Shown here: one piece after another, positions 1 through 64,000 of the stretch
Layout of the letters: every line of letters begins with the position of its first letter
Position numbering within the stretch: the stretch's first letter is position 1
Virus record (IMG/VR): IMGVR_UViG_3300026519_000001
Location: 1 to 64,000 of that record
Direction: 5' to 3' (one strand)
From: a virus
Length of the DNA stretch: 64,000 nucleotides
The notes under the pieces: model-generated
Told to the model about the DNA's origin: nothing
The model's input: only the letters and a program-made list of their open reading frames with translations
Databases searched by the model: none
Made by a program: the position numbers and the translations under genes

Positions 1-564
1 TCAACAAAGGGCATCAAAGAAACGACAAGTAGCAATCAAAAATACATCTATGGTGGTGTATATCATGATGTTGTTATAAGTAATGTCGCAGCTGGACTTA
101 GTAGTCAAAAACAAACTCCTTATGTAGTTATTGAAATGTATACAGCAGAGGGAGGAAAAGAGTCAGCAAAAGAATTTCAATTCTATTTCTCTGAAAATGC
201 AGCAGAAAAATCAATGGTGAAGATACAACATATATTTACTAAAATTGGTAAATTAGAAGATTTTGAGAATATTGTTGCAAATGATACTGTATCATTTGCA
301 GCTGCAATTAAGCCATTAATTATTAATGGACATCTTAGAATGAAATTTACTGCTGAACAATATGAGAATACAGCAGGAGAGGTTAAAGATGTAGCTCGTA
401 TTGGATTACCTCCATTTGCAGAAGCAATTGCACCAGGGTCATCTAATGAGGTGGTAGCTGATGCTGACACTGCGTTAGTATATGATAAAAACAATCAATG
501 GGATTATAAAAAATTAGCTGTTAATCCAGATATTAATAGTTCAAATAATGACGCTCCATTTTAA
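1..564 (+). CDS. Probable single-stranded DNA-binding protein (5'-truncated by the window edge)
   Basis: Frame is open from base 1 (STKGIKETT...PYVVIEMYT...). Acidic-aromatic C-terminal tail NNDAPF is typical of SSBs. Lies directly upstream of primase. Confidence 0.6.
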   Translation, partial: STKGIKETTSSNQKYIYGGVYHDVVISNVAAGLSSQKQTPYVVIEMYTAEGGKESAKEFQFYFSENAAEKSMVKIQHIFTKIGKLEDFENIVANDTVSFAAAIKPLIINGHLRMKFTAEQYENTAGEVKDVARIGLPPFAEAIAPGSSNEVVADADTALVYDKNNQWDYKKLAVNPDINSSNNDAPF

Positions 565-589
565 GATGTTTTAGTTTAATTAGTGTTTT

Positions 590-623
590 AAGGGCTTGTA
601 GTATTTACTACTTGCCCTTTTTT
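590..623 (+). terminator. Intrinsic terminator
   Basis: AAGGGC-TT-GTAGTA / TACTAC-TT-GCCCTT hairpin followed by a T run, just after the SSB stop. Confidence 0.6.
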
Positions 624-651
624 ATTTAAAAATCATTAAAATTTAAAAAAT

Positions 652-1653
652 ATGTCATTATTTAATACTATAGGACTAAAAGAAGAAGTTTTAATAAAAG
701 AAAATATACTTAAATATATATCTGAATATGATGTTTATAATTATTATTTGCCTGGTATTAAAATAGGAAAAGTATATAAATCTCCTTTTAGATCTGATAA
801 ACAAGCTTCATTTGGCATTTTTATTGGTTTTGATGGAGAGCTTGCTTTTAATGATTATAGACTAGGTGGTGGAGACTTTATTAAATTTGTGACTTGGATA
901 GAGCAATGTAGTTATATTGATGCATTAAATCATATTAATAATATTTTTGATTTAAAATTTCTTCCTAGAGGAGGAGTAAATAGAATATATATAAAACCTG
1001 CATTAATAAGTAAATACAAACCTAAAGCTAAACACAAACCTAAAATTTATATTAAATCTAGAGAATGGAATAGTATTGATGCTGAATATTGGTATCCTTT
1101 AATTGAAAGTGATGTAAAACCTGCCAATCCAATTAAATACTTTTGGATTGATAAGCAATTATTTGGAACAGCACCTTTAGCATATTCTTATAAATATGGG
1201 AAAAATGTTTATAAAATATACCAGCCCACTAAAGATAGAAAAGAAGGTAAATGGTGGTCTAATATTTCTGCTAGCACTCCTTGGTTCGGACATAATAATC
1301 TACCCGATACAGGTGATTATTTATTTGTAGCATCATCTAATAAAGATGCACTGGTCTTAATAGCCTTGGGTTATAATGCTATTGCTCCCCATAGTGAGTC
1401 ACAAACATTTACCCCTGAACAACATGCGGAATATAGCTTTAGATTTAAAAACATTGTTGTGTTTTTTGATAATGATACAACAGGTATTTTAAAAGCATAT
1501 AGATTTAATGATTTATATGGTACAACTTCTTTGTTTCTTGAAGAAAAAGATACTAAAGATCCATTCGAGTTTATTAAAAAATATACATTATTAGATTTAC
1601 GAGATTATATAGAACAAGAATTAAAAATAGAAGAGAAGAGAAAAATTTTATAA
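652..1653 (+). CDS. DNA primase (DnaG-like TOPRIM, crAss type)
   Basis: N-terminal SPFRSDKQASF (Zn-finger-like region); TOPRIM motifs SSNKD, FFDNDTTG and KDPFEF. Confidence 0.85.
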   Translation: MSLFNTIGLKEEVLIKENILKYISEYDVYNYYLPGIKIGKVYKSPFRSDKQASFGIFIGFDGELAFNDYRLGGGDFIKFVTWIEQCSYIDALNHINNIFDLKFLPRGGVNRIYIKPALISKYKPKAKHKPKIYIKSREWNSIDAEYWYPLIESDVKPANPIKYFWIDKQLFGTAPLAYSYKYGKNVYKIYQPTKDRKEGKWWSNISASTPWFGHNNLPDTGDYLFVASSNKDALVLIALGYNAIAPHSESQTFTPEQHAEYSFRFKNIVVFFDNDTTGILKAYRFNDLYGTTSLFLEEKDTKDPFEFIKKYTLLDLRDYIEQELKIEEKRKIL

Positions 1654-1682
1654 AATATACAATTAATTAAAAAAATAATAAA

Positions 1683-1877
1683 ATGAAAAATTTAGATGAA
1701 AAAGTTAAAAATTATTTAGAATTGAGATTCGAAAAAGTAAGACACACAGATAAAGGATTTAGAATTAATATTAACGAACTCAATAAAAGAGATCTTAATA
1801 TTTTAACAGAAATAGAGTGCAATAATGAAATTTTAATAAAAAGATCTGGCACAGGATTAGTTATAATTATAGAATAA
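1683..1877 (+). CDS. Hypothetical protein
   Basis: ORF with A-rich leader, same strand as neighbours. Confidence 0.6.
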   Translation: MKNLDEKVKNYLELRFEKVRHTDKGFRININELNKRDLNILTEIECNNEILIKRSGTGLVIIIE

Positions 1878-1947
1878 TTTAATTAAAAAAACAAAAATAA
1901 TTAAAAGGTAATTATTCAAAATAAATAATAACTTTAATAATAAAATT

Positions 1948-2217
1948 ATGACAGACAAAAAGAAACCTAAAAGAAAAGTTCTTTCTAAAAGAACACAAGC
2001 GGTAAATAAAGCTGCAAAAAAAACTGCTAAACTAATTAAAAAAGGCAAAGGGGGTTCAGCAAATGCATCAGGTGTAGGTAAAATATCTATAATGTCTAAA
2101 GTAGGACCTTCTAGCTTAACAGGAAGTAGGCAACCAGCTAATAGTCCTAAATTCACAGGAAATTCACCTGGTAGCGGAGGCAATCTTGTTAAAAAGAAAG
2201 TGAGAAAAAAAAAGTAA
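1948..2217 (+). CDS. Small Lys/Gly-rich basic protein, possibly nucleic-acid binding
   Basis: Many Lys/Arg, almost no acidic residues; stop overlaps next start (TAATG). Confidence 0.55.
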   Translation: MTDKKKPKRKVLSKRTQAVNKAAKKTAKLIKKGKGGSANASGVGKISIMSKVGPSSLTGSRQPANSPKFTGNSPGSGGNLVKKKVRKKK

Positions 2218-2423
2218 TGGATAAAATAATAAAAACAATATCAATTACTTGGAATATTACAGATGTTATTGAGAAAGCTAAGGAATTAGGATTTAATTTA
2301 ACAAATAAACAAGCATCTGAAATATTACAAATTATAAAAAATAAACATGATTGTAATGAAGGTATTAATTGGATAGTGATACAAACTCATATTGAAATGT
2401 ATATGAATAAATTAAATAAATAA
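2217..2423 (+). CDS. Hypothetical phage protein
   Basis: Translationally coupled ORF; motif HDCNEGINW. Confidence 0.65.
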   Translation: MDKIIKTISITWNITDVIEKAKELGFNLTNKQASEILQIIKNKHDCNEGINWIVIQTHIEMYMNKLNK

Positions 2424-2456
2424 TTAGTATATTTTGAACTCAATTGTGATTAATAG

Positions 2457-2497
2457 TTGAAAATTGTCTCAAATATTTACTATATTTGAGACAATTT
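2457..2497 (+). promoter_or_regulatory. Bacteroidota-type promoter overlapping a perfect 16-bp inverted repeat
   Basis: TTG (2457) + 21 nt + TATATTTG (2481-2488) matches the -33 TTG / -7 TAnnTTTG consensus. AAATTGTCTCAAATAT (2461-2476) pairs with ATATTTGAGACAATTT (2482-2497). Confidence 0.6.
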
Positions 2498-2514
2498 TTT
2501 TTTAATAAAAAAAT

Positions 2515-2943
2515 ATGAAAGATAGAAACATCCAACATAAAGACGATTGGGCGACACCAGCATATTTTTATGATGAATTAAACAAAGAGTTTGATTTTAA
2601 CTTTGATCCTTGCCCGTATCTGCACGATTTTAGTAAATGGAACGGACTTGAAATTGAATGGAAGGAGCGAAATTTTATTAACCCACCTTATAGCAGAAAA
2701 CTGAAAGCCGCATTTGTAATTAAGGCAATAGAAGAAAGTAAAAAAGGTAAATTATGTGTAATGCTTTTGCCTGTGAGTACAAGCACTCAATTATTCCACA
2801 AACACATATTGCCGAATGCAAAAGAAATACGATTTATAGAAAAAAGAATAAAATTTTGCGGTGTAAATACAAAAGGAGAATATGTTACAGGCAAATCAGG
2901 CATGCACGATAGTATGTTGGTGGTGTTTGATGGACGCACTTAG
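2515..2943 (+). CDS. Phage DNA N6-adenine methyltransferase (Dam-like)
   Basis: DDWATP, FDPCP and catalytic FINPPYS motifs; VMLLP; EIRFI. Confidence 0.85.
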   Translation: MKDRNIQHKDDWATPAYFYDELNKEFDFNFDPCPYLHDFSKWNGLEIEWKERNFINPPYSRKLKAAFVIKAIEESKKGKLCVMLLPVSTSTQLFHKHILPNAKEIRFIEKRIKFCGVNTKGEYVTGKSGMHDSMLVVFDGRT

Positions 2944-2956
2944 CATTTTTTATTGT

Positions 2957-3316
2957 GCACAACGAATAGCATAAGCGTAGTGCGACTTTAGAAACGAAAT
3001 TTCAAAATAATAACAGAACTAATAATTAAAGATTATGGATAACGAAATTAAAATTGAAGCAAAAGAATTAGTGAATAAAATATACCAACCTCTTGGATCT
3101 TTAGATTGTAAAGTAAATAGTGATACAATGTGGGAATATGCACAAGGCAGAACGATTGAAATTGTGGAACATTTTATTGCGAAAATGCCAGAGGGTTCTG
3201 CAAATTGGTTGCATCATAGAAAGTTGATAGACGCTATTAATAATCTTTAATTATGGCATTTGAAACACTAAACTTGATTTTAAGCACTGTATTAAGCATT
3301 ACGCTTATGCAGTGTT
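2957..3316 (+). repeat. Hairpin site with a gene in its loop
   Basis: AAC 2961-2963; arms GCATAAGCGTAGTGC / GCATTACGCTTATGC; GTT 3314. Confidence 0.8.
3035..3250 (+). CDS. Hypothetical protein nested in a hairpin-site loop
   Basis: 71-aa ORF between the two arms. Confidence 0.65.
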   Translation: MDNEIKIEAKELVNKIYQPLGSLDCKVNSDTMWEYAQGRTIEIVEHFIAKMPEGSANWLHHRKLIDAINNL

Positions 3317-3342
3317 GTAAAATCGTTTTAATGTTTTACAAC
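3314..3342 (+). repeat. Empty cassette, copy 1
   Basis: GTTGTAAAATCGTTTTAATGTTTTACAAC, identical to 6026-6054. Confidence 0.85.
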
Positions 3343-3463
3343 GATTTGTATATGTGGTGTTGCGTGATTTAGCACCGAACTATTAAGAAATACTTAAACG
3401 TTCAAATTAAGCACGAAAATTAATAAATAAACAATAACCAAGCAATAACATATATACCGTGTT
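3340..3463 (+). repeat. Hairpin site (118-nt class)
   Basis: Arms GTATATGTGGTGTTGC / GCAATAACATATATAC. Confidence 0.75.
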
Positions 3464-3485
3464 ATATGCTTTTAAAAATAACAAA

Positions 3486-3752
3486 ATGTTAAGAAAATTA
3501 TTTAATAAAATAATACCCGTATCTGATGGAATTAAAAAATTAGGACAGCAAATGATTGACAATCCTTTAGACTGGGTTCAAGGGCAATATGAGTTTGTAA
3601 ATCGCAAAAATAGGGATGTTGCAATATGGACTTGCAATGGAATTAATTCGATTAAAATATTTGGATTTGATGGATTAACTAAAAGCGAAAAAATATATAT
3701 AAACAACTGTATAAAGATGGCAATTGCAAATAGATTAGTTCAGTCTCTATAA
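3486..3752 (+). CDS. Cassette-borne hypothetical protein (cassette 3461-3763)
   Basis: Flanked by GTTATATGC / GCATATAAC; ATG at 3486 preferred over GTG at 3459. Confidence 0.7.
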   Translation: MLRKLFNKIIPVSDGIKKLGQQMIDNPLDWVQGQYEFVNRKNRDVAIWTCNGINSIKIFGFDGLTKSEKIYINNCIKMAIANRLVQSL

Positions 3753-3760
3753 TTGCATAT

Positions 3761-3884
3761 AACGATTTTAATAAGAATAGTAGCCGAAAATGAAACGCAA
3801 AACTTATAAAATTGAACAGAATTATAAACATAGATAATAGCTTAAATAAACAGCTTAACTCGGCTATTATTTTTATTTTTTGTT
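3761..3884 (+). repeat. Hairpin site (118-nt class)
   Basis: Arms AATAAGAATAGTAGCCG / CGGCTATTATTTTTATT. Confidence 0.8.
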
Positions 3885-3898
3885 AGGCACTTTAATTT

Positions 3899-4210
3899 AT
3901 GGATAATAGAAAATGGCTCAAAAGAAAATACCCAAAAACATTTAATGAGATAAATAATTTTCTTGATAATGAAACTTTGATATTTGTTAAAAAAGGAAAA
4001 TATAAAATAGGTATGATAACAGAAGATATTATACAAGAGGATATTATATATTTAAAAGGAACTTTATGTTATTTTAAACGAAGTAATCCTATAAATAGTT
4101 ATAATTATCCGTTGCATACAATTTCTGTAAAAGATATACATAATGTAACGCTTAGTAATTATCATAATTTTTGGGTAACACCCAATAATGTAATTGAAAT
4201 TTTTGAATGA
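3899..4210 (+). CDS. Cassette-borne hypothetical protein (cassette 3882-4223)
   Basis: Flanked by GTTAGGCAC / GTGCCTAAC. Confidence 0.7.
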   Translation: MDNRKWLKRKYPKTFNEINNFLDNETLIFVKKGKYKIGMITEDIIQEDIIYLKGTLCYFKRSNPINSYNYPLHTISVKDIHNVTLSNYHNFWVTPNNVIEIFE

Positions 4211-4220
4211 TATTGTGCCT

Positions 4221-4309
4221 AACGTTGAATCTATGTGTAGTACAGCCATACATATAGTTTCATCGTTTAATAAAAATGTTAATTGGCTGTATTACATATA
4301 GATAGTGTT
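4221..4309 (+). repeat. Hairpin site (80-nt class)
   Basis: Arms ATCTATGTGTAGTACAGCCA / TGGCTGTATTACATATAGAT. Confidence 0.85.
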
Positions 4310-4325
4310 ATGTGGCGTTTTATTT

Positions 4326-4550
4326 ATGGAACAAAGAAATATTAATAATGTTATTTGGTTTTATTACGACAGTGTAATGGAATTTTTGCAAGATTTAATA
4401 GAATATGAATGCGAAATATTTAGAGATGAATATGGTCGTAGGTGGCAATATAAGAAGTACAAATTTTATTTTGCTGATATAAATGAAGAATTAACGGAAG
4501 GACTTTCGTGTTTGCACTTGTTTAAATCAGGAATTACAAATGCCACCTAA
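4326..4550 (+). CDS. Cassette-borne hypothetical protein (cassette 4307-4551)
   Basis: Flanked by GTTATGTGGCGTTT / AAATGCCACCTAAC; stop codon lies inside the AAC end. Confidence 0.7.
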   Translation: MEQRNINNVIWFYYDSVMEFLQDLIEYECEIFRDEYGRRWQYKKYKFYFADINEELTEGLSCLHLFKSGITNAT

Positions 4551-4572
4551 CAACAGGATAACAGCAATTGCG
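4546..4572 (+). repeat. 27-bp direct repeat, copy 1
   Basis: CCTAACAACAGGATAACAGCAATTGCG, identical at 11312-11338. Confidence 0.9.
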
Positions 4573-4663
4573 TATATATTATAAACGAATATTAATTTTA
4601 CTAACATTAGGTAATATTAATTATTTGTTGTTACTTTGAATTAACAAAAAAAAGAGAGCAATT

Positions 4664-4930
4664 ATGATAAATAGAACTATTGAAATTGAAGATTTAGACA
4701 AAGAGCTGTCTATTACAGTAAAAATTAACTTTTCGGGAGACTGGGAAGAACATTTTGAACATGAAGGAAAAATTGAATATCAGCCAAAATTTAATGAAAT
4801 ACTTAGGGTTGTTGATATTAGTGATAACCCGAAGCATAGTCATAGCATTTTGGAAATTGCCGATGAGCATTACGAAATTGCCAATAAATATTTAGAAAAT
4901 CACGATGTGATGGAGGAGCTAAACCACTAA
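4664..4930 (+). CDS. Hypothetical protein
   Basis: 88-aa acidic ORF. Confidence 0.65.
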   Translation: MINRTIEIEDLDKELSITVKINFSGDWEEHFEHEGKIEYQPKFNEILRVVDISDNPKHSHSILEIADEHYEIANKYLENHDVMEELNH

Positions 4931-4933
4931 ATT

Positions 4934-5155
4934 ATGAAAAATATAATAATTTTAATGATTATTGCAGCAACATTAAGCTGCTCTAAAAAAGAAGAAATTA
5001 ATTGCAAGTGTGATTTTATTTCTTATGAAAGAGAAAATAGGGACTCGGAGTAGGTTGAGAAAAGCAGAATAAGCAGAATAACAGAGTGCGGTAAGCCACC
5101 ATTCTTTATTATTAGCAACACAGAATTATCTAAAGATGTAATTTCTTGCAATTAG
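4934..5155 (+). pseudogene. Small Cys-rich lipoprotein interrupted by an in-frame TAG
   Basis: MKNIIILMIIAATLSC (lipobox) SKKEEINCKC...DSE*VEKSR...ISCN*. TAG at 5051-5053; the frame stays open to 5155 and the next ATG is at 5158. Confidence 0.55.
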
Positions 5156-5157
5156 TT

Positions 5158-5361
5158 ATGGAAAAGTCAGAAAATAAATTAAAAGAGCAACAACTTAGGG
5201 CAGAAATTAGAATTATGCTATCAAAGTATATAGACAACTCACCGTCAATATCTTTAATAGAAAATAAGATAAGAGACCTTGAGCTGCTTGTTTTTAATCG
5301 TGCTTATAAACAAGTATCACAACGATTTGTATATGATTTTGTAGGCATTACGAGCCACTAA
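5158..5361 (+). CDS. Hypothetical protein whose 3' end runs into a hairpin left arm
   Basis: ATG at 5158; AAC at 5321-5323 lies inside the ORF. Confidence 0.55.
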   Translation: MEKSENKLKEQQLRAEIRIMLSKYIDNSPSISLIENKIRDLELLVFNRAYKQVSQRFVYDFVGITSH

Positions 5362-5443
5362 TTTTTTGAATTACCTACATATTTGAAACGAGAAAATAAA
5401 TTTGAATTATTAACCAAATCGCCTATAAATTATATACTTTGTT
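5321..5443 (+). repeat. Hairpin site (118-nt class)
   Basis: Arms GTATATGATTTTGTAGGC / GCCTATAAATTATATAC. Confidence 0.75.
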
Positions 5444-5473
5444 ATATATCTGGGCGGTTTTAAAGACTAAATT

Positions 5474-5686
5474 ATGATAGAAGAGTTAGAGAAAACAACA
5501 GACTACGCTAAGAAGTACAGAGGTGTAGCACAGCAATCACTTGAAAGAAACAATTATATGAACCAAATAGAAGATGGGGAGCAAATACAGCAAAGGATTA
5601 TAGATGCTGTGCTGGTTGACTTTATAAACTACATTGGAATGATGCACGGAATTGATTATGGAATTTATACAAAAGACTTAATGTAG
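5474..5686 (+). CDS. Cassette-borne hypothetical protein (cassette 5441-5699)
   Basis: Flanked by GTTATAT / ATATAAC. Confidence 0.7.
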   Translation: MIEELEKTTDYAKKYRGVAQQSLERNNYMNQIEDGEQIQQRIIDAVLVDFINYIGMMHGIDYGIYTKDLM

Positions 5687-5696
5687 CCTTGCATAT

Positions 5697-6028
5697 AACT
5701 ATTGCTATATGAATAGTGCGGATAAAATACACGAAACTTTGAATTAAACACAAACCTAATAATTAAAATTATGTACTTAATAAAAATAAAAACTCATAAC
5801 AATCACGGATGCTGGTTAAGGTCTTTTTACGATGGCGACCCTGATAGAACATTGATAAGAGAAAGTGCTTTGAAGTTTGCAAAGAAAAAGATGGCAGAAG
5901 GTAAAGTAAAAATGCTTAACCAACTACACCCTAATAGAAGTTTTGAATTAGAGAAATTTTAATTATGACATTTGAAACACTAAACGTTAATTACAGCACG
6001 AAACCAAGCATTATTTATATAGCGTGTT
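5697..6028 (+). repeat. Hairpin site with a gene in its loop
   Basis: Arms GCTATATGAATAGTGC / GCATTATTTATATAGC. Confidence 0.8.
5771..5962 (+). CDS. Hypothetical protein nested in a hairpin-site loop
   Basis: 63-aa ORF between the arms; motif GDPDRTL. Confidence 0.65.
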   Translation: MYLIKIKTHNNHGCWLRSFYDGDPDRTLIRESALKFAKKKMAEGKVKMLNQLHPNRSFELEKF

Positions 6029-6054
6029 GTAAAATCGTTTTAATGTTTTACAAC
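6026..6054 (+). repeat. Empty cassette, copy 2
   Basis: Identical to 3314-3342. Confidence 0.85.
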
Positions 6055-6137
6055 GGTTGGTATATGTGTTGTACGCCAATCACTTAACTTAAATTTTAGT
6101 ACGACACTTAATAGGCGTATAACATATATACCTTGTT
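6052..6137 (+). repeat. Hairpin site (80-nt class)
   Basis: Arms GGTATATGTGTTGTACGCC / GGCGTATAACATATATACC. Confidence 0.85.
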
Positions 6138-6168
6138 GTGTGTAGTACGGGTAAATAAAGAAGAAATT

Positions 6169-6363
6169 ATGAAGAAATATTTTAGAAAAGACAAACCAAA
6201 TAAAGACCAAATAATTGGGTTTAAATCGAAAAAAGGATTTTATCCTGAGATTGGTGTATTCCAAACATTTGATAATGGCATTGAAGAAGTTTATATACCT
6301 GCAAATGATGATGTAGAGAAGTTATTAGAAATTGAATATTGGTTTGAAGTACCTAAAAAGTAG
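6169..6363 (+). CDS. Cassette-borne hypothetical protein (cassette 6135-6376)
   Basis: Flanked by GTTGTGTGTAGTAC / GTATTACGCACAAC. Confidence 0.7.
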   Translation: MKKYFRKDKPNKDQIIGFKSKKGFYPEIGVFQTFDNGIEEVYIPANDDVEKLLEIEYWFEVPKK

Positions 6364-6373
6364 TATTACGCAC

Positions 6374-6498
6374 AACGAGTTACTTGTATGAGTAGTAGCC
6401 GTAAATAAGCACAGAATTGAGTAGATACAAAATAAATTAATAACAAGGTAATAGTTTATAAATACAGCCTAACACGGCTATTACTTATACAAATTGTT
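6374..6498 (+). repeat. Hairpin site (118-nt class)
   Basis: Arms TTGTATGAGTAGTAGCCGT / ACGGCTATTACTTATACAA. Confidence 0.85.
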
Positions 6499-6511
6499 AG
6501 GCAACGTTATT

Positions 6512-6736
6512 ATGAGTGAAAGTAAATTAAGAATATTCGGTGGAAAAGATGATGTTAGTTTTTGGAGTGATAAGCCTATGCGAAGAGGTAATCCAAACTT
6601 TAAAGAGAAATGGTATCATATACATTGGTATAATATTCTGTATCATCCAAAACATAAATCGACTGATGGTTCTATTGTAGAAGAAATGACAAATATAAAT
6701 CTATATAAATGTAGATGTGGTAAATGTAAGCAGTAG
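6512..6736 (+). CDS. Cassette-borne small protein, possibly Zn-binding (cassette 6496-6752)
   Basis: Flanked by GTTAGGCAACGTTA / TAATGTTGCCTAAC; HIH...CRCGKC. Confidence 0.7.
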   Translation: MSESKLRIFGGKDDVSFWSDKPMRRGNPNFKEKWYHIHWYNILYHPKHKSTDGSIVEEMTNINLYKCRCGKCKQ

Positions 6737-6749
6737 GCTAATGTTGCCT

Positions 6750-6871
6750 AACGGTTTGGCTATGTGTAGTGCCGACCTTGATAAATAACTACACTAACTT
6801 AAAACACTGAAACAATGGATAAAGAACATATTAAACAAGAAGAAAACAAGGCATTACATATAGGTGTTGTT
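6750..6871 (+). repeat. Hairpin site (118-nt class) with an ORF start in its loop
   Basis: Arms CTATGTGTAGTGCC / GGCATTACATATAG. Confidence 0.8.
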
Positions 6872-7015
6872 GTGTGTGGTTCTTGCGGTAAAGACATAAA
6901 GCCCGAAGATGATAAGCATTGTTTTTGGGATGAAGATATTGAAGATGGTATAAAGCCCGAATGTTTAGATTGTCATTTGGACAGAGAATCTATTATTAGA
7001 GACTTTGGTTTTTGA
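6815..7015 (+). CDS. Junction-spanning protein with CxxC...CxxC Zn-ribbon motif
   Basis: Starts in the loop and crosses GTT 6869 in frame into cassette 6869-7027 (GTTGTGTGTGGTTC / GAATTACACACAAC). Confidence 0.65.
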   Translation: MDKEHIKQEENKALHIGVVVCGSCGKDIKPEDDKHCFWDEDIEDGIKPECLDCHLDRESIIRDFGF

Positions 7016-7024
7016 ATTACACAC

Positions 7025-7147
7025 AACGTTACCGTGTATGGTTTCGTTGCGTGTAAATAAGAAAAAACATTGATTAAACAATAAATAAAATAAATACTAA
7101 CAAGCCTTTGGAATAGCAGTTAGAAGCAATGAATTATACACATTGTT
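7025..7147 (+). repeat. Hairpin site (118-nt class)
   Basis: Arms GTGTATGGTTTCGTTGC / GCAATGAATTATACAC. Confidence 0.75.
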
Positions 7148-7196
7148 ACCTACTGTACGAGTAAAAAGGCACAAACTTTAATAAAAAACAGAAATT

Positions 7197-7589
7197 ATGG
7201 GAATGTACACGGAACTAATATTTGGTGCTGATTTAAAACAAGACACACCAAAAAACGTAATTGAAGCCTTAAAATATATGATAGGCGATACAGAAGAAAA
7301 GCCTAATGACTTTCCTTTACCTGATGGTAGATGTGAATGGTTATTTAATAGTGCTAGTTATTACTTTGGTGTAAATAGACCAGTAAATAAAATGTGGTTT
7401 GATCATATTGATAATAATTGGGTTTTAAGCACCCGAAGCAATATAAAAAACTATGAAGGCGAAATTGAGGCTTTTTTGGAATGGATAAAACCATACATTG
7501 ATGGTGGTAGTGGTTATCGTGATATGTATGCAATAGTTACTTATGAAGAAGCAGAAGTGCCAAATATTTATTACTTGCGCGAAGATTAG
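7197..7589 (+). CDS. Cassette-borne hypothetical phage protein (cassette 7145-7602)
   Basis: Flanked by GTTACCTAC / GTAGGTAAC; MGMYTEL...IKNYEGEIEAFLEWI. Confidence 0.75.
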   Translation: MGMYTELIFGADLKQDTPKNVIEALKYMIGDTEEKPNDFPLPDGRCEWLFNSASYYFGVNRPVNKMWFDHIDNNWVLSTRSNIKNYEGEIEAFLEWIKPYIDGGSGYRDMYAIVTYEEAEVPNIYYLRED

Positions 7590-7599
7590 TATTGTAGGT

Positions 7600-7684
7600 A
7601 ACGGTTTGTGTATGAAAAGTAGCCCATACACAGGCTTTCGGAATTATTACAAAACTTAATGGGCTATTTTTTATACACTTTGTT
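7600..7684 (+). repeat. Hairpin site (80-nt class)
   Basis: Arms GTGTATGAAAAGTAGCCCAT / ATGGGCTATTTTTTATACAC. Confidence 0.85.
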
Positions 7685-7730
7685 AGCGTTTCGTTTTTTG
7701 AGCGTTGGCAGATAAAATAAAGGAAATATT

Positions 7731-7937
7731 ATGAGTACAAAATTTGTAGATAGAAAAAACGATGAAGAAATAATTGACATCGTAAACAGTATTTTATCAA
7801 ATGGTAAAATGCAAGTAGAAACTATTAATGAAGCTATATTAGTCAAGTTAATGGAAATAAGGAATACTCCTATAAAATACGATAAATCGTTTAGGAATAT
7901 TGATAAAGATTTTAAGCGTTGGCAAAATGAACGCTAA
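7731..7937 (+). CDS. Cassette-borne hypothetical protein (cassette 7682-7938)
   Basis: Flanked by GTTAGCGTT / AACGCTAAC; stop codon inside the AAC end. Confidence 0.7.
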   Translation: MSTKFVDRKNDEEIIDIVNSILSNGKMQVETINEAILVKLMEIRNTPIKYDKSFRNIDKDFKRWQNER

Positions 7938-7997
7938 CACACGGCTAACCGGCATGCTTGATATTTGTGGATATACGGAACTTAAAAATTATCAAAA

Positions 7998-8087
7998 ATG
8001 AAGTTTATAATAATTGACATAGATGGAACTGTTTCAAAAATAGGAGACCGTCTTAAATGCTTTCAAGTAGAAGAAGGAGATTTTTAA
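7998..8087 (+). pseudogene. Internally deleted HAD 3'-phosphatase (PNK/PseT-like) remnant
   Basis: MKFIIIDIDGTVSKIGDRLKCFQVEEGDF: the N-terminal DxDGT motif is joined directly to the C-terminal CxQVxxGDF motif. Confidence 0.65.
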
Positions 8088-8088
8088 A

Positions 8089-8274
8089 ATGTATAAAATA
8101 TCATATAGAATCTCGTATCGACCAATAAAGCTGCCTGTTATATTTCAAGGTATAAAAGGATATGCACCTAGATTGTGGCATGTATTTTACGAACACAGAT
8201 GGATGTTATTTTCTGAATTTTATAACATTCAAAAACATGATGAAATGATTATTGGGTTATTTTTAGAAAAATAG
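8089..8274 (+). CDS. Hypothetical protein
   Basis: Short ORF packed between neighbours. Confidence 0.5.
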   Translation: MYKISYRISYRPIKLPVIFQGIKGYAPRLWHVFYEHRWMLFSEFYNIQKHDEMIIGLFLEK

Positions 8275-8276
8275 GA

Positions 8277-8612
8277 ATGAACAAAATACCAACCATATTA
8301 CAAGATTACTTTCTTCTAACTTTAGATAAAAGGTTTGAGTCTAAGTCAAAGTCTGGATTAATGACGGTTAATGAATCATACATAGCCGGAACAGCAGAAG
8401 AAGAGGAAGGGTGGGAAAAGAACCTCCACAAAAGAATTTATGGAACTGTAATATCTTGCCCAAAGTCATTTAGTGATGACCCTATATTTGCAATAGACCC
8501 CGGTAGCCCAACCCCTAAAAGATATATAAGTGCCGAAGAAATAGAAAATAAGGTAAAGATTGGGATGAGAAATTACTCAAGGACAGATTACTCGCCAACG
8601 CCTTTAATTTAG
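8277..8612 (+). CDS. Possible GroES-like protein, probably truncated
   Basis: KSKSGLM...GTVISCP resembles GroES-fold motifs; weak. Confidence 0.35.
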   Translation: MNKIPTILQDYFLLTLDKRFESKSKSGLMTVNESYIAGTAEEEEGWEKNLHKRIYGTVISCPKSFSDDPIFAIDPGSPTPKRYISAEEIENKVKIGMRNYSRTDYSPTPLI

Positions 8613-8635
8613 ATAAATTTATTACAAAAGAAAGG

Positions 8636-9004
8636 TTGGAAAAGAGCAAAACAGGAAATGTAATAGGGCAACTCTCTAAATGGATGCAAGAAGACGGAAT
8701 GCCTTACTACATTGATACACTTTACTATAATCACTTAGGTAAAAAGTTGCCTGCATCTGCTTTAGGATATACGCCAAATGGCGAAGGTATAAACTTTCTT
8801 CCAATCTTGTTAAATGTTAGATACTCTGATAAAGGCAAAAACCATTTAGTTGGTGGTAAAATAAGCAAAAACGGTGTTTTGTACTTATACGATAGTTTAA
8901 AAGAAGAAATGATTGAAACTACACTCGCAAAAGCAAATAGAATGTACCATAATGTATATGGCTTGTTTATGTCTGTTGAAACTGGCGACTATATTTTTAT
9001 ATAA
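8636..9004 (+). CDS. Hypothetical protein or gene fragment
   Basis: ORF with TTG start, ending just before a short hairpin site at 9028-9071. Confidence 0.45.
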   Translation: MEKSKTGNVIGQLSKWMQEDGMPYYIDTLYYNHLGKKLPASALGYTPNGEGINFLPILLNVRYSDKGKNHLVGGKISKNGVLYLYDSLKEEMIETTLAKANRMYHNVYGLFMSVETGDYIFI

Positions 9005-9027
9005 GCACAAGGTTAGTACTTGTAGTT

Positions 9028-9071
9028 AACGAGATAGGCTAAACGGTTGTTTTAATGCCGTTTTAGCCATT
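9028..9071 (+). repeat. Minimal or degenerate hairpin site
   Basis: AAC, GGCTAAACGG, TTGTTTTAATG, CCGTTTTAGCC; no intact downstream GTT. Confidence 0.5.
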
Positions 9072-9132
9072 TTGCTTGTATATATCGTATATATCATATA
9101 CCTTAGTAATATCAAATTAAAACATTAAGAAA

Positions 9133-9306
9133 ATGACAAACTCAGAATTAAGAATCGAAATAGCAAAGTTAGAAGAACAAAAAATAAACTTTTGCGATAA
9201 CAATTTGTTATTTAACCAATTTACTGCACTGATTAATGAAATTAAAATAGAAATACATAAAGATAGTAAAGTTGCACTAAAAGCACTTGGATTTGGAGAA
9301 AGATAA
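9133..9306 (+). CDS. Hypothetical 57-aa protein (not in the ORF track)
   Basis: MTNSELRIEIAKLEEQK...KALGFGER*; more plausible than the antisense ORF 9117-9341. Confidence 0.55.
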   Translation: MTNSELRIEIAKLEEQKINFCDNNLLFNQFTALINEIKIEIHKDSKVALKALGFGER

Positions 9307-9439
9307 TTGACATACCAGAAGATATTAAGAAACAATTGCAAATACTTGCTATTAAAGCGGATAAGGATTTAAAGAACTATATACAAGACTTACTAATTAG
9401 CCATATAGCATATAGCGTGGGCAAAAAATAGTTACATAT

Positions 9440-9560
9440 AACGGTTTTAATAAGAATAGTAGCGTGTAATTATGCGGAAACTATCAGATTGAAATAATTA
9501 ATTAACAGGTAATAGCCACTAAAAAGACACCTTAACAGGCTATTATTTTTATACATTGTT
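9440..9560 (+). repeat. Hairpin site (118-nt class)
   Basis: Left arm TTTTAATAAGAATAGTAGC, same as site 3763; right arm GCTATTATTTTTAT. Confidence 0.75.
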
Positions 9561-9577
9561 AGGGTGCGTTACTTAAA

Positions 9578-9832
9578 ATGAACAACCCAATTAAAGATAA
9601 CAGAATTGTAAAAGACAAAACTTTCGCTTTAAGGCTTTTAAGTTTTGCGTTAGAAACCAACTGTGTTGATGCTTCTAGTGAAGATGAAAAAGAATCTATG
9701 ATAAGTTACTCTACAAGTTTACTTAAATACCAAATAGAAACTGCAACCGAAATACACGAAACGGCTTATTTAGAAAGGTGTAATGCAAAAGCAAGACTTA
9801 AAAAAGGATTAAAGTTTTTAGGTAAAGCCTAA
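9578..9832 (+). CDS. Cassette-borne hypothetical protein (cassette 9558-9843)
   Basis: Flanked by GTTAGGGTGCGTTA / TAATGCACCCTAAC. Confidence 0.7.
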   Translation: MNNPIKDNRIVKDKTFALRLLSFALETNCVDASSEDEKESMISYSTSLLKYQIETATEIHETAYLERCNAKARLKKGLKFLGKA

Positions 9833-9957
9833 TGCACCCTAACGATGCCTCACTTTGCTATATTTATTGTTAGGCATCTTTTAAAATTACGGCATTATGG
9901 GATATAATCTAATAAGTGGTTGTCATAAATGTGAAAAGCAAATATTTCACTTTAGAA

Positions 9958-10194
9958 ATGAAGAAAATAACACATAATTTAGGAGAGAAATTGCAATGGT
10001 TTTTATACTTTGTTATATGCCGTTTTGGTTTTCATAAATGGGGAATGACCAAATGGTGCAGATTTAAAGATAAAAAATGTAAGTATTTAGTTGAAGAAGG
10101 TTTTGACAGAGATTGCGAACATCCATTTAATTATGTTGTGATTGGTAATGATACAATACTAAATAAATGCACAAAATGTGGTAAAGAATTTTAG
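9958..10194 (+). CDS. Junction-spanning Cys/His-rich protein
   Basis: MKKITHNLGEKLQWFLYFV|ICRFGFHKW...CTKCGK; crosses GTT 10012 in frame. Confidence 0.6.
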   Translation: MKKITHNLGEKLQWFLYFVICRFGFHKWGMTKWCRFKDKKCKYLVEEGFDRDCEHPFNYVVIGNDTILNKCTKCGKEF

Positions 10195-10209
10195 CAATTT
10201 ATGTTTGCT

Positions 10210-10397
10210 AACGGTTTGTGCAAGGTTAGTGCGGAATTAATAACAGAACTTAATAAATATAAACTATGGTAAATATAAACACTATTGAAGGAATTGAAAA
10301 CCTTATAGATAAAAGAACAAAACCTTTAAAAGAGGAAATACTTAAACTACGATTTGAATTAGAAGAACTGAAACAAGCATTAACTATACAGATTGTT
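10210..10397 (+). repeat. Hairpin site with an ORF in its loop
   Basis: Arms TGTGCAAGGTTAGTGC / GCATTAACTATACA. Confidence 0.65.
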
Positions 10398-10415
10398 AGC
10401 ATTTCGGTTTTCTAA
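10266..10415 (+). CDS. Junction-spanning 49-aa coiled-coil peptide (not in the ORF track)
   Basis: MVNINTIEG...ELKQALTIQIVSISVF*; crosses GTT 10395 in frame. Confidence 0.55.
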   Translation: MVNINTIEGIENLIDKRTKPLKEEILKLRFELEELKQALTIQIVSISVF

Positions 10416-10431
10416 CAAAACTAAAATTATT

Positions 10432-10719
10432 ATGAAACAAATTATTGAATGGTCAAAAGGAAACCCTGGAGCAATGAACTTTATGATGGAGTTTTTTAAA
10501 CCAGAAAACGCAGTATTAGGAATTGGAATACTATCGAAATTGGAAGAATTGAAAACTATTAGAGGAACTAATCTTTATGTGCTTTACTCTGATTTATGTG
10601 GTAAGGATTTAAAGGCAGTTGAAACTCTTTGTAAAAATTGCCCGTCTGAAATATTAGAAGATGCTTGTTCAAGACAAGACTACTCTGGTAGAGAGTTGGT
10701 AAAGGAGTACCTTACATAG
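10432..10719 (+). CDS. Hypothetical phage protein
   Basis: MKQIIEWSKGNPGAM...GTNLYVLYSDLC. Confidence 0.7.
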   Translation: MKQIIEWSKGNPGAMNFMMEFFKPENAVLGIGILSKLEELKTIRGTNLYVLYSDLCGKDLKAVETLCKNCPSEILEDACSRQDYSGRELVKEYLT

Positions 10720-10846
10720 TGATAGATGATAGTGAAATAATTAATACAAGAGAAATGGCAGAAGCATTAGAACACGCAATGTTTATTAGTTTTTGTTTTA
10801 ATAACCCTGATAGAATAGACTTACGTTAGTAATTTTTATCGTGGGT

Positions 10847-10905
10847 AATGAATGGTTGTATTGTGTCGTATTTGCTTTTCGCAAATATGCAATATATACT
10901 TTGTT
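10847..10905 (+). repeat. Short hairpin site with AAT in place of AAC
   Basis: Arms GTATTGTGTCGTATTTGC / GCAAATATGCAATATATAC; GTT 10903. Confidence 0.6.
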
Positions 10906-10953
10906 AGGCTTATGTACGGTAAATGATAAACTAAATTATAAAAACAGAATAAA

Positions 10954-11304
10954 ATGGAAAAATTTAAGATTGAAATTGACAGAAGAGAAATAGTTGAAAC
11001 TATTAACAAAGGTATTCACGATAAAATTAGAGAGCAAATGAACGCTCAATCTAAGCAAATTGAAGCATCTATTGCTGATCACTTTAAAAGATCGTTTTTC
11101 AATGAAAAGAAAAATGAATTTGAATCTGCTTTGGATTATACTATTGAAACTTCATTTAGAGATGGATTGGAATTAGCAATGAAAGAAATGAAGTTCAAAG
11201 AACTAATTGCAGAAAAAGCAAAAGAATTATTAAGTGATGACAATTTGATACAGGAACTTGCAGAAGCAAAAGTTAGAAGTTCTTTAGGTTTACCGCTAAA
11301 GTAG
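10954..11304 (+). CDS. Cassette-borne helical protein (cassette 10903-11317)
   Basis: Flanked by GTTAGGCTTA / TAAGCCTAAC. Confidence 0.7.
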   Translation: MEKFKIEIDRREIVETINKGIHDKIREQMNAQSKQIEASIADHFKRSFFNEKKNEFESALDYTIETSFRDGLELAMKEMKFKELIAEKAKELLSDDNLIQELAEAKVRSSLGLPLK

Positions 11305-11311
11305 TATTAAG

Positions 11312-11338
11312 CCTAACAACAGGATAACAGCAATTGCG
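11312..11338 (+). repeat. 27-bp direct repeat, copy 2
   Basis: Identical to 4546-4572. Confidence 0.9.
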
Positions 11339-11527
11339 GTATTAGACAAGACTAGTTTGATTAAAACCGCTAATGGTGAATAATGAAAAGTATAATATGA
11401 TAATCCATACTTAAAATTTTGCTATAAGAATTGAACTTAGATGGCTTTTTACTTTATACAATGTTACCCATCTTTTAAAAGTACAAAAATTTGAAATTGT
11501 TAGAATATTAAAAAATAAAATTAAAAA

Positions 11528-11917
11528 ATGTCATTAACAAAAGAACAAAAAAGTAAACAAGCAAAAAATAATCGTGCAAAAGGACATTCTTTAGAAAGAA
11601 GAATAAGATTAAAATTTATTGAATTAGGTTTTGATAAATGCCGAACCAGTAGACAGGCTTCCAGATTATTAGATGATAGTAAAGTAGATTTAGCACAAAT
11701 ACCTTATAATGTACAATGTAAAAAAGGTTATCCAAAAGGAATAAATTATACAAAGCTGTTTCAAGATATGAATGAGAGTTTGAAAGAACACTTTATGGAA
11801 GGTGATCCAATAATAGATTATCCTAAAATTATCATACATGATAAAGATAGGAAGAAATCAGAAAAGCTTGTAATTATGCAAGAAGAAGATTTTTGGAAAA
11901 TATTTAAACATAAATAA
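11528..11917 (+). CDS. Holliday junction resolvase-like PD-(D/E)XK nuclease
   Basis: KGHSLERR...VDL...VQCK motif layout. Confidence 0.7.
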   Translation: MSLTKEQKSKQAKNNRAKGHSLERRIRLKFIELGFDKCRTSRQASRLLDDSKVDLAQIPYNVQCKKGYPKGINYTKLFQDMNESLKEHFMEGDPIIDYPKIIIHDKDRKKSEKLVIMQEEDFWKIFKHK

Positions 11918-11939
11918 AAAAAACTTAATATAAATTATT

Positions 11940-12206
11940 ATGAATTTAAAAAATTTTAGAGTTGGCAATTTAGTAAAATATAAAGATCAGGTCTTTAGAA
12001 TACATTCAATAACAGATGATTTTCCAATACTCGACACTGATAAGTTTGGTATTGGTGTGGTGGGCTGGAATGATATAGAACATATTAAACTAACAAAAGA
12101 TTTTTCAAAAAATATAACATTCCATTGCAACGAGCAGATGCTTTATAGAAAAAAATGCAAATTACAATGCAATTGGTGTAAACAATCTTTTAATTTAAAT
12201 AAATAA
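11940..12206 (+). CDS. Hypothetical protein (YopX-like N-terminus)
   Basis: FRVGNLV...IEHIKLT pattern common in Bacteroidota phages. Confidence 0.5.
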   Translation: MNLKNFRVGNLVKYKDQVFRIHSITDDFPILDTDKFGIGVVGWNDIEHIKLTKDFSKNITFHCNEQMLYRKKCKLQCNWCKQSFNLNK

Positions 12207-12242
12207 AACTAGTAGTTTCCAATTGAATTAAAGTAAAAAAAA

Positions 12243-13316
12243 ATGAAAAGAATAAAAAGAAATTTTAATGAACCAGAATATAGACAACTTAAATGTATTA
12301 GTTATTCACAATTATCAAATTTAGATAGTTATCCAGAAAGTTTAATTCAAACAAAACCTATGGAAATGACCGAGCCATTAATATATGGTTCAGCAGTAGA
12401 TTGCTTAGCATTTGATGGTAGAGAAGTGTTTGATAAAAAATTTACGGTAATAAGTCAAGAAAAACCTTCTTGGATGTTAGAAAAAGTATTAAAAGGTGTT
12501 ATAGATGAAATATTTATTACTCACAATGAATTATTAGGCATACCTATATCTGAAGATTTATCTAAATATTCAGATATTATATTAAAAGTGGCTAAATCAG
12601 TTGAGTATGGGAAAGGATGGAAGCCTGAAACTATTATAAGAAAAACTATTGAGGGGTGTGGTGAATTATATAAAAACACCATTAAAAATAGAGATAAACT
12701 TGCATTAAGTCCTCAACAATATGAATATGTAGAAAATAGTGTAACTACTTTATTTACACATGAATTTACGGCAGAATTTTTTACAGCTGATGAAGGTCAA
12801 GATATTTATTATCAATTACCTATTATATGGGATTATTTTGATAAGGAGTTAAACAAAACAATACATTGCAAATCTTTATTAGATATTTTATTAATAGATC
12901 ATAATACTAAAACAATTTATCCAATAGATTTAAAAACAACTGGAAAATCCATATATTCTTTTAATAAAAGTTTTATTGAATGGCGTTATTTTTTACAAGC
13001 TTCTTTTTATTCTGATGCAGTTAAACATTTATGCAATGTACAATATCCTGAATTAGCAGATTATAATATAGCATTATTTAAATTTGTAGTTATATCTTCT
13101 AAAAACCCACGTAAACCTCTAGCATTTCAAATTACAAATGGCGTATTGGATGCTGGTAAATTTGGAACTGTTAATCCTAATAATCATAAAATTAAACAAA
13201 GAGGATATTTAGAATTAGTAAGGGATATGCAATGGCATATAAACAATCAAAAATTTGATTATCCAAAAGAAATTTATGACAAAAAAGGAATGGTTATACT
13301 AGACAGTTTATTTTAA
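12243..13316 (+). CDS. PD-(D/E)XK exonuclease (RecE/exonuclease VIII-like)
   Basis: SYSQL, GSAVD, KSLLD...IDLKTT and YFLQASFY motifs. Confidence 0.8.
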   Translation: MKRIKRNFNEPEYRQLKCISYSQLSNLDSYPESLIQTKPMEMTEPLIYGSAVDCLAFDGREVFDKKFTVISQEKPSWMLEKVLKGVIDEIFITHNELLGIPISEDLSKYSDIILKVAKSVEYGKGWKPETIIRKTIEGCGELYKNTIKNRDKLALSPQQYEYVENSVTTLFTHEFTAEFFTADEGQDIYYQLPIIWDYFDKELNKTIHCKSLLDILLIDHNTKTIYPIDLKTTGKSIYSFNKSFIEWRYFLQASFYSDAVKHLCNVQYPELADYNIALFKFVVISSKNPRKPLAFQITNGVLDAGKFGTVNPNNHKIKQRGYLELVRDMQWHINNQKFDYPKEIYDKKGMVILDSLF

Positions 13317-13807
13317 TGATAGAAAAGAAAAACAGAAGTTGCACTTATATTTTACCTTTAGTTTTAGAAGATTTATCTATTAATAAAAAAGCTATTGTTA
13401 ACACTTGGATTTATAATATTAATGAATTAGAATTAAATGAATATAATGTAAAGGGTTTATTTATTAAACTTCTATATAGTGAAGAATCTAAAAAAACATT
13501 TGAATTTAATCCAAGATGCAAATTAATATTAAACATTAATGATAAACATTTTATGGTTTTTTTTGAATCCAAACTAAATTGTTTTACTGATATTAGTTTA
13601 ATACTAGATGGTAGATATTCTAAAATTACAAATAATTCAAAAAAATTAATATTAGATTTTTTTAATATTAAATCTGGAGCAATAAAAAGTATATTAGAAA
13701 AAGATCCAGCTTACAGATTAGAATTAATGGAAGCATTAGATGTTCATATTGATAAAGATGCTGAACTTGGAAGTATATTTGACTTAAAAACAGAGGTATA
13801 TGATTAA
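13316..13807 (+). CDS. Conserved hypothetical protein
   Basis: Coupled to the exonuclease (TAATG); GRYSKI motif. Confidence 0.65.
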   Translation: MIEKKNRSCTYILPLVLEDLSINKKAIVNTWIYNINELELNEYNVKGLFIKLLYSEESKKTFEFNPRCKLILNINDKHFMVFFESKLNCFTDISLILDGRYSKITNNSKKLILDFFNIKSGAIKSILEKDPAYRLELMEALDVHIDKDAELGSIFDLKTEVYD

Positions 13808-13828
13808 ACATAATAATTAATAAATAGT

Positions 13829-14224
13829 ATGGGATATAAATGGAAACCAAATGCAACTCAATATAGAAAATATGCTGAAAGAATGAAAGAGCAAAATTCA
13901 ATGAATTTTATTCAAAGTAATGGAGCTATTAGAGAGGGTTGCAAACTTTCTTGGATTGATAAAAATTCAAGTGTTGAATTGTCAGGAGAAGTGATAACTT
14001 CTTCTTATGGTCTGGATAAAGGGCAGCACACTTTTACTATTCAGCTTAATCAAGGTAGTATTAAATTAGTTAAAGGTCGCAATCTTTATGACAGATTAAC
14101 TAATCATATTCAAGGAAAGCAAAGTATTAAAGAAGAATCTTATTTAGATACACATGCTGAAATTCAAGAACAAAAAATTCTTCATTCTAATATAAGACAC
14201 AATAATCAAAAATTTTCAATATAA
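13829..14224 (+). CDS. Hypothetical protein
   Basis: ORF; QHTFTI...KGRNLY motif. Confidence 0.65.
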   Translation: MGYKWKPNATQYRKYAERMKEQNSMNFIQSNGAIREGCKLSWIDKNSSVELSGEVITSSYGLDKGQHTFTIQLNQGSIKLVKGRNLYDRLTNHIQGKQSIKEESYLDTHAEIQEQKILHSNIRHNNQKFSI

Positions 14225-14231
14225 TAAATAT

Positions 14232-14525
14232 ATGAAAGCATTTAAAGAAAATGAAAATAAATTAGAATATGAACTTTGTTGGAGATTTATTTCAGCTATG
14301 GCTAAAAGAATGGCTACAAACAAAGGCAAATACGAGCCTTATAATTGGAAAAAATCAATGGATGTTGATAAACTTATACAAGCTACTATGAGACACCAAA
14401 TTGAAATTATGGAAGGTAATTATAAAGATGATAATGATGAATTAGGTCATATCGTATCGCACGCTTGTAATGCTATGATGATTTGGTATCAATTAAAAAA
14501 TAATAAAAAAAATAACAAAAAATGA
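14232..14525 (+). CDS. dATP/dGTP diphosphohydrolase-domain protein (DUF5664-like)
   Basis: KYEPYNWKK, ATMRH and GHIVSHACNAMM motifs. Confidence 0.6.
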   Translation: MKAFKENENKLEYELCWRFISAMAKRMATNKGKYEPYNWKKSMDVDKLIQATMRHQIEIMEGNYKDDNDELGHIVSHACNAMMIWYQLKNNKKNNKK

Positions 14526-14698
14526 AAAAAATAATAAATGATTATTTAACTAGAGGCTCTATAGGTTTTATTTTAGCAATAACACCTGCAGCTTGGTATA
14601 TAAATGGATTAACAAAAAGTCTATTTGGACCAATATTATCAATAGCATTAATTTTAATGCTTATAACATCAATTGCAATAAAATGGAAATTAAAATAA
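14522..14698 (+). CDS. Small two-TM membrane protein (not in the ORF track)
   Basis: MKKIINDYLTRGSIGFILAITPAAW...ILMLITSIAIKWKLK*; overlaps both neighbours (ATGA and TAATG). Confidence 0.6.
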   Translation: MKKIINDYLTRGSIGFILAITPAAWYINGLTKSLFGPILSIALILMLITSIAIKWKLK

Positions 14699-15057
14699 TG
14701 AGTTTAGCTATTTTAATAGTAGCAGGAATAATGAAAGGAATAATGGATACCTTACAATTCCATTATGATAAATCCTTTGCTTCTAAATTTAAAAATCAAC
14801 AATGGTGGAATCCAAAATTAAGTTGGAAAAATAAATATAAAGATAGAGGCGATTCTTTTATAGTTAATTTATTTGAAAAAATAGATAATACATTTTTTGT
14901 GTTTGTAACTGATGCTTGGCATTTATCACAATCAATAATGATTACTGCTATGATTATGGCAATAGTTTTATATCAACCAATAACTCCTTATATATTACTT
15001 GATATATTAATACTTAGAGTGAGTTTTGGTATAGGATTTAAACTTTCTTATAAATAA
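14698..15057 (+). CDS. Membrane protein
   Basis: Hydrophobic segments; WWNP.LSWKNKY and TDAWH motifs; start reassigned to 14698. Confidence 0.65.
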   Translation: MSLAILIVAGIMKGIMDTLQFHYDKSFASKFKNQQWWNPKLSWKNKYKDRGDSFIVNLFEKIDNTFFVFVTDAWHLSQSIMITAMIMAIVLYQPITPYILLDILILRVSFGIGFKLSYK

Positions 15058-15071
15058 AAAAATAAAAAATT

Positions 15072-15305
15072 ATGAGTTCAAAAAAAACAATTTATTATGT
15101 AGTTGAAAAAGAACTTCAAGATATTGATGAATTTGAAGTAACTACAGGATGGAAAACTATTACAGTTTATAAAATTAAAAAAAAGAAATTCAAACAATGG
15201 TTTGAAATAGAAGCAAATAAAAATAATAACTCCGAAAAGGAAATTCAAACATGGTTAGATAATAATGGATTTGAAAAAAAGGAATTTAAAATGATAATAT
15301 TATAA
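15072..15305 (+). CDS. Hypothetical protein
   Basis: ORF within the operon. Confidence 0.6.
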   Translation: MSSKKTIYYVVEKELQDIDEFEVTTGWKTITVYKIKKKKFKQWFEIEANKNNNSEKEIQTWLDNNGFEKKEFKMIIL

Positions 15306-15308
15306 AAT

Positions 15309-15529
15309 ATGAAAGTTGAAAATATACAAAATCATAAAGGTAATGATATTAAAAATCAATTTATCATTACAACAAAGAAAGGTAGGTATTTCCAATCTTA
15401 TAATAGTATTATAGTCCAACCACTGGGAAATATAGAAATATCTTTTTAGCTGAGAACAAAAAAGAAACTACTAAAAAGTTAGATAAAGGAATTTACATAT
15501 TAAATAATTCTTTAGAAAATATTGAATAA
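15309..15529 (+). pseudogene. Internally deleted, frameshifted small phage gene
   Basis: One frame reads MKVENI...NQFII...YFQSYNSIIV; another continues YSPTTGKYRNIFLAENKKETTKK...NIE*. The junction is ATTATAGT at 15408-15415. Confidence 0.5.
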
Positions 15530-15566
15530 AATAAATAAAATTAAACGAAAAGATTTTATCATAATT

Positions 15567-15965
15567 ATGGAAAGACGATTAATAGTAAATAAAGCAATTT
15601 GCAATATATGTAAAGATGAAATCAAATCTAGACATAGACATGACTTTGTAGTTTGTACATGTGGAGAAATATCTGTAGATGGAGGAGTTGATTATGCAAG
15701 AAGAGTAGGAAACAAATATACTGAAACTTCTTTATATTCTGATGCACCACATATCAAATTAAGAGAATCGATTGAAAGAGGAGGCAGAGGTATTGATGGT
15801 AAACAACCTTTAAAATATGTATTACTTAAAGATTTAAATGACAATTGGTTAGAAAATCTTATAGAGTATGAAGAGAAAAATAGACCCAATAATGGGTATC
15901 TCCCTTTTTATAAGGCTGAGAAAAAGTATAGAAAGGATAATAATATAATTATAGAAGGAGAATAA
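15567..15965 (+). CDS. Zn-binding phage protein
   Basis: CNICKDEIKSRHRHDFVVCTCGEISVDGG motif; ATG at 15567. Confidence 0.65.
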   Translation: MERRLIVNKAICNICKDEIKSRHRHDFVVCTCGEISVDGGVDYARRVGNKYTETSLYSDAPHIKLRESIERGGRGIDGKQPLKYVLLKDLNDNWLENLIEYEEKNRPNNGYLPFYKAEKKYRKDNNIIIEGE

Positions 15966-15983
15966 TAAACGAATTAGAAAATT

Positions 15984-17345
15984 ATGACAGGAGAATTTAT
16001 TGTTGCTAAAATAAAGCAACTAGATAAAATAGAAGGAGCTGATAAAATTGTCAGTTCTAATCTATTTGGAGAAACTATTATTACTTCAACAAATACTAAA
16101 GTTGGTACAGTAGGTTTATTATTTGACATTGAAACTGTTTTAAGTCTAGAGCTGTGTCAAAAATTAAATCTTCACAGGCATAGTAATTTGAATGATAATA
16201 AAGAAGTAGTAGGATACTTTGACGATGCAAGAAGAGTAAGACCCATTAGGCTTAAAGGGGTGAAGTGTAGTGCATTCTTTTTGCCTCTTGATGGCATAGA
16301 AGTATTTACAGGATTAGATTTATTAGAAGACCTTAAAGTAGGTGCACAAGGTAATAATATAGGGGAATATCCAATATGTGCTAAGTACTTAAAAAAAAGA
16401 ATAAGAACTGAAAATAAAGAAGGTAAAATCAAGGAAGATTTAGTTCCTACTTTTAAACAACATCTTGATACTGATCAGGCATTAAGAAACATGCAAAAAG
16501 TTCAAGTTGGAGATTTGGCTATAATTTCAGAAAAAATTCATGGTACTAGCTTCAGATGTGGTTATTTACTTACTAAAACTAAATTAAGTTTATGGAGTCA
16601 GTTTTTTAACTTTATAGCTAATGGTATTTGGAATACTCATACTAATGTTTATAACTTTATAGTAGGTAGCCGTAGAGTCTTAAAGTTTATTGGTGGAGAG
16701 GAATTTAAAAACAAACAAAGTTACTATGACCGTGATTTATGGACATTTGTAGCTAAAAGAGAGTTTGAAGGAAAATTAGAAAAGGGAGAAACAATTTATG
16801 GAGAGATCGCAGGATATGATTTATCAGGAGGACTAATAATAGGTTCTCAAGGAAATAAAAAGTTAAAACCATTTATGGGCAAAAAAGAATACAAAACTTT
16901 TATTGATAGATATGGAGAAATTACTGAATTTACCTATGGATGCACTTTAGATGAAGACCCAGAAAACAAAACTCTATTCAATTTAGAAAAGATTAATAAA
17001 GTTTTTGTTTATAGAATTACTACAACTAATGAAGATGGAGTATCCATGGATTTATCTTGGGAACAAGTTAAAATGAGGTGCGAACAAATGAATGTTAATC
17101 ACGTTCCTGAATTAGCTAAATTTCTTATACAAGAAGGAGACACACAAATGATTGAAGATTATTTAATAGATGAGGCTAAAGAGCCTTCTAGATTGTTTCC
17201 TCAACATCTAAGAGAAGGCGTTTGTTTAAGATTAGAAGGGTCTTCATTAACACCTAAAATATTTAAAGAAAAAAATTATTTTTTTAAAGTTATTGAAAGA
17301 ATTATCAAAGAAACAGAAGAAACTAATTTAGAAGACGAAAATTAA
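15984..17345 (+). CDS. RNA ligase (Rnl2/DRB0094-like family)
   Basis: Nucleotidyltransferase motif I EKIHGT; IYGE; EGVCLR; terminal KxK; N-terminal IEGADKI. Confidence 0.85.
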   Translation: MTGEFIVAKIKQLDKIEGADKIVSSNLFGETIITSTNTKVGTVGLLFDIETVLSLELCQKLNLHRHSNLNDNKEVVGYFDDARRVRPIRLKGVKCSAFFLPLDGIEVFTGLDLLEDLKVGAQGNNIGEYPICAKYLKKRIRTENKEGKIKEDLVPTFKQHLDTDQALRNMQKVQVGDLAIISEKIHGTSFRCGYLLTKTKLSLWSQFFNFIANGIWNTHTNVYNFIVGSRRVLKFIGGEEFKNKQSYYDRDLWTFVAKREFEGKLEKGETIYGEIAGYDLSGGLIIGSQGNKKLKPFMGKKEYKTFIDRYGEITEFTYGCTLDEDPENKTLFNLEKINKVFVYRITTTNEDGVSMDLSWEQVKMRCEQMNVNHVPELAKFLIQEGDTQMIEDYLIDEAKEPSRLFPQHLREGVCLRLEGSSLTPKIFKEKNYFFKVIERIIKETEETNLEDEN

Positions 17346-17346
17346 T

Positions 17347-17433
17347 ATGAAAAATACAAAGAGCAATCCTGTGCAAGAGTATATTATTTGCACAAGGTTG
17401 TTTTGTTATCAAATTTGCTCAGGAGACTTCTAA
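17347..17433 (+). pseudogene. Second PNK/HAD phosphatase remnant
   Basis: MKNTKSNPVQEYIICTRLFCYQICSGDF*; PseT-like C-terminal CxQxxxGDF; starts right after the RNA ligase stop. Confidence 0.45.
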
Positions 17434-17455
17434 AAAAAAATAGAGAATATAAATT

Positions 17456-17818
17456 ATGAAAAAATTAAAATTAAAGCATATTACTTCTTATTTGCCTTAT
17501 GGAATTAAAGTTATATCTAATGAACGATACGAAAATGAAATTGCATTAATAACTTCTTTAAATTATGGTTTAGACCAAGATTTAATAATGTTACAAGGTA
17601 ACACGAAAGAACTTGACTTTTTTGAAGATGAGTTAGAAAAAATTAAACCAATTTTAAGACCACTAAGTGATTTAACAAAAGAAATAAAATATAATTTAGA
17701 ATTAGAAATGATTAATTATTTGCCATTTGTAATTGTTCAAGAATTATTTAAATGGCATTTTGATGTATTTAATTTAATAGATAAAGATTTAGCAATTGAT
17801 ATTAACAATTTAAAATAA
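17456..17818 (+). CDS. Hypothetical Bacteroidota-phage protein
   Basis: YLPYG...IKPILRPLSDLTKEI...WHFDVFNLI. Confidence 0.7.
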   Translation: MKKLKLKHITSYLPYGIKVISNERYENEIALITSLNYGLDQDLIMLQGNTKELDFFEDELEKIKPILRPLSDLTKEIKYNLELEMINYLPFVIVQELFKWHFDVFNLIDKDLAIDINNLK

Positions 17819-17822
17819 AAAT

Positions 17823-18113
17823 ATGACAGATGTAAAAGCATTAAAAAAAGAAACTAAAGAAAAAGCTGTAAAATTACCAAACAATAGAAAAGAGAAAATT
17901 CAGATGATGAAATCTCTTAAAATGAATGTTAATTTTAAACTAATGACTTTAGATAAGAAAGATAAAGATTTTGAAGAAAATCAAATAGAACTTTTAAGTC
18001 AACTTAATGGTATTGATACTCAATTAACTAAAATTAGAATAAATAAAAATAATAGCAAATTCTTTGAATTTGAACCAAATAAAGGAATAAATAGAAAACA
18101 AAGAAGAACATAA
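17823..18113 (+). CDS. Hypothetical protein
   Basis: Coiled-coil ORF ending NRKQRR. Confidence 0.6.
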   Translation: MTDVKALKKETKEKAVKLPNNRKEKIQMMKSLKMNVNFKLMTLDKKDKDFEENQIELLSQLNGIDTQLTKIRINKNNSKFFEFEPNKGINRKQRRT

Positions 18114-18180
18114 TAATCATCATTAATGTAAGTAGGTTTGATTCCCATCTACCTACTTGCAGATGATTTTAATATAAAAT

Positions 18181-18678
18181 ATGATTAGAAAAAATAGAAA
18201 TGGGCTAGTTCTAGATGATAAGAACTTAGCTCACGACCTTATATGGAATAAGGGAATGACAATTACTAAAGCTGCAAAGAAATTTGATGTAGCAATTAGT
18301 ACTATGCATAGAATAAAGATGTCAGACTTAAACAAAAGTTTCATGGAACAAATTCCTAAAAAAAAACCTGAGAATGGATTAGCAGTAAGTTATAAAAACT
18401 TAGAATTATGGGCTAAAAAGGCAGAGAATACTAATAAAAAAATGTTTGAAGATAATTTATCAAATTTTGAAAGATGGGCTAATGATAGAAAGAAATTAGA
18501 ATTTGAATTAATAACTTCTAAAAGACTATTGCAAAATGTAATAGAATGCCCTTATCTAATGGATGAATATACTATACCAATGACAGGTAATACAAATAAT
18601 GTAAATGTTATGGGAACAATAAAGATTCAGAATATAAAACGAGTTAGAATTAAAACTTTTTTAAAAAATGGGAAATAA
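18181..18678 (+). CDS. Helix-turn-helix protein
   Basis: MTITKAAKKFDVAISTMHRIK HTH pattern. Confidence 0.55.
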   Translation: MIRKNRNGLVLDDKNLAHDLIWNKGMTITKAAKKFDVAISTMHRIKMSDLNKSFMEQIPKKKPENGLAVSYKNLELWAKKAENTNKKMFEDNLSNFERWANDRKKLEFELITSKRLLQNVIECPYLMDEYTIPMTGNTNNVNVMGTIKIQNIKRVRIKTFLKNGK

Positions 18679-18928
18679 TATTTTAACTAGACAAACTTGC
18701 TTAATAGATATAGGATTAATTAGAATGGATAGATACCCAATGAATCCTAGTACTCTTAGTCTAATAGATTACCTTAGAAATGGAGGCAAGGTTCCTCCAA
18801 TAAAAGTAGCAAAACATTCAAAAGGTGGATATGTAATTAGAGATGGAAGACATAGAATATTGGCATCTAAATTACTTGGAATCACCAAAATACAAGCTAA
18901 ATTTAGTAACAAAGTTATGCTTAAATAA
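18668..18928 (+). CDS. ParB/Srx-like domain protein
   Basis: PPIKV...IRDGRHRILA motif. Confidence 0.7.
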   Translation: MGNNILTRQTCLIDIGLIRMDRYPMNPSTLSLIDYLRNGGKVPPIKVAKHSKGGYVIRDGRHRILASKLLGITKIQAKFSNKVMLK

Positions 18929-18944
18929 ATAATAAACTAAAAAA

Positions 18945-19115
18945 ATGGAAGGAACAGTAACAATAAGTCTTAATGACTATGATTATCTTAAAAAAGAAAA
19001 AAGGGATTTTAACACATTAAAGAATTTGCTTTCGAATATATCTAAACCTGATAAATTTTTCGATATTTTTAAGCCGGAACATATAAGTGAAATTAAAAGA
19101 ATTGTATATGATTAA
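18945..19115 (+). CDS. Hypothetical 56-aa protein (not in the ORF track)
   Basis: MEGTVTISLNDYDYLK...IVYD*; stop overlaps the stop of the convergent gene. Confidence 0.55.
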   Translation: MEGTVTISLNDYDYLKKEKRDFNTLKNLLSNISKPDKFFDIFKPEHISEIKRIVYD

Positions 19116-22100
19116 TTAGTATTAAGTAAATATGATAATGATTCTTTAGGGGTTTTACCCATTTGATTCGCAATAGGGAGTAAATCAATACCTCTTTTCC
19201 ATGCTTTAGGTAGCCCCTTATTTTTACCTCTTTGATATATTTCCAATTCAAGATTTGTTCCATCAGATACTATTTGACTTAAAAATCTAATTATATCTTC
19301 TGTGTAAGAGATAGAAGCTGCAGGGGATCTAAGAATTTGAAATGTTTCTAATGGGTTTGCAAAAAATGAAAGTTCAGAATATAATCTCCTAGAAAAGAAA
19401 GCTAAATACATCATAGCTTCTTCATCATCTTCATCTAACCCATCTAATTGTTTATAAATAAACATAGAACTTACAAATGATAATACTATCATTGACAATT
19501 CCATTACAGTTTTTCTAAGATTAGCTTTTTCATGTGTAGTAAGATTATCCATACCACCACTCCAAGCACCTTGTAATCCCAATCTTTTAAAATCTTGCAC
19601 CAAAGTGTTTATAAATCTTATAAAAGAAGTGTAATATCCTTCTTGAAAAGTTTGTAAATCTTCTGAGAAAAATACATCTATATCTTTTCTAAGTAAATCT
19701 TTCTTTTTAAAAGCTCTATTACTTCCCCTCCATCTTCTATTAAATCCAGGCACAATCCATTTACGTAACATACCTACCATTTTACCCACCACTCGTCTTT
19801 GAAACATAGATTGATATTCATCATTATATTGACCGTGCATATCATTGGCTATCTTATTAATAAGATTTCTTACTTCAAGGATGCCTTTGTCATTAGTCAA
19901 ATCAAGAGATAATTTTTGATTGCCAAATGATGTTTTATAAACATATTTATTTAATTTTAAATTACCATCTTCTCCTACTGAAAAAGCTTCATCTAGTGTC
20001 ATAGCTTTTTCTTTAGATACTACTTCTCCTCTAGAATTAATAAATTGACCTTCTTTATTTTTAATTTTAATATTATTAAGAATAGAATACATCATTGTGC
20101 CATGAATATAATGCTCACCTAAATGATTCATAAAAAATAAAGAACTTTTACTCAATAATGACTTAAATCTATTGTCTTCATTAAATCTAGTGCTCATTAC
20201 TTTAAATTCTCCTTGTATACTAAATAAATTCATCATTTGATTGGTTTTACCTCTTTGTACAGGTTTTCCAACATCATCTAGTATCCCTTTCATACTAGCC
20301 CAATATTTTGCTTCTCCTTTAACTAAATCCTTTTTATTATAATATTGTCCACCATGAGCCTCAATGAAATTAAATACCTTTCCTTGTATAACATTAGGAG
20401 CAGCGGCTAAATGATTAAATGCAAGCATTGTGGTAGCAGACCAAGCCATTAATGAATTAGCTATTTGTGCATACTCTTTTTTAATAGTTTTAACACCATA
20501 TAATCTATTTTCTATTATACTAGCAAGCATTTTAGCTTCATTAGATTCAATTCCTACTTTTTGTTTTACTTCTTCATAAACATTTTTACCAAGCATTTGA
20601 ACCATGGTTTTTTTAAGTGCGCCCTCTGTTTGTGCAACTTGCTTATTATTAGTAACTGCTAACGTTAATTCAAGAACATCTTTTATTTTGTTTTTTTGGT
20701 AATAATTTTCAGCCATCGCATAATCCATTAAAGCTATTGATATTAAATCATAACTTTGATCTTTTAAATTATGTTGTCCTCTGAAAAATATAGGAATATT
20801 ACTTTTTAAATCACCAACTGAATTAGTAATTTTTATTAAACTATTAATTTCATCTGCTAAATCATCTGCTGATTCCCCTGCTTTAATTCTTTTATCAATT
20901 TCAATTTGAAGTTCATCTTGTCTAGATATAAGATCTAAATCTTGACTACCAAATTCAGTTTCATCAGCTCTTTTGGCACTTATAGTTCTTTTTAAAGATT
21001 CATATAAATTTTCCATTATATTTCCAGAAGCTATTTGTTCAAATCCCTTTTTACCAATATTAGGAGCTTTGTGCCATTTAATTGTCATAGCTTGTGTATC
21101 AAAACTTTTAATATTAGAATTTAATCCTTCTGTCTTGTTGTTGCCTTCAAATGATATATCTATTAAGAATTTATAAACTTCGTTATTTTTTATTGTATTA
21201 TAATTAAGGTTCAGCCATTTAGCAATGGGTATCCCATTTTTAAGATTATCATTTAAAAAATCATTAACATTTTTAAAAGCTTTTTTATGTTCTTTGCTAT
21301 TGTTTCCAAATTCAAGCTCGGTAGCTGTTTCAATTTCACTTAATTTTCTATATTTAATATAGAACTCGACAGAATAACGAGATGAATAATATAAGTTGCC
21401 ATCAGAGCCAGTTTCATACAATCCTTTATATAATTTCTTAGGGTCAGTACCACTTGATGATTTTTTTAATTCCTTAAAAGCTTTTGCAGCTTTATTTTGC
21501 ATAATTAATAAATTGCCATCTCTTTGCGTGTCTGCATCATCTAAAAATTTTTCTACTAATTGAATTACAATAGAATTTACACTTTTACCATCATTTAACC
21601 ATGAAGCTAACCAGGAAACATCTGCAGGGCTATGATTTAATAATTTAAATATATTTTCATATTCTTTTTCTCGCAACGAATCTCTTTCATCTTCAATAAC
21701 AGATTCAATATGCTCATTTCTTCTATTAACATATTCTTGCTTAGATTCATTATCTGATTTTTTATTATTCTTATTAAATTCTATTTCAAGCTCATCTTTT
21801 CTAGCAACTATAGATCTATTTGAAATAACACTCATTAGTCTAGCCAAATGAGCAGTTGACATAGCTACTATTTTATTTTGAGTACTAACATATCTAGCTG
21901 ATAAATCAGCTACTAAATCTTGTACTAGTTTTTTATCTTCTACTGATACATATTCCTCATCATTATCTAAAAATTGCTTATTTACAGAATCTTGTATATC
22001 AGCCACTAAACTAAATGATGCTACCACTTCTTTAAATGATGCTAATACCTTTATCATATTAGAATGATTTGAATTATACTTAAATTCTTTCTCATTTAAT

Positions 22101-23431
22101 ACATCTTGAATATTACTAAGATTATTATCTACCATTTGAAGATAAGCTAATACAGCAGTGGAATTTTCAGTATCTTCTAGTTTATTTAATTGATTTTGAA
22201 GTTGTTCTAATTGTCCTTTATATAAAATATTACCTTCACTTAGTTGTTCATCTTTTGGTAATTCATTTAATTGCGATCTTATTATAGAATATATTTGCTC
22301 TCTTACATTTGTAAGGGTATTTAATCTTCTTTTAATAATAGTAGCCTTTTCAAATTTTGTATTTTTATCTTTTTGAAATTGAGTATCAATAGGGAGTAAA
22401 TTAGTTAATAATGATTCTTTTTCAGTTACTAATTCAGAAGCTAATGATAAAACAGCATCTTTTGGAACTCCCAATTCTCTATTAATTAAATTCTTAAACC
22501 AAGTAACAAATCTTTTCCACCAACTAATTTGAGTTGAACCATCAAATATGGCAGCAGCTTCTTTACCCAAAGCTGTGGATATAATTTCTTTTCTAAGATT
22601 ATCTCCTGATAAATTAGGATAAGCTTCAGAAACTTCTTTTTCAATAGTAGTTCCTATAAGTTGGTCACTAGCAGCTTTAATTCTAGCATTGTTCATACCA
22701 CCTAATAGCTCAATAAAAAGATGACCAAATTCATGAAATACTGTATCGCTATATAATTTATTAGGATTTACTACAATAATAGCAGTTCCCTTAACTAATT
22801 TATTATCCGATAATAATTGAGAATATATAGGATCGTTAGTACCAAGTAATTTACCTGATTCATTCATATCAGCATCATAAGAAATAAAAGTATTAACTCC
22901 TAATGCAGAAAATTTATTTTCCATTAAATTAGCTTGTTTATCAGCTAATTCTTGATTAATTATATTGGTATCAGCAGGGAGAACTCTTTTATCATTAGTA
23001 TCATAAGGTAATACATCACCTTCATCACTAATATATTCATTAGCATCTATCTCATTATTATCTTCCCTTTTTTGCCTGTCTATAATTTGGTCAGCAAAAG
23101 GAGTTACATCAAGTTTTATAACTTTAGTTATTGTGCCTCTATTCTTTAAACTAACTTCATTTAATACTCTACCATAAGTTCTGTTAACAGAACTTATTAA
23201 TTTCCTAGCTTCATTAAGCAAAGTTGTATCTTTAGGCAATAAAAATCTATCATCCTTTTTTGTGACTATTTTAAGAGGTTTCTTTAAAAGTCTATCATTA
23301 GCTGCAATAACAGCATCATATACTTTATAATGATAAGCTGCTAATGCCCTAGCATCACTTTCTATATAACTCCTATTACCATATTTTCTTCTACACACCA
23401 TATTAATTACATATTTCTTGAAATAAGCCAT
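19112..23431 (-). CDS. Large virion cargo protein with zincin-like HExxH motif
   Basis: FHEFGH plus a downstream Glu; adjacent to the virion RNAP, as in crAss-like phages. Confidence 0.7.
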   Translation of the reverse strand: MAYFKKYVINMVCRRKYGNRSYIESDARALAAYHYKVYDAVIAANDRLLKKPLKIVTKKDDRFLLPKDTTLLNEARKLISSVNRTYGRVLNEVSLKNRGTITKVIKLDVTPFADQIIDRQKREDNNEIDANEYISDEGDVLPYDTNDKRVLPADTNIINQELADKQANLMENKFSALGVNTFISYDADMNESGKLLGTNDPIYSQLLSDNKLVKGTAIIVVNPNKLYSDTVFHEFGHLFIELLGGMNNARIKAASDQLIGTTIEKEVSEAYPNLSGDNLRKEIISTALGKEAAAIFDGSTQISWWKRFVTWFKNLINRELGVPKDAVLSLASELVTEKESLLTNLLPIDTQFQKDKNTKFEKATIIKRRLNTLTNVREQIYSIIRSQLNELPKDEQLSEGNILYKGQLEQLQNQLNKLEDTENSTAVLAYLQMVDNNLSNIQDVLNEKEFKYNSNHSNMIKVLASFKEVVASFSLVADIQDSVNKQFLDNDEEYVSVEDKKLVQDLVADLSARYVSTQNKIVAMSTAHLARLMSVISNRSIVARKDELEIEFNKNNKKSDNESKQEYVNRRNEHIESVIEDERDSLREKEYENIFKLLNHSPADVSWLASWLNDGKSVNSIVIQLVEKFLDDADTQRDGNLLIMQNKAAKAFKELKKSSSGTDPKKLYKGLYETGSDGNLYYSSRYSVEFYIKYRKLSEIETATELEFGNNSKEHKKAFKNVNDFLNDNLKNGIPIAKWLNLNYNTIKNNEVYKFLIDISFEGNNKTEGLNSNIKSFDTQAMTIKWHKAPNIGKKGFEQIASGNIMENLYESLKRTISAKRADETEFGSQDLDLISRQDELQIEIDKRIKAGESADDLADEINSLIKITNSVGDLKSNIPIFFRGQHNLKDQSYDLISIALMDYAMAENYYQKNKIKDVLELTLAVTNNKQVAQTEGALKKTMVQMLGKNVYEEVKQKVGIESNEAKMLASIIENRLYGVKTIKKEYAQIANSLMAWSATTMLAFNHLAAAPNVIQGKVFNFIEAHGGQYYNKKDLVKGEAKYWASMKGILDDVGKPVQRGKTNQMMNLFSIQGEFKVMSTRFNEDNRFKSLLSKSSLFFMNHLGEHYIHGTMMYSILNNIKIKNKEGQFINSRGEVVSKEKAMTLDEAFSVGEDGNLKLNKYVYKTSFGNQKLSLDLTNDKGILEVRNLINKIANDMHGQYNDEYQSMFQRRVVGKMVGMLRKWIVPGFNRRWRGSNRAFKKKDLLRKDIDVFFSEDLQTFQEGYYTSFIRFINTLVQDFKRLGLQGAWSGGMDNLTTHEKANLRKTVMELSMIVLSFVSSMFIYKQLDGLDEDDEEAMMYLAFFSRRLYSELSFFANPLETFQILRSPAASISYTEDIIRFLSQIVSDGTNLELEIYQRGKNKGLPKAWKRGIDLLPIANQMGKTPKESLSYLLNTN

Positions 23432-26400
23432 TATCCAATCCTCTTTGAATAGCTTGATCTTGCTCTTGTCTACTAGTAGACATATAATTTATTTTATCTA
23501 CTCCTATATTAATATTATTAGAAGGGTTACTCCATTTAGTTTCATCTAATATATATTTATTTACATTTTCTTGAATGCTTGGAGCGTTTTTAATTTTATT
23601 ACTTTCAAATATTGTAGATTCGTTTAGATAATTTTCATAAATATAATACCCTTTTTTAGAATAACCTAGTTTTTCTATCTTTTTATATACAAAAACATTT
23701 ACATTTAAATTCCCTATTTTTTGAAAAAGCACATCTTGTTTTGATTTGATAAAATTCACTCCAGTTGTTCCTTCACCTATAATTAAATTATTTGAAAACT
23801 TTTTTGAATCCAATATGCTATATCCTGTTTTTTCATATTTAGTTTTAAATTCGAATTCAGTAACATTTTTAGAATTATTTCTTGAATATGTTTCGAGAAA
23901 ATCTGCTATAAAAGTATTACTTGAATTATCATTTTTAAAGTATTCTACAGAACCCTCTAAAACAGTTTTAACTAACTGATGTGGTGCAAATTCGAAGAAA
24001 GACTGACTATTAAAACTAAAATTAGAAGTAACATAACTGTATTTTAATAAATCTTCTGATAAGTCTGGGTCTATTTCTTGTAAATCATCCCAAGCTCTCA
24101 TTAAATCATCCTTATAACTATTAGGTTTGTTAGTAAGATTATCAATACTAATAAATTGAAGCCCATCTTGAGTAAAAGGAATAAGATTATTAAGTAATAA
24201 ATTATCTTTATGTTTTTCTCTGCCTTCTATTACTTTAGACTGCATAGTATTGTTGCCTCTAAACATATTATTAACCTCTTTAGATTCCAAACTAAAGAAA
24301 CTCGATTTAGAGGCAATAAATCCAAACAAATGAGATTCTAATCCAGCAAATTCAGCTTTAAACCCTGGTTTTTTATTATTAGCATTATAAAATGCTTCTA
24401 ATACTCTTTTACCAAATACAGTAGAATAAGTAACCATTTCTTTTTCAAATATTTTATCAGCTACTTCTATTGAATTTTCATGGGTGCTTTCTAAAAAAGT
24501 ATTAGTAAATTTCTCAGCAAGTCCTGTAAATAAAATTTCATCATTTGCATTTTTATATTTAAACATTTCTTTGTATCCTTGTTTATAAGTATATAAAGCA
24601 GCTATATTAGATGGACTTCCATTAACATCAGCTTTTGAATATATTACTGTATCATTAAATTTACTGCCTAATTCATTGTATGCTTTAAAAGCATGTAAAT
24701 ATTTTAATTGATTTTCCCAATAAGTTAAATTATCAACCTTATTAATAATGTTATTTTCCATTGACTTATTACTAAAAGAATCATTTTTTCTAATTCCGTC
24801 ACCTAATAAGATTATATTTTCAAGTTTTTCACTTATACTATTATAATAATTATCAAAATCAATTCCTGTTAATTTACTAAGAGATTGTAATTTATTTTTA
24901 ATATCTGCTTCAACAGTTTTAAATGAACTTTTTTTATTAGGATTGAATTTTGAATCTTTATTTAATTCTAATTGTACAAATTTCTTAATAGATTCTTGTC
25001 CGACAAATCTATTAAGCCAAGACAAAGATGTGCCATTACGCAATAACATAAATATCACATTAGAAGTCACACTATTATGATTTCCCCTGGTAATATAGGG
25101 GTCTTTAGCAATATCAACATAAGCAGTTAGAAACCAAGATAACACTTCAGATATTCTAGTTCTGTTTCTCCCTGTTTGATTATCATAAATTTGATTGAAT
25201 AGACTTTTACCATTTTTTACATTGCCTACGCCTAAATCAACATTCATTTCTAAACCTGCAATTTGAGCAAAAGCATGGTCTACACTATGATTTGCTGTAA
25301 TGCCTGTACCAGTCTTACCTGCAGAATTATCAAACTTTTTAGTCATTTGATGAATAGGTGAAAAGAATTCAAATGAATCTACAATACCATCTCCATGTAA
25401 TAATTTAATATCATTTTTAAGAAAATCATTATCAATTGCAGTAACTAAATTCTTAAAATTAACATGTGAAGTTAGTATTTCTTCAAACTCTGTTAATAAT
25501 TTATTTTCTAGTCCCTTTTTAGTAGGTATAGAATCATCAGTATAAAATTCTAATGATATTACATCATCTAAGCCAAACTCTTCTGTATACTCTTTATTAA
25601 GTTCATTATTGCCAAATACAATTTCTTCAATAACTTCTATTTCAACATCTTTACGTATTTTTTCATTAGTAGCAAATAAAATACTATTAACTATTTCTAA
25701 TTCATTATCAGGTGATATACTATCAATATTATAATCTTCTAATAATTGTAACATATTAGAAATGGTTTCTTCTTGAGTTTTACCTCTAAATCTACGTGCA
25801 AGAAACTGCCTAGCTTTAGCATAAGTAGATTTATTCCTATTAACCTTCATGTGAGGCATCATAATGTACATCTTATCAATATCAAAATCTGAACCAGTCT
25901 TTTTTGTAATATCAATATAAGGAATAACAGTGTCTCCCATTCCAATAGGAAGTATACCTACTATTTCTAGGGCATCATTAGAAGCTAAATCTTGATTAGG
26001 TATTCTATATCCAATTACAGTTAATAATTTCTTATCAATCTTAGCATTTAACTCTTCCATTGATAACTCAGTATAATTAGGAATATATTTAGTTATTTCT
26101 TGATGCGAAATAAATATTTGTCCAGGAAGAACTGTTTTTTTGCCATTTATTGTTTTTACCCTAGGTGCTTTTAACTTACTTTCATCTACAAGCATTTTAA
26201 CTCCTGTTTTTTTGGCATCTTTAATATCCCATCCAAAACTAGACATTTGAATAAATGAACCACCATTAGTTTTTAATTTAACAGTAGCATTATTTACCAT
26301 ACTAGAGATTAGGTTTTGGAACTTAATTCTATTAGTTAGTATTAAATCAAGAGGGTATTCTTTTTTAAGAGCTTCTATTGAATTAATATCACTACCATTG

Positions 26401-29400
26401 CTCATTAACTCTTTAAGTAGCATTTTATAAAACAATTCTCTATTAGTTATTTCACCTGTAATACTATTGAGTCCTAATTCTTTTTCAAGTTTATCTTTAC
26501 CCATATCAGATAAATCTGATAATAATCTAACTATATTTTCTATTCTTTGAGCACCTGTTTGTCCTCTATAATCTTTATTAACTTGAATATCTTTTATAAT
26601 ATTCTTTTTCATTTGACTACCTAACAAAGTATTTTTAATACCTTTAGGGGATAAATCTTGTTGTAACTTCCAAGAATGATTATTTAATTTCATTACATGA
26701 AAATTCATTTTATCTTTATAAGTATTATCTTCATTAAGAATATCAGAAGTAGTAATAGCTCCAACTTTAACTCCAGATAAAGCAACGGATTCATCTATGC
26801 CATTCTTAACCATTTGGTTGTATAATTTCTCAATACCAAATTCTTTAATATTTTGAGTTGATAGTACAGTTTGAGAATATTTTAAATAGGTGGGTCTACC
26901 TTTAATTACATCAAAATAAACTCCTTTAACTGGCTGTGCAGCATAATTATAATCTTCTACTGTAGCAGTACCATCTTTCATCTTTTTATAGGCATTCTCG
27001 AAGTTATCATCCCACTTATGTAACCTCTCTTGTATAAACTTCCATCTATCCAAAGTAATCCAACCCTGAGCATCTGTAGCATCTACATTCTTATAAAGTT
27101 CAGTATTAACAAATACATCAGGCAAAACAGCAACATTAAATGTAGCATTATCTCCTGGTTTTAAGTTAAGAAGTACACCATCAGAATAAGTAGCGGGTAC
27201 TCTTTTACTATAGTCATCAAAAGTTTTATAATAAGAATAATCTCCTGAAAACACTTTAGAGTATTCTATATTAGAAATATGTTGATTAAATAAGCTATCT
27301 GAAATAAATCTTTGAGTAGCAAATGAATGGTCTCCATTAGCCTCTTGTGTATAAATATCAAGAAGTTGCTTATCAATAAAATTAATAGAACCTTTATTTT
27401 CTGATACTAATCCCTTATCCTGTAACATAGTTACAGAATTATCAAACATGCTTCTCAATTTAGAAATAATTAATTCTTCTAGTTTAGCATTACTTAATAA
27501 ATCATCATCAGATAATAATGGATACAAATAAGCTCCATCATCAGATAGGTTTAATAAAGGAGTTCTAGCATTATTTGAAAAGCTTCTGATAAATTTTTTA
27601 TATTCATCTATAGTTTGTGTTTTTTCATCATAATTAAATTCTGAAAATAATCCAAACTTAAATCCGTTTCCTGCAGGAATCTTTTTGCCATTAAATTCTT
27701 TAAATAAATTTTCATTATCACCATAATGATAATTTTGATATAAATCAGTAGGTAAAGTATTTTCATCTAAAATATGGTCATAAACTTCTCTGCTTCTATT
27801 ATATTCATCTAAGAAATATCCTTTATAAATATTAACAAGTTCTTTTGAAAAAATAACATTACCTTCATCATCAAATTGAAGATTGGTATTTGTAAATATT
27901 TTACTAGTAAAGGATAATAATTTACCTTTATCTGCTGGAGAAGGTGTATTATAAATAGAATAATTATAACCAGCACCTTCCTCTTCTGAACTTGTTTTAA
28001 TTAATATTGCTTTATTAAATAAATCTACAATTTGATCTGTTTGTTGTATAGATTTATTGTCTACCCCTACATCGCCTCCTTCAGTAGTTTTAAGATTAAG
28101 GAAAGTTAACACCTCCATATCATCTAAGTACTTACCTGAATCTTCTTTAAATTTATTAATCCATAAAGAGTTTTTATAAAATGCTGTATCACCTACTTCA
28201 TTTGCTAAATTATTTTTAATCTTTTGTAGTTTAATATTTAGATAATTTGGCAAACTATAAGACCAGTATTTTTTGTTTTCTGGACCTAATACAGTATTTT
28301 CAGATATATCTTTTCTAAACTCACTTTCTAATTTAGCTATTGTTTTAATAAATTTCTTATCTTTTAAAGGATTAGTAAACCCTTTTTTAGTATAAAAATC
28401 TTTTGTAGTACTATCAGCTAATTGAGTAAATATATGACCTATTTCAACCATTGCTTTAATGGTATTGCCATAGACACTATCTTCTTCAAAAGAATCTACA
28501 TAATTTAATAGTGTAGAATTGTTTACATTAAAGTTAATCTTACTTAAAAATTTATCTATATTTTCTGTTACTTTATTTAAGTTATTATTAGTAAAGTTCT
28601 TTTTATTGTTATTAGCTCTTACTTTTGTAAAATAACTTGCGTATTTATTTTTAAGTTCTTGGGCAAGTGTTTGGTTGTATATATTTTTAGTATTATCAAA
28701 TAATATGGATGAACTCAATCCATTAATCATTTCTTTTTTAACCTTATTAAATCTTGAATTAACATCTCCTGAATTAAAGAATGTCATTTTTATTCCTTCG
28801 TCAGAACGAGCAATTGTAGTAGTATAGAAATTAACCTTACTTTTAGAGAATGCATGAACAAATTGATTCTTTTTATTTTCACTAAGAGGCTCAATTAAGT
28901 TTTCAATAGCATCTATAACAGTAGGGTTATGATTTATATTAGCAACTTCTACTCCATTAACAAATTTATTAACAGCATATTTATTTCTTAGTGTTGTTAT
29001 CATTTCATCAAACACATCGGTAACGTATTTCCCATTAGCATAAGGTAAAATATCAGATAATGTTTCCTCGAAATAATTCCATATTTCATTGAAATCATTA
29101 TAAACAACTAGTTCTACATCCTCACCAAGTGTCTCTATTTTAACTGTCTCTAATTCTATTTCTCCTTGTTGGTTAATATTAAACTTAGGCACAAAAGACA
29201 ATAAGAATTTAATATTAGCTGATGCATTATCTTTAGAGTTTTTTTCAAAAGATTGCTGTAATTCTAAATTAGAATTTGATTCAACAATATCTTGACTTAT
29301 TCCAGAATCTAATGCCTCCTCTTTATCCGTAATCTCTAAAGAAGAAATACCTATATATTGTCTAATTAATTCTTCTAAATCTTGTAATGAAGAATGGTCT

Positions 29401-29846
29401 CCATCAAATATTATATAAGCAGCATTTGGATTATCTTTACTGGTTTCAGGTTTATATAAATCACTAAAGTTAAAAGAATCTATATCTTTTTTAGAAGTAA
29501 CTTGACCACCAAATAAATATTCAATTGAAGTACTAACTAATGCTTTACGCTGAATATAAGAATAATTTAATAGTTTTTTATCAAGCCAATATTTTGTACC
29601 GTCTTTTAATATAAAATACTTCCTTCTATAACTATTAGTATATAATAAAGGTTCTCCTGTTGGGCTAATTCTTCCTTTAGTTATTTCATCTCCATTTTGC
29701 CAATCACCAAATCTTTCTGCAAAGTCACCTGAAAGTATAATATTATATACTCTTTCAGATTCTTTCACATTATTACTAAAGTAACTATTAAGCTCTTCTT
29801 GTAATTCAGATGGTTGATTATTTACTGGGTTTATTATGCAATCCAT
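23403..29846 (-). CDS. Virion RNA polymerase (phi14:2 gp66-like, double-psi barrel)
   Basis: Catalytic GSDFDIDK, YRIPNQ and DAQGW motifs; 2147 aa. Confidence 0.92.
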   Translation of the reverse strand: MDCIINPVNNQPSELQEELNSYFSNNVKESERVYNIILSGDFAERFGDWQNGDEITKGRISPTGEPLLYTNSYRRKYFILKDGTKYWLDKKLLNYSYIQRKALVSTSIEYLFGGQVTSKKDIDSFNFSDLYKPETSKDNPNAAYIIFDGDHSSLQDLEELIRQYIGISSLEITDKEEALDSGISQDIVESNSNLELQQSFEKNSKDNASANIKFLLSFVPKFNINQQGEIELETVKIETLGEDVELVVYNDFNEIWNYFEETLSDILPYANGKYVTDVFDEMITTLRNKYAVNKFVNGVEVANINHNPTVIDAIENLIEPLSENKKNQFVHAFSKSKVNFYTTTIARSDEGIKMTFFNSGDVNSRFNKVKKEMINGLSSSILFDNTKNIYNQTLAQELKNKYASYFTKVRANNNKKNFTNNNLNKVTENIDKFLSKINFNVNNSTLLNYVDSFEEDSVYGNTIKAMVEIGHIFTQLADSTTKDFYTKKGFTNPLKDKKFIKTIAKLESEFRKDISENTVLGPENKKYWSYSLPNYLNIKLQKIKNNLANEVGDTAFYKNSLWINKFKEDSGKYLDDMEVLTFLNLKTTEGGDVGVDNKSIQQTDQIVDLFNKAILIKTSSEEEGAGYNYSIYNTPSPADKGKLLSFTSKIFTNTNLQFDDEGNVIFSKELVNIYKGYFLDEYNRSREVYDHILDENTLPTDLYQNYHYGDNENLFKEFNGKKIPAGNGFKFGLFSEFNYDEKTQTIDEYKKFIRSFSNNARTPLLNLSDDGAYLYPLLSDDDLLSNAKLEELIISKLRSMFDNSVTMLQDKGLVSENKGSINFIDKQLLDIYTQEANGDHSFATQRFISDSLFNQHISNIEYSKVFSGDYSYYKTFDDYSKRVPATYSDGVLLNLKPGDNATFNVAVLPDVFVNTELYKNVDATDAQGWITLDRWKFIQERLHKWDDNFENAYKKMKDGTATVEDYNYAAQPVKGVYFDVIKGRPTYLKYSQTVLSTQNIKEFGIEKLYNQMVKNGIDESVALSGVKVGAITTSDILNEDNTYKDKMNFHVMKLNNHSWKLQQDLSPKGIKNTLLGSQMKKNIIKDIQVNKDYRGQTGAQRIENIVRLLSDLSDMGKDKLEKELGLNSITGEITNRELFYKMLLKELMSNGSDINSIEALKKEYPLDLILTNRIKFQNLISSMVNNATVKLKTNGGSFIQMSSFGWDIKDAKKTGVKMLVDESKLKAPRVKTINGKKTVLPGQIFISHQEITKYIPNYTELSMEELNAKIDKKLLTVIGYRIPNQDLASNDALEIVGILPIGMGDTVIPYIDITKKTGSDFDIDKMYIMMPHMKVNRNKSTYAKARQFLARRFRGKTQEETISNMLQLLEDYNIDSISPDNELEIVNSILFATNEKIRKDVEIEVIEEIVFGNNELNKEYTEEFGLDDVISLEFYTDDSIPTKKGLENKLLTEFEEILTSHVNFKNLVTAIDNDFLKNDIKLLHGDGIVDSFEFFSPIHQMTKKFDNSAGKTGTGITANHSVDHAFAQIAGLEMNVDLGVGNVKNGKSLFNQIYDNQTGRNRTRISEVLSWFLTAYVDIAKDPYITRGNHNSVTSNVIFMLLRNGTSLSWLNRFVGQESIKKFVQLELNKDSKFNPNKKSSFKTVEADIKNKLQSLSKLTGIDFDNYYNSISEKLENIILLGDGIRKNDSFSNKSMENNIINKVDNLTYWENQLKYLHAFKAYNELGSKFNDTVIYSKADVNGSPSNIAALYTYKQGYKEMFKYKNANDEILFTGLAEKFTNTFLESTHENSIEVADKIFEKEMVTYSTVFGKRVLEAFYNANNKKPGFKAEFAGLESHLFGFIASKSSFFSLESKEVNNMFRGNNTMQSKVIEGREKHKDNLLLNNLIPFTQDGLQFISIDNLTNKPNSYKDDLMRAWDDLQEIDPDLSEDLLKYSYVTSNFSFNSQSFFEFAPHQLVKTVLEGSVEYFKNDNSSNTFIADFLETYSRNNSKNVTEFEFKTKYEKTGYSILDSKKFSNNLIIGEGTTGVNFIKSKQDVLFQKIGNLNVNVFVYKKIEKLGYSKKGYYIYENYLNESTIFESNKIKNAPSIQENVNKYILDETKWSNPSNNINIGVDKINYMSTSRQEQDQAIQRGLDNGLFQEICN

Positions 29847-29856
29847 TCTTTATTAT

Positions 29857-32800
29857 TTAGCACTTCCTTCTTTTTATTTTATCAACTTTAGACTGCATGT
29901 TCTTTCTCAATCTATCCATTTCTTTACTAATAACTTTTTTATCTCCTACTACTACATTTTTAATTCTATCTTTCATATCTTCTTTCTTTTCAGCAACAGT
30001 AGTCTTTTTAATTGACTTTTCCAAGTTATTTGTAATATGATTTGCTATATAAATAGCTTTTGTTTTATATCTATTTATAGGATTAGTTGAATCAGTAGCA
30101 TCTGATTGAAATATATTACCTGTTTGATCAATAGTTACATCAGTATTAATAACCTGATTATCAATCATAAGATTTTTATACTTAGGATCTGATAATTTAT
30201 TTACATTTACTGTTCTAGATTTAAATTGCTCAAGAAACTTTTGGAAATTAATCATTTTAATTGGATTTCCCAACTCCGCTAATGTAAGAGAATCTTCTCC
30301 AAAGTTAAGAACTCCTTTATTATAATATAATTGTGTAGCAGGATTATTTAATGTGTTAGTGCCATTAAATATTAAATGGTCTAATACTTCACTAACTTTA
30401 ACATTCTCTCCTAAAAATGCTTTATCTATTTGAGGCAATAAATCATAAAGTTCTGATGATTCACTCATTAGGCTATCTTTATAATTAACCTTCCCTGGTG
30501 TAGCAGGGCTAATTATATTAGTATATATACCAATTATTAAAGCAGTTTCATTTTTTGATAATTTTCTAAGGTTAAGTTTTATAGGTATCTTAGAACCATT
30601 AGGGGATTTAACTTCTGTAAACAAAGCCCCAGCCCAAGGAATATTAGCTTTTTTAACATTAATTACACTATTATAGTCTGTATTAATATCTTTAGTATCA
30701 GCATCATATAAATGACCTTCTTTATTAACATACATTAATTTTACATCAGAAGCTGATTCGAATCCACTTATTTCTAATACATTTTTAGAGATGCCATCTG
30801 ATTTAAAAATACCTGAATATTGGTATTTAATTTTACCTTTGGGCTTCTTACCATCTCTTAAAGCATCTATAATTTGACCTCTAAGTTGCCTTTCGGCTTT
30901 ACCTCCTGTACCCCATTGACCATTACTTTGTTTTCTAGGTTTAAATAAATAAGTGTACATTTCGGAATCGCCATTAATTACTACTTTAATAGCTAATTCA
31001 TTAAGTACTTCTTCAGTTTTTTTACCTTCTTTATAAGCTCTTAATACATCGAAATTAGTTATATCTTCATCAACTACAAATTCAATAGGAATATTTGTTT
31101 TATCATTATTACTAGCCAAAAACTCCATGAATTTAGGAGACTTTGGATTATTAAAAGAAATTTTAACATCAGTTTCTGTATTTGTTTTTGAATTGGATGA
31201 CTGACTATTCTTAATAATAGTTTTAGCCATTGTATCAAGACTGTCATCATTCCAATTTTGAAGATTGGTTATATCTTCATTCGTGCTTGCTGCTTCGTTA
31301 ACTTCAACTTTTTTATTGGAGAATACAGGCTTAACTCCTTGTTCAATAGCATCTTCCTGATCCTTATCAGTTATATCTCTTTTAAATTGTTCTGCTTCAT
31401 TTTGTGACAATAAACCATCTCGAACTTTATTATCAAATATCCCATTTATTTGATCTTCTGGAAGCACACCCATCATGCTTTTATTAACAAAATCCTCTAT
31501 TTGTTGATTTGTCATATCAACTTCTTTTGGTATATTTTGTATATCAGAAGGATTACCTATTTTCGGACCAGTATCTGGTATTTGTGCTTCTATAGGAGGC
31601 TGTGGGTTCACACCTTCATCTTTTGCTTGTTCAAATTGAGCTAATGGATTTTCATCTTGAATAGTTGGAGTTGGTGTTACATTTGAAGGAGCTCCTGGTT
31701 TCTTCGATTTAATATTATCCTCTTTAACTTTTTTAATTATTTTATCAACTCCACCTTTTTCTTCTATTCCTTCATTATCAACTACATTATTAAGTTCAGA
31801 TTCTAAAGTTTTTATTTTTATATTTAAATTATCTTTAATATGATCTCCTTTAAGTTTTGTTCTAGCAAGTCTAAGCAACTTAATTTTATCTTCTGTTAAA
31901 ATAGAAGGAGACATTACATTTTCCTTAATGTACTCCATTACACTTTGATTATTTTTATTTTTAAATTGATCTGTAGCTCTATCAATTTCCATTAAGGTCT
32001 TATCAAAATCTTTTATATCAAAGTTGATGTTTTTATATTCTTGAACAATTTCAGATTCATACATAAATTCCACAAAATGATCTGAAAGTTCTTTGTCTTT
32101 ATTATTTAAATATTCATCAAATGTAAATTGAGTTTCAAAAATATTATTATAACTTGTTATTCTTTTTGATATTTCTGATAAAAGTTTTGATTGACCCTTT
32201 TCTAATATATTTTTTCCAGAATCATTAAGTTTCCTTTCTATAGAAAGTGCCATTAATTCATCACTGGTACTATATTTTCGTAAATTTAAATATTCTTTCT
32301 CTAGTGCATCTAATTTACTAATTTGTTTATCAATATTTTTGATTACTTCTGGAGTTACTCTCTCTGCTTCTTTAAGCTCATTAATTTGTTCTCTAAGATT
32401 TTGAGTAGTACCCATTGAAAAATTCCTTACAGCAATCATTGCAAAAGAATAATCATTAGTTATTTCATTAGCTTCATTTGCTGTTATTTCATTTACATCT
32501 TCTAAACTTTCCTCTGTTAATTTTTTAAATATACTTTTATATAGTGTTTGGTCTATATAATCTTTATTTTTAACAAATTCCTGTTGTTGCGAAGTAAAAT
32601 GCTCCATTCGAGACTTGTTAATCTTTTTCTGAAAAGGAGCTTGTGTAATAGCATATTGCACTGGTCCACCAAACATTCCCATAGCACCTTCTAAAAGTGC
32701 TTGCTCTGACATGGCAAATTCAGTAAACCTTTCACTTAAAGTCATATCTTCTAATCTCTTATCAGATGTAACGTATCCTTTTGAAGCTAGGGATTTTCTA

Positions 32801-33903
32801 GTTTGAAATATACCCTCCATTTGAATTACATTTTGACCAATTTCTTCAAATGCTTCTTTAGGGGCATTAAGTGCTTGAGATTTAGCAAAAGCTCCGAAAC
32901 TAGGCTTTTTTACTAATTTATTAGTTATACCTAAACCAGTAGCTTTAAACATACTATTTAACTGCATATAATCAGTTCCAATGAATAGTTTATTTCTAAG
33001 CATAAAAGCATTAGCTTGTTTTCCAGCATTTACCTTAGCTTGAAATTCAAATTCTTTTAACTCTTCTGCAGAAGGAGTATCAGTTTCATTAAGTCCTAAT
33101 TCAAAATCAGCTTTGTATTTATCTAAATATAATTGATAATTCTCTTTTGTTGCCTTTTCATATAACTCCAAACCCATCATCTTACCCTCACCAAAATTAG
33201 TGATATAAGCAGTAGTTAATCTGCCTGCAACTCCACTTTCTAATCCCTTAGCAGTAGCATTTACAGCTCTACCTATCATATTAGTATAAGCTCCAAGTCT
33301 ACTTAATCTTAAGGCACTACCCACAGCTTTAACAGCAGCACCAGCTCCCATTCCAGTTAAGCCAAATCCAGTTGCACTATCAACTACACCTCTAAATGAT
33401 TCCCAATAGAAAGCACTATCATTAAAATCAATTATTTTACTTGGATCTTTTCTATAAATAGGTAGATATTCATTAAGTAATTTCTCTTTTGATTCTTTGA
33501 AAAAAGTTGCTGCTGCACTAGATTCCATTACATTAAGATTGTCATCTTTAGAAAAGTAAGTTGAAGCTGTTTTAATATTTTCAGGAATATCTAATATATT
33601 GCTTATTGTTTCACCTGCTGTTAGTAATCCACTAGCAAGACCACCAAGTATTGCATTGGAAGCTTGATGTAACCAAGGTTGCCTTTCGGATCTGATTTTA
33701 GCTAAATTATCCACTAATGCTAATGGCACTCCCACATCGAATTGGGAATCACCAATACCTGTGATACCTACATTAAATCTCCCTCCTATTTTAGACTTAT
33801 CATAGTTTCTTCTTATAGGTGACATCTGTGGAATTACAGGTCCATTACCATTTACTGGATTAGAACTCCTAATAGGAGATATTTTTTTTATTGGCGCTCC
33901 CAT
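29857..33903 (-). CDS. Large virion cargo/ejection protein
   Basis: Gly/Ala-rich hydrophobic segments, coiled coils, position next to RNAP. Confidence 0.65.
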   Translation of the reverse strand: MGAPIKKISPIRSSNPVNGNGPVIPQMSPIRRNYDKSKIGGRFNVGITGIGDSQFDVGVPLALVDNLAKIRSERQPWLHQASNAILGGLASGLLTAGETISNILDIPENIKTASTYFSKDDNLNVMESSAAATFFKESKEKLLNEYLPIYRKDPSKIIDFNDSAFYWESFRGVVDSATGFGLTGMGAGAAVKAVGSALRLSRLGAYTNMIGRAVNATAKGLESGVAGRLTTAYITNFGEGKMMGLELYEKATKENYQLYLDKYKADFELGLNETDTPSAEELKEFEFQAKVNAGKQANAFMLRNKLFIGTDYMQLNSMFKATGLGITNKLVKKPSFGAFAKSQALNAPKEAFEEIGQNVIQMEGIFQTRKSLASKGYVTSDKRLEDMTLSERFTEFAMSEQALLEGAMGMFGGPVQYAITQAPFQKKINKSRMEHFTSQQQEFVKNKDYIDQTLYKSIFKKLTEESLEDVNEITANEANEITNDYSFAMIAVRNFSMGTTQNLREQINELKEAERVTPEVIKNIDKQISKLDALEKEYLNLRKYSTSDELMALSIERKLNDSGKNILEKGQSKLLSEISKRITSYNNIFETQFTFDEYLNNKDKELSDHFVEFMYESEIVQEYKNINFDIKDFDKTLMEIDRATDQFKNKNNQSVMEYIKENVMSPSILTEDKIKLLRLARTKLKGDHIKDNLNIKIKTLESELNNVVDNEGIEEKGGVDKIIKKVKEDNIKSKKPGAPSNVTPTPTIQDENPLAQFEQAKDEGVNPQPPIEAQIPDTGPKIGNPSDIQNIPKEVDMTNQQIEDFVNKSMMGVLPEDQINGIFDNKVRDGLLSQNEAEQFKRDITDKDQEDAIEQGVKPVFSNKKVEVNEAASTNEDITNLQNWNDDSLDTMAKTIIKNSQSSNSKTNTETDVKISFNNPKSPKFMEFLASNNDKTNIPIEFVVDEDITNFDVLRAYKEGKKTEEVLNELAIKVVINGDSEMYTYLFKPRKQSNGQWGTGGKAERQLRGQIIDALRDGKKPKGKIKYQYSGIFKSDGISKNVLEISGFESASDVKLMYVNKEGHLYDADTKDINTDYNSVINVKKANIPWAGALFTEVKSPNGSKIPIKLNLRKLSKNETALIIGIYTNIISPATPGKVNYKDSLMSESSELYDLLPQIDKAFLGENVKVSEVLDHLIFNGTNTLNNPATQLYYNKGVLNFGEDSLTLAELGNPIKMINFQKFLEQFKSRTVNVNKLSDPKYKNLMIDNQVINTDVTIDQTGNIFQSDATDSTNPINRYKTKAIYIANHITNNLEKSIKKTTVAEKKEDMKDRIKNVVVGDKKVISKEMDRLRKNMQSKVDKIKRRKC

Positions 33904-33905
33904 TT

Positions 33906-35948
33906 TTAATTTGCTTTCCCTTCCAATTCAAATAAATTTTTCCACTGATTATTTGCATCTCTATCTTCAAGTCTTAATAGCTCTTGTAAGTCATATTGAC
34001 CTAGCACCTCGCCTGTTTTTGCATCTCTACTTTGAAGAAAAACTTTACCTGCTTGAAAATCAGGAACAACATATTCATCTACAACTCTGCCAGCTAATTT
34101 ACCTTGTTCTTCTCCTAATGTTATATTTTCTTCAAGTTTTTTATTGAAATCTCCAGATGCCAATATATTATCTACCCTAGCAGATTTTTCCGTGTCAACA
34201 GTTATTTCTGCAGGTGATTCAACAAATATACCACGTTCCTTACCTTTTTTATCTTTATATCCTACCTCTACCATATTCCCATGCCCGAACACATTCCTAG
34301 TTACAGAAGGGTCAAAAGTATCATAAAATTCTTCTGCTGTTAAGTTCTCGTTTTCTAAAAATTGTTCAAATGTTAGTACCCCTTTCTCAGGGTCAACTAT
34401 TTTAAAACGACTCATTTTACCATGATAAAGATTTTTCGCTTCTTTAGCCACATCAGATGGCAATACCAAGCCCATATTATAGTTAGAACCTATATTTTCA
34501 TAAAAATCATTTACTTGTTTAACTACCTCTTTATATATTTCTTCTCTAGCTTTTTCTCCTCTATTAGATATTTCTCTAGAAACATAATCTTTTAAGTGTT
34601 GATTATCATTTATAAATTTTTGAACTTTAGGATTTGTAGAAGGATTTTCCAACATCTTCTCTTTTTGTTTTATTAATTTATTTACATGCGAATCAAGTAC
34701 TCTAAATTTTGTTCCGTCTTCCTTAGTAGCAAATACATATCTACCGATTTGCTCCAAATCATTTTCTTCGAGCACTTGTGTTCTAAGAGCATCTTCTTTC
34801 CCAAGCAAAGCATCTAAAATCCCATGTTTTTCTTGTCCGAACCTTTCACCATACAAAGGAGATAAAGTCTCAGTATTCATTTTTATACCTGGAATAGAAG
34901 GAGATATAGTCTGCATTGATTTATCTAAACTTCTATTATAGGCAGCAAAACTACTTTTATCAAATATAGTAGATAATTTAGTTTCATCAGTTTGATATGC
35001 TAATGCCCCCGAACTTAATTGTATTCTATTATTTCTTTGCAATTTAGCATACAAATCAACTGCACTTAATTCTTTTATACTATCTATTTGTTTTTTAGTA
35101 TTTTCAGGTGTTGCACCCTCTTGTGCTTCTAATCTTTTCTCAATTTCAGATAACTGCTGTGTTTTCCACTCATTATCTATATTAGGATTAATACCTAATC
35201 CACTATTAATAGCTTGTTGCTTATAGGAATTAGTTATATCTTGCCCCATTATAGATTCTAATCTTGCTTGTATTCTACCAGGGTCAATTCCTTTTGTTTT
35301 ATTTTCTCGTAGAAGCCTATAAAAATGAGGTAAGTTTTTTATTGTACCAACTTCAGCTCCTGCAAAATGACCTTCTGCCTCTAATGTTTTAAAGGCATCA
35401 TTTTCTAATTTTGCTAGTTCTTCGGAAGACATTACCTTAGAGAAAAATGAATTGGGAACTCCTGCTACATTTAATTCTCCATTTTCATCTAAAGAAGAAG
35501 CTCCTTGCTCTGCTAAGTTTTTTTGTAATAAAGCTATGGAAGCCCTATATGATTCAGGATCATCTTTAAAAAATTCTTTTCTTCTTTCAACTTCTTTCTG
35601 AAATGAAGATTTTCTAGCTTCAAGTTTTGATATTTTATCTCTTTCAAGTCTTTTCTTTTGCCCCAACAACTTGATTACTTCTCCTTTTATATCTTGTGAA
35701 AATCCACTTTTAGAAAGTTTATCTATACTATCATTAAAATTCTTTTCAACAGGTGCATATAATTCTTGTGCTAATGCTGAATCTTGTTCTAATACATTAG
35801 CTTGGTTAATAGCATTTTCAGAAGCTACATTAGCAGTTTGATCATGCAGTTGTCTCATTTGTTGAGGTACAAATGCTAATTCTTGAAAATTAATAGGATC
35901 AATTCTATTAATTTGTCTCGGATTATAAAATCTATTAACTACTGCCAT
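33906..35948 (-). CDS. Probable virion cargo protein
   Basis: Helical; located in the cargo cluster. Confidence 0.55.
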   Translation of the reverse strand: MAVVNRFYNPRQINRIDPINFQELAFVPQQMRQLHDQTANVASENAINQANVLEQDSALAQELYAPVEKNFNDSIDKLSKSGFSQDIKGEVIKLLGQKKRLERDKISKLEARKSSFQKEVERRKEFFKDDPESYRASIALLQKNLAEQGASSLDENGELNVAGVPNSFFSKVMSSEELAKLENDAFKTLEAEGHFAGAEVGTIKNLPHFYRLLRENKTKGIDPGRIQARLESIMGQDITNSYKQQAINSGLGINPNIDNEWKTQQLSEIEKRLEAQEGATPENTKKQIDSIKELSAVDLYAKLQRNNRIQLSSGALAYQTDETKLSTIFDKSSFAAYNRSLDKSMQTISPSIPGIKMNTETLSPLYGERFGQEKHGILDALLGKEDALRTQVLEENDLEQIGRYVFATKEDGTKFRVLDSHVNKLIKQKEKMLENPSTNPKVQKFINDNQHLKDYVSREISNRGEKAREEIYKEVVKQVNDFYENIGSNYNMGLVLPSDVAKEAKNLYHGKMSRFKIVDPEKGVLTFEQFLENENLTAEEFYDTFDPSVTRNVFGHGNMVEVGYKDKKGKERGIFVESPAEITVDTEKSARVDNILASGDFNKKLEENITLGEEQGKLAGRVVDEYVVPDFQAGKVFLQSRDAKTGEVLGQYDLQELLRLEDRDANNQWKNLFELEGKAN

Positions 35949-35949
35949 T

Positions 35950-37149
35950 TTATTTATTTTTTCTAACCCCTTTTAATATATCGGATGTTAATTTTAATTC
36001 TTTACTAAAATCCCTTAGATTAACCTCTTTATCTTCTTTAGCCTGCTGTTCAAGTATTGCAATTGCTTCTTCTTCACTAACCCCTGAAAGTTCCATCATT
36101 GTAGAGATAGACTTTGATTTTTGCTCAGGAGTTCCATTTTTATAATTGCCTAGTATGTCATATCCATATAACTTAGATATTCTAGCATTATCAAATATTG
36201 TTTTACCTATTGTTCCTAGATTATTACCTATACTAGATTGTAAATCAGCCCTAGCAGATTCAAATGCAGCAAGATTAGCAGCATCTGCATCATCAGCTCT
36301 TGTATTAATTTGAGAGTTAATTCTAGCTTTGTTCAAGTCTAATCTAGCTATTGAAGTATTTTTGCGTAAATTTAATGCATCTCCCCTAGCTTTTTCGGAA
36401 GCATTTAATTGAGCAGTTTTTCTATCTTCTACTTGTGCCGCCATTCGAGCTTGCCCTATTGATGAAGCTAAATTAGCTGAATTAGCCAATTGATTAGCAA
36501 CAAATGAACCTGCATTACCTCTGGAAGCATTTATATTATTCTGAGCAAATCTAGCAGAAGATTCTATCATTCCTCTTTCAATATTATTAATATCTATATT
36601 TTTAAAATTAGTTTCCCTAGGTTTAAACTTTGATAAAGCTCCTGTTATATCTGCATTAATAGTACGCCTTGGAGTTGGGGCAGCTCGTTCTAATTGTCCT
36701 AATTGTAATCCATCTATAAGTAATGGCGCAGCCTGTAAGCCTAAGCCTAAAATACCACCACCATTACCAAACATATTACCACCATCAGCAAATTTTTCAT
36801 TGTAAGTAGAAGAAGCTGCTCTATTAAAAGTATCTTGCTGTTCAGTAGGTTGGAATCCTACACCTTCATTTCCTGCAGTTGGTGGGGCAGCTTGAAAATT
36901 ATCTTGTTGCTGTGGAATATCACTTTGGAATTGTTGTTGCTGCTTTTCTTGAACTTGCTGTCTAGTAGCTTCTAAGTTAGTTTGTATCTCATTTTTTTGT
37001 TTAATATACTCCTGAGCCTCTTCTAGTGATTTCATTTCACTATTAAGTGCCCTAATAGATATAGGATCAAATCTATCTTTATATGTTTTATTTATTTCTT
37101 CTGCTATTTTAGCAAAAGACATTCCTTTATATTTTTCTTGTAATGCCAT
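35950..37149 (-). CDS. Probable virion cargo protein
   Basis: FADGG motif; Gln/Ala-rich. Confidence 0.6.
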   Translation of the reverse strand: MALQEKYKGMSFAKIAEEINKTYKDRFDPISIRALNSEMKSLEEAQEYIKQKNEIQTNLEATRQQVQEKQQQQFQSDIPQQQDNFQAAPPTAGNEGVGFQPTEQQDTFNRAASSTYNEKFADGGNMFGNGGGILGLGLQAAPLLIDGLQLGQLERAAPTPRRTINADITGALSKFKPRETNFKNIDINNIERGMIESSARFAQNNINASRGNAGSFVANQLANSANLASSIGQARMAAQVEDRKTAQLNASEKARGDALNLRKNTSIARLDLNKARINSQINTRADDADAANLAAFESARADLQSSIGNNLGTIGKTIFDNARISKLYGYDILGNYKNGTPEQKSKSISTMMELSGVSEEEAIAILEQQAKEDKEVNLRDFSKELKLTSDILKGVRKNK

Positions 37150-37150
37150 A

Positions 37151-37852
37151 TTATTCGAATATTAATCTATTAGAAAATACATATGCACTTCCCTTACCTG
37201 TTTTTATTTTCACCTCTTCTTCTTCAACCTTATTAATCTTACCGTTAGGACCAACTCCTTGTGGAATACCTCCATTGGGATTAGTTTCATGTAATCCACC
37301 TGTATTAAATTCTGTTATATCAGTAGAATTAATTTCACCTTCTTCATTATTGCCCATATAACCCCCATAAGCAAATCCCGCCTCTATAGGATTAATTGGA
37401 GCATTTACAACCTCATTAAATGCTTGTGCTCTTATTTCAGGCATTTGTGTGTCTAAAGCATCTTGCTTAGCCTCTAATTGCAATCTTTTCCTCTCGTCTT
37501 CTGCTTCCTGTTCTTTTTTTTGTTTTCTTTTAGATGTAAAGAAACTAACAGCTCCCCCAACGACTGCCCCTATGGCTGCTCCTATTGGTGTAAACGCAGC
37601 CCCTGCTGCAGCTCCTGATAAAGCTCCCTTGGCTACCGAGCCTGCTATTTCTTTACCACCAGATACGTTAAGCTCTTTATCATATTCCGTATCAAGATTA
37701 ACAACTCCTTTCTTATTAGGGCTTGGGTTTACAAATGAGCCTACTTCTGTTCTGCTACCTGAAAAAGCCTGATCTGCCAAACCAGAAGCAAGATTTAAAG
37801 TGCTTCCAAAATTATCAGATTTTAAAAATTTACCAAATTTAGTATTAGACAT
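37151..37852 (-). CDS. Probable virion cargo protein
   Basis: Glycine-zipper TM segment; FAYGG; GGLHETNPNGGIPQG...YVFSNRL motif recalled from crAss-like structural proteins. Confidence 0.6.
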   Translation of the reverse strand: MSNTKFGKFLKSDNFGSTLNLASGLADQAFSGSRTEVGSFVNPSPNKKGVVNLDTEYDKELNVSGGKEIAGSVAKGALSGAAAGAAFTPIGAAIGAVVGGAVSFFTSKRKQKKEQEAEDERKRLQLEAKQDALDTQMPEIRAQAFNEVVNAPINPIEAGFAYGGYMGNNEEGEINSTDITEFNTGGLHETNPNGGIPQGVGPNGKINKVEEEEVKIKTGKGSAYVFSNRLIFE

Positions 37853-37923
37853 GCGTTTTGTTATTATATCAAAGAAAGTGATAAATAATTATATATCATC
37901 ACCAAAATTGAATTATTTTATCA

Positions 37924-40900
37924 TTAATTTATTGTATATGAGAAGGTGATGTCATAAAGAGTAAATTTATAATCCTCTTCTGAGTGATTAAATTCTAATT
38001 CTATTAAAGCCCATGGTGCTCTAATTCTATTTCTAGTACTTTCTTCTCTAGGTAATGTTATATTAAATTCCCTAAATTTCCTTCTAACATTACTTCCATA
38101 TATTAATTCTTTATTCCCAGATGTTTGATAAGAAGTATCAACTTTTATATTGTTAAATGTAATATTAAATTTATCTACGTTATCAGAAATTAATTTAGTA
38201 TCAGTAATATAATTTATGTTGTCTATTATTTTATCACTAGAAGGCTTGTCATTCATTAATAATTTAATCTTAGAAGAATAATATACATCATAAAAAGTAT
38301 TATAAAATCCTTTATCATGCTCCCATATATCATCAGTAAATTGACCATGATTTGCAGTAAACATTTTACTATTGATATTAAAATAAATATAGGGTTTAAA
38401 ATCATAAAAAGAAGTAAAGCCATCTGCTATTAAATTGTAGGATACTGTGAATGAATCATCATCAGTTAAGAAGCTAAAATAAATATCTTTAAATCTATTA
38501 TCATAATAAGATACTACATTATTAAAATTTAATGTAGAAACCCCTTCTACACCTTTAAGTAAGTTATTGTAATTATTATTTGTATACTCTTTTGTATAAT
38601 TATACAACCCCTTAGTTAAACTAATTTCTTCGTTTTGACTAGCGATTCTATTAATACTATTATTAAGTATGTCAAAATAAAAAACACCAGATTCAACAGA
38701 AGTTATACTTTTTGGATGTAACGTTCCTGAATTTGTAGAAATATAATCATATCTTTGCAGCAACTCTCCTGAGCCTAATAAAATTGGAACATTATCACTT
38801 GTGGATAATTGCACCCTAGGATTAATAGAAAGATAAGAAACAGCACTTCTTTGAAATGCAAACATTACATTTCTAAGTTTAACTAATCCAGTAATTTCTC
38901 CATGCTCTGTTTCAAGAGTTATTTTATCATTAACAGAAATACTAGTCCAATTATCAATTTGTTCTCCTAAAAGTTTAATAGGACTAGCAATTATTTCATC
39001 ACTAAAAACATTTTGCGAAGTAAAATTAAAAGGCTTACTAATAGCTTTGTTTATGATATTTTGTTGTTCATATACAGAATTATAGCCATAGGCATTATTT
39101 TCATCTAAAGCCTCACCTGTATTTTTAGATTCTAATATATCATACCTCATGTTAGAATTAACAGAAGATTCACATACAAAATCAACAATTTCACTTATAG
39201 TAGCTTCAACTTCAGAAGACCCAGCATTATTTTCAAAAATTCTTAATAATGGAGATTCCTGAATAAATGTATCACCAAATTTTCCATTAATATTTGAAAC
39301 ACTAACTAGTTCTAATTCTGAATAAGGAACATAAACATTTCTTTGCCTATCCGCATAAGTGTTTCCACCATATTGTGGTATATCATCATTATAAAATTCA
39401 ACTATTAAAGCATAATCATCATCAGGAGTGCTTACATCTTCCCATAAGGCTAAAGAGTTATCCCATAAATCTTCTGATGTAAAAAATAATTGAGAACCAC
39501 TATAATAAGTAAATTTAGTTTCAAAATCCATATCTACTAATGGAGTGTATATTACAGTAGTGTCAATTAAAATTTGAGGGTCTGCATCAAAATCTTCTCC
39601 TTCTTTAGTTTGAACAGACACATCGGCTTCAATAGGAGGTATAAAAGCAACTGTTTTATCCGTAGACAAATTACTTACTTCAAATCCATTTCTGCTACTA
39701 TGTAACAAAACACTGCCGAATTTTCTTTTGTAAAATACTTTTTTAAATTCATATCTATTTAACCTAACAGAATCAGAAGCCCTTTCGAAATCATTTCTTA
39801 TATCTCCCAATAAGAAATATCCGCCACCACCTTCATTTTTAAACCATCTATCAACATTAGCATCAGAATCATTTTGAACAGGGTCGTCTACAGTATATTG
39901 AAATACCTCTGCATTTTTTGCATCTAATTCGTAAGATTTTCTCAACTCTACTGGCTCATCCTTATTATTAGAAGCAGAACTATATGCCGTATAAAAATCA
40001 GCTTTAGAATACGAATTTGTATTTTTTTGAAACCCAACTACTCTTATTTTATAATCATCTCCAACAGCTAATTTAGATTGATTAAATATAAACTCTGGAC
40101 TTATAATATTAAAATGTATTTTACTTGCGTAAGCATTACCTATATACGTGCCAGCACTATCTATTTCAGGAATTATATCTCCCCTATCAGGATATATAGT
40201 CCCAGCTGCAGAGTTTCTATTGAATGCTTGTGGTTTTTGAAATTTTTCTCCCCTATATGTATCTGGATATGAAGCTCCAGTAGGACCATCCAATATAGGA
40301 TTTATTGGATTTGTTGTATTTGGATCAACTCTAAATGTTCTAGTTAAAGGTATACTATATAATTTTTCTAAATTAGACCCTACAGGAAAAATTGCTATAT
40401 CCTTATAATCATTTTGTTGAAAAACACATGGATTAACTAAGCCTTGTCCTTTAACAGTTTTATCATATTCCTTTCTTTCAACAATAACTAATCTATAGCT
40501 AACTGCCTCTGCTGGCATATTATTAACCTTAACTTCAATATAAGCAAGTTCTGCTTCATTTGAAGAATTAATAAGATTAAGATATTCTTTTTCATTAGCA
40601 GCTGGTATTTTTAGATCAGCTATCCATTTAGCAAATGACTCTTCTCCATTATTATTTTTAAAAACCAATGCAACTCTATACCTCTCACCTCTTTTTAAAG
40701 AGGTATCAGAATTTGATTCAAATATCGTATTTAAACTTTTTTGTTTATATCTAACCCAATATTCTACATTTGGACCAATACCACCTATTGCATTCCTAGC
40801 TACATCATCAGGTAAATATTGCACTTCTCCAAGTCTATAAACAGCAGATGGATCATCTATAATAGCATCGTGTTCATCTTCAATAGCATTATAAAAATCT

Positions 40901-42066
40901 TGTAAGGATATAGTATTTGCAGGTGGCATATCATTTAATCCAGTGGAATGAAAAACATTGTAATCTTGATATGTTGAATTATGATGCTTTACAGTTGTTG
41001 TCCATCTATATTGACCTATAGTACCTAAATAAAGTCTGGTAAAACTATATGCTCTTGCATCGTAATCAACATCAAATTTATTAGTTTTATAATTAGCATA
41101 AAATAAATGCCCATCTTTATTAAGAATATGTTTTGGAATAATATTTTGTGTAGCTATTATATTAAATTCAGATTGAGCAATTTCCGATATAATAACATTG
41201 CTATCAGTAATTTGCAATGTATCAGAATTATTCTCATTCTCATAAATAAGAGATATTCTTGGTATTTGATCTAAAGAAGAATAAAAAATAGAATAAACTC
41301 GAATATAATCAAATTTTTGATCTATCTCATCTATAAGAATTATAGGAGATTTTGATACAGGACTATCTAAAGGAGAGCCTTTCAAGTCATTATTAAGAGC
41401 TACAAGTTTAGATAATGGTGATACTTTGGTTTGTGCACCATACTTATAATATAAATTATAAGTATACTGAATCATACCTGCTTGATGTGCTCCTCCTGAA
41501 CCATAACCTATTATTTGAGGATTCTTTTCTATTACAGAAGGTGTTATTGTTATTTCACTAGGTGATTTATTTAATAATGAAGGATCTAATATATTAATAA
41601 CTCTTACCTCATTTTCACCATCAACCCAATATACTTTTTCCGCTTCATTATTTTCCTTTATCCCCACAGATTCTATTTGGCTTTCGTACGTAAACCCTAA
41701 TTCGTCTATATAAGCTAAATTTATTTCATAGAAATTAGAAGATGTTTCTTCCATAACCCATACACAATCTACTTCCTCGTTAGTTGTAAACAATACAACT
41801 TTTTTATCAGTAATAATTTCTGAATGAATTATTTTTACATTTATAATTGGAAATGTTACTGCAGATAATAATTTGTTAGTAGGGTTAACTGTTAAAATGG
41901 GTATAGACAATACTAATTCATTTCCTTTTTGATTAGTAACAGTTCCAAATTCTTCATTTGTTATTACTCTAATATTATTACCTTCCCAATAAAATGTATT
42001 AGAATGCTTAGATTTACTAACATCCTGATTCATTTTTTGATAAGTATATGTAGCTCTTTCTTGCAT
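37924..42066 (-). CDS. Tail stabilization/muzzle protein (P22 gp10-like)
   Basis: KVYWVDG, SLKRGERYR and FTSFYDF motifs; C-terminal RIRAPW; position after the tail tubular gene. Confidence 0.8.
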   Translation of the reverse strand: MQERATYTYQKMNQDVSKSKHSNTFYWEGNNIRVITNEEFGTVTNQKGNELVLSIPILTVNPTNKLLSAVTFPIINVKIIHSEIITDKKVVLFTTNEEVDCVWVMEETSSNFYEINLAYIDELGFTYESQIESVGIKENNEAEKVYWVDGENEVRVINILDPSLLNKSPSEITITPSVIEKNPQIIGYGSGGAHQAGMIQYTYNLYYKYGAQTKVSPLSKLVALNNDLKGSPLDSPVSKSPIILIDEIDQKFDYIRVYSIFYSSLDQIPRISLIYENENNSDTLQITDSNVIISEIAQSEFNIIATQNIIPKHILNKDGHLFYANYKTNKFDVDYDARAYSFTRLYLGTIGQYRWTTTVKHHNSTYQDYNVFHSTGLNDMPPANTISLQDFYNAIEDEHDAIIDDPSAVYRLGEVQYLPDDVARNAIGGIGPNVEYWVRYKQKSLNTIFESNSDTSLKRGERYRVALVFKNNNGEESFAKWIADLKIPAANEKEYLNLINSSNEAELAYIEVKVNNMPAEAVSYRLVIVERKEYDKTVKGQGLVNPCVFQQNDYKDIAIFPVGSNLEKLYSIPLTRTFRVDPNTTNPINPILDGPTGASYPDTYRGEKFQKPQAFNRNSAAGTIYPDRGDIIPEIDSAGTYIGNAYASKIHFNIISPEFIFNQSKLAVGDDYKIRVVGFQKNTNSYSKADFYTAYSSASNNKDEPVELRKSYELDAKNAEVFQYTVDDPVQNDSDANVDRWFKNEGGGGYFLLGDIRNDFERASDSVRLNRYEFKKVFYKRKFGSVLLHSSRNGFEVSNLSTDKTVAFIPPIEADVSVQTKEGEDFDADPQILIDTTVIYTPLVDMDFETKFTYYSGSQLFFTSEDLWDNSLALWEDVSTPDDDYALIVEFYNDDIPQYGGNTYADRQRNVYVPYSELELVSVSNINGKFGDTFIQESPLLRIFENNAGSSEVEATISEIVDFVCESSVNSNMRYDILESKNTGEALDENNAYGYNSVYEQQNIINKAISKPFNFTSQNVFSDEIIASPIKLLGEQIDNWTSISVNDKITLETEHGEITGLVKLRNVMFAFQRSAVSYLSINPRVQLSTSDNVPILLGSGELLQRYDYISTNSGTLHPKSITSVESGVFYFDILNNSINRIASQNEEISLTKGLYNYTKEYTNNNYNNLLKGVEGVSTLNFNNVVSYYDNRFKDIYFSFLTDDDSFTVSYNLIADGFTSFYDFKPYIYFNINSKMFTANHGQFTDDIWEHDKGFYNTFYDVYYSSKIKLLMNDKPSSDKIIDNINYITDTKLISDNVDKFNITFNNIKVDTSYQTSGNKELIYGSNVRRKFREFNITLPREESTRNRIRAPWALIELEFNHSEEDYKFTLYDITFSYTIN

Positions 42067-42068
42067 AA

Positions 42069-42800
42069 CTATATACTGTTTCTACGTAAATACTCTTGAG
42101 ATCCATGGTTAGTAAAGAAGCTTCCATGTTGTAAAGGTTTTAATATCAATCTACTAAAAGCATTGGAAAATGATTCTGCCTCATCTATTGTTTTTAATTG
42201 CCCAGCTGTTTGTGCAGCAGCTACATACCAAGCCCACTCTTGCTCAGCGTGATTATATACTTTATCAGGCAACTTCCCAAGCACCCACATAGTATAATAA
42301 TGTTGTAACTGTATATAGGCTATACAAGCCTTCTCGAATTTGATATTATCTGGAACTTGCGGCAAGCCTAAATCATCTAATACTAAACCTCTATATACCA
42401 TAAAAACCTCACCATCAGATACATCAGCATGAATATAATGGTTATTTAAACTATATGTAAATTCACTAATTTGATTAAAATCAGGAGATCCTAATTTGTG
42501 GTATTTTGAATGCATAGTACTTGAAGCATATCTCATAGCTACGTAATTAGATTTGCCTTTGCTATCAACACCTGTTTTCCAAAGAGTTTGGTCGATATAA
42601 ACTAAATCATTTGGAAGAGTTCCTCTAAAATCTTTTATTTTTATAACACAATCTTTTATTTCATAAGAATTTGGAGCGCCTATTAATTTTATGGCATCTC
42701 CTATATATTGTGCTAAGTCAGATTCATTAATGCTTTGCATTAAAGGATTGATTAATACTCGATTAATTATATGCTTAACTGATTTAAATTTTCCATTCAT
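42069..42800 (-). CDS. Tail tubular/ring protein
   Basis: AIKLIGAP...LPNDL...GLPQVPDN...WAWYV; crAss gene order. Confidence 0.75.
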   Translation of the reverse strand: MNGKFKSVKHIINRVLINPLMQSINESDLAQYIGDAIKLIGAPNSYEIKDCVIKIKDFRGTLPNDLVYIDQTLWKTGVDSKGKSNYVAMRYASSTMHSKYHKLGSPDFNQISEFTYSLNNHYIHADVSDGEVFMVYRGLVLDDLGLPQVPDNIKFEKACIAYIQLQHYYTMWVLGKLPDKVYNHAEQEWAWYVAAAQTAGQLKTIDEAESFSNAFSRLILKPLQHGSFFTNHGSQEYLRRNSI

Positions 42801-43324
42801 AATATGTAGGCATCTATGTTATATTCTTTTGTTGCTATATTAATTAACTGCTTTATATTTCTAATAGGTGTAAATGTATAGACACCTTTATTTTTATAAT
42901 TAGCAGAAGAAACATTGTATTTTAATACAAAAATATATCCTTTTGTATGCTTGTTTAAATGACGAACTAGTATCTTCTTTTTCTTTGCTTCAGGATCTCT
43001 TTCCCATAATTCAGCAGTTTTTTTAAAGTCAGGAGGATAATGATTAGTTAATATATTATTATGCATCTTTAACCTAGGCTTAAACTTCCGCATAGAAATT
43101 ACACCAAGTCTATAAGGTAATTTAAATTCAAAATTTTTCATCACTATTTTTTCTCCAATAGCTGCATTGTAATCATTACATATATTTCTAAATTCAGATC
43201 TTGTTACATTATATTTTGTGTTTTTATGATATTCTTTTTTATAGAAATTAAAATAATCTGGCAACCCAAAACCAGGTCTTATTTTATTTTTTTTATTTTT
43301 TCTGCTGTTGTCCATTATTACCAT
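42797..43324 (-). CDS. IHF/HU-like DNA-binding protein
   Basis: FEFKLPYRLGVISMRK motif; conserved position in the crAss tail block. Confidence 0.65.
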   Translation of the reverse strand: MVIMDNSRKNKKNKIRPGFGLPDYFNFYKKEYHKNTKYNVTRSEFRNICNDYNAAIGEKIVMKNFEFKLPYRLGVISMRKFKPRLKMHNNILTNHYPPDFKKTAELWERDPEAKKKKILVRHLNKHTKGYIFVLKYNVSSANYKNKGVYTFTPIRNIKQLINIATKEYNIDAYIL

Positions 43325-44006
43325 TTAATATTGTTGCATCATCAGCACTATTATTTTCTTGATCTGTTGGCAATATTTTTAAACTAGCTAGCTCTTGAAT
43401 AATTTCTAAAATAACTATATCAGCAATTTGTTTTTTTAATGGATAATTAAATGTTCTTATATTTTGATCTGAATTAACAGAATCATATTTTAATTGATCC
43501 ATTGGTCTTTCAAACACAGCTGAAAAAGATATTTCATCGTATGCTCTTTCCTCTCCACTAGAGGATTTTAAATGAAGATACCTATCCCCATCAATCATTC
43601 CAAATATTTGGTCCACATCGTAATCACCTGAACCAGAGTAAATGAATCTTTTTCTAGAAACTATATTTATTGGTCTTTCAAACTTACCTACTGTTGCAAT
43701 TCTTTCAATCATATTCCTATGGTCAAGCCCAATAACCATAGGAAGCCTGATGGTTGACCTAGTAGTATCACTTTCAGATTCGTATTTAGATGGCATATCT
43801 GAGCTATCAATTTCTTCTAAAGATAGTATGATAGTTTGTACTAATTGCTCATCCACAGGTCTTTGAATATTATTATACTCTCTTCTAATATATTTAGTTC
43901 TTTTATTATCAACTAAAAACATAAGATAATCATTAGTATACTTAGTATCATCAACATACTCTTTTAAACCCTCTCTTATTGCAAATATAATTTCTAATCC
44001 TGTCAT
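43293..44006 (-). CDS. Tail ring protein
   Basis: Position; SAVFERP and DQENNSADD motifs. Confidence 0.6.
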   Translation of the reverse strand: MTGLEIIFAIREGLKEYVDDTKYTNDYLMFLVDNKRTKYIRREYNNIQRPVDEQLVQTIILSLEEIDSSDMPSKYESESDTTRSTIRLPMVIGLDHRNMIERIATVGKFERPINIVSRKRFIYSGSGDYDVDQIFGMIDGDRYLHLKSSSGEERAYDEISFSAVFERPMDQLKYDSVNSDQNIRTFNYPLKKQIADIVILEIIQELASLKILPTDQENNSADDATILNGNNGQQQKK

Positions 44007-44009
44007 GTT

Positions 44010-45185
44010 TTATAAATTTATTATGGATTCGGAAATAATCCCTGTATCTAAATTCAATATTTCATATGCAGTACCTGCATTAGTCATTTCAAAATTAGTA
44101 AGTATCCAATCTGTTGTTCCCATCATGGATGGAACTGTTTTATAACACTCTATATTTTTACAAGGTGCTATGCAATATTGATGTAAATCACCTTTAATCA
44201 TTCTTATCCTAGCATTTCTAGGAATTGATTTTCTCTTTAAAAATGCTTCTATAAATGATTCTGTTTGGGGATTTGGAAACAAAGGAAAACCTTTAAACCT
44301 ATTCTCTTTATCTTTACCATGTGACAATACATAATGAATATCTTCGTGCTCAATAGACCCAATAAAATCAGGAAAATTAACTACTGACACGTCAGGATAT
44401 ACACCTTCTACATAAGCCATTAATGCCCTTTTACAAACATAACCAAAATCACCATCGTGATTTGCATTTGTAACTTCCCACATTTGGTATTTTTCGGCAG
44501 CTCCACTATTAAATAAATTATCAAAAAAAATTTTATGCTCTCTAAAGTAAACCTCAAAAGCCTCTATATTATTCATATTTTGTTTTAACTTATGTGTTCT
44601 ACTTACAGTAAGGCTATCCATGCCATCTAAAGCATCTCCCAAATCAGCTATTGTAATTGTTTTAAATGCACCATAGTTACTAACCAAATCATAAATATGA
44701 TATAATACTTTATTCATCCTCTTAGAAAACTCTTTAGCATTATAAATGTTATCTTGACTTCCTATGCTTCCTATATGTTTATCAGACATCCACACTTTTA
44801 AATCTAAATTATTTGAAGATGTTACTGGTGGTATATCTTTCGTTGAAATTTCAGATTTAACTATTTCAGAAAAAATTTCACTATAATTAACAACATTATC
44901 TTCCTCCTCAGAAACTTCTGGTTTTAAAGACATTAACCATTCACCACTAGCACTTTGCCATTTAGACTTAATTACAAATCCTTCTGGAGCAGTTTTTATA
45001 ATAACATCATCTATTTGTTTTTTATTTTTTTCTTTTTTTAATAACCTAGCTTCAGCCAATGCTAACTTACAATCTTCATATTCGACATCTATACCAATCT
45101 TATTAAATCTTAAAAGCAATTGTTCTGGGCTCTTCTTTAAATAACCTGGTTTCTTTTTTAAAAACTCTATTAATGTATTAATCAT
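44010..45185 (-). CDS. Calcineurin-like metallophosphoesterase
   Basis: SDKHIG, DLGDALDG, NANHD, SHG and GDLHQ motifs. Confidence 0.8.
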   Translation of the reverse strand: MINTLIEFLKKKPGYLKKSPEQLLLRFNKIGIDVEYEDCKLALAEARLLKKEKNKKQIDDVIIKTAPEGFVIKSKWQSASGEWLMSLKPEVSEEEDNVVNYSEIFSEIVKSEISTKDIPPVTSSNNLDLKVWMSDKHIGSIGSQDNIYNAKEFSKRMNKVLYHIYDLVSNYGAFKTITIADLGDALDGMDSLTVSRTHKLKQNMNNIEAFEVYFREHKIFFDNLFNSGAAEKYQMWEVTNANHDGDFGYVCKRALMAYVEGVYPDVSVVNFPDFIGSIEHEDIHYVLSHGKDKENRFKGFPLFPNPQTESFIEAFLKRKSIPRNARIRMIKGDLHQYCIAPCKNIECYKTVPSMMGTTDWILTNFEMTNAGTAYEILNLDTGIISESIINL

Positions 45186-45898
45186 ATTCCTCCTGTAATT
45201 AATTTTCTTATTAATTTTACTATAAATTGCATTAATCCTTGTATTTTACTTCCTAATAAATATACTAAAGCTATAATAGGAACTACAAATAAAAACCAAA
45301 ACTTTTTATCTTGCCAAAAGTTTTTTCTAATATTAATTTTATTTGTTGTAATAGATTTCTCTATAACTATGAAGCCTTCTTTAGTTTTAACATTCATTTG
45401 TAATACACCATTTTTAATAGTATATGGAATAATGAATTTATAATTTTCATATATACCTTCTATATTTTCAAGATATGATAACTCTGTATATTTTTGAAAT
45501 AATGTATCTGATTTAATTTTATATTCTTTTACTATTTTTTTTATTTTAGTTAATTGTAACTTTGTAACGGGATTATCTTTTATAACAATATTTACTATTG
45601 AATCTACTTTATTAAAACTTTTTGAAGTGTTATCAATAAGCTCATTATTAATACTGTCTAAACTTTTAGTGTCTTGTAATATCAAATTAACTTGCAAGCT
45701 ATCAGAAGCTATTTGTATTGTATCATATACAATCATAGTAAAAGCATCTGTAACCAATTCAGGATATTTTTCAATTTGATTATTAATACCCTTATCAAAT
45801 AAAATAATTTTATTTTCTGCTTTATTAATATTTTTTGCGGTTTTTAAAGAGACGCAAGATGTAATAAATAACAATAAAATTATTAATACTATTTTCAT
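45182..45898 (-). CDS. Lipoprotein with C-terminal TM helix (candidate unimolecular spanin)
   Basis: MKIVLIILLLFITSC lipobox; C-terminal FWFLFVVPIIALVYLLG; located in the lysis cassette. Confidence 0.55.
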   Translation of the reverse strand: MKIVLIILLLFITSCVSLKTAKNINKAENKIILFDKGINNQIEKYPELVTDAFTMIVYDTIQIASDSLQVNLILQDTKSLDSINNELIDNTSKSFNKVDSIVNIVIKDNPVTKLQLTKIKKIVKEYKIKSDTLFQKYTELSYLENIEGIYENYKFIIPYTIKNGVLQMNVKTKEGFIVIEKSITTNKINIRKNFWQDKKFWFLFVVPIIALVYLLGSKIQGLMQFIVKLIRKLITGGI

Positions 45899-46224
45899 TT
45901 AATTTTATGTTTAACTCCCTCTATCATAATTTTTATAAGCTCATATAATCCTTGAAATATTATACCTCCAAAAGCACCCTTAATAAAAGAAACAGGAACG
46001 GTATAAAGAACTCCAGGTAATACAGTATCATTAGGGGTTATAAATAACAAACCTAATGAAGAAATAAGTGTAAAAACCCAATCATCCCATGTGAGAGATA
46101 TATAACGCTTAAAATTAAATTTTTGATGTAATTTATCTGATTTATTTTTATCTTTTTGAAACATAAAAAAATTAAAGGTTAACCAACCAAGTATACAGAT
46201 AATAAAATCAGATATTTGTAACAT
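45895..46224 (-). CDS. Putative holin
   Basis: 109 aa with about 3 hydrophobic segments, near the endolysin. Confidence 0.5.
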   Translation of the reverse strand: MLQISDFIICILGWLTFNFFMFQKDKNKSDKLHQKFNFKRYISLTWDDWVFTLISSLGLLFITPNDTVLPGVLYTVPVSFIKGAFGGIIFQGLYELIKIMIEGVKHKIK

Positions 46225-46636
46225 ATTCTTTTAATTGAATTTGAAGTTTTAAAATTTTTTGCTCTAATTCTATAATTTGTTTGGATTTATTACCATCAAG
46301 TATTCTTAATCTTAAATTTTCATCTTTTAACTCTTCTATTTCTTTAGCTAGACTTTCTCTCTCCTTGTTATGCTCACCTTCTTTTTTTTGTAATTTTTTT
46401 ACTTGTAATATTAATTTATCAATTTTATTTTCATGTGCATTAATTGATTTTTGTAAAGCTTCTACCATTTCTAAGGAAGCCCCAACTAAAATTGATCCCG
46501 CTTCTGCGTTGGCTCTATTAGCATCTGCTTTAAATTTTTTTTGCAAAGCCTTAAATGTAATAACACCACCTAGCAAACCACTAAAAAGAGGAATCACAAG
46601 TTGACCGTATTCAATTAAAGTTGAGTAATCTTCCAT
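46208..46636 (-). CDS. N-terminal TM plus coiled-coil protein (lysis accessory)
   Basis: One TM segment followed by long heptad repeats. Confidence 0.5.
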   Translation of the reverse strand: MEDYSTLIEYGQLVIPLFSGLLGGVITFKALQKKFKADANRANAEAGSILVGASLEMVEALQKSINAHENKIDKLILQVKKLQKKEGEHNKERESLAKEIEELKDENLRLRILDGNKSKQIIELEQKILKLQIQLKEYVTNI

Positions 46637-46651
46637 AGTATATTATAAATT

Positions 46652-47092
46652 TTATTTATTTGTTAATTCAAAATGCGGTAAATCTTGTAGATTTTGATCG
46701 TACAATAACTCTCCATCACCATCCCAATTTGCACCCCAACGCACTTTGTGTGATATTAATCCGTCATTTAATAGCTTATTAGCTACCGTGAGAATTACCC
46801 CTCCAATGTAAGCTAAGTGCATCTTGTCATAAGCCAATTTAGGTTTGCCAGAAACATAAACATATATATCAAATGCTTTTGAAGGAGAAAAATTATGCTT
46901 TCCTTTTTTACTTATACCATCTATTCTACTGTATCCTTTATCATAAAGTTCTTTTTGCCTTTTTAAAGTTCTATGACCTTCACCAATCCCAAAATCTACA
47001 GTACTAATCTTAAGTGATTCATGTGCTATCAACTGCAAATCATCTTCACATGTAGATAATTTTTTTAAACTATTTTTACCAAATTTAAACAT
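46652..47092 (-). CDS. Endolysin, peptidase M15 family (L-Ala-D-Glu endopeptidase-like)
   Basis: GHRTLKRQKELY, KH...AFD, RWGANW and DLPHFE motifs. Confidence 0.88.
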   Translation of the reverse strand: MFKFGKNSLKKLSTCEDDLQLIAHESLKISTVDFGIGEGHRTLKRQKELYDKGYSRIDGISKKGKHNFSPSKAFDIYVYVSGKPKLAYDKMHLAYIGGVILTVANKLLNDGLISHKVRWGANWDGDGELLYDQNLQDLPHFELTNK

Positions 47093-47397
47093 TATATTAA
47101 ATTTTTAATTAATTTTTGATAATTTATTAAATTCTCATCTAAAATAGCATATCTTACATTTTCTTGAAACTCAACTAGTGCAATGGCTTCTGCATCTTCA
47201 AGGTCAACATGATCAACATCTTTTTTAACTTGAGCCTCTTTTACTTTTTTAAGGATAGTCATTCTCATCATTTGTGTATTCAAATCTCCTAGTCCATCTT
47301 TCCCAGGTGTATTGACTGCCTGTATTATCAAGTCAAAATAAGAAGCTTTTTTATCAATTCCTTCTAAATCAAATTCTACATTTTTTAAATTTTTCAT
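47092..47397 (-). CDS. Hypothetical protein (possible fibre chaperone)
   Basis: Small ORF following the fibre genes. Confidence 0.5.
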   Translation of the reverse strand: MKNLKNVEFDLEGIDKKASYFDLIIQAVNTPGKDGLGDLNTQMMRMTILKKVKEAQVKKDVDHVDLEDAEAIALVEFQENVRYAILDENLINYQKLIKNLI

Positions 47398-47420
47398 ATT
47401 CTTTTTTTTAAATTGTTTTG

Positions 47421-47450
47421 CAAATATAAATATATATATCTATAAAACAA
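47421..47450 (-). promoter_or_regulatory. Bacteroidota sigma70-type promoter upstream of the lysis genes
   Basis: Minus strand reads TTG + 19 nt + TATATTTG(CA). Confidence 0.65.
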
Positions 47451-47480
47451 GAAAACCTCTATTTTTATTATTAAAATATT

Positions 47481-49631
47481 TTAATTATTATTCATCCAAG
47501 TCCATACATTAGACTGCTCAGAAGGTAATGTCTCTACTTTCTTTAAGAATGTATATTTTACGCTGCCACCATAAGCATTTAAGCTATTTGTTTGTGCGCC
47601 TAATCTTCCATTACCTCCACCTGTATTTGACGTTGGTAAGTTAACTACTGTTTCTGCGAGCAAAACAACATTAGAATCATTTCTTACCTCAATAGTACTT
47701 GTAGCTCCATTCAAGTAAAGTCTAATTCTATAAGTTATCCCAGTTGCTAAAGTAATTCCTAATCCAACATTAGCCCATCTAAGCTCACCCCCTGATTGTG
47801 TCCTTAAGGTAATAGAAGAACTCAACGCAAATATCACTTGAAAATTAGTATTATCTGGTGTAAATTCCATCCAAAGCTCGTAATCAGTAGTATAAGCATT
47901 CCCAGGCATTGTTAATTGTTGCAGGGCTGCTCTGTCAAAATCAACCAAACCTGCATTATAAGTTGGTATATTTTGTCCAGCTTCACGAGCCAAATTAGCC
48001 CCAGTACCTTCATTTGTCCAAAATTCATTTGTAGCCAAATCAACCGCTCCACTAGGTCTAATAGCAATGTCCCAAGCAATATCCGTAAATGGGCTAAATG
48101 GTGCTGCGGCTATTGCTCCTGTGTAAGGACTAATAGAAGTGCTACCAGTCATTGGAATATCATTTACAGGAATAACCTCGCATTGAATAAATTTTGTTTC
48201 GTCTTCTGAAACTAAAAGATAAGTTGAAGCAGTTGCGCCAACTATTGCTATCCTGTTTAATCCTGCTATATCATCTGATCTAAACCATTGGTAAATCACA
48301 GAATCAATAGTTGCGCCTGCTCCTGCATCGCCCCCTATAACATTAGCTGTTAAAATCTCTCCTTTTTGTTCTGTTCCTGTGATATTAACAGAAGTATAAC
48401 TAGCCAAGATAGGGTCAAAGCACAAATAGCCGAATCCTCTATTATAATGATAGGCATTATTAATTCTACCCAAAGAATCAAAAGTTGGATTCATTGCAGG
48501 GTGATTAGAAGGAACAAATATATTGCCTCCTCCATCTATTAGACTATATGTTAACTTGTCTATTCTGCTGTCTTCAAATAAAGTTAAGTAATTATCTGAA
48601 ATTATACAGTTTCTAACTTCAATATCACATATATCTAAAAATACTTGCAATAATGATGTTTGTGTGTTTGTCGTTGCTATTTTAAGTATGCAAGAATCAA
48701 ATATTTTTTTCTTGTTTCCTTTTATGGTTGAATTTGGATACCAATCTCTTGCCTCTGCATTTCCTAAGTAAAGATGTTCTTCCGCTTCAAAAAAGCAGTT
48801 AAAGTAACTCATCCCGTCTGTATTTTCTAAAAGAGCATAAGCATTCCCGAGTGTTCCAAAACTTTGGAACATGGAATTTCTAATTACTCCACTACAATCC
48901 TGAATTTGCAATGCTCTATTTTGTGAGAGTTCATCTTCCCAACCTGCATCTAATCCAGTAAAATGATTAATATCAAGATTTTCACAATGGCTAAACTGCA
49001 CTGATTCTCTTCCTGAGTGATTCGAAAAAATATGGTGAAGTCTTACATTCCTTAAGTTATGATAAACAGTTCCATTTACCTGACCAAAATAAAGGCTCTC
49101 ACCAATTACATTCGAAAATCGTGAAAAACTAATATCTACGTCATAAGGTGCTACTCCTGCATTATTATCCGTTTTACTTCTAAAGCCACTAAATCCATTA
49201 ATATTATCACCTTCAAAATCAGCGTTCTGAATCTTAACATTTCCGCTAGAAATTTCCCATACAAATACGTGGTCTCCGTAAAAATACATATCGTAAAACT
49301 CGATATTTTCACTTGTATTACCTCGTAAAGCACCTTGATTAGCTACTGTTCCGTCTCCTATTTGTGTTAACTTTGGATTGGATGTTCCCCCTGCTCCTTT
49401 AAATCTTATAGGAGTAGGGATGCTGCCGACTAATCCAACTATCATAACTCTAGGTGCGTGTGTTCCTACTCCTAAAATAACATCAGTATTACCTGCTAAA
49501 TCAGCAGTTTCTATTTGAGTATCGGTTGGGGTTATTGTGGTAGTAGTTCCAAAAGAAGGTGCATCAGGGATGGTTTCATAAAGCAAACTTGGTGTTGTTG
49601 TATTTAATATATATGGATTTATAATTATCAT
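47481..49631 (-). CDS. Tail spike/receptor-binding protein with beta-helix, Ig-like and lectin-like regions
   Basis: MIIINPY start; parallel beta-helix-like repeats; YQWFR...TYLLV...IQCEVIP Ig-like motif. Confidence 0.65.
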   Translation of the reverse strand: MIIINPYILNTTTPSLLYETIPDAPSFGTTTTITPTDTQIETADLAGNTDVILGVGTHAPRVMIVGLVGSIPTPIRFKGAGGTSNPKLTQIGDGTVANQGALRGNTSENIEFYDMYFYGDHVFVWEISSGNVKIQNADFEGDNINGFSGFRSKTDNNAGVAPYDVDISFSRFSNVIGESLYFGQVNGTVYHNLRNVRLHHIFSNHSGRESVQFSHCENLDINHFTGLDAGWEDELSQNRALQIQDCSGVIRNSMFQSFGTLGNAYALLENTDGMSYFNCFFEAEEHLYLGNAEARDWYPNSTIKGNKKKIFDSCILKIATTNTQTSLLQVFLDICDIEVRNCIISDNYLTLFEDSRIDKLTYSLIDGGGNIFVPSNHPAMNPTFDSLGRINNAYHYNRGFGYLCFDPILASYTSVNITGTEQKGEILTANVIGGDAGAGATIDSVIYQWFRSDDIAGLNRIAIVGATASTYLLVSEDETKFIQCEVIPVNDIPMTGSTSISPYTGAIAAAPFSPFTDIAWDIAIRPSGAVDLATNEFWTNEGTGANLAREAGQNIPTYNAGLVDFDRAALQQLTMPGNAYTTDYELWMEFTPDNTNFQVIFALSSSITLRTQSGGELRWANVGLGITLATGITYRIRLYLNGATSTIEVRNDSNVVLLAETVVNLPTSNTGGGNGRLGAQTNSLNAYGGSVKYTFLKKVETLPSEQSNVWTWMNNN

Positions 49632-49634
49632 AGT

Positions 49635-50141
49635 CTAGTTTTTAACTACATATAAAATAATTTTAAGCCCAGCACCTGGTATAGTTGACCCAACTTGATC
49701 TATATCAATTGTTATTTCGTCATTATCAATAAAAATTGTATCTGATATAACAACTGGTGTTGAAGCAGTTATAGATGTTTTTTCATTAATATTAATGCTT
49801 AATTTAGTAGACAATATTGAAGTTCCATTTTTATTAATATCAACTATTAAATCGCTACCTGTTGGAGCTGTATTTAGAGATCCTCTAATATTTAATAATT
49901 TATACCCATAAGGTAATCTAAATGTAAACTTATTAGTACCTACACTAATATTTGTTGTTTCATCACTAACTGCTATTATAAGCTCTTCATTATTTGATAA
50001 GACATTCCATGTATCACCATCAAAAAACTTATATGCATTTATAGTGGTATTGAAATATATTAATCCTGCTTTTTTTATAACTGGATCAATAGATCTTTTT
50101 GGTATTGGTAATCCATCTAATGTTGCTCCGTATTGTGCCAT
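49635..50141 (-). CDS. Tail-fibre-associated structural protein
   Basis: Start reassigned to MAQYG (50141); TIDIDQVGSTIPGAGLKI motif. Confidence 0.65.
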   Translation of the reverse strand: MAQYGATLDGLPIPKRSIDPVIKKAGLIYFNTTINAYKFFDGDTWNVLSNNEELIIAVSDETTNISVGTNKFTFRLPYGYKLLNIRGSLNTAPTGSDLIVDINKNGTSILSTKLSININEKTSITASTPVVISDTIFIDNDEITIDIDQVGSTIPGAGLKIILYVVKN

Positions 50142-50170
50142 ATTTTTTATTTTATTTATTATAAATATTT

Positions 50171-53100
50171 TTAAGTAAGCAATCCGTATGCTTGTAAAAT
50201 TGCTACCAAATCTCCCATTGTATATCCGTTCCATGTAGCTGTATCATTTGATATACCAGAAGTATTTGCTACAAATGTAGCAGGTGTTTGGGATGTTGGT
50301 GTTTGTTTTGTAATAGCTGTCCCTCCAAATAACGAGATTCTTCCACCGACACTCCCAATTATTATACCACCTGTTCCTTCATTAGCTAAAATTAAATCAG
50401 AATTTCCATTTACTAGATTCTCAGGAATCAATGTTACAGCACCATCAGTAAGAAATACTCCTAACGATTCTTGTTCCGATGTTCCACCGCCAATTCTTAA
50501 AATATTAGCAGCATCAGCAAAAATAGAAATTTTTGTACTATCCGTTAAGATTCCCCCTGTTGGCGATAGAACTAATGTTCTACCACTAATAAGCATGTTA
50601 GTTCCGTTAGCATCTTCAAAACTAAATGAAGAAAGAATCCCTGCCCCTTTAGTTTTAAATCTCATTCCTAAGTTTGCACTTGCTCCTTTAGCCTCAATTA
50701 ACCTTGAAGATGGTCCAACTAATGTATCATCTCCTAAAGTTAAACTTCCAGCAGCTTCATTGATATATACTCTACTATTAACAAACCCTCCTACACCATC
50801 GGATGTTTGTATTGCATTGTTTGGTCCTATCGCAGAAGCTACCACTTGAGCAACCCAGCTTCTAACTCCTACTATCGTACTAGAAAGCACAAAGCCATCT
50901 GTAGCAGGATTACCTAAGGATGCTTCGTAAGCAGAATCTACATCAACCCAAGCGGCATCTCTACGAGCATATCTTACCCCATCAGAAGGGGCATCTGCTA
51001 TTCCACCACCTCCACTAGGCAAGGCAGCCTGTATTACTTCGCCAGTAGCAGAATTAATACCTAACATGTGAGTCTCTCCTGTGGTTGGAAGAGCCCCACC
51101 AATACCTAAACCAAGTCTAACTTTGGGCATAAAAACTGTAGCAACTGGACCATTAACTGATATGCCATCCCCACCAATAATAACACTATCAGTAGAATTT
51201 TGTAGAAATGAGTTTTTTCCTCCAATAATAATTCCGTTAACCAATCCAGATATAGAATGACCAGAACCACCTATTATAACTGAATTATATATATCAGTAG
51301 TAGTTCCATCGAAAGAATTATTTTCTCCTCCCAAAAGACCGCTATTGATAAGAACAAAAGATGAGGTAGATAATATACTAGAATTATCAACACCAATGGC
51401 AAAAGCATTTTCAGTAAAAACTGTAGGTATTGGAGACCTTGTTGCCAAAAAAGCATTAGAAGATAGATTTAAAGCATGCGAAACCCCCTGCAAATAAATA
51501 TTATTATTAGCATCAGAAGTAAATTCTCCTCCCCCTCCAACTACTGTCTGCCAAGTATTATCATCTCTTAAAAACTTAGTTCCGTCAGGAGTTCCAGTGG
51601 CAATAGGGTTATAAATACCATTTGCAATATTTCTTGTCAGAATTTCTTGCCATACAGAGCTTGCTAAAAGTCTTAAATGGTTATCTGTTGAATCGTAAGC
51701 AATAACTCCATTAATTGCGGATGTTAAATTAGTATCGGGGTCAGCATTAACTGTAATGCCTGTGCCGTAAGTTAATCCTACCTTAAAACCTCTATTACCA
51801 TTCCAATTAAGTTCAAAAGAGTTTGCTAGGGCATTTGTTTGAATAACTGTATTATAACCCATCATTATTGCACCTATACCGTCTGTCCTTGAGTTACGTC
51901 CAAATGAAGCAGAGCCCTCTTGGTCTGAAAAAGTATTAGCACCTATTGCTATCGTGTAAGCAGACTCTGCTGTAGAAAAAGCTCCTAAAGCAATCCCATT
52001 TAATCCTTGTGTCGAAGAATTTCTCCCGATAGCAACTGCATTCATAGCAAAAGAAACTATCCCATTCCCTATATTTACAGAATTTACTCCTGATTGTGTA
52101 CTAGCACCAATAGAAATTCCATCTCCTCCAGCACCAGCACTTCCAATTATTATACTAGCTGTCGATGAAGCATTAAGGTATGTTCCAATTAATATTGAAT
52201 TAGCAAAAGCACTAGATGAGTTTGCTCCTATAACAGTAGAGTTAGCTCCAGCTCCTTGTGCTATTAATCTAATATTGTTTTCATAAGTAAGTCCTGAAGT
52301 GCCTTCAATTGTACCATCTCCTGTCCAAACACCTACTTGGTTATTCAAAGGAGTTCCTACTTTAGTAACATCTCCGCCTCCACCTCCCGTAGAAGCTAGT
52401 CTCCAAACCTTTTCATTAGTTCCTGTTGCATAGTCATCAGGTCTTACTGTTTCTGGAAGTGATTCTATATCGGCTCCTGCTTCTAATTTATAAACATTAA
52501 GTGAATTACTTTGATTAATATTTCTAAATAATAAATAATTATTTAAACTTAGAGAAACTGTTCCTATAGCTTTTAGGTCGGGTATAGTTTCAACATCATT
52601 ATTTATAAAAATTGCTTCGTCACTGCCAGGTAAAGAAGTTGTATATTGCAATGTCCATACCCCAGTTAAATATTTATACATTGCATATTCACCTTGAATA
52701 TATGCAAATTCATTCTCATTAGGAGAAGGAACATCAATTGCTAGTTGAACTAATGAAGGTGATACATAAAGTGTGTATCCTTGAATTGCATTAATTAAAC
52801 TTATTGTTTCTGCTTTTGTATAATAATTACTTAAATCTACAGGTGGAAATATTATATCTGCAATCTCTTCTCCTACATAAATTTTAATGGCATTTACAGT
52901 AGCTAAAAATAAAGGATTTGTAAGGTCTGTAATTACAGTAGCCACAATAGCATCTGTAAGATGCCCACTAAGATCTGGAAAGTCTGTTATGTCTGCTACT
53001 GTATGTGTGTGGGGTGAAGAAGGAAATGTAGTAGGCTTTCCTGTTAACGTAGCCCAAGTAACGGAAGATGCTCCTGTTGGTACAATATTCCATTTATTAG

Positions 53101-53557
53101 ATTCATATACAAGATAATCACCCACATTTATAGTATAAGCAACTCCCCCAAAAATATTTGGGTTAGTGCCTGAGCCTGCAACATCAGCTATATATGTGTC
53201 ACCTTGCGTTCCAACTGAATCAAGTATTGTTAAAGCACTTCCATTTTCAAATCCAAGCAATTGTAATACACCATTAATAGAAGTGCCTAATGGTATTATC
53301 TCCCAATAATTATTATCTATTAATTGTGATGGCGTTGGATTTGGTGGTGTGTTTAACCAATAAAGACCTGGGCTACCTCCACCAATATCAGCAACTACAC
53401 ATATCATCATCCTAGTCCTTCTCTCAAGTGTAATGGCATTCATTTCAGCAATGCTATCTTTTGAATGCACACCACCCTTAGTTAAATTACCAAGATGCGT
53501 TGCGTATACGTCAGCAGGATTTTTAGTGTCTATATTTCCAGAGATTCTTACAGCCAT
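50171..53557 (-). CDS. Tail fibre protein
   Basis: YadA-head-like AVAIG/GIALG repeats; IIGG repeats; KFLRDD and DAPSDG...YARR fibre motifs. Confidence 0.8.
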   Translation of the reverse strand: MAVRISGNIDTKNPADVYATHLGNLTKGGVHSKDSIAEMNAITLERRTRMMICVVADIGGGSPGLYWLNTPPNPTPSQLIDNNYWEIIPLGTSINGVLQLLGFENGSALTILDSVGTQGDTYIADVAGSGTNPNIFGGVAYTINVGDYLVYESNKWNIVPTGASSVTWATLTGKPTTFPSSPHTHTVADITDFPDLSGHLTDAIVATVITDLTNPLFLATVNAIKIYVGEEIADIIFPPVDLSNYYTKAETISLINAIQGYTLYVSPSLVQLAIDVPSPNENEFAYIQGEYAMYKYLTGVWTLQYTTSLPGSDEAIFINNDVETIPDLKAIGTVSLSLNNYLLFRNINQSNSLNVYKLEAGADIESLPETVRPDDYATGTNEKVWRLASTGGGGGDVTKVGTPLNNQVGVWTGDGTIEGTSGLTYENNIRLIAQGAGANSTVIGANSSSAFANSILIGTYLNASSTASIIIGSAGAGGDGISIGASTQSGVNSVNIGNGIVSFAMNAVAIGRNSSTQGLNGIALGAFSTAESAYTIAIGANTFSDQEGSASFGRNSRTDGIGAIMMGYNTVIQTNALANSFELNWNGNRGFKVGLTYGTGITVNADPDTNLTSAINGVIAYDSTDNHLRLLASSVWQEILTRNIANGIYNPIATGTPDGTKFLRDDNTWQTVVGGGGEFTSDANNNIYLQGVSHALNLSSNAFLATRSPIPTVFTENAFAIGVDNSSILSTSSFVLINSGLLGGENNSFDGTTTDIYNSVIIGGSGHSISGLVNGIIIGGKNSFLQNSTDSVIIGGDGISVNGPVATVFMPKVRLGLGIGGALPTTGETHMLGINSATGEVIQAALPSGGGGIADAPSDGVRYARRDAAWVDVDSAYEASLGNPATDGFVLSSTIVGVRSWVAQVVASAIGPNNAIQTSDGVGGFVNSRVYINEAAGSLTLGDDTLVGPSSRLIEAKGASANLGMRFKTKGAGILSSFSFEDANGTNMLISGRTLVLSPTGGILTDSTKISIFADAANILRIGGGTSEQESLGVFLTDGAVTLIPENLVNGNSDLILANEGTGGIIIGSVGGRISLFGGTAITKQTPTSQTPATFVANTSGISNDTATWNGYTMGDLVAILQAYGLLT

Positions 53558-53561
53558 AATA

Positions 53562-54527
53562 TTAAAATTCTATTGTTAATGAAGTTGGGGCATTATATAA
53601 AAATTCTCCTCTAAATATTTTATAATCATAAGTTGTATTTCCATTATTATAACTTACAGTAGATGGCAATGAATTATCAAAAACACTTTGTAAATCCATT
53701 GAAAAATCTAATCCGTTATCATTATCAATAAATTTAATTCCATTCGTGTTAATAAAACTAGGAATTAAAATAAAAGGATAACCTATCTGAAAAGAATAAC
53801 TTCTTGATATGTTATTAGTTAATAATGTATTTGATATTCCATTTACATGTGATTGAGTTAATATTTGCCCAGTAGCATTAACTCCATATCTTATATAAGC
53901 CATCCAATTAATATTAATTCTTCTCTGTGCTAAAGCTACATTATTTATATCAAAACCATCTAATGTAAGCGAAATGTTTTGCGGTAAATTATATGTATAG
54001 TTAGGAGTTGATGTTAAACTGTAAAGAAAGTCATGTAAGTTTACATTTCCAAGATTAGAGAAAGCATTTACATCACTACAATTTATTATACCATCAGTAT
54101 TTGTAGATACATTTTGAGGGTTTGACAAAGTCCAAGCTAGTGAATATGTATTAGCTAAATCAGTACCTATTTCAATATTAACTTGTGTGGAATTAGAAGT
54201 GGTAAATGAAGATATACTAGGACTGACAAAAGGACTTATGATTTTTCTTAAAATACTAGAATTTGTATTATTAAAAACACTATCACCAATATTAAGGTCA
54301 CCAATATTAACTGTAACTAAATCTTGATAAGGATACACATCTAAATTAGAATAAGGTAAATTAACCCAGTCTGTAATACCATCTCCTAATTTATTTTTAC
54401 TACTAACTATTACCCCAAAAGCATCCAGTACAACTTCATGACCTGGTTCACCCCTCCTCAGTATAGGATTTTTTGTATTCCATTCAGCTTCGGTAGCTAC
54501 TAATAATTTAAATCTTATGTTTGCCAT
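53562..54527 (-). CDS. Tail fibre-related protein with Mtd/hyaluronidase-type N-terminus
   Basis: WNTKNPILRRGEPGHE...KLGDGITDWVNLPY. Confidence 0.7.
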   Translation of the reverse strand: MANIRFKLLVATEAEWNTKNPILRRGEPGHEVVLDAFGVIVSSKNKLGDGITDWVNLPYSNLDVYPYQDLVTVNIGDLNIGDSVFNNTNSSILRKIISPFVSPSISSFTTSNSTQVNIEIGTDLANTYSLAWTLSNPQNVSTNTDGIINCSDVNAFSNLGNVNLHDFLYSLTSTPNYTYNLPQNISLTLDGFDINNVALAQRRININWMAYIRYGVNATGQILTQSHVNGISNTLLTNNISRSYSFQIGYPFILIPSFINTNGIKFIDNDNGLDFSMDLQSVFDNSLPSTVSYNNGNTTYDYKIFRGEFLYNAPTSLTIEF

Positions 54528-54529
54528 TT

Positions 54530-55003
54530 CTATAATAAATTAAAATCTGAAAAAAGTTCTGTTATTTCAACCCATATCAATGTTCCGCTTGCATCTTTTG
54601 ATAGAAAATAACCCACTCCACCACCTGCGGGCAATGATGTACCTCCACCACCAATAATAGAACCATCACTAGTTAATACATAAGAAGTAGTATTCTTAGG
54701 AAAATCTAAATATGGAACTGGATCTAATTTATATGTATAAATTACATAGTCAAGAAATTGCTCTAATTCATTTCCTTCAATCATGGCATAATTAGGATAT
54801 GGCAACCCTTTTAATACTATAGAATCGTCAGTTTCAAGTAACATATCTATAACCATTGCTATTTCTAAAAACTCTACAAAATCATCTGAATCTACATCTG
54901 GATTTTTTCTTTTTCCATATATAATTCTTCCAATTTCTGCATGTTTATATATTAACTTGTTAAGAGTAAAATATAATTTTATAGTTTCTGGACTTGTTAA
55001 CAT
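54530..55003 (-). CDS. Probable tail structural protein
   Basis: LPAGG..GYFLSK...W fibre motif. Confidence 0.55.
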   Translation of the reverse strand: MLTSPETIKLYFTLNKLIYKHAEIGRIIYGKRKNPDVDSDDFVEFLEIAMVIDMLLETDDSIVLKGLPYPNYAMIEGNELEQFLDYVIYTYKLDPVPYLDFPKNTTSYVLTSDGSIIGGGGTSLPAGGGVGYFLSKDASGTLIWVEITELFSDFNLL

Positions 55004-55014
55004 TTTGTATTAGT

Positions 55015-58000
55015 TTAATTATATTGAACTTGTGAAGATTCATTTTCTATGGAACTATTAGAAAATGAAACTTGAACTCTCCAACGCATGGAAGCACCAT
55101 TTGCTATGGCACTTAAATAACTGTAAGAAACAGGAGTTGCTGTATCGTTATTAGTTAGTCTAGCAACAATATTTTTAAGGCTAAACCAGCTTGCGCCATT
55201 ATTAACAGAAAGTTGGAATGTACAACTCATCCAGCTATCACTTGAAGAATTTGACCGCATAGTTCCATTCCAAAAATAATGAATTGCTCTTGTTCTTCCA
55301 ACATTATTTGTATAGTTAGAAATGTTTCTACCTCCACTCATTGTTATTGGTGGAGAAAAAGCTAAATCCTGTCCATCCTGTCCATCTATGCCATCTATGC
55401 CATCTATTCCTCTTGGTATTCCAAAATTTAAAACAGATGCCTCTGGTGTTCCTGTATTAGTAACTACAGCACTAGAGCCTGGGGCTAATGTAGTAGTAGT
55501 ACCAATTGATACGGTTCCAGATGGTCCAGCTATAGTAGAAGCTGTTCCTGTAATTCTTGTTACGCCCCAATTAGCATTTGCTTTAGCTGTAAGGATATTT
55601 ATATCAGACCCATTAAATGTGGTAGATGCTTGATATGTATATGTATTAGCAATTCCATTAGGGGTTACTAACCATCCATCAGAAAGCATTTCACTTCTAC
55701 TTGCATCAGATGATACAGGTATAGTAGGGGGTGTTAAACTATTACTACCTTTGAAATATATAACTACAAAATCAGGGCTATCTCCTTGTGAGCCTGTTTC
55801 GCCTCTGTTTCTATAAGCTGGCTGCCAATTAATAGTATCAACACCTGCAATGTTATTTACAATACCTTCAACAATAAAATATGTTTTACTTCCTGACTGT
55901 TTATACCAATTAGAGGTTGCTCCACTATTAACAAATGTACTATCAAAATTAGCTGTGGGTAAATCTGCAGGTAATGTTGGTGTTGCCAATGGCTCATTCC
56001 CTGAAACATCAAATGCAGCAGCATAATTATAATATAATCTAAAAGTCTTTGCATCAGTAATATCATCTATACTAACAGGAGTTGATATATATACAACTCC
56101 ATTATAAGGAATCCTACAAGAAACCCCTAGCGAACCAACCACATCGCCTCTAGTAACAGTTTTTATAGTATTATTTGTACCAGATAAATTGCTAACTGTT
56201 AGTGTGTTGCCAAAATACCAAGTTACATTTCCATCATAGTTTACAGGCGATATAATAGTGCCATTCGTATCTAATACAGCTTTTAGTGCAATATCACTTC
56301 TATTTTCAGGAGTAAATGCTAAAGATTGATTAGCAGATCCTGAATCAATTTGCACAAAAGATATTACAGCCCCTGCACTATCTAAATTACTAGATACTGT
56401 AAAGTTTTTAACAAAATTTGTTCCTCCTATATTTATAGTAATTGCACAATTTACTTTTCTAGCTATTATACTAGTCCAAGTAGCGATATATATTTCTCTA
56501 TCAGTACCATTAATTTGATGCCCAAAACTAACATCAGTTGTATCACTAACTAAGCTCACAATAGACCAATCAGTTGTGTAATCTAATTTAGTAGGTCCAT
56601 CATATATTTTTATTAGAGTTTTAATTCTGCCAGTAGTTCCTATTTCACCTCCCACTGGTAGAAAAGTAGGTCTATCAAGTATTATTGAATCAACTTCATT
56701 AGAAAGTATAATCGAAGTAGAATCTGTTCCAGGTATTCCAGTGCTAGTAGAGGCTAATTTAGTTATAGTAACTATATCAAAAAATTCATCTATATTTTCA
56801 ACATCATTGATGTTGTTTGCTGTAGATAGAGCAAATCTAGCAGTTTGCGCAGTTCCATCTTCAATAAATAAATCTCTAGTATCTATTTGTAAAATTTGAT
56901 TGCTTAACGTATAAAAATTTTGATTCCAATTGCCAGTAGCATCATCTGCTACAAAGACTACTGTTATATCAAATGTATCAATAGTAACATTACTTATTTC
57001 AAAATTACCATTATAACTTGTAGTTCCTGTGATATTAACTTGGTCTCCATTGCTTAATCCATGTGCTACACTTGTAACAGTTGTTTTAACCCCTGGAGAG
57101 GTCGCTGAATCTGCAAATATAGTGATTGCTGCATTTGCAAAAATAGTTAAATCTAACCAATTCCCTGCTCCATCATCTCTATACCAATAAAATGTAACAG
57201 CATCTAAAAAATTTTGTCTTCCCCTAATATTCACTACAGACACTGGAAAAGATGAACTTGTTGTGTCATACACTAATGTAGGAGTATCAGTTGCTAGCGT
57301 TAATGACTTTGCATCATCTCCATCAGTAATATCTGTAATTGATTCCTCTTCTATAAAAACTAAATCAGGTTCTGCACCTGCATTTATAAGAGTTATATAA
57401 CATCTAAATGTTGCTTTTGCAGTAACATAATTTGGAGCAATTACAATATTTTTAGTTGTAGCAATTGGTGTATCAACATTAGGATTAACTGGTATAATAA
57501 TTTTATTATTATAAACCTTATACCATTTATAAGTAAGATTTGTAGTCAATTCTTCTGATCCCCTAAACAAATTAGCAGTTAATGTTATTGCAACTGGGTC
57601 TGACAAAGTTCCAGCTGCCGCATCTGCACTAGATGGATATTTAAATGTATTTTGTCCATCACTTGATATATAATCAATATATACATCTCTACCTGTAAAA
57701 GGCTTAGGTGCAGACCACACAGTCTTTAATGAACCATCAAAGAATTTTCTAGCTTCTGAATAACAATTAATTAAACTTGCCTCTTCTGGATATGAAGTAT
57801 CAGCCCAGCCAATATTAGCTGAATTACCTGCTGTGTTAGAAACTGGATCATTACCAATAGGTGTATTAGCAGCTATAAAAGTAGGGTCATTAAAATCAGT
57901 AGTATCAGAAAATAATTTATATATTTTATCAATATATTCTCCAGACTCTTCAGATATTTTATCAATGCTCCAAGAGGAATAATTTAAAGGTGAATTTTCA

Positions 58001-58965
58001 GTCCTTAATGCCCTATAATTATGAATAGACGGATCGAAAGTCTTAACCCAACCCGCAGCAATTAAAGCTATATCTGCAGGAGATCCAGCAGTAGCTAATG
58101 CATTGCTTGGAGATAATGGGTTTGGATTAGGTGTAGACTGTGCATTATACCTGACTAAGTCTTCATTTTCAGGAATTAAAAATGGACCAATCCAGTCAGT
58201 CTTTAAATTACCATATACATCTTTTTGAGCTTTAATTTCATATAATGGGTCTGTTCCTAATGGAGGAATATCACTCCAACCCTCAGGAAAATTGTTTATA
58301 CTACCAAACTTATTATATCTTCCTGGTAAATCAGGTATAACCGCTGCTCTAATAAAAAGATTTTGAACATAATCACCACCCTCAAAGTTCCCATTAATAG
58401 ATCTTGGCACAGTCCAATCAAGATATATGCCTGTACCACTATCAGTAGCATCACTTCTTCTCTCTCTATACCATTTTGATTCTCCTGCAATATACACTGC
58501 GTCCCATAACAATTCCCCACTAGGATTGTCAATATATGGATATGGGGGTTTGATTCCATTGGCATCATCTCCCGCATATTCTATAGCATAAGTACTTTCA
58601 TTAACAGGCAATTCAGAATCTACTTGCCAAAAATTTAAATAAAAATTAGCATTTGGTTCTAATGGTTGCTTTTCATTTCCTCCTATATCTAATTCATTTG
58701 GTGGAATAACTAATGGATAAAAAGATACATCAGGAACAAATAATAATTTCAAGGTTTTTGTTGAGTATTCACCATCTGTTCTTGGATGGGCATTAATAGT
58801 AACACTCATGCCTTTTAACATCTTATCAGGATGCAATAACATTAATTCTTCTAATGTATTATATTGATGGTATCCTCCTTTAACGTCATTCTGTTGAGTA
58901 ATCCATAATCTTGGATTATTATTTCTAGGAACAAATCCTGTCGATATTTCTTGAAAATCACTCAT
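55015..58965 (-). CDS. Large tail fibre/structural protein with a short collagen-like repeat
   Basis: GIPRGIDGIDGIDGQDGQD; repeated W-x-x-P modules; HGLSNGDQVNITG domain. Confidence 0.7.
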   Translation of the reverse strand: MSDFQEISTGFVPRNNNPRLWITQQNDVKGGYHQYNTLEELMLLHPDKMLKGMSVTINAHPRTDGEYSTKTLKLLFVPDVSFYPLVIPPNELDIGGNEKQPLEPNANFYLNFWQVDSELPVNESTYAIEYAGDDANGIKPPYPYIDNPSGELLWDAVYIAGESKWYRERRSDATDSGTGIYLDWTVPRSINGNFEGGDYVQNLFIRAAVIPDLPGRYNKFGSINNFPEGWSDIPPLGTDPLYEIKAQKDVYGNLKTDWIGPFLIPENEDLVRYNAQSTPNPNPLSPSNALATAGSPADIALIAAGWVKTFDPSIHNYRALRTENSPLNYSSWSIDKISEESGEYIDKIYKLFSDTTDFNDPTFIAANTPIGNDPVSNTAGNSANIGWADTSYPEEASLINCYSEARKFFDGSLKTVWSAPKPFTGRDVYIDYISSDGQNTFKYPSSADAAAGTLSDPVAITLTANLFRGSEELTTNLTYKWYKVYNNKIIIPVNPNVDTPIATTKNIVIAPNYVTAKATFRCYITLINAGAEPDLVFIEEESITDITDGDDAKSLTLATDTPTLVYDTTSSSFPVSVVNIRGRQNFLDAVTFYWYRDDGAGNWLDLTIFANAAITIFADSATSPGVKTTVTSVAHGLSNGDQVNITGTTSYNGNFEISNVTIDTFDITVVFVADDATGNWNQNFYTLSNQILQIDTRDLFIEDGTAQTARFALSTANNINDVENIDEFFDIVTITKLASTSTGIPGTDSTSIILSNEVDSIILDRPTFLPVGGEIGTTGRIKTLIKIYDGPTKLDYTTDWSIVSLVSDTTDVSFGHQINGTDREIYIATWTSIIARKVNCAITINIGGTNFVKNFTVSSNLDSAGAVISFVQIDSGSANQSLAFTPENRSDIALKAVLDTNGTIISPVNYDGNVTWYFGNTLTVSNLSGTNNTIKTVTRGDVVGSLGVSCRIPYNGVVYISTPVSIDDITDAKTFRLYYNYAAAFDVSGNEPLATPTLPADLPTANFDSTFVNSGATSNWYKQSGSKTYFIVEGIVNNIAGVDTINWQPAYRNRGETGSQGDSPDFVVIYFKGSNSLTPPTIPVSSDASRSEMLSDGWLVTPNGIANTYTYQASTTFNGSDINILTAKANANWGVTRITGTASTIAGPSGTVSIGTTTTLAPGSSAVVTNTGTPEASVLNFGIPRGIDGIDGIDGQDGQDLAFSPPITMSGGRNISNYTNNVGRTRAIHYFWNGTMRSNSSSDSWMSCTFQLSVNNGASWFSLKNIVARLTNNDTATPVSYSYLSAIANGASMRWRVQVSFSNSSIENESSQVQYN

Positions 58966-58966
58966 A

Positions 58967-59773
58967 TTATATTATTGAAAACGTTAAAGGATTACCAGCA
59001 CTACCTGTTCCTGCAGTATTGTCATAGGTTGTTCTCCATACAGTATATTGCTCAGTGTACCCTTCCGAATTAGTTATGTCTAATGTTTTCACCTGTACAA
59101 AACCACCTGGACTAGGATTACCACTATCCTGAAAATTATTCACTATAAATGGAGAATTAGAAGGTGCTGCAAATATTTGATATTCATTAACTCCTGAATT
59201 CGTATATGGAATTGGATTAGCACCCTTTGCATTAACAGCCAAAGTGGAACTTAATAATTTTATATCTGCTTCACTAGGGTCGTAACTTCCAGTATCAGTA
59301 ATTGTTACATTACCTATATATAAAAAATTACCAAACAATATAGAAGTACTAGATTGTACTGGGATATTAATATCATTTATATCATCATCTGCAATCAATG
59401 TGATTGTTAAATTATCGGTTATATTTTGTAAACCTACATTTAGCTGGTATACCAATTGACTAGTAGTAACAGGGGGTGGAACAAGTCCATTATCTAAAGA
59501 ATGCTCTGCAACAGGTATATTGTATTCCCAATTTAAAATATAGTCTGTAATTACAGCTCCCTTAATTTGTAAAGGTATATTAGTTATAAAAGACTGTATT
59601 GTTAATGGTGCATAAGGAGTATAGCTTACGTAATAAGTAATATCATTTACAGCCTCAACTGTATTTACAACTATATTAACATCTCCACTTGCAACAATGA
59701 CTTTTTTTTCAGGTATTAAAGAAGGGATGTTAAATATACTATCATTACATGAATCACAATTAGTATTAGCCAT
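58967..59773 (-). CDS. Structural protein
   Basis: Beta-rich; in the tail block. Confidence 0.55.
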   Translation of the reverse strand: MANTNCDSCNDSIFNIPSLIPEKKVIVASGDVNIVVNTVEAVNDITYYVSYTPYAPLTIQSFITNIPLQIKGAVITDYILNWEYNIPVAEHSLDNGLVPPPVTTSQLVYQLNVGLQNITDNLTITLIADDDINDINIPVQSSTSILFGNFLYIGNVTITDTGSYDPSEADIKLLSSTLAVNAKGANPIPYTNSGVNEYQIFAAPSNSPFIVNNFQDSGNPSPGGFVQVKTLDITNSEGYTEQYTVWRTTYDNTAGTGSAGNPLTFSII

Positions 59774-60456
59774 TATGTTTTAAATTGTTTAGTCAATCTC
59801 TCAATCATTCTTTGAGCTTCTCTTGGAGCAATGCTAAATTGAGATAAAGATGATCTAATACCATGGTCTAAATGTTGAATAACTTTCAACTCTTCATCAC
59901 AACCACATTCAACACATTGCTTACATTCAAAATAATCCTTTGTTAGTTCATTCTTTTTAATCCTTAATTTAGTAGCTAATAATTCTTTCACCTGAACTAA
60001 TTCATAAATATTACTATCAGATAATACAGAAACATCAAATACTGGTTGTAATATTAAACTTGTGTCATACTGTCTCAAATCAGAAGTTGGTATATTATAT
60101 ACAATTAGATTTTCAACAGGCGCAGGCACATTAGGAGATGTTGTTGTATTAACAAGAGTATAAATATAAGTATACCACCCATCAAGATTATAAGCTACCG
60201 CAAATGAACTCTCCTCTGTATTAGGGAAAGTATTATTATAATCAATATCAGTTGAAAGAGATGTTAATAATTGAGAATCACCTTCATAAGGTTGATAATA
60301 AACCTGTAATACACCAGCTAAATCTAATCTTTCAGTATTAGGAGCGCCATAGCCAGCCTCATTAAAATTTAAAACATACGCACCTGTATTATCTTTTATT
60401 GTAATAGATGATGCATCTGCTTCGTATGTTATACAAAGTTTTGGTGTTATAGGCAT
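59773..60456 (-). CDS. Structural protein (tail hub-like)
   Basis: DNTGAY...GYG, DGWY and C-terminal Cys cluster; position. Confidence 0.55.
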   Translation of the reverse strand: MPITPKLCITYEADASSITIKDNTGAYVLNFNEAGYGAPNTERLDLAGVLQVYYQPYEGDSQLLTSLSTDIDYNNTFPNTEESSFAVAYNLDGWYTYIYTLVNTTTSPNVPAPVENLIVYNIPTSDLRQYDTSLILQPVFDVSVLSDSNIYELVQVKELLATKLRIKKNELTKDYFECKQCVECGCDEELKVIQHLDHGIRSSLSQFSIAPREAQRMIERLTKQFKT

Positions 60457-60482
60457 AATATAAAAATTTTTGTAAAAATAAC

Positions 60483-60517
60483 AAAGGGTAGTGATAATTC
60501 CTTATCCACTACCCTTT
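60483..60517 (-). terminator. Intrinsic terminator
   Basis: AAAGGGTAGTG / CACTACCCTTT stem, T-rich downstream on the minus strand. Confidence 0.6.
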
Positions 60518-60551
60518 ATTTTATCATTAGATTAAATTATATTAATATAAT

Positions 60552-61508
60552 TTATACCAAATCAGGAATTGTTTGCGTAATAACAGCTTCTAATTTATTT
60601 ATAATTGCATTAATTGCAATAACACTAGCACTCATTGGACAAGCAATTGTAACTTCTTTTCTAGAAGTTGAAACATTGAAGTCTGTATCATGCTTAGAAA
60701 TAGCTTTCAATTCAATTAACCCATATTCCTCTGATCCAATTGCATTGGTTTTTGTGTCAACACCCCAGTTGTATGGAAAATGTTGGTAACCAAATCCGTC
60801 ACCTCTATTACCTCTATAGAAATATTCCATTAAGGCAACTTGTTTGCCTGTTCCAACACCAGGAGAACCACCTGCCGTAGTTACAATATCTGCCATAGAA
60901 AGCCCTGAAGAATCTTCATCCACAAAAACATCAAATGGAATTTGTCTTCCTTCATTTTTTCCTAAAGAATATGGCTGGTCTTTTTCAGTTATAATAAGTG
61001 TAGTTGTACCAGTGAATGTAAATGCAGTGTTTGTAGAAGCGGTTGAGCCTTCTTCCCTAGAAAAGTTTTTATTTAGACTAGTTATTAATCCACTAACAAC
61101 GTTTGCAGCAGTATCTCCTGTTTGTACAACATACTGTGCATGTTTAGTATAATAGTTTTCAGCAGATAATGAACCGAAATTCAATATTCTAAGATTTAAT
61201 ACATACTCTTGACCAACAGTAAGATTCGTTGGTGTAACTGTAATTGATCTTAATACTGGGGCTTCATACCCTTTTGCAAAAGCAGTTTGTACGTCTTCTG
61301 ATTTATAAGTATCAGATACAACTGTTTTACCATTTACTTTCATTGCCAATAAGAATCCCCCTACTTTAGATGTGCCATCAGATCCATCTGCATTAAAAAT
61401 TCCTATTTCCCCATCCGAAGCCGATGCTTCAAATGCATTCAATGTAGTTTCAGCTGCTAAAGCATCTACTACAAAGATTTCTCTCATTGCGTTTTGTGAC
61501 TGCGCCAT
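60552..61508 (-). CDS. Auxiliary capsid protein-like
   Basis: GTGKQVALMEYFYRGNRGD motif; crAss capsid block order. Confidence 0.65.
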   Translation of the reverse strand: MAQSQNAMREIFVVDALAAETTLNAFEASASDGEIGIFNADGSDGTSKVGGFLLAMKVNGKTVVSDTYKSEDVQTAFAKGYEAPVLRSITVTPTNLTVGQEYVLNLRILNFGSLSAENYYTKHAQYVVQTGDTAANVVSGLITSLNKNFSREEGSTASTNTAFTFTGTTTLIITEKDQPYSLGKNEGRQIPFDVFVDEDSSGLSMADIVTTAGGSPGVGTGKQVALMEYFYRGNRGDGFGYQHFPYNWGVDTKTNAIGSEEYGLIELKAISKHDTDFNVSTSRKEVTIACPMSASVIAINAIINKLEAVITQTIPDLV

Positions 61509-61532
61509 AATTTATTATTAATTTTAAGTTAC

Positions 61533-62318
61533 TTATTCATTTCTTGAAGACATAATCAAGCTTGTTTGCAAACTTGCAACCTCAAAAGACTCTTTAGCTA
61601 ATTCAACTGCCCTATCAACAATTTGCCTGTGAACTAAAGAACTTAATTTACAATCCGTTTCGTCTGTAATGCCATCAATGCTAAGCCCCATTCCAGTAAA
61701 ATCTCCCGATGTTAAATCAGTTAATATTATAGGAGTAGGCTTTTCTATGTATCTCATTTGATAATTAATCAATGAAAAACCAACTGGCGTAACAATCTCT
61801 ACCGAATCAGTAAATGTACCCAAAGAGTTATCAACTCTCCATACTCTTTTTGAAACACCATCAATATTAGGTTTTCTAAAAGGATTCTCTTCCTGCAGCA
61901 TAATCTCATCATGAGTAACAGGAATAGTTTTTATTGTATTATATAAAATGTCATTATTATCTTTTAAATATGATGACTCTTGTATAACAAAAAATACATT
62001 ACCAGGTATTTTGACAAAATAATTATTGAAATTCTCAAGAGGTATTCCTGATAAATCAGGAACATCCTCTATTAATGAATTTTCATTATTAGTATAATAA
62101 TTTTTAATTAATTTTTCTAAACCCCTTCTTCTTTTTTCCGAGTTTTCAAACCCATCGTTTCTAATATTAGATTTAGGGTCAAAGTAATTAAAAACTAATT
62201 GCTCTTGAGCTTTACTAAGAAATACTGATTGTTCATATAAATCTAATCCAGGAGCACCATTACTCCTAATATTATTATATGCAATATCAAATTCATTTAT
62301 AAACTCAAGTACATTCAT
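61533..62318 (-). CDS. Ring/head-tail connector protein
   Basis: EFDIAYNNI.SN.APGLD.YE.SVFL.KAQ, GFE.SEKRR and H..IV.RAV motifs. Confidence 0.75.
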   Translation of the reverse strand: MNVLEFINEFDIAYNNIRSNGAPGLDLYEQSVFLSKAQEQLVFNYFDPKSNIRNDGFENSEKRRRGLEKLIKNYYTNNENSLIEDVPDLSGIPLENFNNYFVKIPGNVFFVIQESSYLKDNNDILYNTIKTIPVTHDEIMLQEENPFRKPNIDGVSKRVWRVDNSLGTFTDSVEIVTPVGFSLINYQMRYIEKPTPIILTDLTSGDFTGMGLSIDGITDETDCKLSSLVHRQIVDRAVELAKESFEVASLQTSLIMSSRNE

Positions 62319-63184
62319 TAACTATCTAATTTTGCTTTCAATGTCAATTTAAAATCTTGGTGTGCTTCATTTTCAATAAACTCACACGCGTCTCTTAAAG
62401 AACTTGCAAAAGAAGTAGGCTCACCTTTAATATGATATTTACCAGATACCTTAGTAATCAATCCTTTATTGTGACATTTTGACACTAAAAGTTTTGCTTC
62501 AAATAATGGATCTTTAGCAACCTCTATAAATAATGCTTTGTCTTCTTCAACCACTTCTGATAATTGATTACTTAAAAATTCAATATCATTTTCAGATTCC
62601 GATAAATTTTTAAACCTAGAGTATTTTGGATATGATTCTCCATACACACGTAAAAAATCCACTATTTTACCCTTATCATTAGCTATTGCACCAAAGGCTC
62701 TCCAAGCATCTATATTAATTTTACCTTTTTGTGTTTTAATTGCACTAACCTCTTTTGGTCTTTCAATATAAAACTTATAAGTTGCTCTATCTCGTACATT
62801 ATTGATAGATGGAGCGACTAAATCTTTATTGTGCATTAATATTTTATACTCAATATAATCATTTGGATCGGATAAATCCAACCTCTTAGTGTCTTTGGTT
62901 AACGTTACAGTTTTAGATTCCCAAAAATTATCATTCTTTTTATAAACAGATAATTCATCATTTTTCATGTGCAATAAAGATTCCAAGGTAAGCTTCTCTT
63001 CTTTTGTAAGAATATTAGTAATACCTCCTGTTCTTTTTAACGGAGCCATGATTCTAAATGATGTTCCCTCCATAAGGAAAAAAGCCCTATGATTCTTATT
63101 TTTAATCCAGCCAGGATTATTGTAATTTGGCTTTACAAATACTATTTCATCAGGTAATTCAAAAGCCTTTTCATTTTTCTCCAT
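62318..63184 (-). CDS. Conserved crAss-like protein downstream of the major capsid gene
   Basis: NFW...LDLSDPNDYIEYKIL...VAPS motif; position. Confidence 0.7.
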   Translation of the reverse strand: MEKNEKAFELPDEIVFVKPNYNNPGWIKNKNHRAFFLMEGTSFRIMAPLKRTGGITNILTKEEKLTLESLLHMKNDELSVYKKNDNFWESKTVTLTKDTKRLDLSDPNDYIEYKILMHNKDLVAPSINNVRDRATYKFYIERPKEVSAIKTQKGKINIDAWRAFGAIANDKGKIVDFLRVYGESYPKYSRFKNLSESENDIEFLSNQLSEVVEEDKALFIEVAKDPLFEAKLLVSKCHNKGLITKVSGKYHIKGEPTSFASSLRDACEFIENEAHQDFKLTLKAKLDS

Positions 63185-63257
63185 AATAATCTTCTTTTAT
63201 TTCTTCTCTATACACTTTAGAACGTGTCGAGTAATAAGTGTAATTACTCTTTTGTTA

Positions 63258-63283
63258 ATAAAGAGGCAATTAAACCTCTTTAT
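63258..63283 (-). terminator. Hairpin or terminator after the major capsid gene
   Basis: ATAAAGAGG / CCTCTTTAT stem. Confidence 0.5.
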
Positions 63284-63291
63284 CAATATTT

Positions 63292-64000
63292 TTAGACATC
63301 TAATATGTCTGGTATTAAACTTGCAGTTCTAGAAGGGTCTCTTACGATTGCCCCTATTCCCATTGAAGCTCTATGATAAACAGAACCATCAACAGCATTA
63401 CTCATTAATTCAGTAGAAGGTGCTCCTGTAAAAGGGTTTCTTAAACCAGCTTCCCAGCCTCTAATATCACAAGTTCCTGTAACTTCTGCTTTTTGAATGT
63501 TAGGTTCGCCATCAATAGTGCCAATATCTAATATGTCATATCTGTAAGATTCAGCTACCCCACCATTTGGATGTAACAATTTGTTTCTTACTTTATCATC
63601 ATACATAGAATCAACTTCTATAGTTACCTTGATATTGTTAGGTGCAAGATATTCTGTGAATTGGAAGCCAGCACTATAAGCATTTGAATGCAATTGGCTA
63701 GATACCTTTTGAATAGAGCTTGTATTTGTATTATCAAATCCAACAGCGGCAGCAACAGATTGCCATCCTGAACCATCCAAAGAGATAGCTTCATGAAATT
63801 GAGTTGCCCCTCTTTCACCAGTTCTAAGAACAAAATGCCTTTCATCCATAGATAATTTGCCTTCTGATAATTCTGTTAACATATTAGTTAACATCTTTAA
63901 AGAAAACTTATTATAAAATAATGTATTTGATACTTGCATTTGTTCTCTAATACCAGAACCTTGTTTAATAACATTTCCAGACTTACCAATATTATGATAA
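63292..64000 (-). CDS. Major capsid protein, crAss-like (C-terminal part; start is outside the window)
   Basis: Frame open to the window edge (GKSGNVIKQGSGIREQ); TGERGA.QF, GFQFTEY and HPNGGVAESYRYDI motifs. Confidence 0.88.
   Translation of the reverse strand, partial: YHNIGKSGNVIKQGSGIREQMQVSNTLFYNKFSLKMLTNMLTELSEGKLSMDERHFVLRTGERGATQFHEAISLDGSGWQSVAAAVGFDNTNTSSIQKVSSQLHSNAYSAGFQFTEYLAPNNIKVTIEVDSMYDDKVRNKLLHPNGGVAESYRYDILDIGTIDGEPNIQKAEVTGTCDIRGWEAGLRNPFTGAPSTELMSNAVDGSVYHRASMGIGAIVRDPSRTASLIPDILDV

Follow-up and report, generated by a model that had tools for sequence, protein, structure and literature searches.

The question raised by the region 2955-11470 is whether the folded DNA sites that part its small genes are sites of recombination, regulatory signals or dispersed repeats. 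The region was analysed within a window of 64,000 nucleotides from a marine phage with a 94-kb genome, which carries arrays of such genes and sites. The phage had been classified as crAss-like, and this was borne out by the ORF at 23403-29846 on the minus strand, a homologue of the phi14:2 gp66 virion RNA polymerase (33% identity, E 2e-172). The array precedes the replication genes, in what is presumed to be the early region. We read 2955-11470, with a probability of about 0.7, as attC-like sites with delimited cassettes of a Flavobacteriaceae integron-like system, which has a Xer-like tyrosine recombinase in place of IntI as its enzyme. The sites may also have a regulatory role, as terminator or promoter, alongside their role in recombination.

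The original prediction listed 13 units beginning with GTT-N and ending with N-AAC. Direct reading and an exact-word scan confirmed every one of them, each with private GTTR…/…YAAC ends complementary over 7-10 bp, and the unit coordinates stood except for the start given as 4307, which lies 1 nt to the right, at 4308. A cassette opens with GTTR and about six private bases, the complement of which stands before YAAC at its other end. The fourth position (GTTA/TAAC or GTTG/CAAC) agrees inside 13/13 units and disagrees across four junctions. Stop codons were found 0-10 nt upstream of the YAAC arm or within it, as predicted. The proposal that complementarity holds within a cassette and not across a site was supported in 550 kb of related loci: at a threshold of at least 8/10 Watson-Crick pairs, complementary ends were found in 57/94 pairs of consecutive sites, i.e. 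within a cassette, versus 15/156 across junctions and 259/2977 random pairings. Chromosomal cassettes also showed private end complements, of 9-11 bp.

The junction sites between units are imperfect palindromes of 85-127 nt. Their parts follow in the order YAAC, an internal loop of 5-6 x 3 nt, a stem that has 16 bp or more and includes two invariant G.T wobbles, a variable loop and GTTR. In an alignment of 22 sites from phages and a chromosome, 98.2% of cells were paired, compared with 76% in shuffles and 31-56% when slid, compensatory double changes occurred in 11 of the 15 stem pairs, two G.U pairs were invariant and no extrahelical bases were seen. Such a site folds well on one strand alone, and the plus strand gave the better fold at 11/13 junctions. 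In the 94-kb genome, a structure scanner found 9 sites on the plus strand and 1 on the minus strand (shuffles 0-2 and 0-5, respectively), and the covariance model R1 gave 13 matches, all on the plus strand and including ten at 3339-9561 (E 1e-18 to 4e-11); sites 5320-5444 and 7024-7148 had been left out of its training set. The predicted hairpins between units are thus real, and covariance-model searches, as proposed with the original prediction, matched sites both in phages and in Flavobacteriaceae chromosomes. In phages it is the mRNA strand that folds, in chromosomes the antisense strand. Since the foldable strand carries the phage cassette ORFs, the hairpins are present in mRNA as well and may double as terminators or insulators of self-expressed cassettes; an RNA-level role in phages is possible for the same reason.

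All features of the array lie on the plus strand. Its left end (2955-3316) was read as a split site with the YAAC core GTGCACAAC at 2955-2963 and with ORF 3035-3250 enclosed by the arms in the loop; this frame recurs with a different ORF in a Formosa chromosome (L184 4055-4411), and a search for an upstream GTTGTGCA partner of the core found none. An 'empty' unit follows at 3314-3342, a 29-nt hairpin of GTTGTAAAA, an 11-nt loop and TTTTACAAC (9 bp), whose inner 23 nt (pattern GTAAAAYCGTTTTAATGTTTTAC) have exact matches in 61 IMG/VR contigs and 9 bacterial assemblies. The junction at 3339-3464 (R1 90.1 bits, E 1e-18; 13 Watson-Crick and 2 G.T pairs of 16 in the scanner) leads to the cassette 3461-3763 (ends GTTATATGC/GCATATAAC, 9 bp; ORF end 3752). 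It is followed by the junction 3760-3885 (76.7 bits), the cassette 3882-4223 (GTTAGGCAC/GTGCCTAAC, 9 bp; ORF 3899-4210), a junction with a short loop at 4220-4310 (60.7 bits) and the cassette 4308-4551 (GTTATGTGGC/GCCACCTAAC, 9/10 with one mismatch), whose stop codon lies within TAAC. The junction 5320-5444 (66.3 bits, E 6e-13, outside the training set) is about 82% identical to positions 82492-82650 of the genome. The adjoining cassette X1 (5441-5699, end complementarity 7 bp) has its 5′ and 3′ frames in common with 82611-82957, while the ORFs are unrelated.

A further split site at 5697-6028 holds ORF 5771-5962 within its loop, according to our reading. Its frames recur around other ORFs in contigs L131 and L145, and among the assembled contigs of one metagenome a low-depth variant replaces 5769-5956. 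The 29-nt empty unit recurs at 6026-6054 (9 bp) and is followed by the junction 6051-6138 (58.6 bits), the cassette 6135-6376 (GTTGTGTGTA/TACGCACAAC, 9/10 plus one T.G), the junction 6373-6499 (87 bits) and the cassette 6496-6752 (GTTAGGCAAC/GTTGCCTAAC, 10 bp). ORF 6815-7015 starts inside the loop of the next junction (6749-6872, 76.9 bits), which is followed by the unit 6869-7027 (GTTGTGTGT/ACACACAAC, 9 bp), the junction 7024-7148 (66.9 bits, outside the training set) and the cassette 7145-7602 (GTTACCTAC/GTAGGTAAC, 9 bp). ORF 7197-7589 of this cassette has homologues in phi17:1 and phi18:1, with 79% nucleotide identity limited to the ORF, and the phi17:1 copy is without a GTT/AAC frame. The junction 7599-7685 (65.5 bits) folds to a 20-bp stem and adjoins the cassette 7682-7938 (GTTAGCGTT/AACGCTAAC, 9 bp). 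At 9028-9068 a short-form site was read, consisting of AAC, a spacer and a 10-bp stem with the loop TTGTTTTAATG, without a right-hand GTT; it is 88.7% identical to positions 30012-30063 of Polaribacter phage P12002L, which agree with the published primer sequence of P12002L_attC1 (PMC9892861). The right half and leader of the junction 9439-9561 (86.6 bits) are 94% identical to phi19:3, and the frames of the following cassette Y1 (9558-9843, GTTAGGGTGC/GCACCCTAAC, 10 bp) are also present in that phage, there around an unrelated ORF. The last cassette (10903-11317, GTTAGGCTTA/TAAGCCTAAC, 10 bp; ORF 10954-11304) is bounded by a divergent junction at 11315-11465, identified by reading and folding, which starts with AACAACAGGATAACAGCAATTGCG as at 4549 and ends with TATACAAT-GTTACCC. 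This junction gave no covariance-model match, and a search for a partner of its GTTACCCATC found none.

Outside the phage, the scanner found 23 sites on one strand and 1 on the other in a 38-kb region of Formosa sp. A9 (shuffles 1-5). Model R2, trained solely on phage sites from the 64-kb window and phi19:3, matched 21 sites in this Formosa array, gave further matches in 14 other recombinase loci and had none in the first 50 kb of phi14:2. On the 5′ side of the Formosa array, and co-directional with the array genes, is the gene of a 390-aa Xer-like tyrosine recombinase. The 30 homologous recombinase loci together held 16 sites downstream on the opposite strand, 2 downstream on the same strand and none upstream; 9 of these 30 contigs stop at most 301 nt past the gene. 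The opposite-strand downstream geometry was seen in 18/18 genomes with top model matches and the recombinase on one contig. The Formosa array includes a CdiI_3 immunity gene, and also a phage-type cassette in which the site polarity is kept and the ORF is inverted. The array-linked recombinase is missing the IntI-specific insert (model positions 180-238 unmatched). The 94-kb phage genome showed no tyrosine recombinase, serine recombinase, Y1 transposase or IntI, and no IntI was found in 301 Flavobacteriaceae genomes. Sites and recombinase are linked by association only. The predicted site-specific cassette platform is supported by the adjoining recombinase, the private end complements and the phage-type cassette in a chromosomal array. 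Because phage-type sites also form arrays beside a Xer-like recombinase gene in Flavobacteriaceae chromosomes, small genes are probably exchanged between phages and hosts through an integron-like system without a classical integron integrase.

Besides this crAss-like podovirus, the Cellulophaga phage phi19:3 (Pachyviridae), P12002L and dozens of IMG/VR contigs were found to contain the site family. Breakpoints had been expected at the AAC/GTT cores. This applied to the contig pairs L135/L143 and L141/L176, in which homology begins exactly at TAAC or stops at GTT, but breakpoints often lay at ORF ends instead, related cassettes differing by ORF-exact replacement within conserved 5′ and 3′ frames. 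Crossover at the core does not explain these swaps. In two cases the junction had moved with the downstream 5′ frame and not with the upstream ORF. If a cassette were circularised, its two ends would lengthen the stem of the site; such end pairing would arise, and persist, if strands were exchanged at the AAC/GTT cores or close to them. With no recombinase found in the phage, the enzyme would be supplied by the host or by a co-infecting element and would act on single-stranded phage DNA during replication, so that unrelated phages and host arrays would gain, lose and exchange small accessory genes. Among the assembled contigs of one metagenome, no recombination product was seen. In the sole published test of the site family, the short-form P12002L_attC1 gave no recombinants with IntI1 (PMC9892861), which is not the presumed cognate enzyme.

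It is possible, but unlikely, that the sites are purely regulatory modules, in which a terminator hairpin precedes a promoter-like TATAC-N3-GTT, complementary ends bring together the 5′ and 3′ termini of each small mRNA, and genes are shuffled only by homologous recombination between modules. The phage wobbles are all G.U-compatible on the sense strand, T runs follow several stems, TAYAC-N1-5-TGTTR precedes about 20 leaders on the plus strand of the array region and also the phi17:1 terminase gene, and ORF-exact swaps leave the frames intact. Such modules are, however, difficult to reconcile with the Formosa array, where sites of the same polarity are antisense to 11/12 cassette ORFs and private end complementarity holds even though the mRNA would have A.C mismatches. 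In addition, site position and orientation are tied to the recombinase gene in many genomes, phages that differ in transcription machinery contain the sites, and none lies in the first 50 kb of phi14:2. Selfish or structural palindromic repeats (REP- or MITE-like), spread in Flavobacteriaceae and their phages with an unrelated recombinase and no present cassette mobility, are a still less probable explanation. Model matches in 133/151 Flavobacteriaceae genomes, often 23 or more in each, and the many site-bearing genomes with no recombinase match at E <= 1e-60 would be in agreement with it, but dispersed repeats would not be expected to give each gene between them its own complementary ends, and the one-polarity arrays lie directly downstream of the recombinase and never upstream. 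That the hairpins are promoters for a crAss-like virion RNA polymerase favouring single-stranded templates, like those of phage N4, is very improbable: phi14:2 gp66 transcribes single-stranded DNA, its early promoter motif is not known (10.1101/2020.03.07.982082) and the position of the array would suit early promoters, but the first 50 kb of phi14:2 are without sites, which do occur in bacterial chromosomes and in phi19:3 and P12002L (not crAss-like, although a polymerase of this kind of their own is possible).

Read as attC-like sites and cassettes of an integron-like system, the array resembles classical integrons and CALINs in its invariant AAC and GTT cores, R-type and L-type pairings with an unpaired spacer between them, variable loop, single-strand asymmetry and site length of 85-127 nt, and also in cassette starts that complement their own ends and compact ORFs that have their stop codon at the site. 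Qi et al. (2023) reported CALINs from virulent phages, and P12002L_attC1 is a short-form member of the phage site family (PMC9892861). It is not a classical attC array, as had been predicted, since IntI was not found, GTTRRRY is indeed not kept, two G.T wobbles are invariant and extrahelical bases were not seen; moreover, some ORFs lie within the site loop and the foldable strand in phages is the sense strand. The PeSL (promoter-early stem-loop) elements of T4-type phages flank small novel ORFs of the hyperplastic early region with a repeated promoter and stem-loop, and genes are reportedly shuffled by homologous recombination between these repeated modules. The reuse of identical frames around differing ORFs is common to both, whereas PeSL elements are not known to have AAC/GTT cores, private end complements or a link to a tyrosine recombinase or chromosomal arrays. 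The rAID-1 (recombinase-associated acquired interbacterial defence) arrays of Bacteroidales (Ross et al. 2019, 10.1101/471110; PMC12247911) combine a XerD-like recombinase and co-directional genes with 'repetitive intergenic sequences reminiscent of integrons' (10.1101/471110). Neither account (2019 bioRxiv, 10.1101/471110; 2025 preprint, PMC12247911) was found to describe the anatomy of the sites, their strand polarity, private end complements or arrays borne by phages. rAID-1 was described solely in Bacteroidales chromosomes, whereas the present array belongs to a lytic-type crAss-like phage without a recombinase and its ORFs are inverted relative to the site. In architecture, however, the Formosa array with phage-type sites has the rAID-1 layout, here with a Xer-like tyrosine recombinase followed by co-directional short genes.

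The original prediction described thirteen units between 2955 and 11470, each with its own complementary ends, and all thirteen were confirmed by direct reading of positions 2800-11700 and by an exact-word scan. Each unit opens with GTTR and its own private bases and closes with the complement of the latter and then YAAC; the complementary ends are 7-10 bp long. Stop codons were positioned 0-10 nt ahead of the 3′ arm or within the arm, in agreement with the place originally noted for them at the AAC end. The hairpin noted between successive units was borne out by a structure scanner, a covariance model and folding. From 5′ to 3′, a site comprises AAC, five or six unpaired bases (usually GGTTT), a stem opening with GTATATG, a variable loop, a return arm with TATAC at its end, three unpaired bases and GTT. 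AAC pairs with GTT, followed by an internal loop of 5-6 x 3 nt, a stem 16 bp long or longer and a terminal loop of roughly 35 to about 190 nt.

Across the whole genome, the structure scanner returned nine sites on the plus strand and one on the minus strand, while shuffles yielded 0-2 and 0-5, respectively. The covariance model gave 13 matches, all on the plus strand; ten were located at 3339-9561, spanning 6.2 kb of the window, while the other three fell at genome positions 81,987-84,900. These belong to a second array (genome 81,987-85,100, outside the window), which is on the same strand as the first and holds a cassette with the ends GTTAACTAC/GTAGTTAAC as well as a cassette designated X2. 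Folding of the plus strand was better than that of the minus strand in 11 of the 13 junctions. When 22 sites were aligned, paired cells made up 98.2% of the total, and 11 of the 15 positions in the stem had compensatory double changes; a G.U pair was constant at two positions five pairs apart, and AAC and GTT were invariant in all 22. Two ORFs (at 6815-6872 in the window and at 2623-2690 in L001, a related locus) begin 5′ of a GTT core, read across it and have a similar N-terminal peptide (…ALxI(G/P)VV), which could be a common leader or a mis-called start.

A covariance model built from the sites, as had been proposed, detected the same family in phages and in Flavobacteriaceae genomes (133 of the 151 sampled). 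The chromosome of Formosa sp. A9 contains 23 sites in a 38-kb region, all on one strand, built like those of the phage and with arms almost identical in sequence. Genes bracketed by consecutive sites have their own 9-11-bp end complements; most of them lie on the strand opposite to the sites, and the array includes a CdiI_3 immunity gene. At the head of this array, co-directional with its genes, a 390-aa Xer-like tyrosine recombinase is encoded. Its best families were archaeal XerA/integron integrase (215 bits) and then IntI, where the score of 208.9 bits fell under the cut-off of 265 and the IntI-specific part (model positions 180-238) was unmatched. The site downstream of one Formosa cassette (5154-5300 of L184, the Formosa chromosome locus) had dozens of matches per genome there and in ten other Formosa genomes, at 76-92% identity; their clustering over 46-54 kb indicates very large putative arrays.

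Of 301 Flavobacteriaceae genomes sampled, 138 had homologues of the recombinase (E <= 1e-60). In the 30 best loci, 9 of which are on contigs ending just past the recombinase gene, 16 sites were found within 1.5 kb downstream of that gene on the opposite strand and two downstream on the same strand; none was found upstream. In all 18 genomes where the best model matches shared a contig with the recombinase, these matches lay 3′ of the gene and opposite to it in strand. A second covariance model, trained on phage sites alone to avoid circularity, recovered 21 sites from the Formosa array, with others in 14 further recombinase loci. The action of the Xer-like recombinase on these sites and on phage DNA, and the position at which it would cut, are inferred. 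The integrase adjoining the array of Cellulophaga phage phi19:3 was considered as the same enzyme and rejected, as it is unrelated to the array-linked recombinase.

A 29-nt 'empty' unit, GTTGTAAAATCGTTTTAATGTTTTACAAC, occurs twice in the window (3314-3342 and 6026-6054). Its 23-nt inner part, used as a search pattern, had exact matches in 61 IMG/VR contigs, where its setting was always alike, and in nine bacterial assemblies (loci L123-L182 and L183-L191), among them the Formosa sp. A9 chromosome, which is complete. Many of the 61 contigs bear long arrays, with 22-26 covariance-model sites in single loci of 13-15 kb. A Xer-like recombinase was also present in some viral contigs (L055, L129 and L172) and in a Polaribacter MAG contig (L188). 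The 29-nt unit lies within about 45-70 nt of the recombinase gene in L055, L129 and L188, and about 3.6 kb from it in L172; because of this closeness in the former three, the unit may be a primary, attI-like site. About 60 nt 5′ of the unit (3253-3313 and 5965-6025 in the window; also in L129 and in the related locus L127) are conserved across contigs at the DNA level. ORFs of 39-40 aa were called in this stretch at both window positions, but since some contigs have in-frame stops or lack an ATG they are probably not genes. Hairpins with the fixed loop CGTTTTAATG but variable stems (9047-9057 in the window, and many other loci) recur after the 29-nt unit; such constancy of the loop, where the stem is free to change, suggests that a protein binds or nicks there. 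At least 117 IMG/VR contigs each had a single match to a 15-mer taken from the 5′ arm; these were discarded as chance matches.

Over all loci, end complementarity of at least 8/10 was found in 57 of 94 pairs within a cassette, 15 of 156 across a junction and 259 of 2977 random pairs, and sites were biased 157:1 to one strand. The ORF lay on the foldable strand in all four cassettes scored in this genome and in 34 of 41 in other viral loci, but was antisense to it in 11 of 12 Formosa cassettes. Within the Formosa array, a cassette of the phage type (L184, 4055-4437) has frames, i.e. conserved flanks around the ORF, almost identical to those of window positions 2955-3342. Its site polarity was retained while its ORF was inverted, as expected if the site, and not the gene, sets orientation.

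The frames were also reused around unrelated ORFs. Cassettes X1 (5441-5699) and X2 (genome 82,611-82,957) have a common junction, a 24-nt leader and a 16-nt trailer, and cassette Y1 (9558-9843) has its frames in common with a cassette of phi19:3 (Pachyviridae); in both pairs the ORFs are unrelated. A 19-mer of the X frame had no match in IMG/VR. Contigs of the probable source metagenome depart from the window at ORF starts or just upstream. In one variant contig, whose depth was about a fifth of the main one, exactly positions 5769-5956 were replaced by 238 other bases, with frames matching on both sides only at ~85-90% (16 differences in 139 aligned bases). The gene at 7197-7589 also occurs in phage phi17:1, there without a GTT/AAC frame. 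The shared X and Y frames, the divergence at ORF starts and the phi17:1 copy fit reusable expression frames and are not by themselves proof of recombination at the cores. No cassette indels were seen between near-identical contig pairs (>=99%), and the correctly oriented alignment of loci showed plain synteny with no clean cassette transfer.

An alternative is that the hairpins act solely in regulation of the phage mRNA. The reuse of frames around unrelated ORFs and the divergence of contigs at or just 5′ of ORF starts both fit expression modules; as the sole explanation, set beside the private end complements and the tie to a recombinase gene, regulation is nevertheless rather improbable. A regulatory role alongside a role in recombination is likely, and because the phage cassettes sit inverted on the site, the recombination hairpin would also be transcribed. 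The consensus of the Bacteroidetes -7 promoter is TAnnTTTG, and TATAC-N3-GTT, judged by eye, does not fit it. In phi14:2, a model crAss-like phage, no such sites were found in the first 50 kb; the early promoters of this phage are not known (10.1101/2020.03.07.982082).

The full record comprises 94,261 bp with a 127-bp terminal repeat, and the window is its first 64 kb. The virion RNA polymerase gp66 of phi14:2 has a homologue in the ORF at 23403-29846 (minus strand; 33% identity, E 2e-172), and a PD-(D/E)XK exonuclease (12243-13316) matched crAss-like phages only; on sequence grounds the phage is crAss-like. Short stretches 92-100% identical to the window in Cellulophaga baltica phages point to a host among the Flavobacteriaceae. 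Relatives of the exonuclease in the phage collection searched were all below 60% identity, and a protein search of IMG/VR gave none, so that these searches yielded no phage close enough for gene order to be compared. Four array-rich viral contigs (93, 71, 56 and 39 kb) had no match to the exonuclease and thus show no sign of close kinship to this phage. A Dam-type adenine methyltransferase gene (2515-2943) lies directly 5′ of the array, and a protein with an RNA-ligase domain is encoded downstream (15984-17345). Four short ORFs in shifting frames (8009-8086, 8089-8274, 8277-8612 and 8636-9004) follow one another without intervening sites and may represent one gene that is split or frameshifted. 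None of 19 phage-array ORFs matched a family of known function in PHROGs or Pfam (10 ORFs each, one in both).

With a probability of roughly 0.7, the array is a recombinase-less cassette cluster of an Xer-type, integron-like system common to Flavobacteriaceae and their phages. The original prediction of a platform for gene capture and shuffling is supported by what was established here: the site family, its structure and polarity, the private ends, the chromosomal arrays and the tie to the recombinase gene. The ORF-exact swaps within fixed frames, and the cases of a junction travelling with the downstream leader, are left unaccounted for. A wider reading, on which we place even odds, would join these observations in a single cassette-exchange system, common to Flavobacteriaceae and their phages, that functions as an integron does but with a Xer-like recombinase and a site grammar of its own, marked by an asymmetric spacer and two fixed G.T wobbles. 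The carriers and stores of cassettes would be phages from unrelated families, a crAss-like phage among them; each inverted phage cassette would be expressed on its own; and the ORF-exact swaps within conserved frames might be traces of new-cassette formation. To our knowledge, the way in which integrons gain newly made cassettes has yet to be explained. Provided that the sites are active, a common pool of small mobile genes would serve both phages and those bacterial islands that hold interbacterial-immunity genes, and both the turnover of phage accessory genes and the origin of cassettes would be directly testable in culturable pairs (Cellulophaga/phi19:3 and Polaribacter/P12002L).

Classical integrons are nearly absent from Bacteroidota (PMC9024848), and the array is not a classical attC array, as had been predicted. 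The core RYYYAAC/GTTRRRY is not kept, ends such as GTTGTAA, GTTACCT and GTTATAT breaking RRRY. No IntI (TIGR02249) was found in the phage or, at E <= 1e-40, in any of 301 Flavobacteriaceae genomes; the latter search was without a positive control, since the control genomes also lacked IntI. Likeness to attC is retained in the imperfect palindrome, the R and L pairings, the unpaired central spacer and the variable terminal loop. Extrahelical bases mark the recombined strand in classical sites, whereas the consensus here is free of bulges; in their place it has G.T wobbles at two positions that never vary (A.C when read on the opposite strand) and an internal loop with sides of unequal length. 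As in classical cassettes, the start is complementary to the inverse core of the cassette's own site and not to that of its neighbour (13 of 13 window units). The classical bottom strand is antisense to the ORF, which holds for the Formosa chromosome but not for this phage. In terms of CALINs, i.e. at least two close sites with no integrase nearby, the window has ten sites of its own family, and no recombinase was found in the 94-kb genome. CALINs have been reported in virulent phages including Polaribacter phage P12002L, where P12002L_attC1, predicted by HattCI, gave no recombinants with IntI1 (Qi et al. 2023, PMC9892861). The primer sequence of P12002L_attC1 is a short-form member of the present family, and P12002L contains at least six full sites of it.

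The Formosa array matches the published layout of rAID-1, with a recombinase at the head and co-directional genes (10.1101/471110). A 5′ XerD-like recombinase followed by at least two co-directional short genes was found in Formosa and in at least 17 other Flavobacteriaceae genomes, whereas the 5′ recombinase is missing from the 94 kb of this phage. The conserved repetitive intergenic sequences of rAID-1 have their counterpart in the phage sites, which belong to the same family as those of the chromosomal arrays. A further mark of rAID-1 is a recombinase with 44% or more identity to B. fragilis BF9343_RS08045, together with immunity-gene cargo. The likeness of the present arrays to the Bacteroidales elements is one of architecture. 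Papers on rAID published up to 2025 go no further than a predicted recombinase with conserved motifs and make no mention of phages (10.1101/471110; PMC12247911), and a full-text literature search found no account of these sites or of such arrays in Crassvirales, in keeping with the original remark that none was known there. The rAID arrays of Bacteroidota have been known only as a recombinase with conserved motifs between the genes. Those motifs now gain a defined anatomy and also a polarity with respect to strand, together with the occurrence of the same sites in 133 of 151 sampled Flavobacteriaceae genomes and of full arrays in phages, including a crAss-like phage.

Follow-up and report, generated by a model that had tools for sequence, protein, structure and literature searches.

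Small genes of a marine phage lie inside the loops of recombination-type hairpins, not between hairpins, and this arrangement is confirmed here at two loci in the window, i.e., the whole 64,000-nt stretch of viral DNA that was analysed (positions 1 to 64,000 of IMG/VR record IMGVR_UViG_3300026519_000001). Each of these two structures is probably one mobile cassette of an integron-like system that is common to Flavobacteriaceae and their phages, and the loop is a second cargo place in the gene-swapping system of Flavobacteria and their phages.

Two loop genes and the 29-mer behind them

The first-pass annotation, made from the sequence alone, had placed two unrelated ORFs between left and right hairpin arms, within common flanks and each followed by the same 29-nt unit, and this layout is borne out. 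The anchored stem scan puts both ORFs inside AAC...GTT hairpins (Table 1); as read from the sequence, the pairing of the hairpin 1 arms includes a G.T wobble, and the two mismatches in the hairpin 2 arms are each a G.T wobble. The common flanks are present as direct repeats D2 (115 nt, 82%) and D14, are 78-82% identical between the two loci, and are partly self-complementary, forming inverted repeats I7 (23 nt, 87% complementary) and I19 that bracket both genes. These inner flanks are also kept around gene 1 homologues in contigs L165 and L166. Exact copies of the 29-mer follow both ORFs, and these are its only two occurrences, both on the + strand, with none in 100 shuffles. The module preceding hairpin 1 is a Dam methylase module, whose end arm closes with the AAC of that hairpin.

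Table 1. Features around the two loop genes and elsewhere in the window (positions are those of the window)
Feature	Position	Strand	Details
Dam methylase gene with cassette end arm	2515-2965	+	Pfam PF05869, E 2.6e-20
Hairpin 1, recombination-type	2961-3316	+	Anchored stem scan score 36; 356 nt; AAC 2961-2963, GTT 3314-3316; arms 2969-2983 and 3296-3310; loop 312 nt
Inner inverted repeat around gene 1 (I7), left half	3022-3044	+	Partner 3232-3254
Cargo gene 1	3035-3250	+	Inside hairpin 1 loop
Inner inverted repeat around gene 1 (I7), right half	3232-3254	+	Overlaps last codons and stop of gene 1
39-aa frame across right arm, 29-mer and next left arm	3253-3372	+	Judged not a gene; no Pfam match
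29-mer, copy 1	3314-3342	+	Exact repeat
Ordinary 124-nt hairpin, same family	3340-3463	+	Gene-less loop; begins at AAC of 29-mer
Hairpin 2, recombination-type	5697-6028	+	Stem scan score 36; 332 nt; arms 5704-5719 and 6008-6023; loop 288 nt
Cargo gene 2	5771-5962	+	Inside hairpin 2 loop
Comparable 40-aa frame behind gene 2	5965-6087	+	Judged not a gene; no Pfam match
29-mer, copy 2	6026-6054	+	Exact repeat
Ordinary 86-nt hairpin after second 29-mer	6052-6137	+	Stem scan score 45
Short hairpin	9041-9071	+	Apex is the TGTTTTAATG variant of CGTTTTAATG
Third hairpin with loop gene	10210-10397	+	Stem scan score 29

The product of gene 1 belongs to a 71-aa family without assigned function (11 homologues at 58-87% identity, alignment A1), is predicted by AlphaFold2 to be a three-helix bundle (pLDDT 94.5), and is separated from its L165 homologue by 11 synonymous and 2 nonsynonymous codon differences. 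The product of gene 2 belongs to a 63-aa family, likewise without assigned function (9 homologues at 60-89% identity, alignment A2), and is predicted to form a beta sheet plus helix (pLDDT 89). Neither protein has a Pfam match. BLASTP between the two found no similarity and the predicted folds differ, in agreement with the earlier statement that the ORFs are unrelated. A simple tandem-type duplication, with ORFs diverged beyond recognition, would account for the flank identity and the identical 29-mer; this is scarcely credible when a helical bundle stands against a beta sheet plus helix, each ORF has its own conserved family, and further genes occupy this scaffold in Formosa and in L075. Duplication of one segment is thus refuted by the unrelated ORFs, the different folds and the further cargo in the scaffold.

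The 29-mer is composed of the cassette's 14-nt start arm, one base, and the 14-nt end arm (14+1+14), is free of cargo, and has CGTTTTAATG at its centre. Its variants keep the stem by paired changes (GTAAAA/TTTTAC, AGCAAA/TTTGCT, and GTGCAA/TTGCAC), and exact copies occur in 35 other viral contigs, in phage phi39:1 (upstream of terminase genes), and in 7 Flavobacteriales-type contigs. It had been taken for an empty cassette, a description that we revise: the unit is two cassette-end arms set head to head rather than a cassette with a unique loop, and it is not separate, as it travels with the upstream loop-gene hairpin in a unit that ends exactly at its AAC. The idea that it follows every loop gene stands at the two focal loci and fails at 10210-10397 and in L166.

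Conservation of the 29-mer might also reflect coding: it would contribute to a small peptide rich in cysteine (M.FETLN...CCKIVLMFYN...) whose translation is coupled to that of the loop gene through TAATTATG. Each window copy has an open frame, of 39 or 40 aa, and the L016, L026, and L031 scaffolds apparently have one too (read by eye), but in L165, the nearest relative, the frame equivalent to 3253-3372 is only 9 aa long, and in L166 it is 23 aa, read differently and of differing sequence. The upstream start codon is missing in most contigs with the 29-mer, the C-terminal part is unlike in every copy, and the paired stem changes are expected of structure, not of coding sequence; we hold such a peptide to be highly improbable.

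Recurrence and exchange of the cargo

Five cases of loop cargo are present in this genome. At the third hairpin of Table 1, an ORF (10266-10415, 49 aa) begins within the loop and continues past the right arm, the next module is a cargo-bearing one and not the 29-mer, and the left flank is the shared one, with a left-loop motif common to 3011-3030. Beyond this genome, a supported long-range hairpin lies upstream of the 29-mer in at least 17 of 32 other distinct viral contigs, support being defined as a best long-range left arm above the 95th percentile of shuffled-arm decoys (~1.6 expected by chance), and usually one ORF of 44-215 aa is found between those arms. The same layout occurs in the chromosome of Formosa sp. 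A9 and in MAG contigs, and the annotated gp57 and gp41 of the cultured Polaribacter phage P12002L lie inside such loops. The view of the loop as a second cargo position, advanced from the two loci, therefore extends to this genome at large, other viral contigs, the Formosa chromosome, and P12002L. The strength of the association between loop gene and 29-mer is biased because most examples were found through the 29-mer itself; at loci found by other routes, a different module comes after the loop gene (window 10210; L090; L166).

One scaffold family is occupied by at least four mutually unrelated genes, and replacement of the cargo can be seen within the source sample, where a lower-depth second contig has 238 other letters in place of 5769-5956 between unchanged flanks. 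Similarly, in three contig pairs the arms are 90-100% identical and the cargo segment only 50-74%. The proposal that different genes have been loaded into a common scaffold is upheld by these cases; we looked for homology between the two ORFs and for a scaffold restricted to these genes and found neither. The boundaries of the unit are equally visible: contig pairs L045/L063 and L056/L069 are 90-100% identical over the stretch that begins with the left arm and closes with the 29-mer, and show background identity (58-63%) outside this unit on both sides. One gene family occupies both slots, the Dam homologues of L084, L085, and L090 being located between sites and that of L111 within a loop (score 49). 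In other contigs, Dam modules keep the upstream hairpin, and the similarity of the homologues stops at the ...ACAAC end. No circular form, empty site, or recombination event was seen in the source run, which is kept as assembled contigs.

Flank conservation ends at the start and stop codons of the cargo, and the gene 1 homologue in L166 combines the same inner flanks with outer arms and a following module that differ. Together with the exact swap of cargo between the inner repeats and the bracketing of both genes by I7 and I19, this is what one would expect if the loop genes were separate small selfish inserts with an inverted repeat of their own (ATAATTAAA / TTTAATTAT), for which the hairpin apex would serve as a safe target and the hairpin would be victim, not carrier. 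Such a reading is modelled, by analogy, on the group IIC-attC introns and IS1111-attC elements that target integron attC sites. It seems unlikely to us: many loop genes in other contigs (e.g., P12002L gp57) abut the arms directly, with the inner repeat absent; the cargo proteins (44-215 aa) have no nuclease, transposase, or reverse-transcriptase signal and are small folds without structural match; a scan against Rfam, which has no attC model, gave no match to group II introns or any other family; and the whole stretch from left arm through gene and right arm to 29-mer moves as a single unit.

Strand, wobbles, and the neighbouring recombinase

Genome-wide, the anchored stem scan returned 47 hairpins on the + strand vs 1 on the − strand, an asymmetry somewhat inflated by the scanner's preference for G.T pairs and its demand for a G at two positions. 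All hairpins have AAC...GTT as their anchor, a 15-20 bp inner stem, and an unpaired spacer of 5-8 nt. Ordinary hairpins are 85-126 nt long, and the loop-gene hairpins share with them the arms, the conserved G.T positions, the longer 5' side, and the left-loop motif. The predicted stems, computed with RNA energy parameters, are continuous, with two conserved G.T wobbles and no bulges; on the opposite strand, the conserved wobbles would become A.C mismatches. At least 13 sites are located within 7.5 kb, there is no integrase in 94 kb, and the complete phage genome holds no tyrosine recombinase.

Long arrays of the same site family are present in Flavobacteriaceae chromosomes next to an Xer-like tyrosine recombinase, to which the family is thereby linked: hairpin arrays lie downstream of the recombinase gene in 13 of the 15 genomes fetched, with 90 array hairpins on the expected strand vs 1. 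This recombinase scores 208.9 bits vs the TIGR02249 cut-off of 265, and aligns end to end with XerA with no IntI-specific insertion. Hairpin elements of the IS200/IS605 or REP/RAYT kind were considered and rejected, as the Y1 (HUH) transposase (PF01797) was not found in the phage genome and the array neighbour is a tyrosine recombinase.

In a recount with symmetric scoring and with the two positions of required G left out, G.T/T.G vs A.C/C.A pairs numbered 220:7 in chromosomal hairpins and 157:27 in viral hairpins. The cargo is antisense to the folding strand in chromosomal arrays (54:3) and sense to it in viral arrays (23:0). The 220:7 asymmetry, on the strand antisense to the genes, shows that in chromosomes the fold is selected in DNA, not mRNA. 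For the phage hairpins, one could suppose that they act mainly in RNA, as stems for processing or stability of early transcripts (comparable to the RNase III stems that flank rRNA or separate T7 early genes), with the 29-mer as a small RNA hairpin that has a protein-binding apex. The consistent placement of viral-array genes on the folding strand, the retention of G.U-compatible wobbles, the phage without a recombinase, and the identity of the 29-mer in unrelated phages, including phi39:1, would all fit such a function. We nonetheless consider it distinctly unlikely as the main one, given that the same hairpins, with the same asymmetry, are antisense to chromosomal-array genes beside the recombinase, that between-contig similarity breaks exactly at AAC and GTT, as fits recombination, and that the 29-mer does not resemble a terminator. 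Nor is there an excess of terminators or of sigma-70-type sites in the region (48 of the latter vs 54.7 expected, in a scan that excludes Bacteroidota-type and phage RNA polymerase promoters). RNase III-type processing stems were rejected on the ground that, in chromosomal arrays, the genes run antisense to the strand that is compatible with the wobbles. An additional RNA role of the hairpins may exist in phages, because the folded strand is the mRNA strand there.

A putative cassette and its relation to known systems

In the mobile cassette that we favour, the site is an imperfect hairpin folding from one DNA strand, in which AAC and a few unpaired spacer bases lead into a stem of 15-20 bp that has conserved G.T wobbles and encloses the loop, with GTT at the far end. 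The cassette comprises this hairpin and the following module (GTT + 11 nt ... 11 nt + AAC), ending at that AAC. The normal place of cargo is the module after the hairpin; in the two cassettes here, the gene instead occupies the apical loop, and the following module consists of no more than back-to-back 14-nt arms, i.e., the 29-mer. We infer that a hairpin with a loop gene still folds and recombines, and that the crossover takes place at the 5' AAC; as a counterpoint, stem halves 290-1200 nt apart should fold less readily than those of an ordinary site. Movement would depend on an outside enzyme because the phage is without a recombinase, and this enzyme was presumably borrowed, as an Xer-like tyrosine recombinase from the host or from a co-infecting element.

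A more tentative idea, which we regard as doubtful, is that the loop truly serves as a loading bay: each of the two stem types can take a zero-cargo form capped by the same CGTTTTAATG turn (the 29-mer, and a short AAC...GTT hairpin of ~45 nt), and new ORFs would be inserted at the apex. If so, loop-gene cassettes would be snapshots of the birth of integron-like cassettes and of gene movement from slot to slot.

Sites of this family resemble integron attC sites in being imperfect palindromes with an AAC...GTT core (R''/R'), inner L''/L' arms, an unpaired spacer, a variable apical part, and a single-strand fold. As in integrons, the cassette start is complementary to the cassette's own end, and tens of uniform sites (about 123-126 nt) lie beside a tyrosine recombinase; as in sedentary chromosomal integrons with an inverted-integrase layout, genes of the chromosomal arrays run antisense to the folding strand and in the same direction as the recombinase gene. 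Unlike in integrons, the neighbouring recombinase is Xer-like and without the IntI-specific additional domain, the predicted stems have conserved G.T wobbles in place of visible bulged bases, and the phage cassette genes are sense to the folding strand. Moreover, loop genes give sites of 190-1200 nt (356 and 332 nt at the focal loci), whereas attC sites are usually about 57-141 nt with a non-coding apical part. To our knowledge, genes inside the loop of an attC site have not been reported, and we found no description of loop cargo in the searchable literature.

Group IIC-attC introns and IS1111-attC elements likewise place foreign DNA inside or at an attC-type hairpin, but they encode a reverse transcriptase or transposase themselves and have a defined RNA structure or defined ends, whereas the loop cargo here consists of ordinary small phage genes without such signal. 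Promoter-early stem-loops (PeSLs) of T4-type phages are units of promoter and stem-loop that are thought to act through homologous recombination. They too are structured repeats, found beside small accessory genes where lytic phage genomes are plastic, and they mark gene swaps between relatives; here, in contrast, breakpoints fall exactly at AAC/GTT, the sites are common to recombinase-side chromosomal arrays, and no excess of sigma-70-type promoters is seen.

The origin of the genes in integron cassettes has long been debated, and classical attC sites are regarded as short non-coding structures. The related sites described here repeatedly tolerate whole genes in the apical loop, different ones in one scaffold, in a family with defined zero-cargo forms for both stems. 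Recombinase-free lytic phages share this cassette hardware with their hosts' chromosomal arrays, which is relevant to the way in which small genes for anti-defence and DNA modification spread. Testable substrates exist in culture (Polaribacter phage P12002L, Cellulophaga phage phi39:1, and Formosa sp. A9) that bear on whether loop-gene sites recombine, which strand is used, and by which route cargo enters.

Clusters of attC-like sites without an integrase (CALINs) were reported in virulent phages including P12002L, one of whose sites is reported to have been recombined by IntI1 (Qi et al. 2023, PMC9892861). Like those, the arrays described here are integrase-free clusters that occur in lytic phages infecting marine hosts and carry DNA methylases as cargo. 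The earlier report differs in that its sites lie between genes only and are treated as classical attC, and in that no loop genes, bare 29-mer module, Xer-like partner, or reversed gene orientation are described (PMC9892861). P12002L carries hairpins of the family seen in the window, including short CGTTTTAATG-apex ones between its methylase genes, the location of the published CALIN (PMC9892861). Judging from its position, the P12002L site tested with IntI1 is likely one of the hairpins mapped here.

Hairpin arrays and their loop genes

The window makes up the first 64 kb of a virus record that is complete at 94,261 bp and has terminal repeats. Genes for phage replication and giant ORFs on the minus strand lie in it, and its G+C content ranges from 25 to 37%, with ~29% in an array of small plus-strand ORFs, bounded by inverted repeats of the form GTT+6 nt ... 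6 nt+AAC. These ORFs are set apart by imperfect hairpins with AAC at the start and GTT at the end, and the phage genome holds a second hairpin array. An alignment scan anchored on AAC...GTT, which used a permissive motif for the left arm and a strand control, superseded earlier searches that were too strict (they allowed no gaps, or demanded that the AAC/GTT pairs be part of the minimum-free-energy fold) and returned 47 plus-strand hairpins versus 1 minus-strand hairpin across the whole phage genome, all within the two arrays; generic long-range stem matches scoring below ~33, mostly chance, were left out of the counts. These hairpins form a genuine family, specific to one strand. Their arms covary among copies, two G.T wobble positions are kept, and the 5' side is ~2 bases longer. 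With G.T and A.C scored equally and the two fixed wobble positions excluded, G.T/T.G pairs outnumbered A.C/C.A pairs by 157:27 in viral hairpins and by 220:7 in chromosomal hairpins, an excess indicating that one defined strand is the folding strand.

Five hairpins of the phage genome contain a gene in the loop, including the two whose ORFs (genes 1 and 2) the first-pass annotation had correctly placed between the arms. The flanks it described as common to both ORFs were likewise recovered, as direct repeats D2 and D14, partly self-complementary (inverted repeats I7 and I19).

Hairpin arrays, loop-gene hairpins and 29-mer copies in the phage genome
Feature	Position	Content
First array	~2,960-11,470	
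Loop-gene hairpin	2961-3316	ORF 3035-3250 (gene 1)
29-mer	3314-3342	
Loop-gene hairpin	5697-6028	ORF 5771-5962 (gene 2)
29-mer	6026-6054	
Loop-gene hairpin	10210	third loop gene of the window
Second array	82.5-84.9 kb	
Loop-gene hairpin (second array)	83170	
Loop-gene hairpin (second array)	83556	

Each of the two structures with genes 1 and 2 is most likely one integron-like cassette, with its gene in the apical loop of a recombination hairpin. In Bacteroidetes, surveys with IntegronFinder turned up next to nothing (PMC9024848); attC-site clusters have been described in virulent phages, P12002L among them, and one P12002L site was active with IntI1 (Qi et al. 2023, PMC9892861); in the literature searched, we found no report of genes inside attC-type sites. 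A Y1 transposase system was rejected because the phage genome contains no Y1 transposase, and comparison with the dif/Xer core site and an IHF site, made by eye only, gave no convincing match.

Scans of the window returned no Rfam family, no tRNA gene and no enrichment of sigma-70 promoters or terminators. The only terminator-like site of the region, a perfect 17-bp hairpin with a T run (2459-2499), lies just 5' of the Dam gene, which has a cassette end arm and lacks a start arm, so that the array seems to begin there. At 4546-4575 and 11312-11340, two cassette ends have after them identical 26-nt copies of CTAACAACAGGATAACAGCAATTGCG in place of the usual left arm, a different kind of boundary that the array uses twice.

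The 29-mer and the extent of the cassette

The 29-mer has exactly two copies in the window and never occurred in shuffles, bearing out its description as an identical repeat. Cassette ends form a 14-bp pairing whose position 11 is a wobble (seen in the 9558/9843 and Dam modules). Two such arms and a single base separating them account for the whole of the 29-mer (14+1+14), which has zero cargo. It has no terminator-like character. Its "loop" is CGTT/AATG, the most frequent variant of the inner arm; of 185 distinct modules, 25% have CGTT after their 9-nt start arm, against a background of 1.5%. Variants of the 29-mer hold the stem by paired changes (GTAAAA/TTTTAC, AGCAAA/TTTGCT, and GTGCAA/TTGCAC). 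The turn CGTTTTAATG also caps short (~45-nt), essentially loopless AAC...GTT hairpins, including those of P12002L, so that the 29-mer and the short capped hairpin represent the zero-cargo form of both stem types. One 29-mer variant with mismatched halves, GTTGTAAAA...TTTGCTAAC (locus L164, minus strand, ~4820-4860), looks like a recombinant of two stem types. In P12002L, the capped short hairpins (29975-30080 and 30850-30965, minus strand) stand among the methylase genes gp35, gp36, and gp37, which is the location of the published CALIN, and the site recombined by IntI1 may be one of them.

The first-pass annotation took the 29-mer for an empty, gene-less cassette, a view that the locus comparisons contradict. 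Within two pairs of loci (L045/L063 and L056/L069), identity is 90-100% over the left arm, gene, right arm and 29-mer, and it is at background (58-63%) directly outside this unit; in every locus read, a right arm lies 5' of the 29-mer, and the 3' neighbor varies. Dam modules retain the upstream hairpin, with similarity stopping at AAC. These boundaries indicate that a cassette on the folding strand consists of a hairpin together with its following module, and that the 29-mer is part of the upstream loop-gene hairpin rather than a separate cassette. The proposed association of the 29-mer with loop genes stood for genes 1 and 2 and failed for the window's third loop gene and for a gene 1 homologue (L166), each of which has a different module after it.

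Among the 32 distinct contigs with the 29-mer and enough upstream sequence, 17 showed pairing of the arm that abuts the 29-mer with a left arm, anchored on AAC and 150 nt or more upstream, that exceeded the 95th percentile of shuffled-arm decoys, and in 9 the pairing exceeded every decoy. Between the arms there was usually one ORF (44-215 aa), and two annotated genes of P12002L, a cultured phage of Polaribacter, are situated in such loops (gp57 and gp41). In another contig (L165, 437-1305), a loop with a gene 1 homologue continues into a second, DNA methyltransferase-like gene before the contig stops short of the right arm; it appears that multiple genes can share a single loop.

Loop proteins and exchange of cargo

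Genes 1 and 2 each belong to a conserved small-protein family, and codon differences between gene 1 and its closest relative number 11 synonymous and 2 nonsynonymous. Gene 1 is predicted to fold as a three-helix bundle (pLDDT 94.5), and gene 2 differently, as a beta sheet with a helix (pLDDT 89); neither of these confident models had a Foldseek match in the PDB at E <= 0.001, and Pfam gave no match for the loop proteins or the small downstream frames. No relatives of the two proteins were found in IMG/VR, and gene 1 had only two in JGI metagenomes. A single sequencing run, probably of the source sample, contained the sequence (as contigs), and no RNA run with it was listed. That a small peptide is coupled to each loop gene is very improbable and was rejected, the frames in question (3253-3372 and 5965-6087) not being conserved as ORFs.

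The two genes are mutually unrelated. The window scaffold also occurs in Formosa and in two other loci (L075 and L165), giving a total of four cargo proteins of which none is related to another, and in three locus pairs the arms are 90-100% identical versus 50-74% for the segment between them. Within the source metagenome, a second contig (depth 4.2 versus ~20) matches 5700-5768 and 5957-6026, with 5769-5956, essentially gene 2, swapped for 238 other letters. The suggestion that different genes occupy one scaffold is upheld; simple duplication of one locus, which homologous ORFs would have implied, is scarcely credible given the unrelated ORFs and further unrelated cargo, and was rejected. That the loop gene is instead a separate insert targeting the loop apex we consider unlikely. 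The scaffold motif TTATGRYATTTGAAACRYTAAAC was present in only two IMG/VR contigs, indicating that this particular scaffold is rare there.

Dam methylase homologues were found in both slots: in modules between hairpins in three loci (L084, L085, and L090; start GTTGTGTGT..., end ...ACACACAAC), and inside the hairpin loop in L111 (score 49), with L151 the same in appearance. In the proposed cassette, the between-site module would have been cut down to the arms needed for completing the outer stem.

Contigs of the source run part from the window close to or exactly at start codons and cassette boundaries (5471, 6170, 7439, 9842, 9892, and 10160); 9842, for example, falls at an AAC. Strains that occur together seem to carry different cassettes.

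Chromosomal arrays and a candidate recombinase

Exact matches to the 29-mer were found in 35 other IMG/VR contigs, the cultured Cellulophaga phage phi39:1, and seven bacterial contigs, of which six bear the label Flavobacteriales and one the label Acholeplasma. The complete Formosa sp. A9 chromosome has the 29-mer within a ~40-kb array (32 hairpins on one strand, 0 on the other) that terminates at a 390-aa tyrosine recombinase. This protein scores 208.9 bits against the integron integrase model TIGR02249, under the 265-bit cut-off, aligns over its full length with archaeal XerA, and lacks the insertion typical of IntI. Homologues were present in 65 of the 151 Flavobacteriaceae genomes sampled, frequently at contig ends; the gene often lay 100-500 nt from the contig end on its 3' side (G142, G098, G066, G105, G075, G048, and others), as expected if an adjoining repeat array breaks short-read assemblies, and recombinase-adjacent arrays may therefore be under-counted. 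Hairpin arrays lay just past the 3' end of the recombinase gene in 13 of 15 genomes fetched, with 90 hairpins on the expected strand versus 1 on the other. The phage genome has no tyrosine recombinase, and a host-type Xer-like enzyme would act on the folded strand and carry out the recombination.

Genes of the chromosomal arrays (L080-L082 and L197-L211) run antisense to the strand that folds (54:3), as integron genes do, whereas those of viral arrays are sense (23:0), an opposite orientation indicating that the phage cassettes are not simply captured host cassettes. A mainly RNA-level role for the hairpins in the phage is quite unlikely. The fold cannot be mainly a property of the mRNA, since the same wobble asymmetry persists where genes lie antisense. 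Within the Formosa sp. A9 array (L080-L081, 1,645,204-1,669,090), one hairpin sequence with the left arm GTTTTGTTTATGAAAAGTTGC recurs nine times, and blocks such as 1,647,707-1,648,276 and 1,667,712-1,668,284 appear duplicated.

Follow-up and report, generated by a model that had tools for sequence, protein, structure and literature searches.

What are the hairpins between the small genes of this marine crAss-type phage? The window, which is the 64,000-nt stretch of DNA analyzed here, contains an array of 12 sites (2961-9560), and a second array is found at 82-85 kb of the 94 kb genome. The classic example of DNA being recognized by a recombinase through its shape rather than its sequence is provided by integron sites. 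Their code consists of flipped-out bases, which are read by an insert unique to IntI. Judged from sequence, the intergenic hairpins of the phage are most likely folded-DNA recombination sites for an integron-like swapping of genes. We assign a probability of about 0.6 to the more specific reading that they are attC-like sites recombining as folded single-stranded DNA, and that they belong to an integron-like cassette system common to Bacteroidia chromosomes and their phages, with the phage arrays lacking a recombinase. As part of this explanation, we propose that the cassette system occurs mainly in Flavobacteria-type Bacteroidia and their phages.

The array begins with a gene for a DNA methyltransferase (2515-2943), which is a cassette between sites in more than 15 other viral contigs. 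This gene and all sites described here are on the + strand. Positions within a site are counted from the C of the left AAC (plus) and from the G of the right GTT (minus). The first site (2961-3316) has a 71-aa ORF (3035-3250) in its loop, a G-C pair at +12 and a G.T pair at +17. It is followed by two sites of 124 nt, one (3340-3463, from AAC to GTT) with G.T at +1, +12 and +17 and a single G/A mismatch at +15, the other (3761-3884) with both wobbles and the right core GTTAGGC. A short-class site of 89 nt (4221-4309; left core GCCTAAC) also has both wobbles. At 5321-5443, the first wobble is present and the second is preceded by a 1-nt bulge; a near copy of this site is found in the second array (genome positions 82491-82617). 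Both wobbles are found in the site at 5697-6028, which carries a 63-aa ORF (5771-5962) in its loop, in a short-class site of 86 nt (6052-6137), in a site of 122 nt (6750-6871), the right arm of which lies within an ORF (6815-7015), and in the terminal site of 121 nt (9440-9560). In the 125-nt site at 6374-6498, the 5' linker is 2 nt longer and the wobbles are therefore at +14 and +19. The site at 7025-7147 has an indel in the stem and is a weaker family member (25.5 bits), while a short-class site of 85 nt (7600-7684) is the best match to the site model described below (93.2 bits on the + strand, 23.6 bits on the - strand).

A preliminary description had claimed that the sites conserve structure rather than sequence and are marked by G.T wobbles at +12/-10 and +17/-15. 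Reading the letters at 3342, 3763, 4223, 5699, 6054, 7602 and 9442 confirmed both wobbles in every case, and the same two pairs are present at 6752. The deviations that it listed are also correct: only the +17 wobble at 2963, and both wobbles shifted by 2 (+14/-10 and +19/-15) at 6376. It missed a further G.T, present in 9 of its 10 named sites at the pair adjoining the core (+1/-1). For a larger collection, a covariance model (R1) was trained on nine short sites, including that at 4221-4309, and it detected 58 distinct sites when applied to the window, the remainder of the genome, IMG/VR loci and phage phi19:3. The +1/-1 pair is G.T in 56 of these 58 sites; the first wobble is G.T in 39, A-T in 10 and G-C in 7; and the second is G.T in 52 of 55. 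In addition, IMG/VR was scanned with a pattern that had N at the wobble letters. Among the 46 distinct, stem-supported sites that were kept, the first wobble is G.T in 44 and the second in all 46. The pattern holds in both collections. Many sites share descent, so that site counts are not counts of independent events. At the fixed wobbles, the 5' arm always contributes the G and the 3' arm the T. The claim that mismatches are G.T on this strand and A.C on the reverse strand holds in the high-confidence sites, which had been detected on the basis of Watson-Crick pairing alone. The G and T are also conserved as letters, the left arm reading ..TAT-G-NNNA-G-T...

On the folding strand, a site starts with 5' YAAC-G, which pairs with 3' T-GTTR. 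AAC and GTT are present in 55 to 58 of the 58 sites, and GCCTAAC and GTTAGGC occur verbatim at 4217, 6746, 3882 and 6496. Above the core is an asymmetric internal loop. The spacer had been described as usually 2 nt longer on the left, and a longer left side is confirmed: the 5' linker has 4, 5 or 6 nt while the 3' linker has 2 nt in 58 of 59 sites (difference +2 to +4). The upper stem of 18-24 bp is free in sequence except for the G.T pairs at positions 7 and 12 above the loop, and in canonical sites 16-20 bp are paired without a gap. Overall, an unpaired central spacer separates two paired boxes, and the terminal structure is variable, with loops of 7 to more than 300 nt. No conserved extrahelical base was found in the sites: bulges do not recur at any given position, and the irregularities that are fixed are the G.T pairs. 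The pairs around the wobbles covary, as had been stated: the covariation score is 0.598, compared to 0.189 for shuffled alignments, and none of 500 shuffles reached it. In this alignment, which was fitted to the model, 95.3% of the cells are paired (72.7% in shuffles), and changes on both sides are seen at 13 of the 15 upper-stem pairs.

Payload genes are bracketed by complementary ends of their own (GTT plus flank at one end, flank plus AAC at the other), which pair over 14-15 bp. An example is the cassette payload at 6496-6752, where the 5' flank from GTT pairs with the 3' flank up to AAC, forming an outer stem of 14 bp with G.T at pair 11. In 23 of 27 outer stems, pair 11 is G.T, which puts this wobble at pair 12 as seen from the loop, and the A-G-T / A-T-T motif of the sites recurs in them at the same distance from the loop. 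These data bear on the possibility that the wobbles are not a selected mark, being either inherited letters of one ancestral repeat or a product of strand-biased deamination. The conserved G and T letters, the many sites of few near-identical types and the G-rich + strand would fit this possibility. However, 19 different tetramers, all fully paired by Watson-Crick pairs, are found between two unchanged G.T pairs, and the second wobble is retained while its neighbors change on both sides. The recurrence of the motif at the same distance in outer stems also speaks against it, and deamination would not result in an arm bias, which is also pronounced in the outer stems (G.T 28, T.G 4). We consider this possibility very unlikely.

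The co-inherited unit is a site plus its downstream gene, with AAC at both ends, and it mirrors a classical cassette. Because the cassette ends pair and the site has its own stem, the circular form would have two half-sites of about 12 bp around an unpaired center, as in the core site of a tyrosine recombinase. When contigs are compared, similarity breaks off exactly after AAC (L002 versus L007, L008, L003 and L009), and the junctions on the upstream side are at GTT or AAC. Modules have been exchanged at both cores, which counts against the integron-like reading. A single site body is joined to at least eight different right flanks, and unrelated ORFs are enclosed by the same pair of site and flank. 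Neither observation is accounted for by one crossover in a single core. In the array, the lower stem has only 5 bp because neighboring flanks do not pair with each other.

Exchange at both conserved cores could also be attributed to homologous recombination, with the sites being regulatory cassettes (promoter and/or terminator) comparable to the PeSL elements of T4-type phages. The latter consist of a sigma-70 promoter and a terminator and recombine by homology (Arbiol et al. 2010, PMC2839356). As with PeSL, repeated stem-loops flank small orphan genes in a hyperplastic region and mark points of modular shuffling, each site being located just upstream of a small gene. When right arms and, for sites with an ORF in the loop, the leaders were inspected, however, no conserved Bacteroidetes -7 box (TAnnTTTG) was seen at a fixed place, and one class of sites lacks the TATA-like arm. 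The stems are not followed by a U-tract, while ordinary U-tract terminators do occur in the window, so that neither promoter nor intrinsic terminator was recognized by sequence inspection. Moreover, cores of 5-10 nt are short for homologous exchange, the junctions are exact, and the elements are also found antisense to genes in chromosomes (see below). Such a regulatory role is quite unlikely.

Which strand folds was analyzed by computing both. The strand with the wobbles has the lower energy in 43 of 46 sites with DNA parameters (-11.3 versus -9.0 kcal/mol) and in 45 of 46 with RNA parameters. Within the window, 11 of 12 sites have the lower energy on the + strand (DNA parameters). This supports the proposal that the top strand, which is the coding strand, is the folded substrate: it has all the G.T pairs and the better fold. 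The energy gap is modest with DNA parameters (about 2 kcal/mol), which is a point against the recombination-site explanation. It is plausible that the wobbles take the place of extrahelical bases as recognition or strand-choice marks.

The preliminary description had left open that RNA is the folded substrate. Hairpins are indeed found between early genes of T7, where RNase III sites have an asymmetric internal loop and covarying stems and act in sense-strand RNA only. By analogy, the phage hairpins could be processing or stability elements of an early polycistronic transcript, with a ribonuclease reading the G.U pairs and the lopsided loop, and recombination would be a by-product. All G.T pairs are on the sense strand here, and every phage contig examined has its coding strand as the one that folds, with the co-inherited site 5' of the gene. 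Outer stems begin shortly before the start codon and extend to the stop codon, one and the same frame carries unrelated ORFs, and the wobbles, being 12 pairs away from the loop in either direction, look to us like a symmetric ruler. The chromosomes provide the counterevidence. Sites with the same wobbles and flanks as in phages are present in 19 of 151 Bacteroidia genomes, and at 11 places in 10 genomes they are oriented antisense to their neighboring genes, so that which strand folds does not depend on which one is transcribed. In these chromosomal relatives, the site is 3' of the gene and the non-coding strand folds, as in classical attC, so that the polarity is flipped between phage and chromosome. 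In addition, no Rfam match was obtained, the junctions of inherited modules coincide exactly with cores, and the lower stem has only 5 bp in the array. An RNA role is thus disfavored and we rate it as unlikely. Chromosomal antisense sites beside an Xer-type recombinase (see next paragraph) argue for a role at the DNA level.

The phage genome codes for neither a tyrosine recombinase, IntI nor a Y1 transposase, there is no candidate for TIGR02249 or PF00589, and the viral contigs have no enzyme gene common to the array neighborhoods; these absences count against the recombination-site explanation. PF01797 (Y1 HUH), which would be expected for hairpins of the IS200/IS605 or REP/RAYT type, was not found in the phage, phi19:3, P12002L or the L007 record. 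With at least two sites close to each other and no integrase nearby, the two recombinase-less arrays are comparable to CALIN (clusters of attC lacking an integrase), provided that the sites count as attC-type. In the three genomes where adjacency could be checked (G014, G121 and G146), the chromosomal arrays adjoin an Xer-type tyrosine recombinase. These proteins exceed the cut-off for NF040815 (XerA / integron integrase) and stay below that for TIGR02249 (207-214 bits, cut-off 265). They align to IntI4 (2A3V) in two pieces and have 24 residues where IntI4 has 66, thus lacking about 42 residues of segment 179-244. This region includes the integron-specific part of IntI, which makes contact with extrahelical bases. 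A homolog of the recombinase is encoded in 15 of the 19 genomes with sites and in 60 of the 132 others (Fisher p = 0.007; the unpublished genome G099 is counted among the 60). A point against is that the recombinase family is common (75 of 151 genomes).

In the explanation that we favor, a host recombinase would act in trans on the phage arrays, bind the folded strand as a dimer and, by analogy with IntI, cut in the AAC of the 5' arm. Wobbles and lopsided loop together would distinguish the reactive strand from its complement, which bears A.C mismatches. A bolder reading, which we rate as slightly less likely than not, is that this is a second, so far undescribed kind of integron in Bacteroidia and their phages, in which an Xer-type recombinase without the insert reads G.T-wobble hairpins, while phages keep integrase-less arrays of mirror polarity, borrow the host enzyme during infection and swap anti-defence genes. 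Extrahelical bases would then be replaced by wobbles 12 pairs away from the lopsided central loop in both directions.

The sites share with integron attC sites (class 1 and the Vibrio chromosomal integron; VchIntIA-VCR, PDB 2A3V) the inverse cores (RYYYAAC...GTTRRRY), the length (57-140 nt), the imperfect hairpin in which an unpaired center lies between two paired boxes, conservation of structure over sequence, one favored strand, complementary cassette ends and genes in arrays. The order of gene and site, folding of the non-coding strand and an adjoining tyrosine recombinase are shared by the chromosomal relatives only. The sites differ in having fixed G.T pairs instead of extrahelical bases, an Xer-like associated recombinase, in phages a folding coding strand with the site preceding the gene, longer paired ends, genes that may sit inside the site loop, and module exchange at both cores. 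CTX-type phages, where XerCD recombines a folded single-strand attP whose hairpin mimics a duplex core site with imperfect center, have one site per phage for integration at dif rather than an array of cassette boundaries.

If the integron-like reading is correct, a simpler recombinase would use a second code for the same task, consisting of mispairs at fixed distances and an asymmetric loop. This would show how a recombinase devoid of the IntI insert can come to choose a strand, account for most of these arrays being overlooked by standard integron finders, and provide a concrete route along which lytic marine phages trade methyltransferases and small orphan genes among themselves and with their hosts. 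The wobble grammar is simple and can be tested with a handful of oligonucleotides.

The closest precedent is the report of CALINs in virulent phages, including Polaribacter phage P12002L (Qi et al. 2023, PMC9892861). These are also integrase-less attC-like arrays in lytic phages of marine bacteria, with methyltransferase cassettes. The sites were found with HattCI/Infernal, treated as ordinary attC and tested with IntI1; a description of the wobble grammar, mirror polarity or an Xer-type partner was not found in that paper. The only close relative tested in the literature, the short-class P12002L_attC1, gave no verified IntI1 recombination product, while P12002L attC2, which recombined, is not a whole member of the wobble-site family (PMC9892861). 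The family is absent from the related crAss-type phage phi14:2 and is found in the unrelated Flavobacteria phages phi19:3, phi39:1 and P12002L (four matches to the site model) and in many IMG/VR contigs. Positions 9451-9580 of the window are 81% identical to phi19:3 (94% in the core at 9511-9580), and P12002L_attC1 has core, spacer and loop motif in common with a hairpin at 9038-9069.

From 2.9 to 11.5 kb, small plus-strand ORFs alternate with imperfect hairpins that have AAC and GTT as their boundaries, and a second array is located at 81.9-85 kb of the genome. The preliminary description had attributed to these sites G.T wobbles at two stem positions, +12/-10 and +17/-15 (counted from AAC and GTT, respectively). 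When the letters are read at these offsets, eight of the ten sites named there have G.T at both positions. As had also been stated, both wobbles are displaced by two in site 6376, and site 2963 has G-C at the first position and G.T at the second. The +1/-1 pair, which adjoins the core, is G.T in nine of the ten. High-confidence sites were recovered by a symmetric scan restricted to Watson-Crick pairs, and the leftover pairs in those sites are G in the 5' arm with T in the 3' arm (A.C on the other strand).

Ungapped motif scans in which G.T was accepted as a pair gave many background matches (38-50 per shuffled genome) and were therefore replaced by Watson-Crick-only detection, a covariance model and a pattern scan. 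An energy scan for AAC..GTT hairpins was too noisy for use. The covariance model was built from nine short sites after alignment and folding. It retrieved 58 distinct sites from the genome (window and remainder), from Cellulophaga phage phi19:3 and from IMG/VR loci that had been obtained via the methyltransferase gene. In these, the +1/-1 pair is G.T in 56 of 58 and the second wobble in 52 of 55, while the first wobble is G.T in 39, A-T in 10 and G-C in 7. Each of the remaining stem pairs occurs with several Watson-Crick types. The fraction of paired cells is 95.3% (72.7% in shuffles) and the covariation score is 0.598 (0.189 in shuffles; slid controls collapse), but this alignment is fitted to the model, so that structure is favoured. 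A test free of this bias is the IMG/VR pattern scan, for which only non-wobble letters were fixed. It returned 63 distinct matches, 46 of them with stem support at the free positions; G.T is found at the first wobble in 44 of these 46 and at the second in all. Between the two wobbles, 19 different tetramers occur, all fully paired. The 5' linker has 4-6 nt, compared to 2 nt for the 3' linker. The wobble grammar is thus right and general, and in neither of the two larger collections are the wobble positions random.

It had further been proposed that the top strand, or the RNA, is the folded substrate. The two strands do not fold equally well: the wobble-bearing strand is better folded in 43 of 46 sites with DNA parameters, in 45 of 46 with RNA parameters and in 11 of 12 window sites. 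This supports a folded top strand at the level of DNA. The RNA alternative, in which the sites act in the transcript, would fit the sense orientation of all phage sites examined and the G.U type of the pairs. It is, however, disfavoured by chromosomal relatives of the sites, which are antisense to their adjacent genes. The folding strand is therefore independent of the transcript, a point in favour of a role in DNA. Such model sites occur in 19 of 151 Bacteroidia genomes and agree with the phage sites in cores, linkers, wobbles and flank rule. At 11 places in 10 genomes, they are antisense to the adjacent gene, the stop codon of which abuts the site, as in the layout of a classical integron. 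The phage-type sense layout is seen in four small contigs of these assemblies.

Other candidate roles and structures were rejected. A link of the sites to the crAss-type virion RNA polymerase was discarded, as phage phi14:2 is devoid of sites; the early transcripts of phi14:2 have no upstream motif in common (10.1101/2020.03.07.982082). The right arm was dropped as a promoter upon inspection, since its distance to TTG is variable and a TATA-like arm is missing from one class. A pseudoknot between 5' linker and loop (GGTTC with GAACC) is found in three sites and is not general. An Rfam search of 2800-11800 gave no match at E<=1.

According to the flank rule, the sequence after GTT is complementary to that before the next AAC, resulting in a 14-15-bp stem around each gene. 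At pair 11 of these outer stems, G.T is seen in 23 of 27 cases, and here too the G is on the 5' arm. Seen from the internal loop, pair 11 is the 12th pair in the outward direction; going inward, the 12th pair is the +17/-15 wobble. The local context A-G-T over A-T-T is common to both. With wobbles 12 pairs out and 12 pairs in, the site on a circular cassette may be read as two predicted half-sites of about 12 bp, flanking an unpaired centre.

Tyrosine recombinase genes are found 1-5 kb from the array in three of the Bacteroidia genomes (G014, G121 and G146), co-oriented with the cassette genes. The proteins from G014 and G121 are 43% identical to each other. They pass NF040815 (XerA/integron integrase; 224-226 bits, cut-off 220) and fail TIGR02249 (207-214 bits, cut-off 265). 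Residues 179-244 of IntI4 include the integron-specific part that contacts extrahelical bases. Against these 66 residues, the G121 protein has 24, and its alignment to IntI4 (PDB 2A3V) is in two pieces; that to archaeal XerA is continuous. It is a good hypothesis that the wobbles serve as recognition or strand-choice marks, as had been suggested, and their candidacy is consistent with the absence of the IntI insert. Direct tests of seven genomes with sites revealed a recombinase homolog in each. Overall, 15 of the 19 genomes with sites have one, compared to 60 of 132 others (p = 0.007; the 60 include the unpublished genome G099). Many of the homologs are encoded no more than a few hundred bases from where a contig ends, as is expected next to a repeat array.

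In the phage, neither IntI (TIGR02249) nor a tyrosine recombinase (PF00589) nor a Y1 transposase (PF01797) was detected. Among 30 ORFs close to the arrays, Pfam and PHROGs scans identified only replication genes and one NUMOD4 protein, and across 19 loci no enzyme gene is common to the array neighbourhoods. The tyrosine recombinase encoded beside the array of phi19:3 (gp036) does not belong to the chromosomal family.

Comparison of loci delimits the exchanged units. Contigs L002 and L007 have only 565 bp in common, beginning at the AAC of the site that precedes the methyltransferase and ending at the AAC past the gene. The stretch common to L002 and L009 extends from GTT to AAC. In L003, L007 and L008, similarity stops exactly after AAC, with no hairpin beyond. 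As judged from these alignments, the unit inherited together is a site plus its downstream gene, ending at AAC. Site 9440-9560 and its leader match phi19:3 as far as the start codon (9451-9580, 81% identity; core 9511-9580, 94%). The 3' flank of this module also matches, while the enclosed ORFs are unrelated. Site 5321-5443 has a copy at genome position 82491-82617; the regions 5321-5700 and 82491-82950 (4491-4950 of L083, the later part of the genome) agree in site, 5' leader and 3' flank TAGCCTTGYATATAAC but enclose unrelated ORFs (70 and 96 aa). ORF 6133-6363 and the L002 methyltransferase, again unrelated, have one flank pair in common, and for one site body, eight or more different right flanks were found. 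Exchange also occurs at GTT and at ORF borders, for which a single-crossover model is insufficient. Over all loci, the enrichment of AAC at the ends of segments is only about twofold, as most segments lie outside arrays.

The DNA methyltransferase (142 aa, window 2515-2943) is a very common cassette: 88 relatives were found in IMG/VR, along with 11 in MAG contigs, and at least four different pairs of complementary flanks are seen around it (GTGTGT/ACACAC, AGGTGC/GCACCT, GTAAAC/GTTTAC and ATGCCC/GGGCAT). Chromosomal cassettes are much larger than those of the phage, with ORFs of 748 and 1,017 aa in the array loci of G014 and G121, where five genes form a block of about 6 kb between two sites. 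When contigs of one DNA sequencing run were compared to the array, no clean deletion joint was found at any core; loose contig ends were mostly paralogous copies from the second array. With the primase as query for close relatives with comparable arrays, a single locus (47% identity) was found.

CALINs (clusters of attC sites lacking an integrase) have been reported from virulent phages, among them Polaribacter phage P12002L, in which the CALIN carries methyltransferase cassettes (Qi et al. 2023, PMC9892861). The covariance model finds four sites in P12002L. P12002L_attC1, the sole site not recombined by IntI1 (PMC9892861), has core, spacer and loop in common with the hairpin at 9038-9069. Site attC2 is not a whole member of the wobble-site family. 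Hairpin 9038-9069 is short, without a clear AAC/GTT frame, and by eye differs from the attC1 core at 1 of 32 nt. PeSL elements are the nearest analogue of shuffling via regulatory repeats (PMC2839356). In a literature search of incomplete coverage, no integron-like system with a Xer-type enzyme was found for Flavobacteria.

The virus record (94,261 bp) is complete, has terminal repeats and originates from a hydrothermal-vent metagenome; the window is its first 64 kb, with about 28% GC. Genes are on the plus strand up to about 19 kb and are followed by giant minus-strand ORFs (1,439, 2,147 and 1,348 aa), which is typical for crAss-type phages. Downstream of the array are an exonuclease VIII-like gene (window 12243-13316) and an RNA ligase (phrog_968, 453 aa, window 15984-17345).

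Sites 2961-3316 and 5697-6028 contain an entire small ORF within the loop. One and the same minimal hairpin of 29 nt, GTTGTAAAA-TCGTTTTAATG-TTTTACAAC, comes after each of them (3314-3342 and 6026-6054); we call it an "empty cassette". The identical 29-mer, in the same arrangement, is present in Cellulophaga phage phi39:1 (L082, around 715-934). In a low-depth contig from the source metagenome, the arms of site 5697-6028 are kept, while its 188-nt loop ORF (window 5768-5957) is absent and 238 other letters stand in its place. The payload is swapped and the hairpin itself is unchanged. Site loops are not random, with RGCAC after the left arm, a frequent AAACTTTGAATT-like motif and TTAAT before the right arm. 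In the 120-nt class (3761-3884, 6374-6498 and 9440-9560), the 3' part of the loop contains a second, incomplete copy of the left arm (e.g., GTAATAG). This copy, in which A replaces the wobble G, can pair perfectly with the right arm, so that an alternative inner hairpin is possible. Some ORFs start within a site loop (window 6750-6871; L083, 3988-4108; L081, 5561-5679) and extend past both the right arm and the GTT core, reaching into the module that follows. Their N-terminal peptides are alike in this phage and phi19:3.

Follow-up and report, generated by a model that had tools for sequence, protein, structure and literature searches.

Three reading frames cross the junctions of an integron-like array

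Integron cassettes are usually seen as complete genes and the recombination site as non-coding. The locus analysed here, within a 64,000-nt stretch of phage DNA (the window), raises the question of whether such sites can also encode exchangeable parts of proteins. The first-pass annotation had reported three ATG-led ORFs at 6815–7015, 9958–10194 and 10266–10415 in which the core GTT is read as an in-frame valine codon, and all three are indeed present at these positions. This GTT is codon 19 of ORF1 (6815–7015, 66 amino acids; GTT 6869–6871), codon 19 of ORF2 (9958–10194, 78 amino acids; GTT 10012–10014) and codon 44 of ORF3 (10266–10415, 49 amino acids; GTT 10395–10397), and each start codon falls within an attC-like hairpin site. 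At the ORF1 junction the crossing in valine was correctly described, but the peptide was not: it reads ...KALHIGV-VVCGSC (the hyphen marks the junction), with one extra valine.

The three ORFs belong to an integron-like array (2955–11475, + strand), in which cargo pieces (GTT...AAC) alternate with hairpin sites (AAC-G...T-GTT), all sites being directly oriented on the + strand. The array was recognized from cargo-specific inverted repeats, from the site sequences and from matches to the covariation model R1, and its host is a complete marine crAss-like phage of 94 kb (94,261 bp). Inverted repeats bound cargo at 3461/3763, 3882/4223, 4307/4551, 6135/6376, 6496/6752, 6869/7027, 7145/7602, 7682/7938, 9558/9843 and 10903/11317. 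The terminal inverted repeat of 9–13 nt is private to each cargo piece and abuts the AAC and GTT cores; a matching repeat was absent from some of the cargo found behind the ORF3 front in other contigs (L002 and L003). A search of the whole 94,261-bp phage genome with PF00589 and TIGR02249 gave no match to a tyrosine recombinase or IntI (E≤10). The array has closely spaced attC-like sites and no intI nearby, as would be expected of a CALIN (a cluster of two or more attC sites lacking integrase); CALINs have been reported in virulent phages (PMC9892861).

The sites display the imperfect inverted repeats, conserved AAC and GTT cores and hairpin fold of attC sites. Across ten window sites, compensatory changes occur in 9 of 17 pairs, and among 75 sites taken from other contigs the paired share of cells is 92.9%, as against 73% in shuffles, with 251 double-change cells. 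Sites that carry a leader pair as well as the others (91% compared with 94% of cells). These data show that the right arms genuinely belong to a family of hairpins. The window sites and the 75 outside sites have their conserved G.T pairs on the coding (top) strand, which is more in keeping with folding as RNA or as top-strand DNA than with the classical bottom-strand fold of attC. When sites H and O were folded singly, the MFE structure did not recover the hairpin, because their loops are long. Site F shows an asymmetric bulge.

ORF1 and ORF2 fuse a site-encoded leader to cargo

ORF1 starts in leader site H (6744–6871, + strand; AAC 6750–6752, loop ATG 6815, right arm 6850–6868, GTT 6869–6871), which scores 90 bits with R1, whose arms pair with G.T wobbles and whose right arm translates as KALHIGV. 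The ORF (+ strand) joins an 18-codon leader from this site to a start-less CxxC...CxxC (Zn-ribbon) cargo, and its cargo piece (6869–7027, + strand) is closed by a terminal inverted repeat of 9–10 nt, GTTGTGTGT...ACACACAAC. As had been noted, this piece has no in-frame ATG, and all 12 homologues (12/12) begin upstream of the junction. Our arguments for ORF1 and ORF2 draw on protein alignments and other loci. Among the ORF1 homologues the cargo is 85–100% identical, whereas the leaders are just 29–44% identical, although alike in length and composition; in 10 of the 12 homologues in-frame indels are the sole differences in leader length and there are no stops. Elsewhere, on other phage contigs, two leader types of this family stand before cargo of unrelated sequence. 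AlphaFold gave a low-confidence model of ORF1 (13 sequences; pLDDT 54), with a predicted disordered leader. An in-frame GTG is present at 6872 within the cargo piece, and it could start a leaderless ORF1 protein.

ORF2 (+ strand) has an 18-codon leader (..LQWFLYF-V) followed by Cys/His-rich cargo, and it starts in the degenerate leader site N (9889–10014, + strand), in which the right arm (9993–10011) and GTT (10012–10014) are intact, the left AAC core is lost and the R1 score is just 17.8 bits. The leader and right arm of site N are homologous to L038:10958-11090 and L085:5736-5871, with the likeness stopping after GTTA. A single N/C pairing is kept in five ORF2 homologues, one of which diverges 9 codons past the valine; the 3′ part of ORF2 is rearranged relative to its homologues, and the leader type is found elsewhere with other cargo. 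A variant contig in the sample ends at 10160, within ORF2.

The ORF3 front is joined to many tails

Long-loop site O (10204–10397, + strand) has AAC at 10210–10212, the loop gene start at 10266, the right arm at 10377–10394 and GTT at 10395–10397, and by hand count 12 of 14 arm positions pair. From it, ORF3 (+ strand) runs as a 41-codon coiled-coil-like front plus the junction, followed by a 6-codon tail. The front is under purifying selection (pN/pS 0.11–0.50), and metagenomic copies of it continue past the valine into at least 12 tails that are unrelated to one another and for the most part Cys-rich. Divergence within the family begins at the valine codon in the proteins and at GTT in the DNA, and the DNA homology of site O with L002, L003 and L004 is confined to the stretch from the left arm through GTT. 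The first-pass annotation had suggested looking for one N-terminal part with different C-terminal parts, broken at the valine codon, and the ORF3 front provides exactly this; the converse, one back part with several leader types, is seen for ORF1.

In the window, ORF3 is in the unfused state with its 6-codon tail. Its stop codon (10413–10415) is 16 nt ahead of the ATG (10432) of the next gene, a self-starting cargo gene (10432–10719, + strand) in frame 2 relative to GTT. ORF3 is the only one of the three with the ORF-11-type layout of attI1, in which a site ORF crosses the junction and finds a cassette-supplied stop near the cassette start; ORF1 and ORF2, unlike this, are true fusions. The ORF3 layout resembles that of ORF-11 of attI1, and the next gene could be translationally coupled to it.

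Junction frame and reassortment in other phage contigs

Only 3 of the 16 junctions in the window are crossed in frame 0, which is not significant, and mini-ORFs of up to 19 codons cross window junctions in other frames; the significance of frame-0 crossing comes from a larger outside set. On 34 other phage contigs, 35 of 91 sites hold a frame-0 ATG leader within the site. The frame stays open for at least 20 codons past GTT at 28 of these 35 leader sites (median 51), compared with 6 of the 56 leaderless ones (Fisher p=2e-11). Close to the junction, no in-frame start is present in the cargo that follows leader sites; that of L002 has no in-frame ATG, GTG or TTG ahead of its first cysteine. The fixed junction frame claimed in the first-pass annotation turned out to be mostly frame 0 (28 of 39 through-ORFs), but with a second class of ten in frame 2 and a single ORF in frame 1.

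Near-identical leaders occur with unrelated cargo and near-identical cargo with unrelated leaders; on other phage contigs, unrelated cargo follows leaders that share 72–88% identity, and the P0023 search returned one C-part family behind at least six unrelated fronts, along with several fronts that each occur with many backs. In five independent comparisons, DNA homology between contexts spans the left core AAC to GTT alone, and common sites have unrelated DNA on both flanks. In L003, a homologue of the cargo at 6169–6363 is followed by a different site, i.e. a site and its upstream cargo assort independently, whereas in integrons attC moves with its upstream ORF. The short leaders (16–21 amino acids) differ mostly by non-synonymous changes; they look poorly constrained, supplying a start and a tag and not a domain, and their sequence may be unimportant. 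Leader sites and start-less cargo are so strongly associated that they may usually move jointly rather than freely.

Proposed explanation and its alternatives

We consider it likely that this is an integron-like array with leader sites and start-less cargo, whose modules assort independently and are broken at the AAC and GTT cores, a proposal built on the observed anatomy, hairpin covariation, frame statistics, module breakpoints and reassortment of N- and C-terminal parts. Two kinds of module, cargo pieces (GTT...AAC) and hairpin sites (AAC-G...T-GTT), alternate, and in a subset of the sites the loop carries an ATG with 16–21 codons or with a helical domain of 40–60 codons. The loop reading frame passes through the right arm and GTT, read as valine, and enters the next cargo piece; we infer that translation starts at the loop ATG. 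Since cargo of the leader class has no start of its own, the front of the protein would come from the site and its back from the cargo, and since the junction frame is common, with GTT mainly read as a codon, a leader site could express any start-less cargo of the same frame class. Sites and cargo assort independently among phage genomes, with breakpoints at AAC and GTT, and these breakpoints suggest that exchange is site-specific at the cores, with crossover at GTT. ORF1 would then be a short leader with Zn-ribbon cargo, ORF2 the same design with a decayed site, and ORF3 a long-loop front that meets self-starting cargo and halts after 6 codons. The earlier idea that reshuffling at GTT swaps leaders and C-terminal domains is supported in part, with four corrections, concerning the frame, the ORF2 pairing, the state of ORF3 and the short leaders.

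An unlikely extension of this proposal is exon shuffling at the DNA level, in which the hairpins would be in-frame joints between any front and any frame-matched start-less cargo. The catalyst of exchange would be a putative non-tyrosine recombinase, or else the hairpins would be acted on by the replication machinery of the phage, and a conserved 24-nt element, GTTGTAGGGCARAGCGAACAGTTA, encoding VVG(R/Q)SEQL, might act as a frame adapter that shifts a frame-0 leader to a second GTT in frame 2.

It is possible, if rather improbable, that the hairpins are instead regulatory elements like the PeSLs of T4-type phages, acting in transcripts or single-stranded DNA, for instance at the 5′ ends of genes, on processing, stability or translation control, with the mosaic made by homologous recombination between arms and read-through a tolerated by-product. 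The G.U/G.T wobbles conserved on the sense strand, the poorly conserved short leaders and a phage without a tyrosine recombinase in the PF00589 and TIGR02249 searches all agree with this, shuffling mediated by PeSLs is documented (PMC2839356, PMC4122927), and breakpoints at both site ends would be expected if the conserved arms were homology patches. However, the 9–13-nt terminal repeats of the cargo are explained by integron-type exchange and not by homologous recombination, homology ends within a few bases of GTT in all comparisons, and start-less cargo relies on its leader, so that read-through is needed for expression. In addition, the hairpin sites matched no Rfam family and showed no enrichment of sigma-70-like promoters or terminators, although promoters of the crAss-like virion RNA polymerase, having no known motif (bioRxiv 10.1101/2020.03.07.982082), could escape such a scan.

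A further alternative is that the frames are open across the junctions by chance, the DNA being AT-rich, or were overextended by gene callers, with the true starts at or after the junction (e.g. the in-frame GTG 6872). This would fit the three crossings among 16 window junctions, the short chance ORFs in other frames and two ORF1 homologues that begin merely 1–3 codons ahead of the junction valine. We nevertheless regard it as very unlikely, given the association of leaders with read-through over 91 independent sites (p=2e-11), the L002 cargo without an alternative start before its first cysteine, purifying selection on the ORF3 front and leader indels that are in-frame only. Little credence at all can be given to the idea that each through-ORF is an ordinary gene inherited whole, its N-terminal variation being that of a fast-evolving disordered tail: the single pairing retained in the ORF2 family, the similar length and composition of the ORF1-family leaders and their low-confidence predicted disorder would suit it, but it is contradicted by the 12 or more unrelated tails of the ORF3 front, by the unrelated DNA on both flanks of common sites and by the reassortment of leaders and cargo in both directions.

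Relation to known systems

Like integron arrays and CALINs, the phage array has small, mostly unknown ORFs between imperfect AAC...GTT hairpins and cargo ends that are complementary, and like phage CALINs it resides in a phage without an integrase. Unlike in either, its sites assort independently of the upstream ORF with both cores acting as breakpoints, its conserved wobble pairs are on the coding strand, and a third of its sites hold a start codon and leader that would be read through the site. In class 1 integrons, ORF-11, ORF-18 and ORF-17 of attI1 and short attC ORFs are known (PMC8876359). As in the ORF-11 group, a site-encoded short ORF spans the crossover, the cassette supplies its continuation or stop, and cassettes without translation signals of their own are helped, ORF3 having precisely that layout. 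ORF-11, however, acts through translational coupling, its frame normally closing at the core TAG, whereas the phage frame stays open into fusion proteins, and the feature is found in attC-like sites throughout the array instead of in a single attI. Fused class 1 cassettes (PMC4670013, PMC8876359) likewise join two cassette frames in one protein or translational unit, but these are rare accidents of attC loss, whereas the phage keeps an intact hairpin that probably forms part of the translated sequence.

Shufflons and invertible tail-fibre segments (Rci/sfx; PMC5430464) also combine a constant N-terminal part with alternative C-terminal parts through a recombination site within the gene. They do so by inverting segments of a single genome, where the recombinase is encoded next to the one gene that is targeted; the phage modules, in contrast, are direct and vary between genomes in many genes, and neither an adjacent recombinase nor inverted sites flanking alternative C-terminal segments were found. 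PeSLs of T4-type phages (PMC2839356, PMC4122927) share with the array conserved intergenic stem–loop modules that flank small ORFs in hyperplastic regions with modular shuffling, but they are promoter–terminator motifs outside coding sequence, and start codons, leaders and cargo-specific terminal repeats are not reported for them. In the phage array the site would be a protein part, providing start codon and N-terminal piece, and the common junction frame would make fronts and backs interchangeable. If true, this would be a natural system by which lytic phages of Bacteroidota assemble small proteins combinatorially; it would account for the survival of start-less cassettes and would offer a handle on the origin of new ones. 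The array also serves as a warning: in such regions, gene callers and integron finders will get both the genes and the sites wrong.

Database searches and related loci

Single-protein scans of viral contigs with the three ORFs found no relatives, nor did viral-contig scans with alignments A3 and A1, and none of the three had a match in tblastn searches of GenBank phages. No cassette protein hit a significant Pfam family, and we found no publication of this leader-site layout in the literature. The genome-contig scan returned one truncated locus that ends short of the junction, and megablast of the array gave two short patches only, both in Cellulophaga phages. In DNA run X1, from a hydrothermal vent metagenome that is probably the source sample and hence not independent, one variant contig replaces the loop gene 5769–5956, with none of the three junctions involved, and the contig graph breaks at the arms.

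Organization of the array and its junction-crossing ORFs

The virus record is complete (94,261 bp, with direct terminal repeats; the window covers 1-64000), and the window has a GC content of ~28%, very large minus-strand ORFs and similarity to Cellulophaga phages in short patches only. On its plus strand, an integron-like array (2955-11475) carries small ORFs, each flanked by a piece-specific inverted repeat that is led by GTT and ended by AAC (ten clear pairs), and an imperfect hairpin of 26-182 nt runs from each AAC to the next GTT. These hairpin sites, which alternate with the GTT...AAC cargo pieces, had no match in Rfam. A Dam-type N6-adenine methyltransferase (PF05869, E=2.6e-20) is encoded at 2515-2943, its end bordering directly on the array's first left arm (2958-2964). 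Identical 29-bp GTT...AAC units without a gene ('empty cassettes'), with perfect 9-nt terminal inverted repeats, lie at 3314-3342 and 6026-6054. In addition, no right arm occurs in the stretch (7999-9004) that follows the left arm at 7930-7938; the ORFs there are short and seemingly truncated, e.g. a 29-residue HAD-phosphatase-like start at 7999-8088; this stretch looks like a decayed portion of the array.

A first-pass annotation had described three ORFs that read the core GTT as an in-frame valine codon, and this was confirmed for ORF1 (6815-7015) and ORF2 (9958-10194), both with exactly 18 codons 5' of the core GTT, and for ORF3 (10266-10415), with 43 codons. The accompanying claim that piece 6869-7027 is start-less held for ATG, although an in-frame GTG is present at 6872. 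The window by itself proves little, because long ATG-led ORFs cross just three of its 16 right arms and ORFs of up to 19 codons cross its right arms in other frames.

Alignment of ten window sites revealed compensatory changes at nine of 17 predicted pairs, and, with the covariation model built from it (R1), other contigs of IMG/VR yielded 115 matches (E<=0.1). Among the 75 best of these matches, standard pairs made up 92.9% of pair cells (shuffles, 73%) and double changes occurred in 251 cells, the alignment (A7) being fitted to the model. Leader sites, i.e. those with an in-loop ATG and a frame open through the GTT, fold no worse than other sites, with pairing in 91 and 94% of cells, respectively.

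Combinations of leaders and cargo among homologues

The homologues of ORF1 and ORF2 are known as proteins only. In twelve ORF1 homologues the Zn-ribbon part is 72-100% identical, whereas residues 1-18 diverge far more; the junction lies downstream of the start in all twelve, and ten have a leader of 15-18 residues, with only in-frame indels between these leaders. Some pairs within this family share 94-100% of their cargo residues and just 29-39% of their leaders, and two of its leader types reappear before unrelated cargo in other phage contigs (L061:880 compared with P0008, 81% leader and 23% cargo identity; L038:11355 compared with P0014, 82 and 26%). Thus the same back part was found behind differing leaders, and shared leaders precede unrelated cargo. 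The proposed breakpoint at the valine codon fails for the ORF2 family, in which the leader and the first nine post-Val codons stay together in all five homologues; one diverges after that, and the window's ORF2 is internally deleted and ends differently. For its leader and right arm, homologous sites occur in L038 (well-scoring) and L085, both with other cargo behind them and with the similarity stopping after GTTA; the window's ORF2 site has lost its left core.

The first 41 residues of ORF3 are common to seventeen protein clusters (80-90% identity) and are followed by two variable residues, the valine and then unrelated tails, at least 12 in number and 27-41 residues long; this is the predicted pairing of one N-part with different C-parts. 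Eleven tails show Cys patterns characteristic of zinc ribbons, and another is a hydrophobic helix. Three clusters, including the window's, end 2-6 codons past the junction. Across the 41 front codons pN/pS was 0.11-0.50, and the front is therefore genuine coding sequence. Compared with three metagenome loci, DNA homology of the ORF3 site begins at the left arm just past AAC and stops at GTT, with both flanks unrelated. The tail in L002 has no in-frame ATG, GTG or TTG before its first Cys and is therefore producible only as a fusion. In L003, an ORF3-type fusion has a tail whose beginning is the initial 14 nt of the 29-bp empty-cassette unit.

Searching the full library with the fused protein P0023 yielded 51 small proteins, in which a single C-part family stands behind at least six unrelated fronts and several of the fronts are each paired with many backs. 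The linker (A)LRIHDVVG(R/Q)SEQL is common to about 30 of the 51. At the DNA level, VVG(R/Q)SEQL corresponds to a GC-rich, conserved unit of 24 nt, GTTGTA(GGG/TTG/AAG)CARAGCGAACAGTTA, which lies directly 3' of the GTT of model-predicted hairpin sites at nine places in seven loci (L002:1479-1502; L039:7590; L079; L096; L099; L111; and, on the minus strand, L073 at 2805 and 3505 in reverse-complement coordinates). A second GTT, in frame 2, lies within the unit, which has AAC-A-GTT at its end and changes the junction frame from 0 to 2. Its codons are rare for these AT-rich phages, which suggests constraint at the nucleic acid level; the genome of the window's phage lacks the unit.

Junction frames and breakpoints in a wider set of sites

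We examined 91 R1 sites from 34 loci, all outside the window; some of the metagenome contigs used in our comparisons may be chimeric. A frame-0 leader (an in-site ATG lying at least eight codons upstream of the junction) was present in 35, of which 28 stayed open for at least 20 codons past GTT (median 51), compared with six of the 56 leaderless sites (Fisher p=2e-11). The frame of the junction, proposed to be fixed, is predominantly so: through-ORFs numbered 28 in frame 0, ten in frame 2 and one in frame 1 (frame 0 against frame 2, binomial p=0.005). GTTAG cores close frame 1 through their TAG. In each of four leader-sharing site pairs aligned with their flanks, homology was confined to AACGG through GTT(AG), and in L003 a different site stands behind a homologue of window cargo 6169-6363. 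Sites and cargo thus constitute separate modules, and a hairpin site is not the property of the ORF preceding it. In two frame-2 through-ORFs, at L024:2851 and in L050 (minus strand; 1063 in reverse-complement coordinates), the site encodes the charged N-region of a signal peptide whose hydrophobic core comes from the arm and the cargo together; one has a lipobox-like LSSC.

Proposed mode of exchange and relation to known systems

Our best reading of these comparisons is that leader sites would supply a predicted start codon and N-terminal piece to start-less cargo, joined across the junction in a shared frame, and that the modules would reassort at the AAC and GTT cores; translation is predicted. 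A PeSL-like alternative (PMC2839356, PMC4122927), in which regulatory hairpins are combined with homologous recombination, is less probable but plausible: a search of the whole phage genome found no encoded tyrosine recombinase, both cores act as breakpoints and the conserved wobble pairs are located on the sense strand. However, the terminal repeats are cargo-specific, and for this reason we favour integron-like, structure-dependent exchange.

CALINs have been reported in virulent phages (PMC9892861), as have ORFs of the ORF-11 type spanning attI1 and rare cassette fusions (PMC8876359, PMC4670013), and we found no paper on gene-start-encoding hairpin sites fused in frame to interchangeable cargo. 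In the window, the gene next to ORF3 has its own start (ATG at 10432), and ORF3 terminates 16 nt upstream of that ATG, which is the layout of ORF-11/ORF-18 in attI1 (PMC8876359).

Variation in the probable source sample

A sequencing run, probably of the source sample, includes a low-depth contig in which 238 other nucleotides link 5768 to 5957. This contig represents a co-occurring variant with a replacement of the loop-borne gene 5771-5962 (window 5769-5956). The contig graph also breaks on arms at 3319-3341, 4219-4312, 5435-5450 and 6026.
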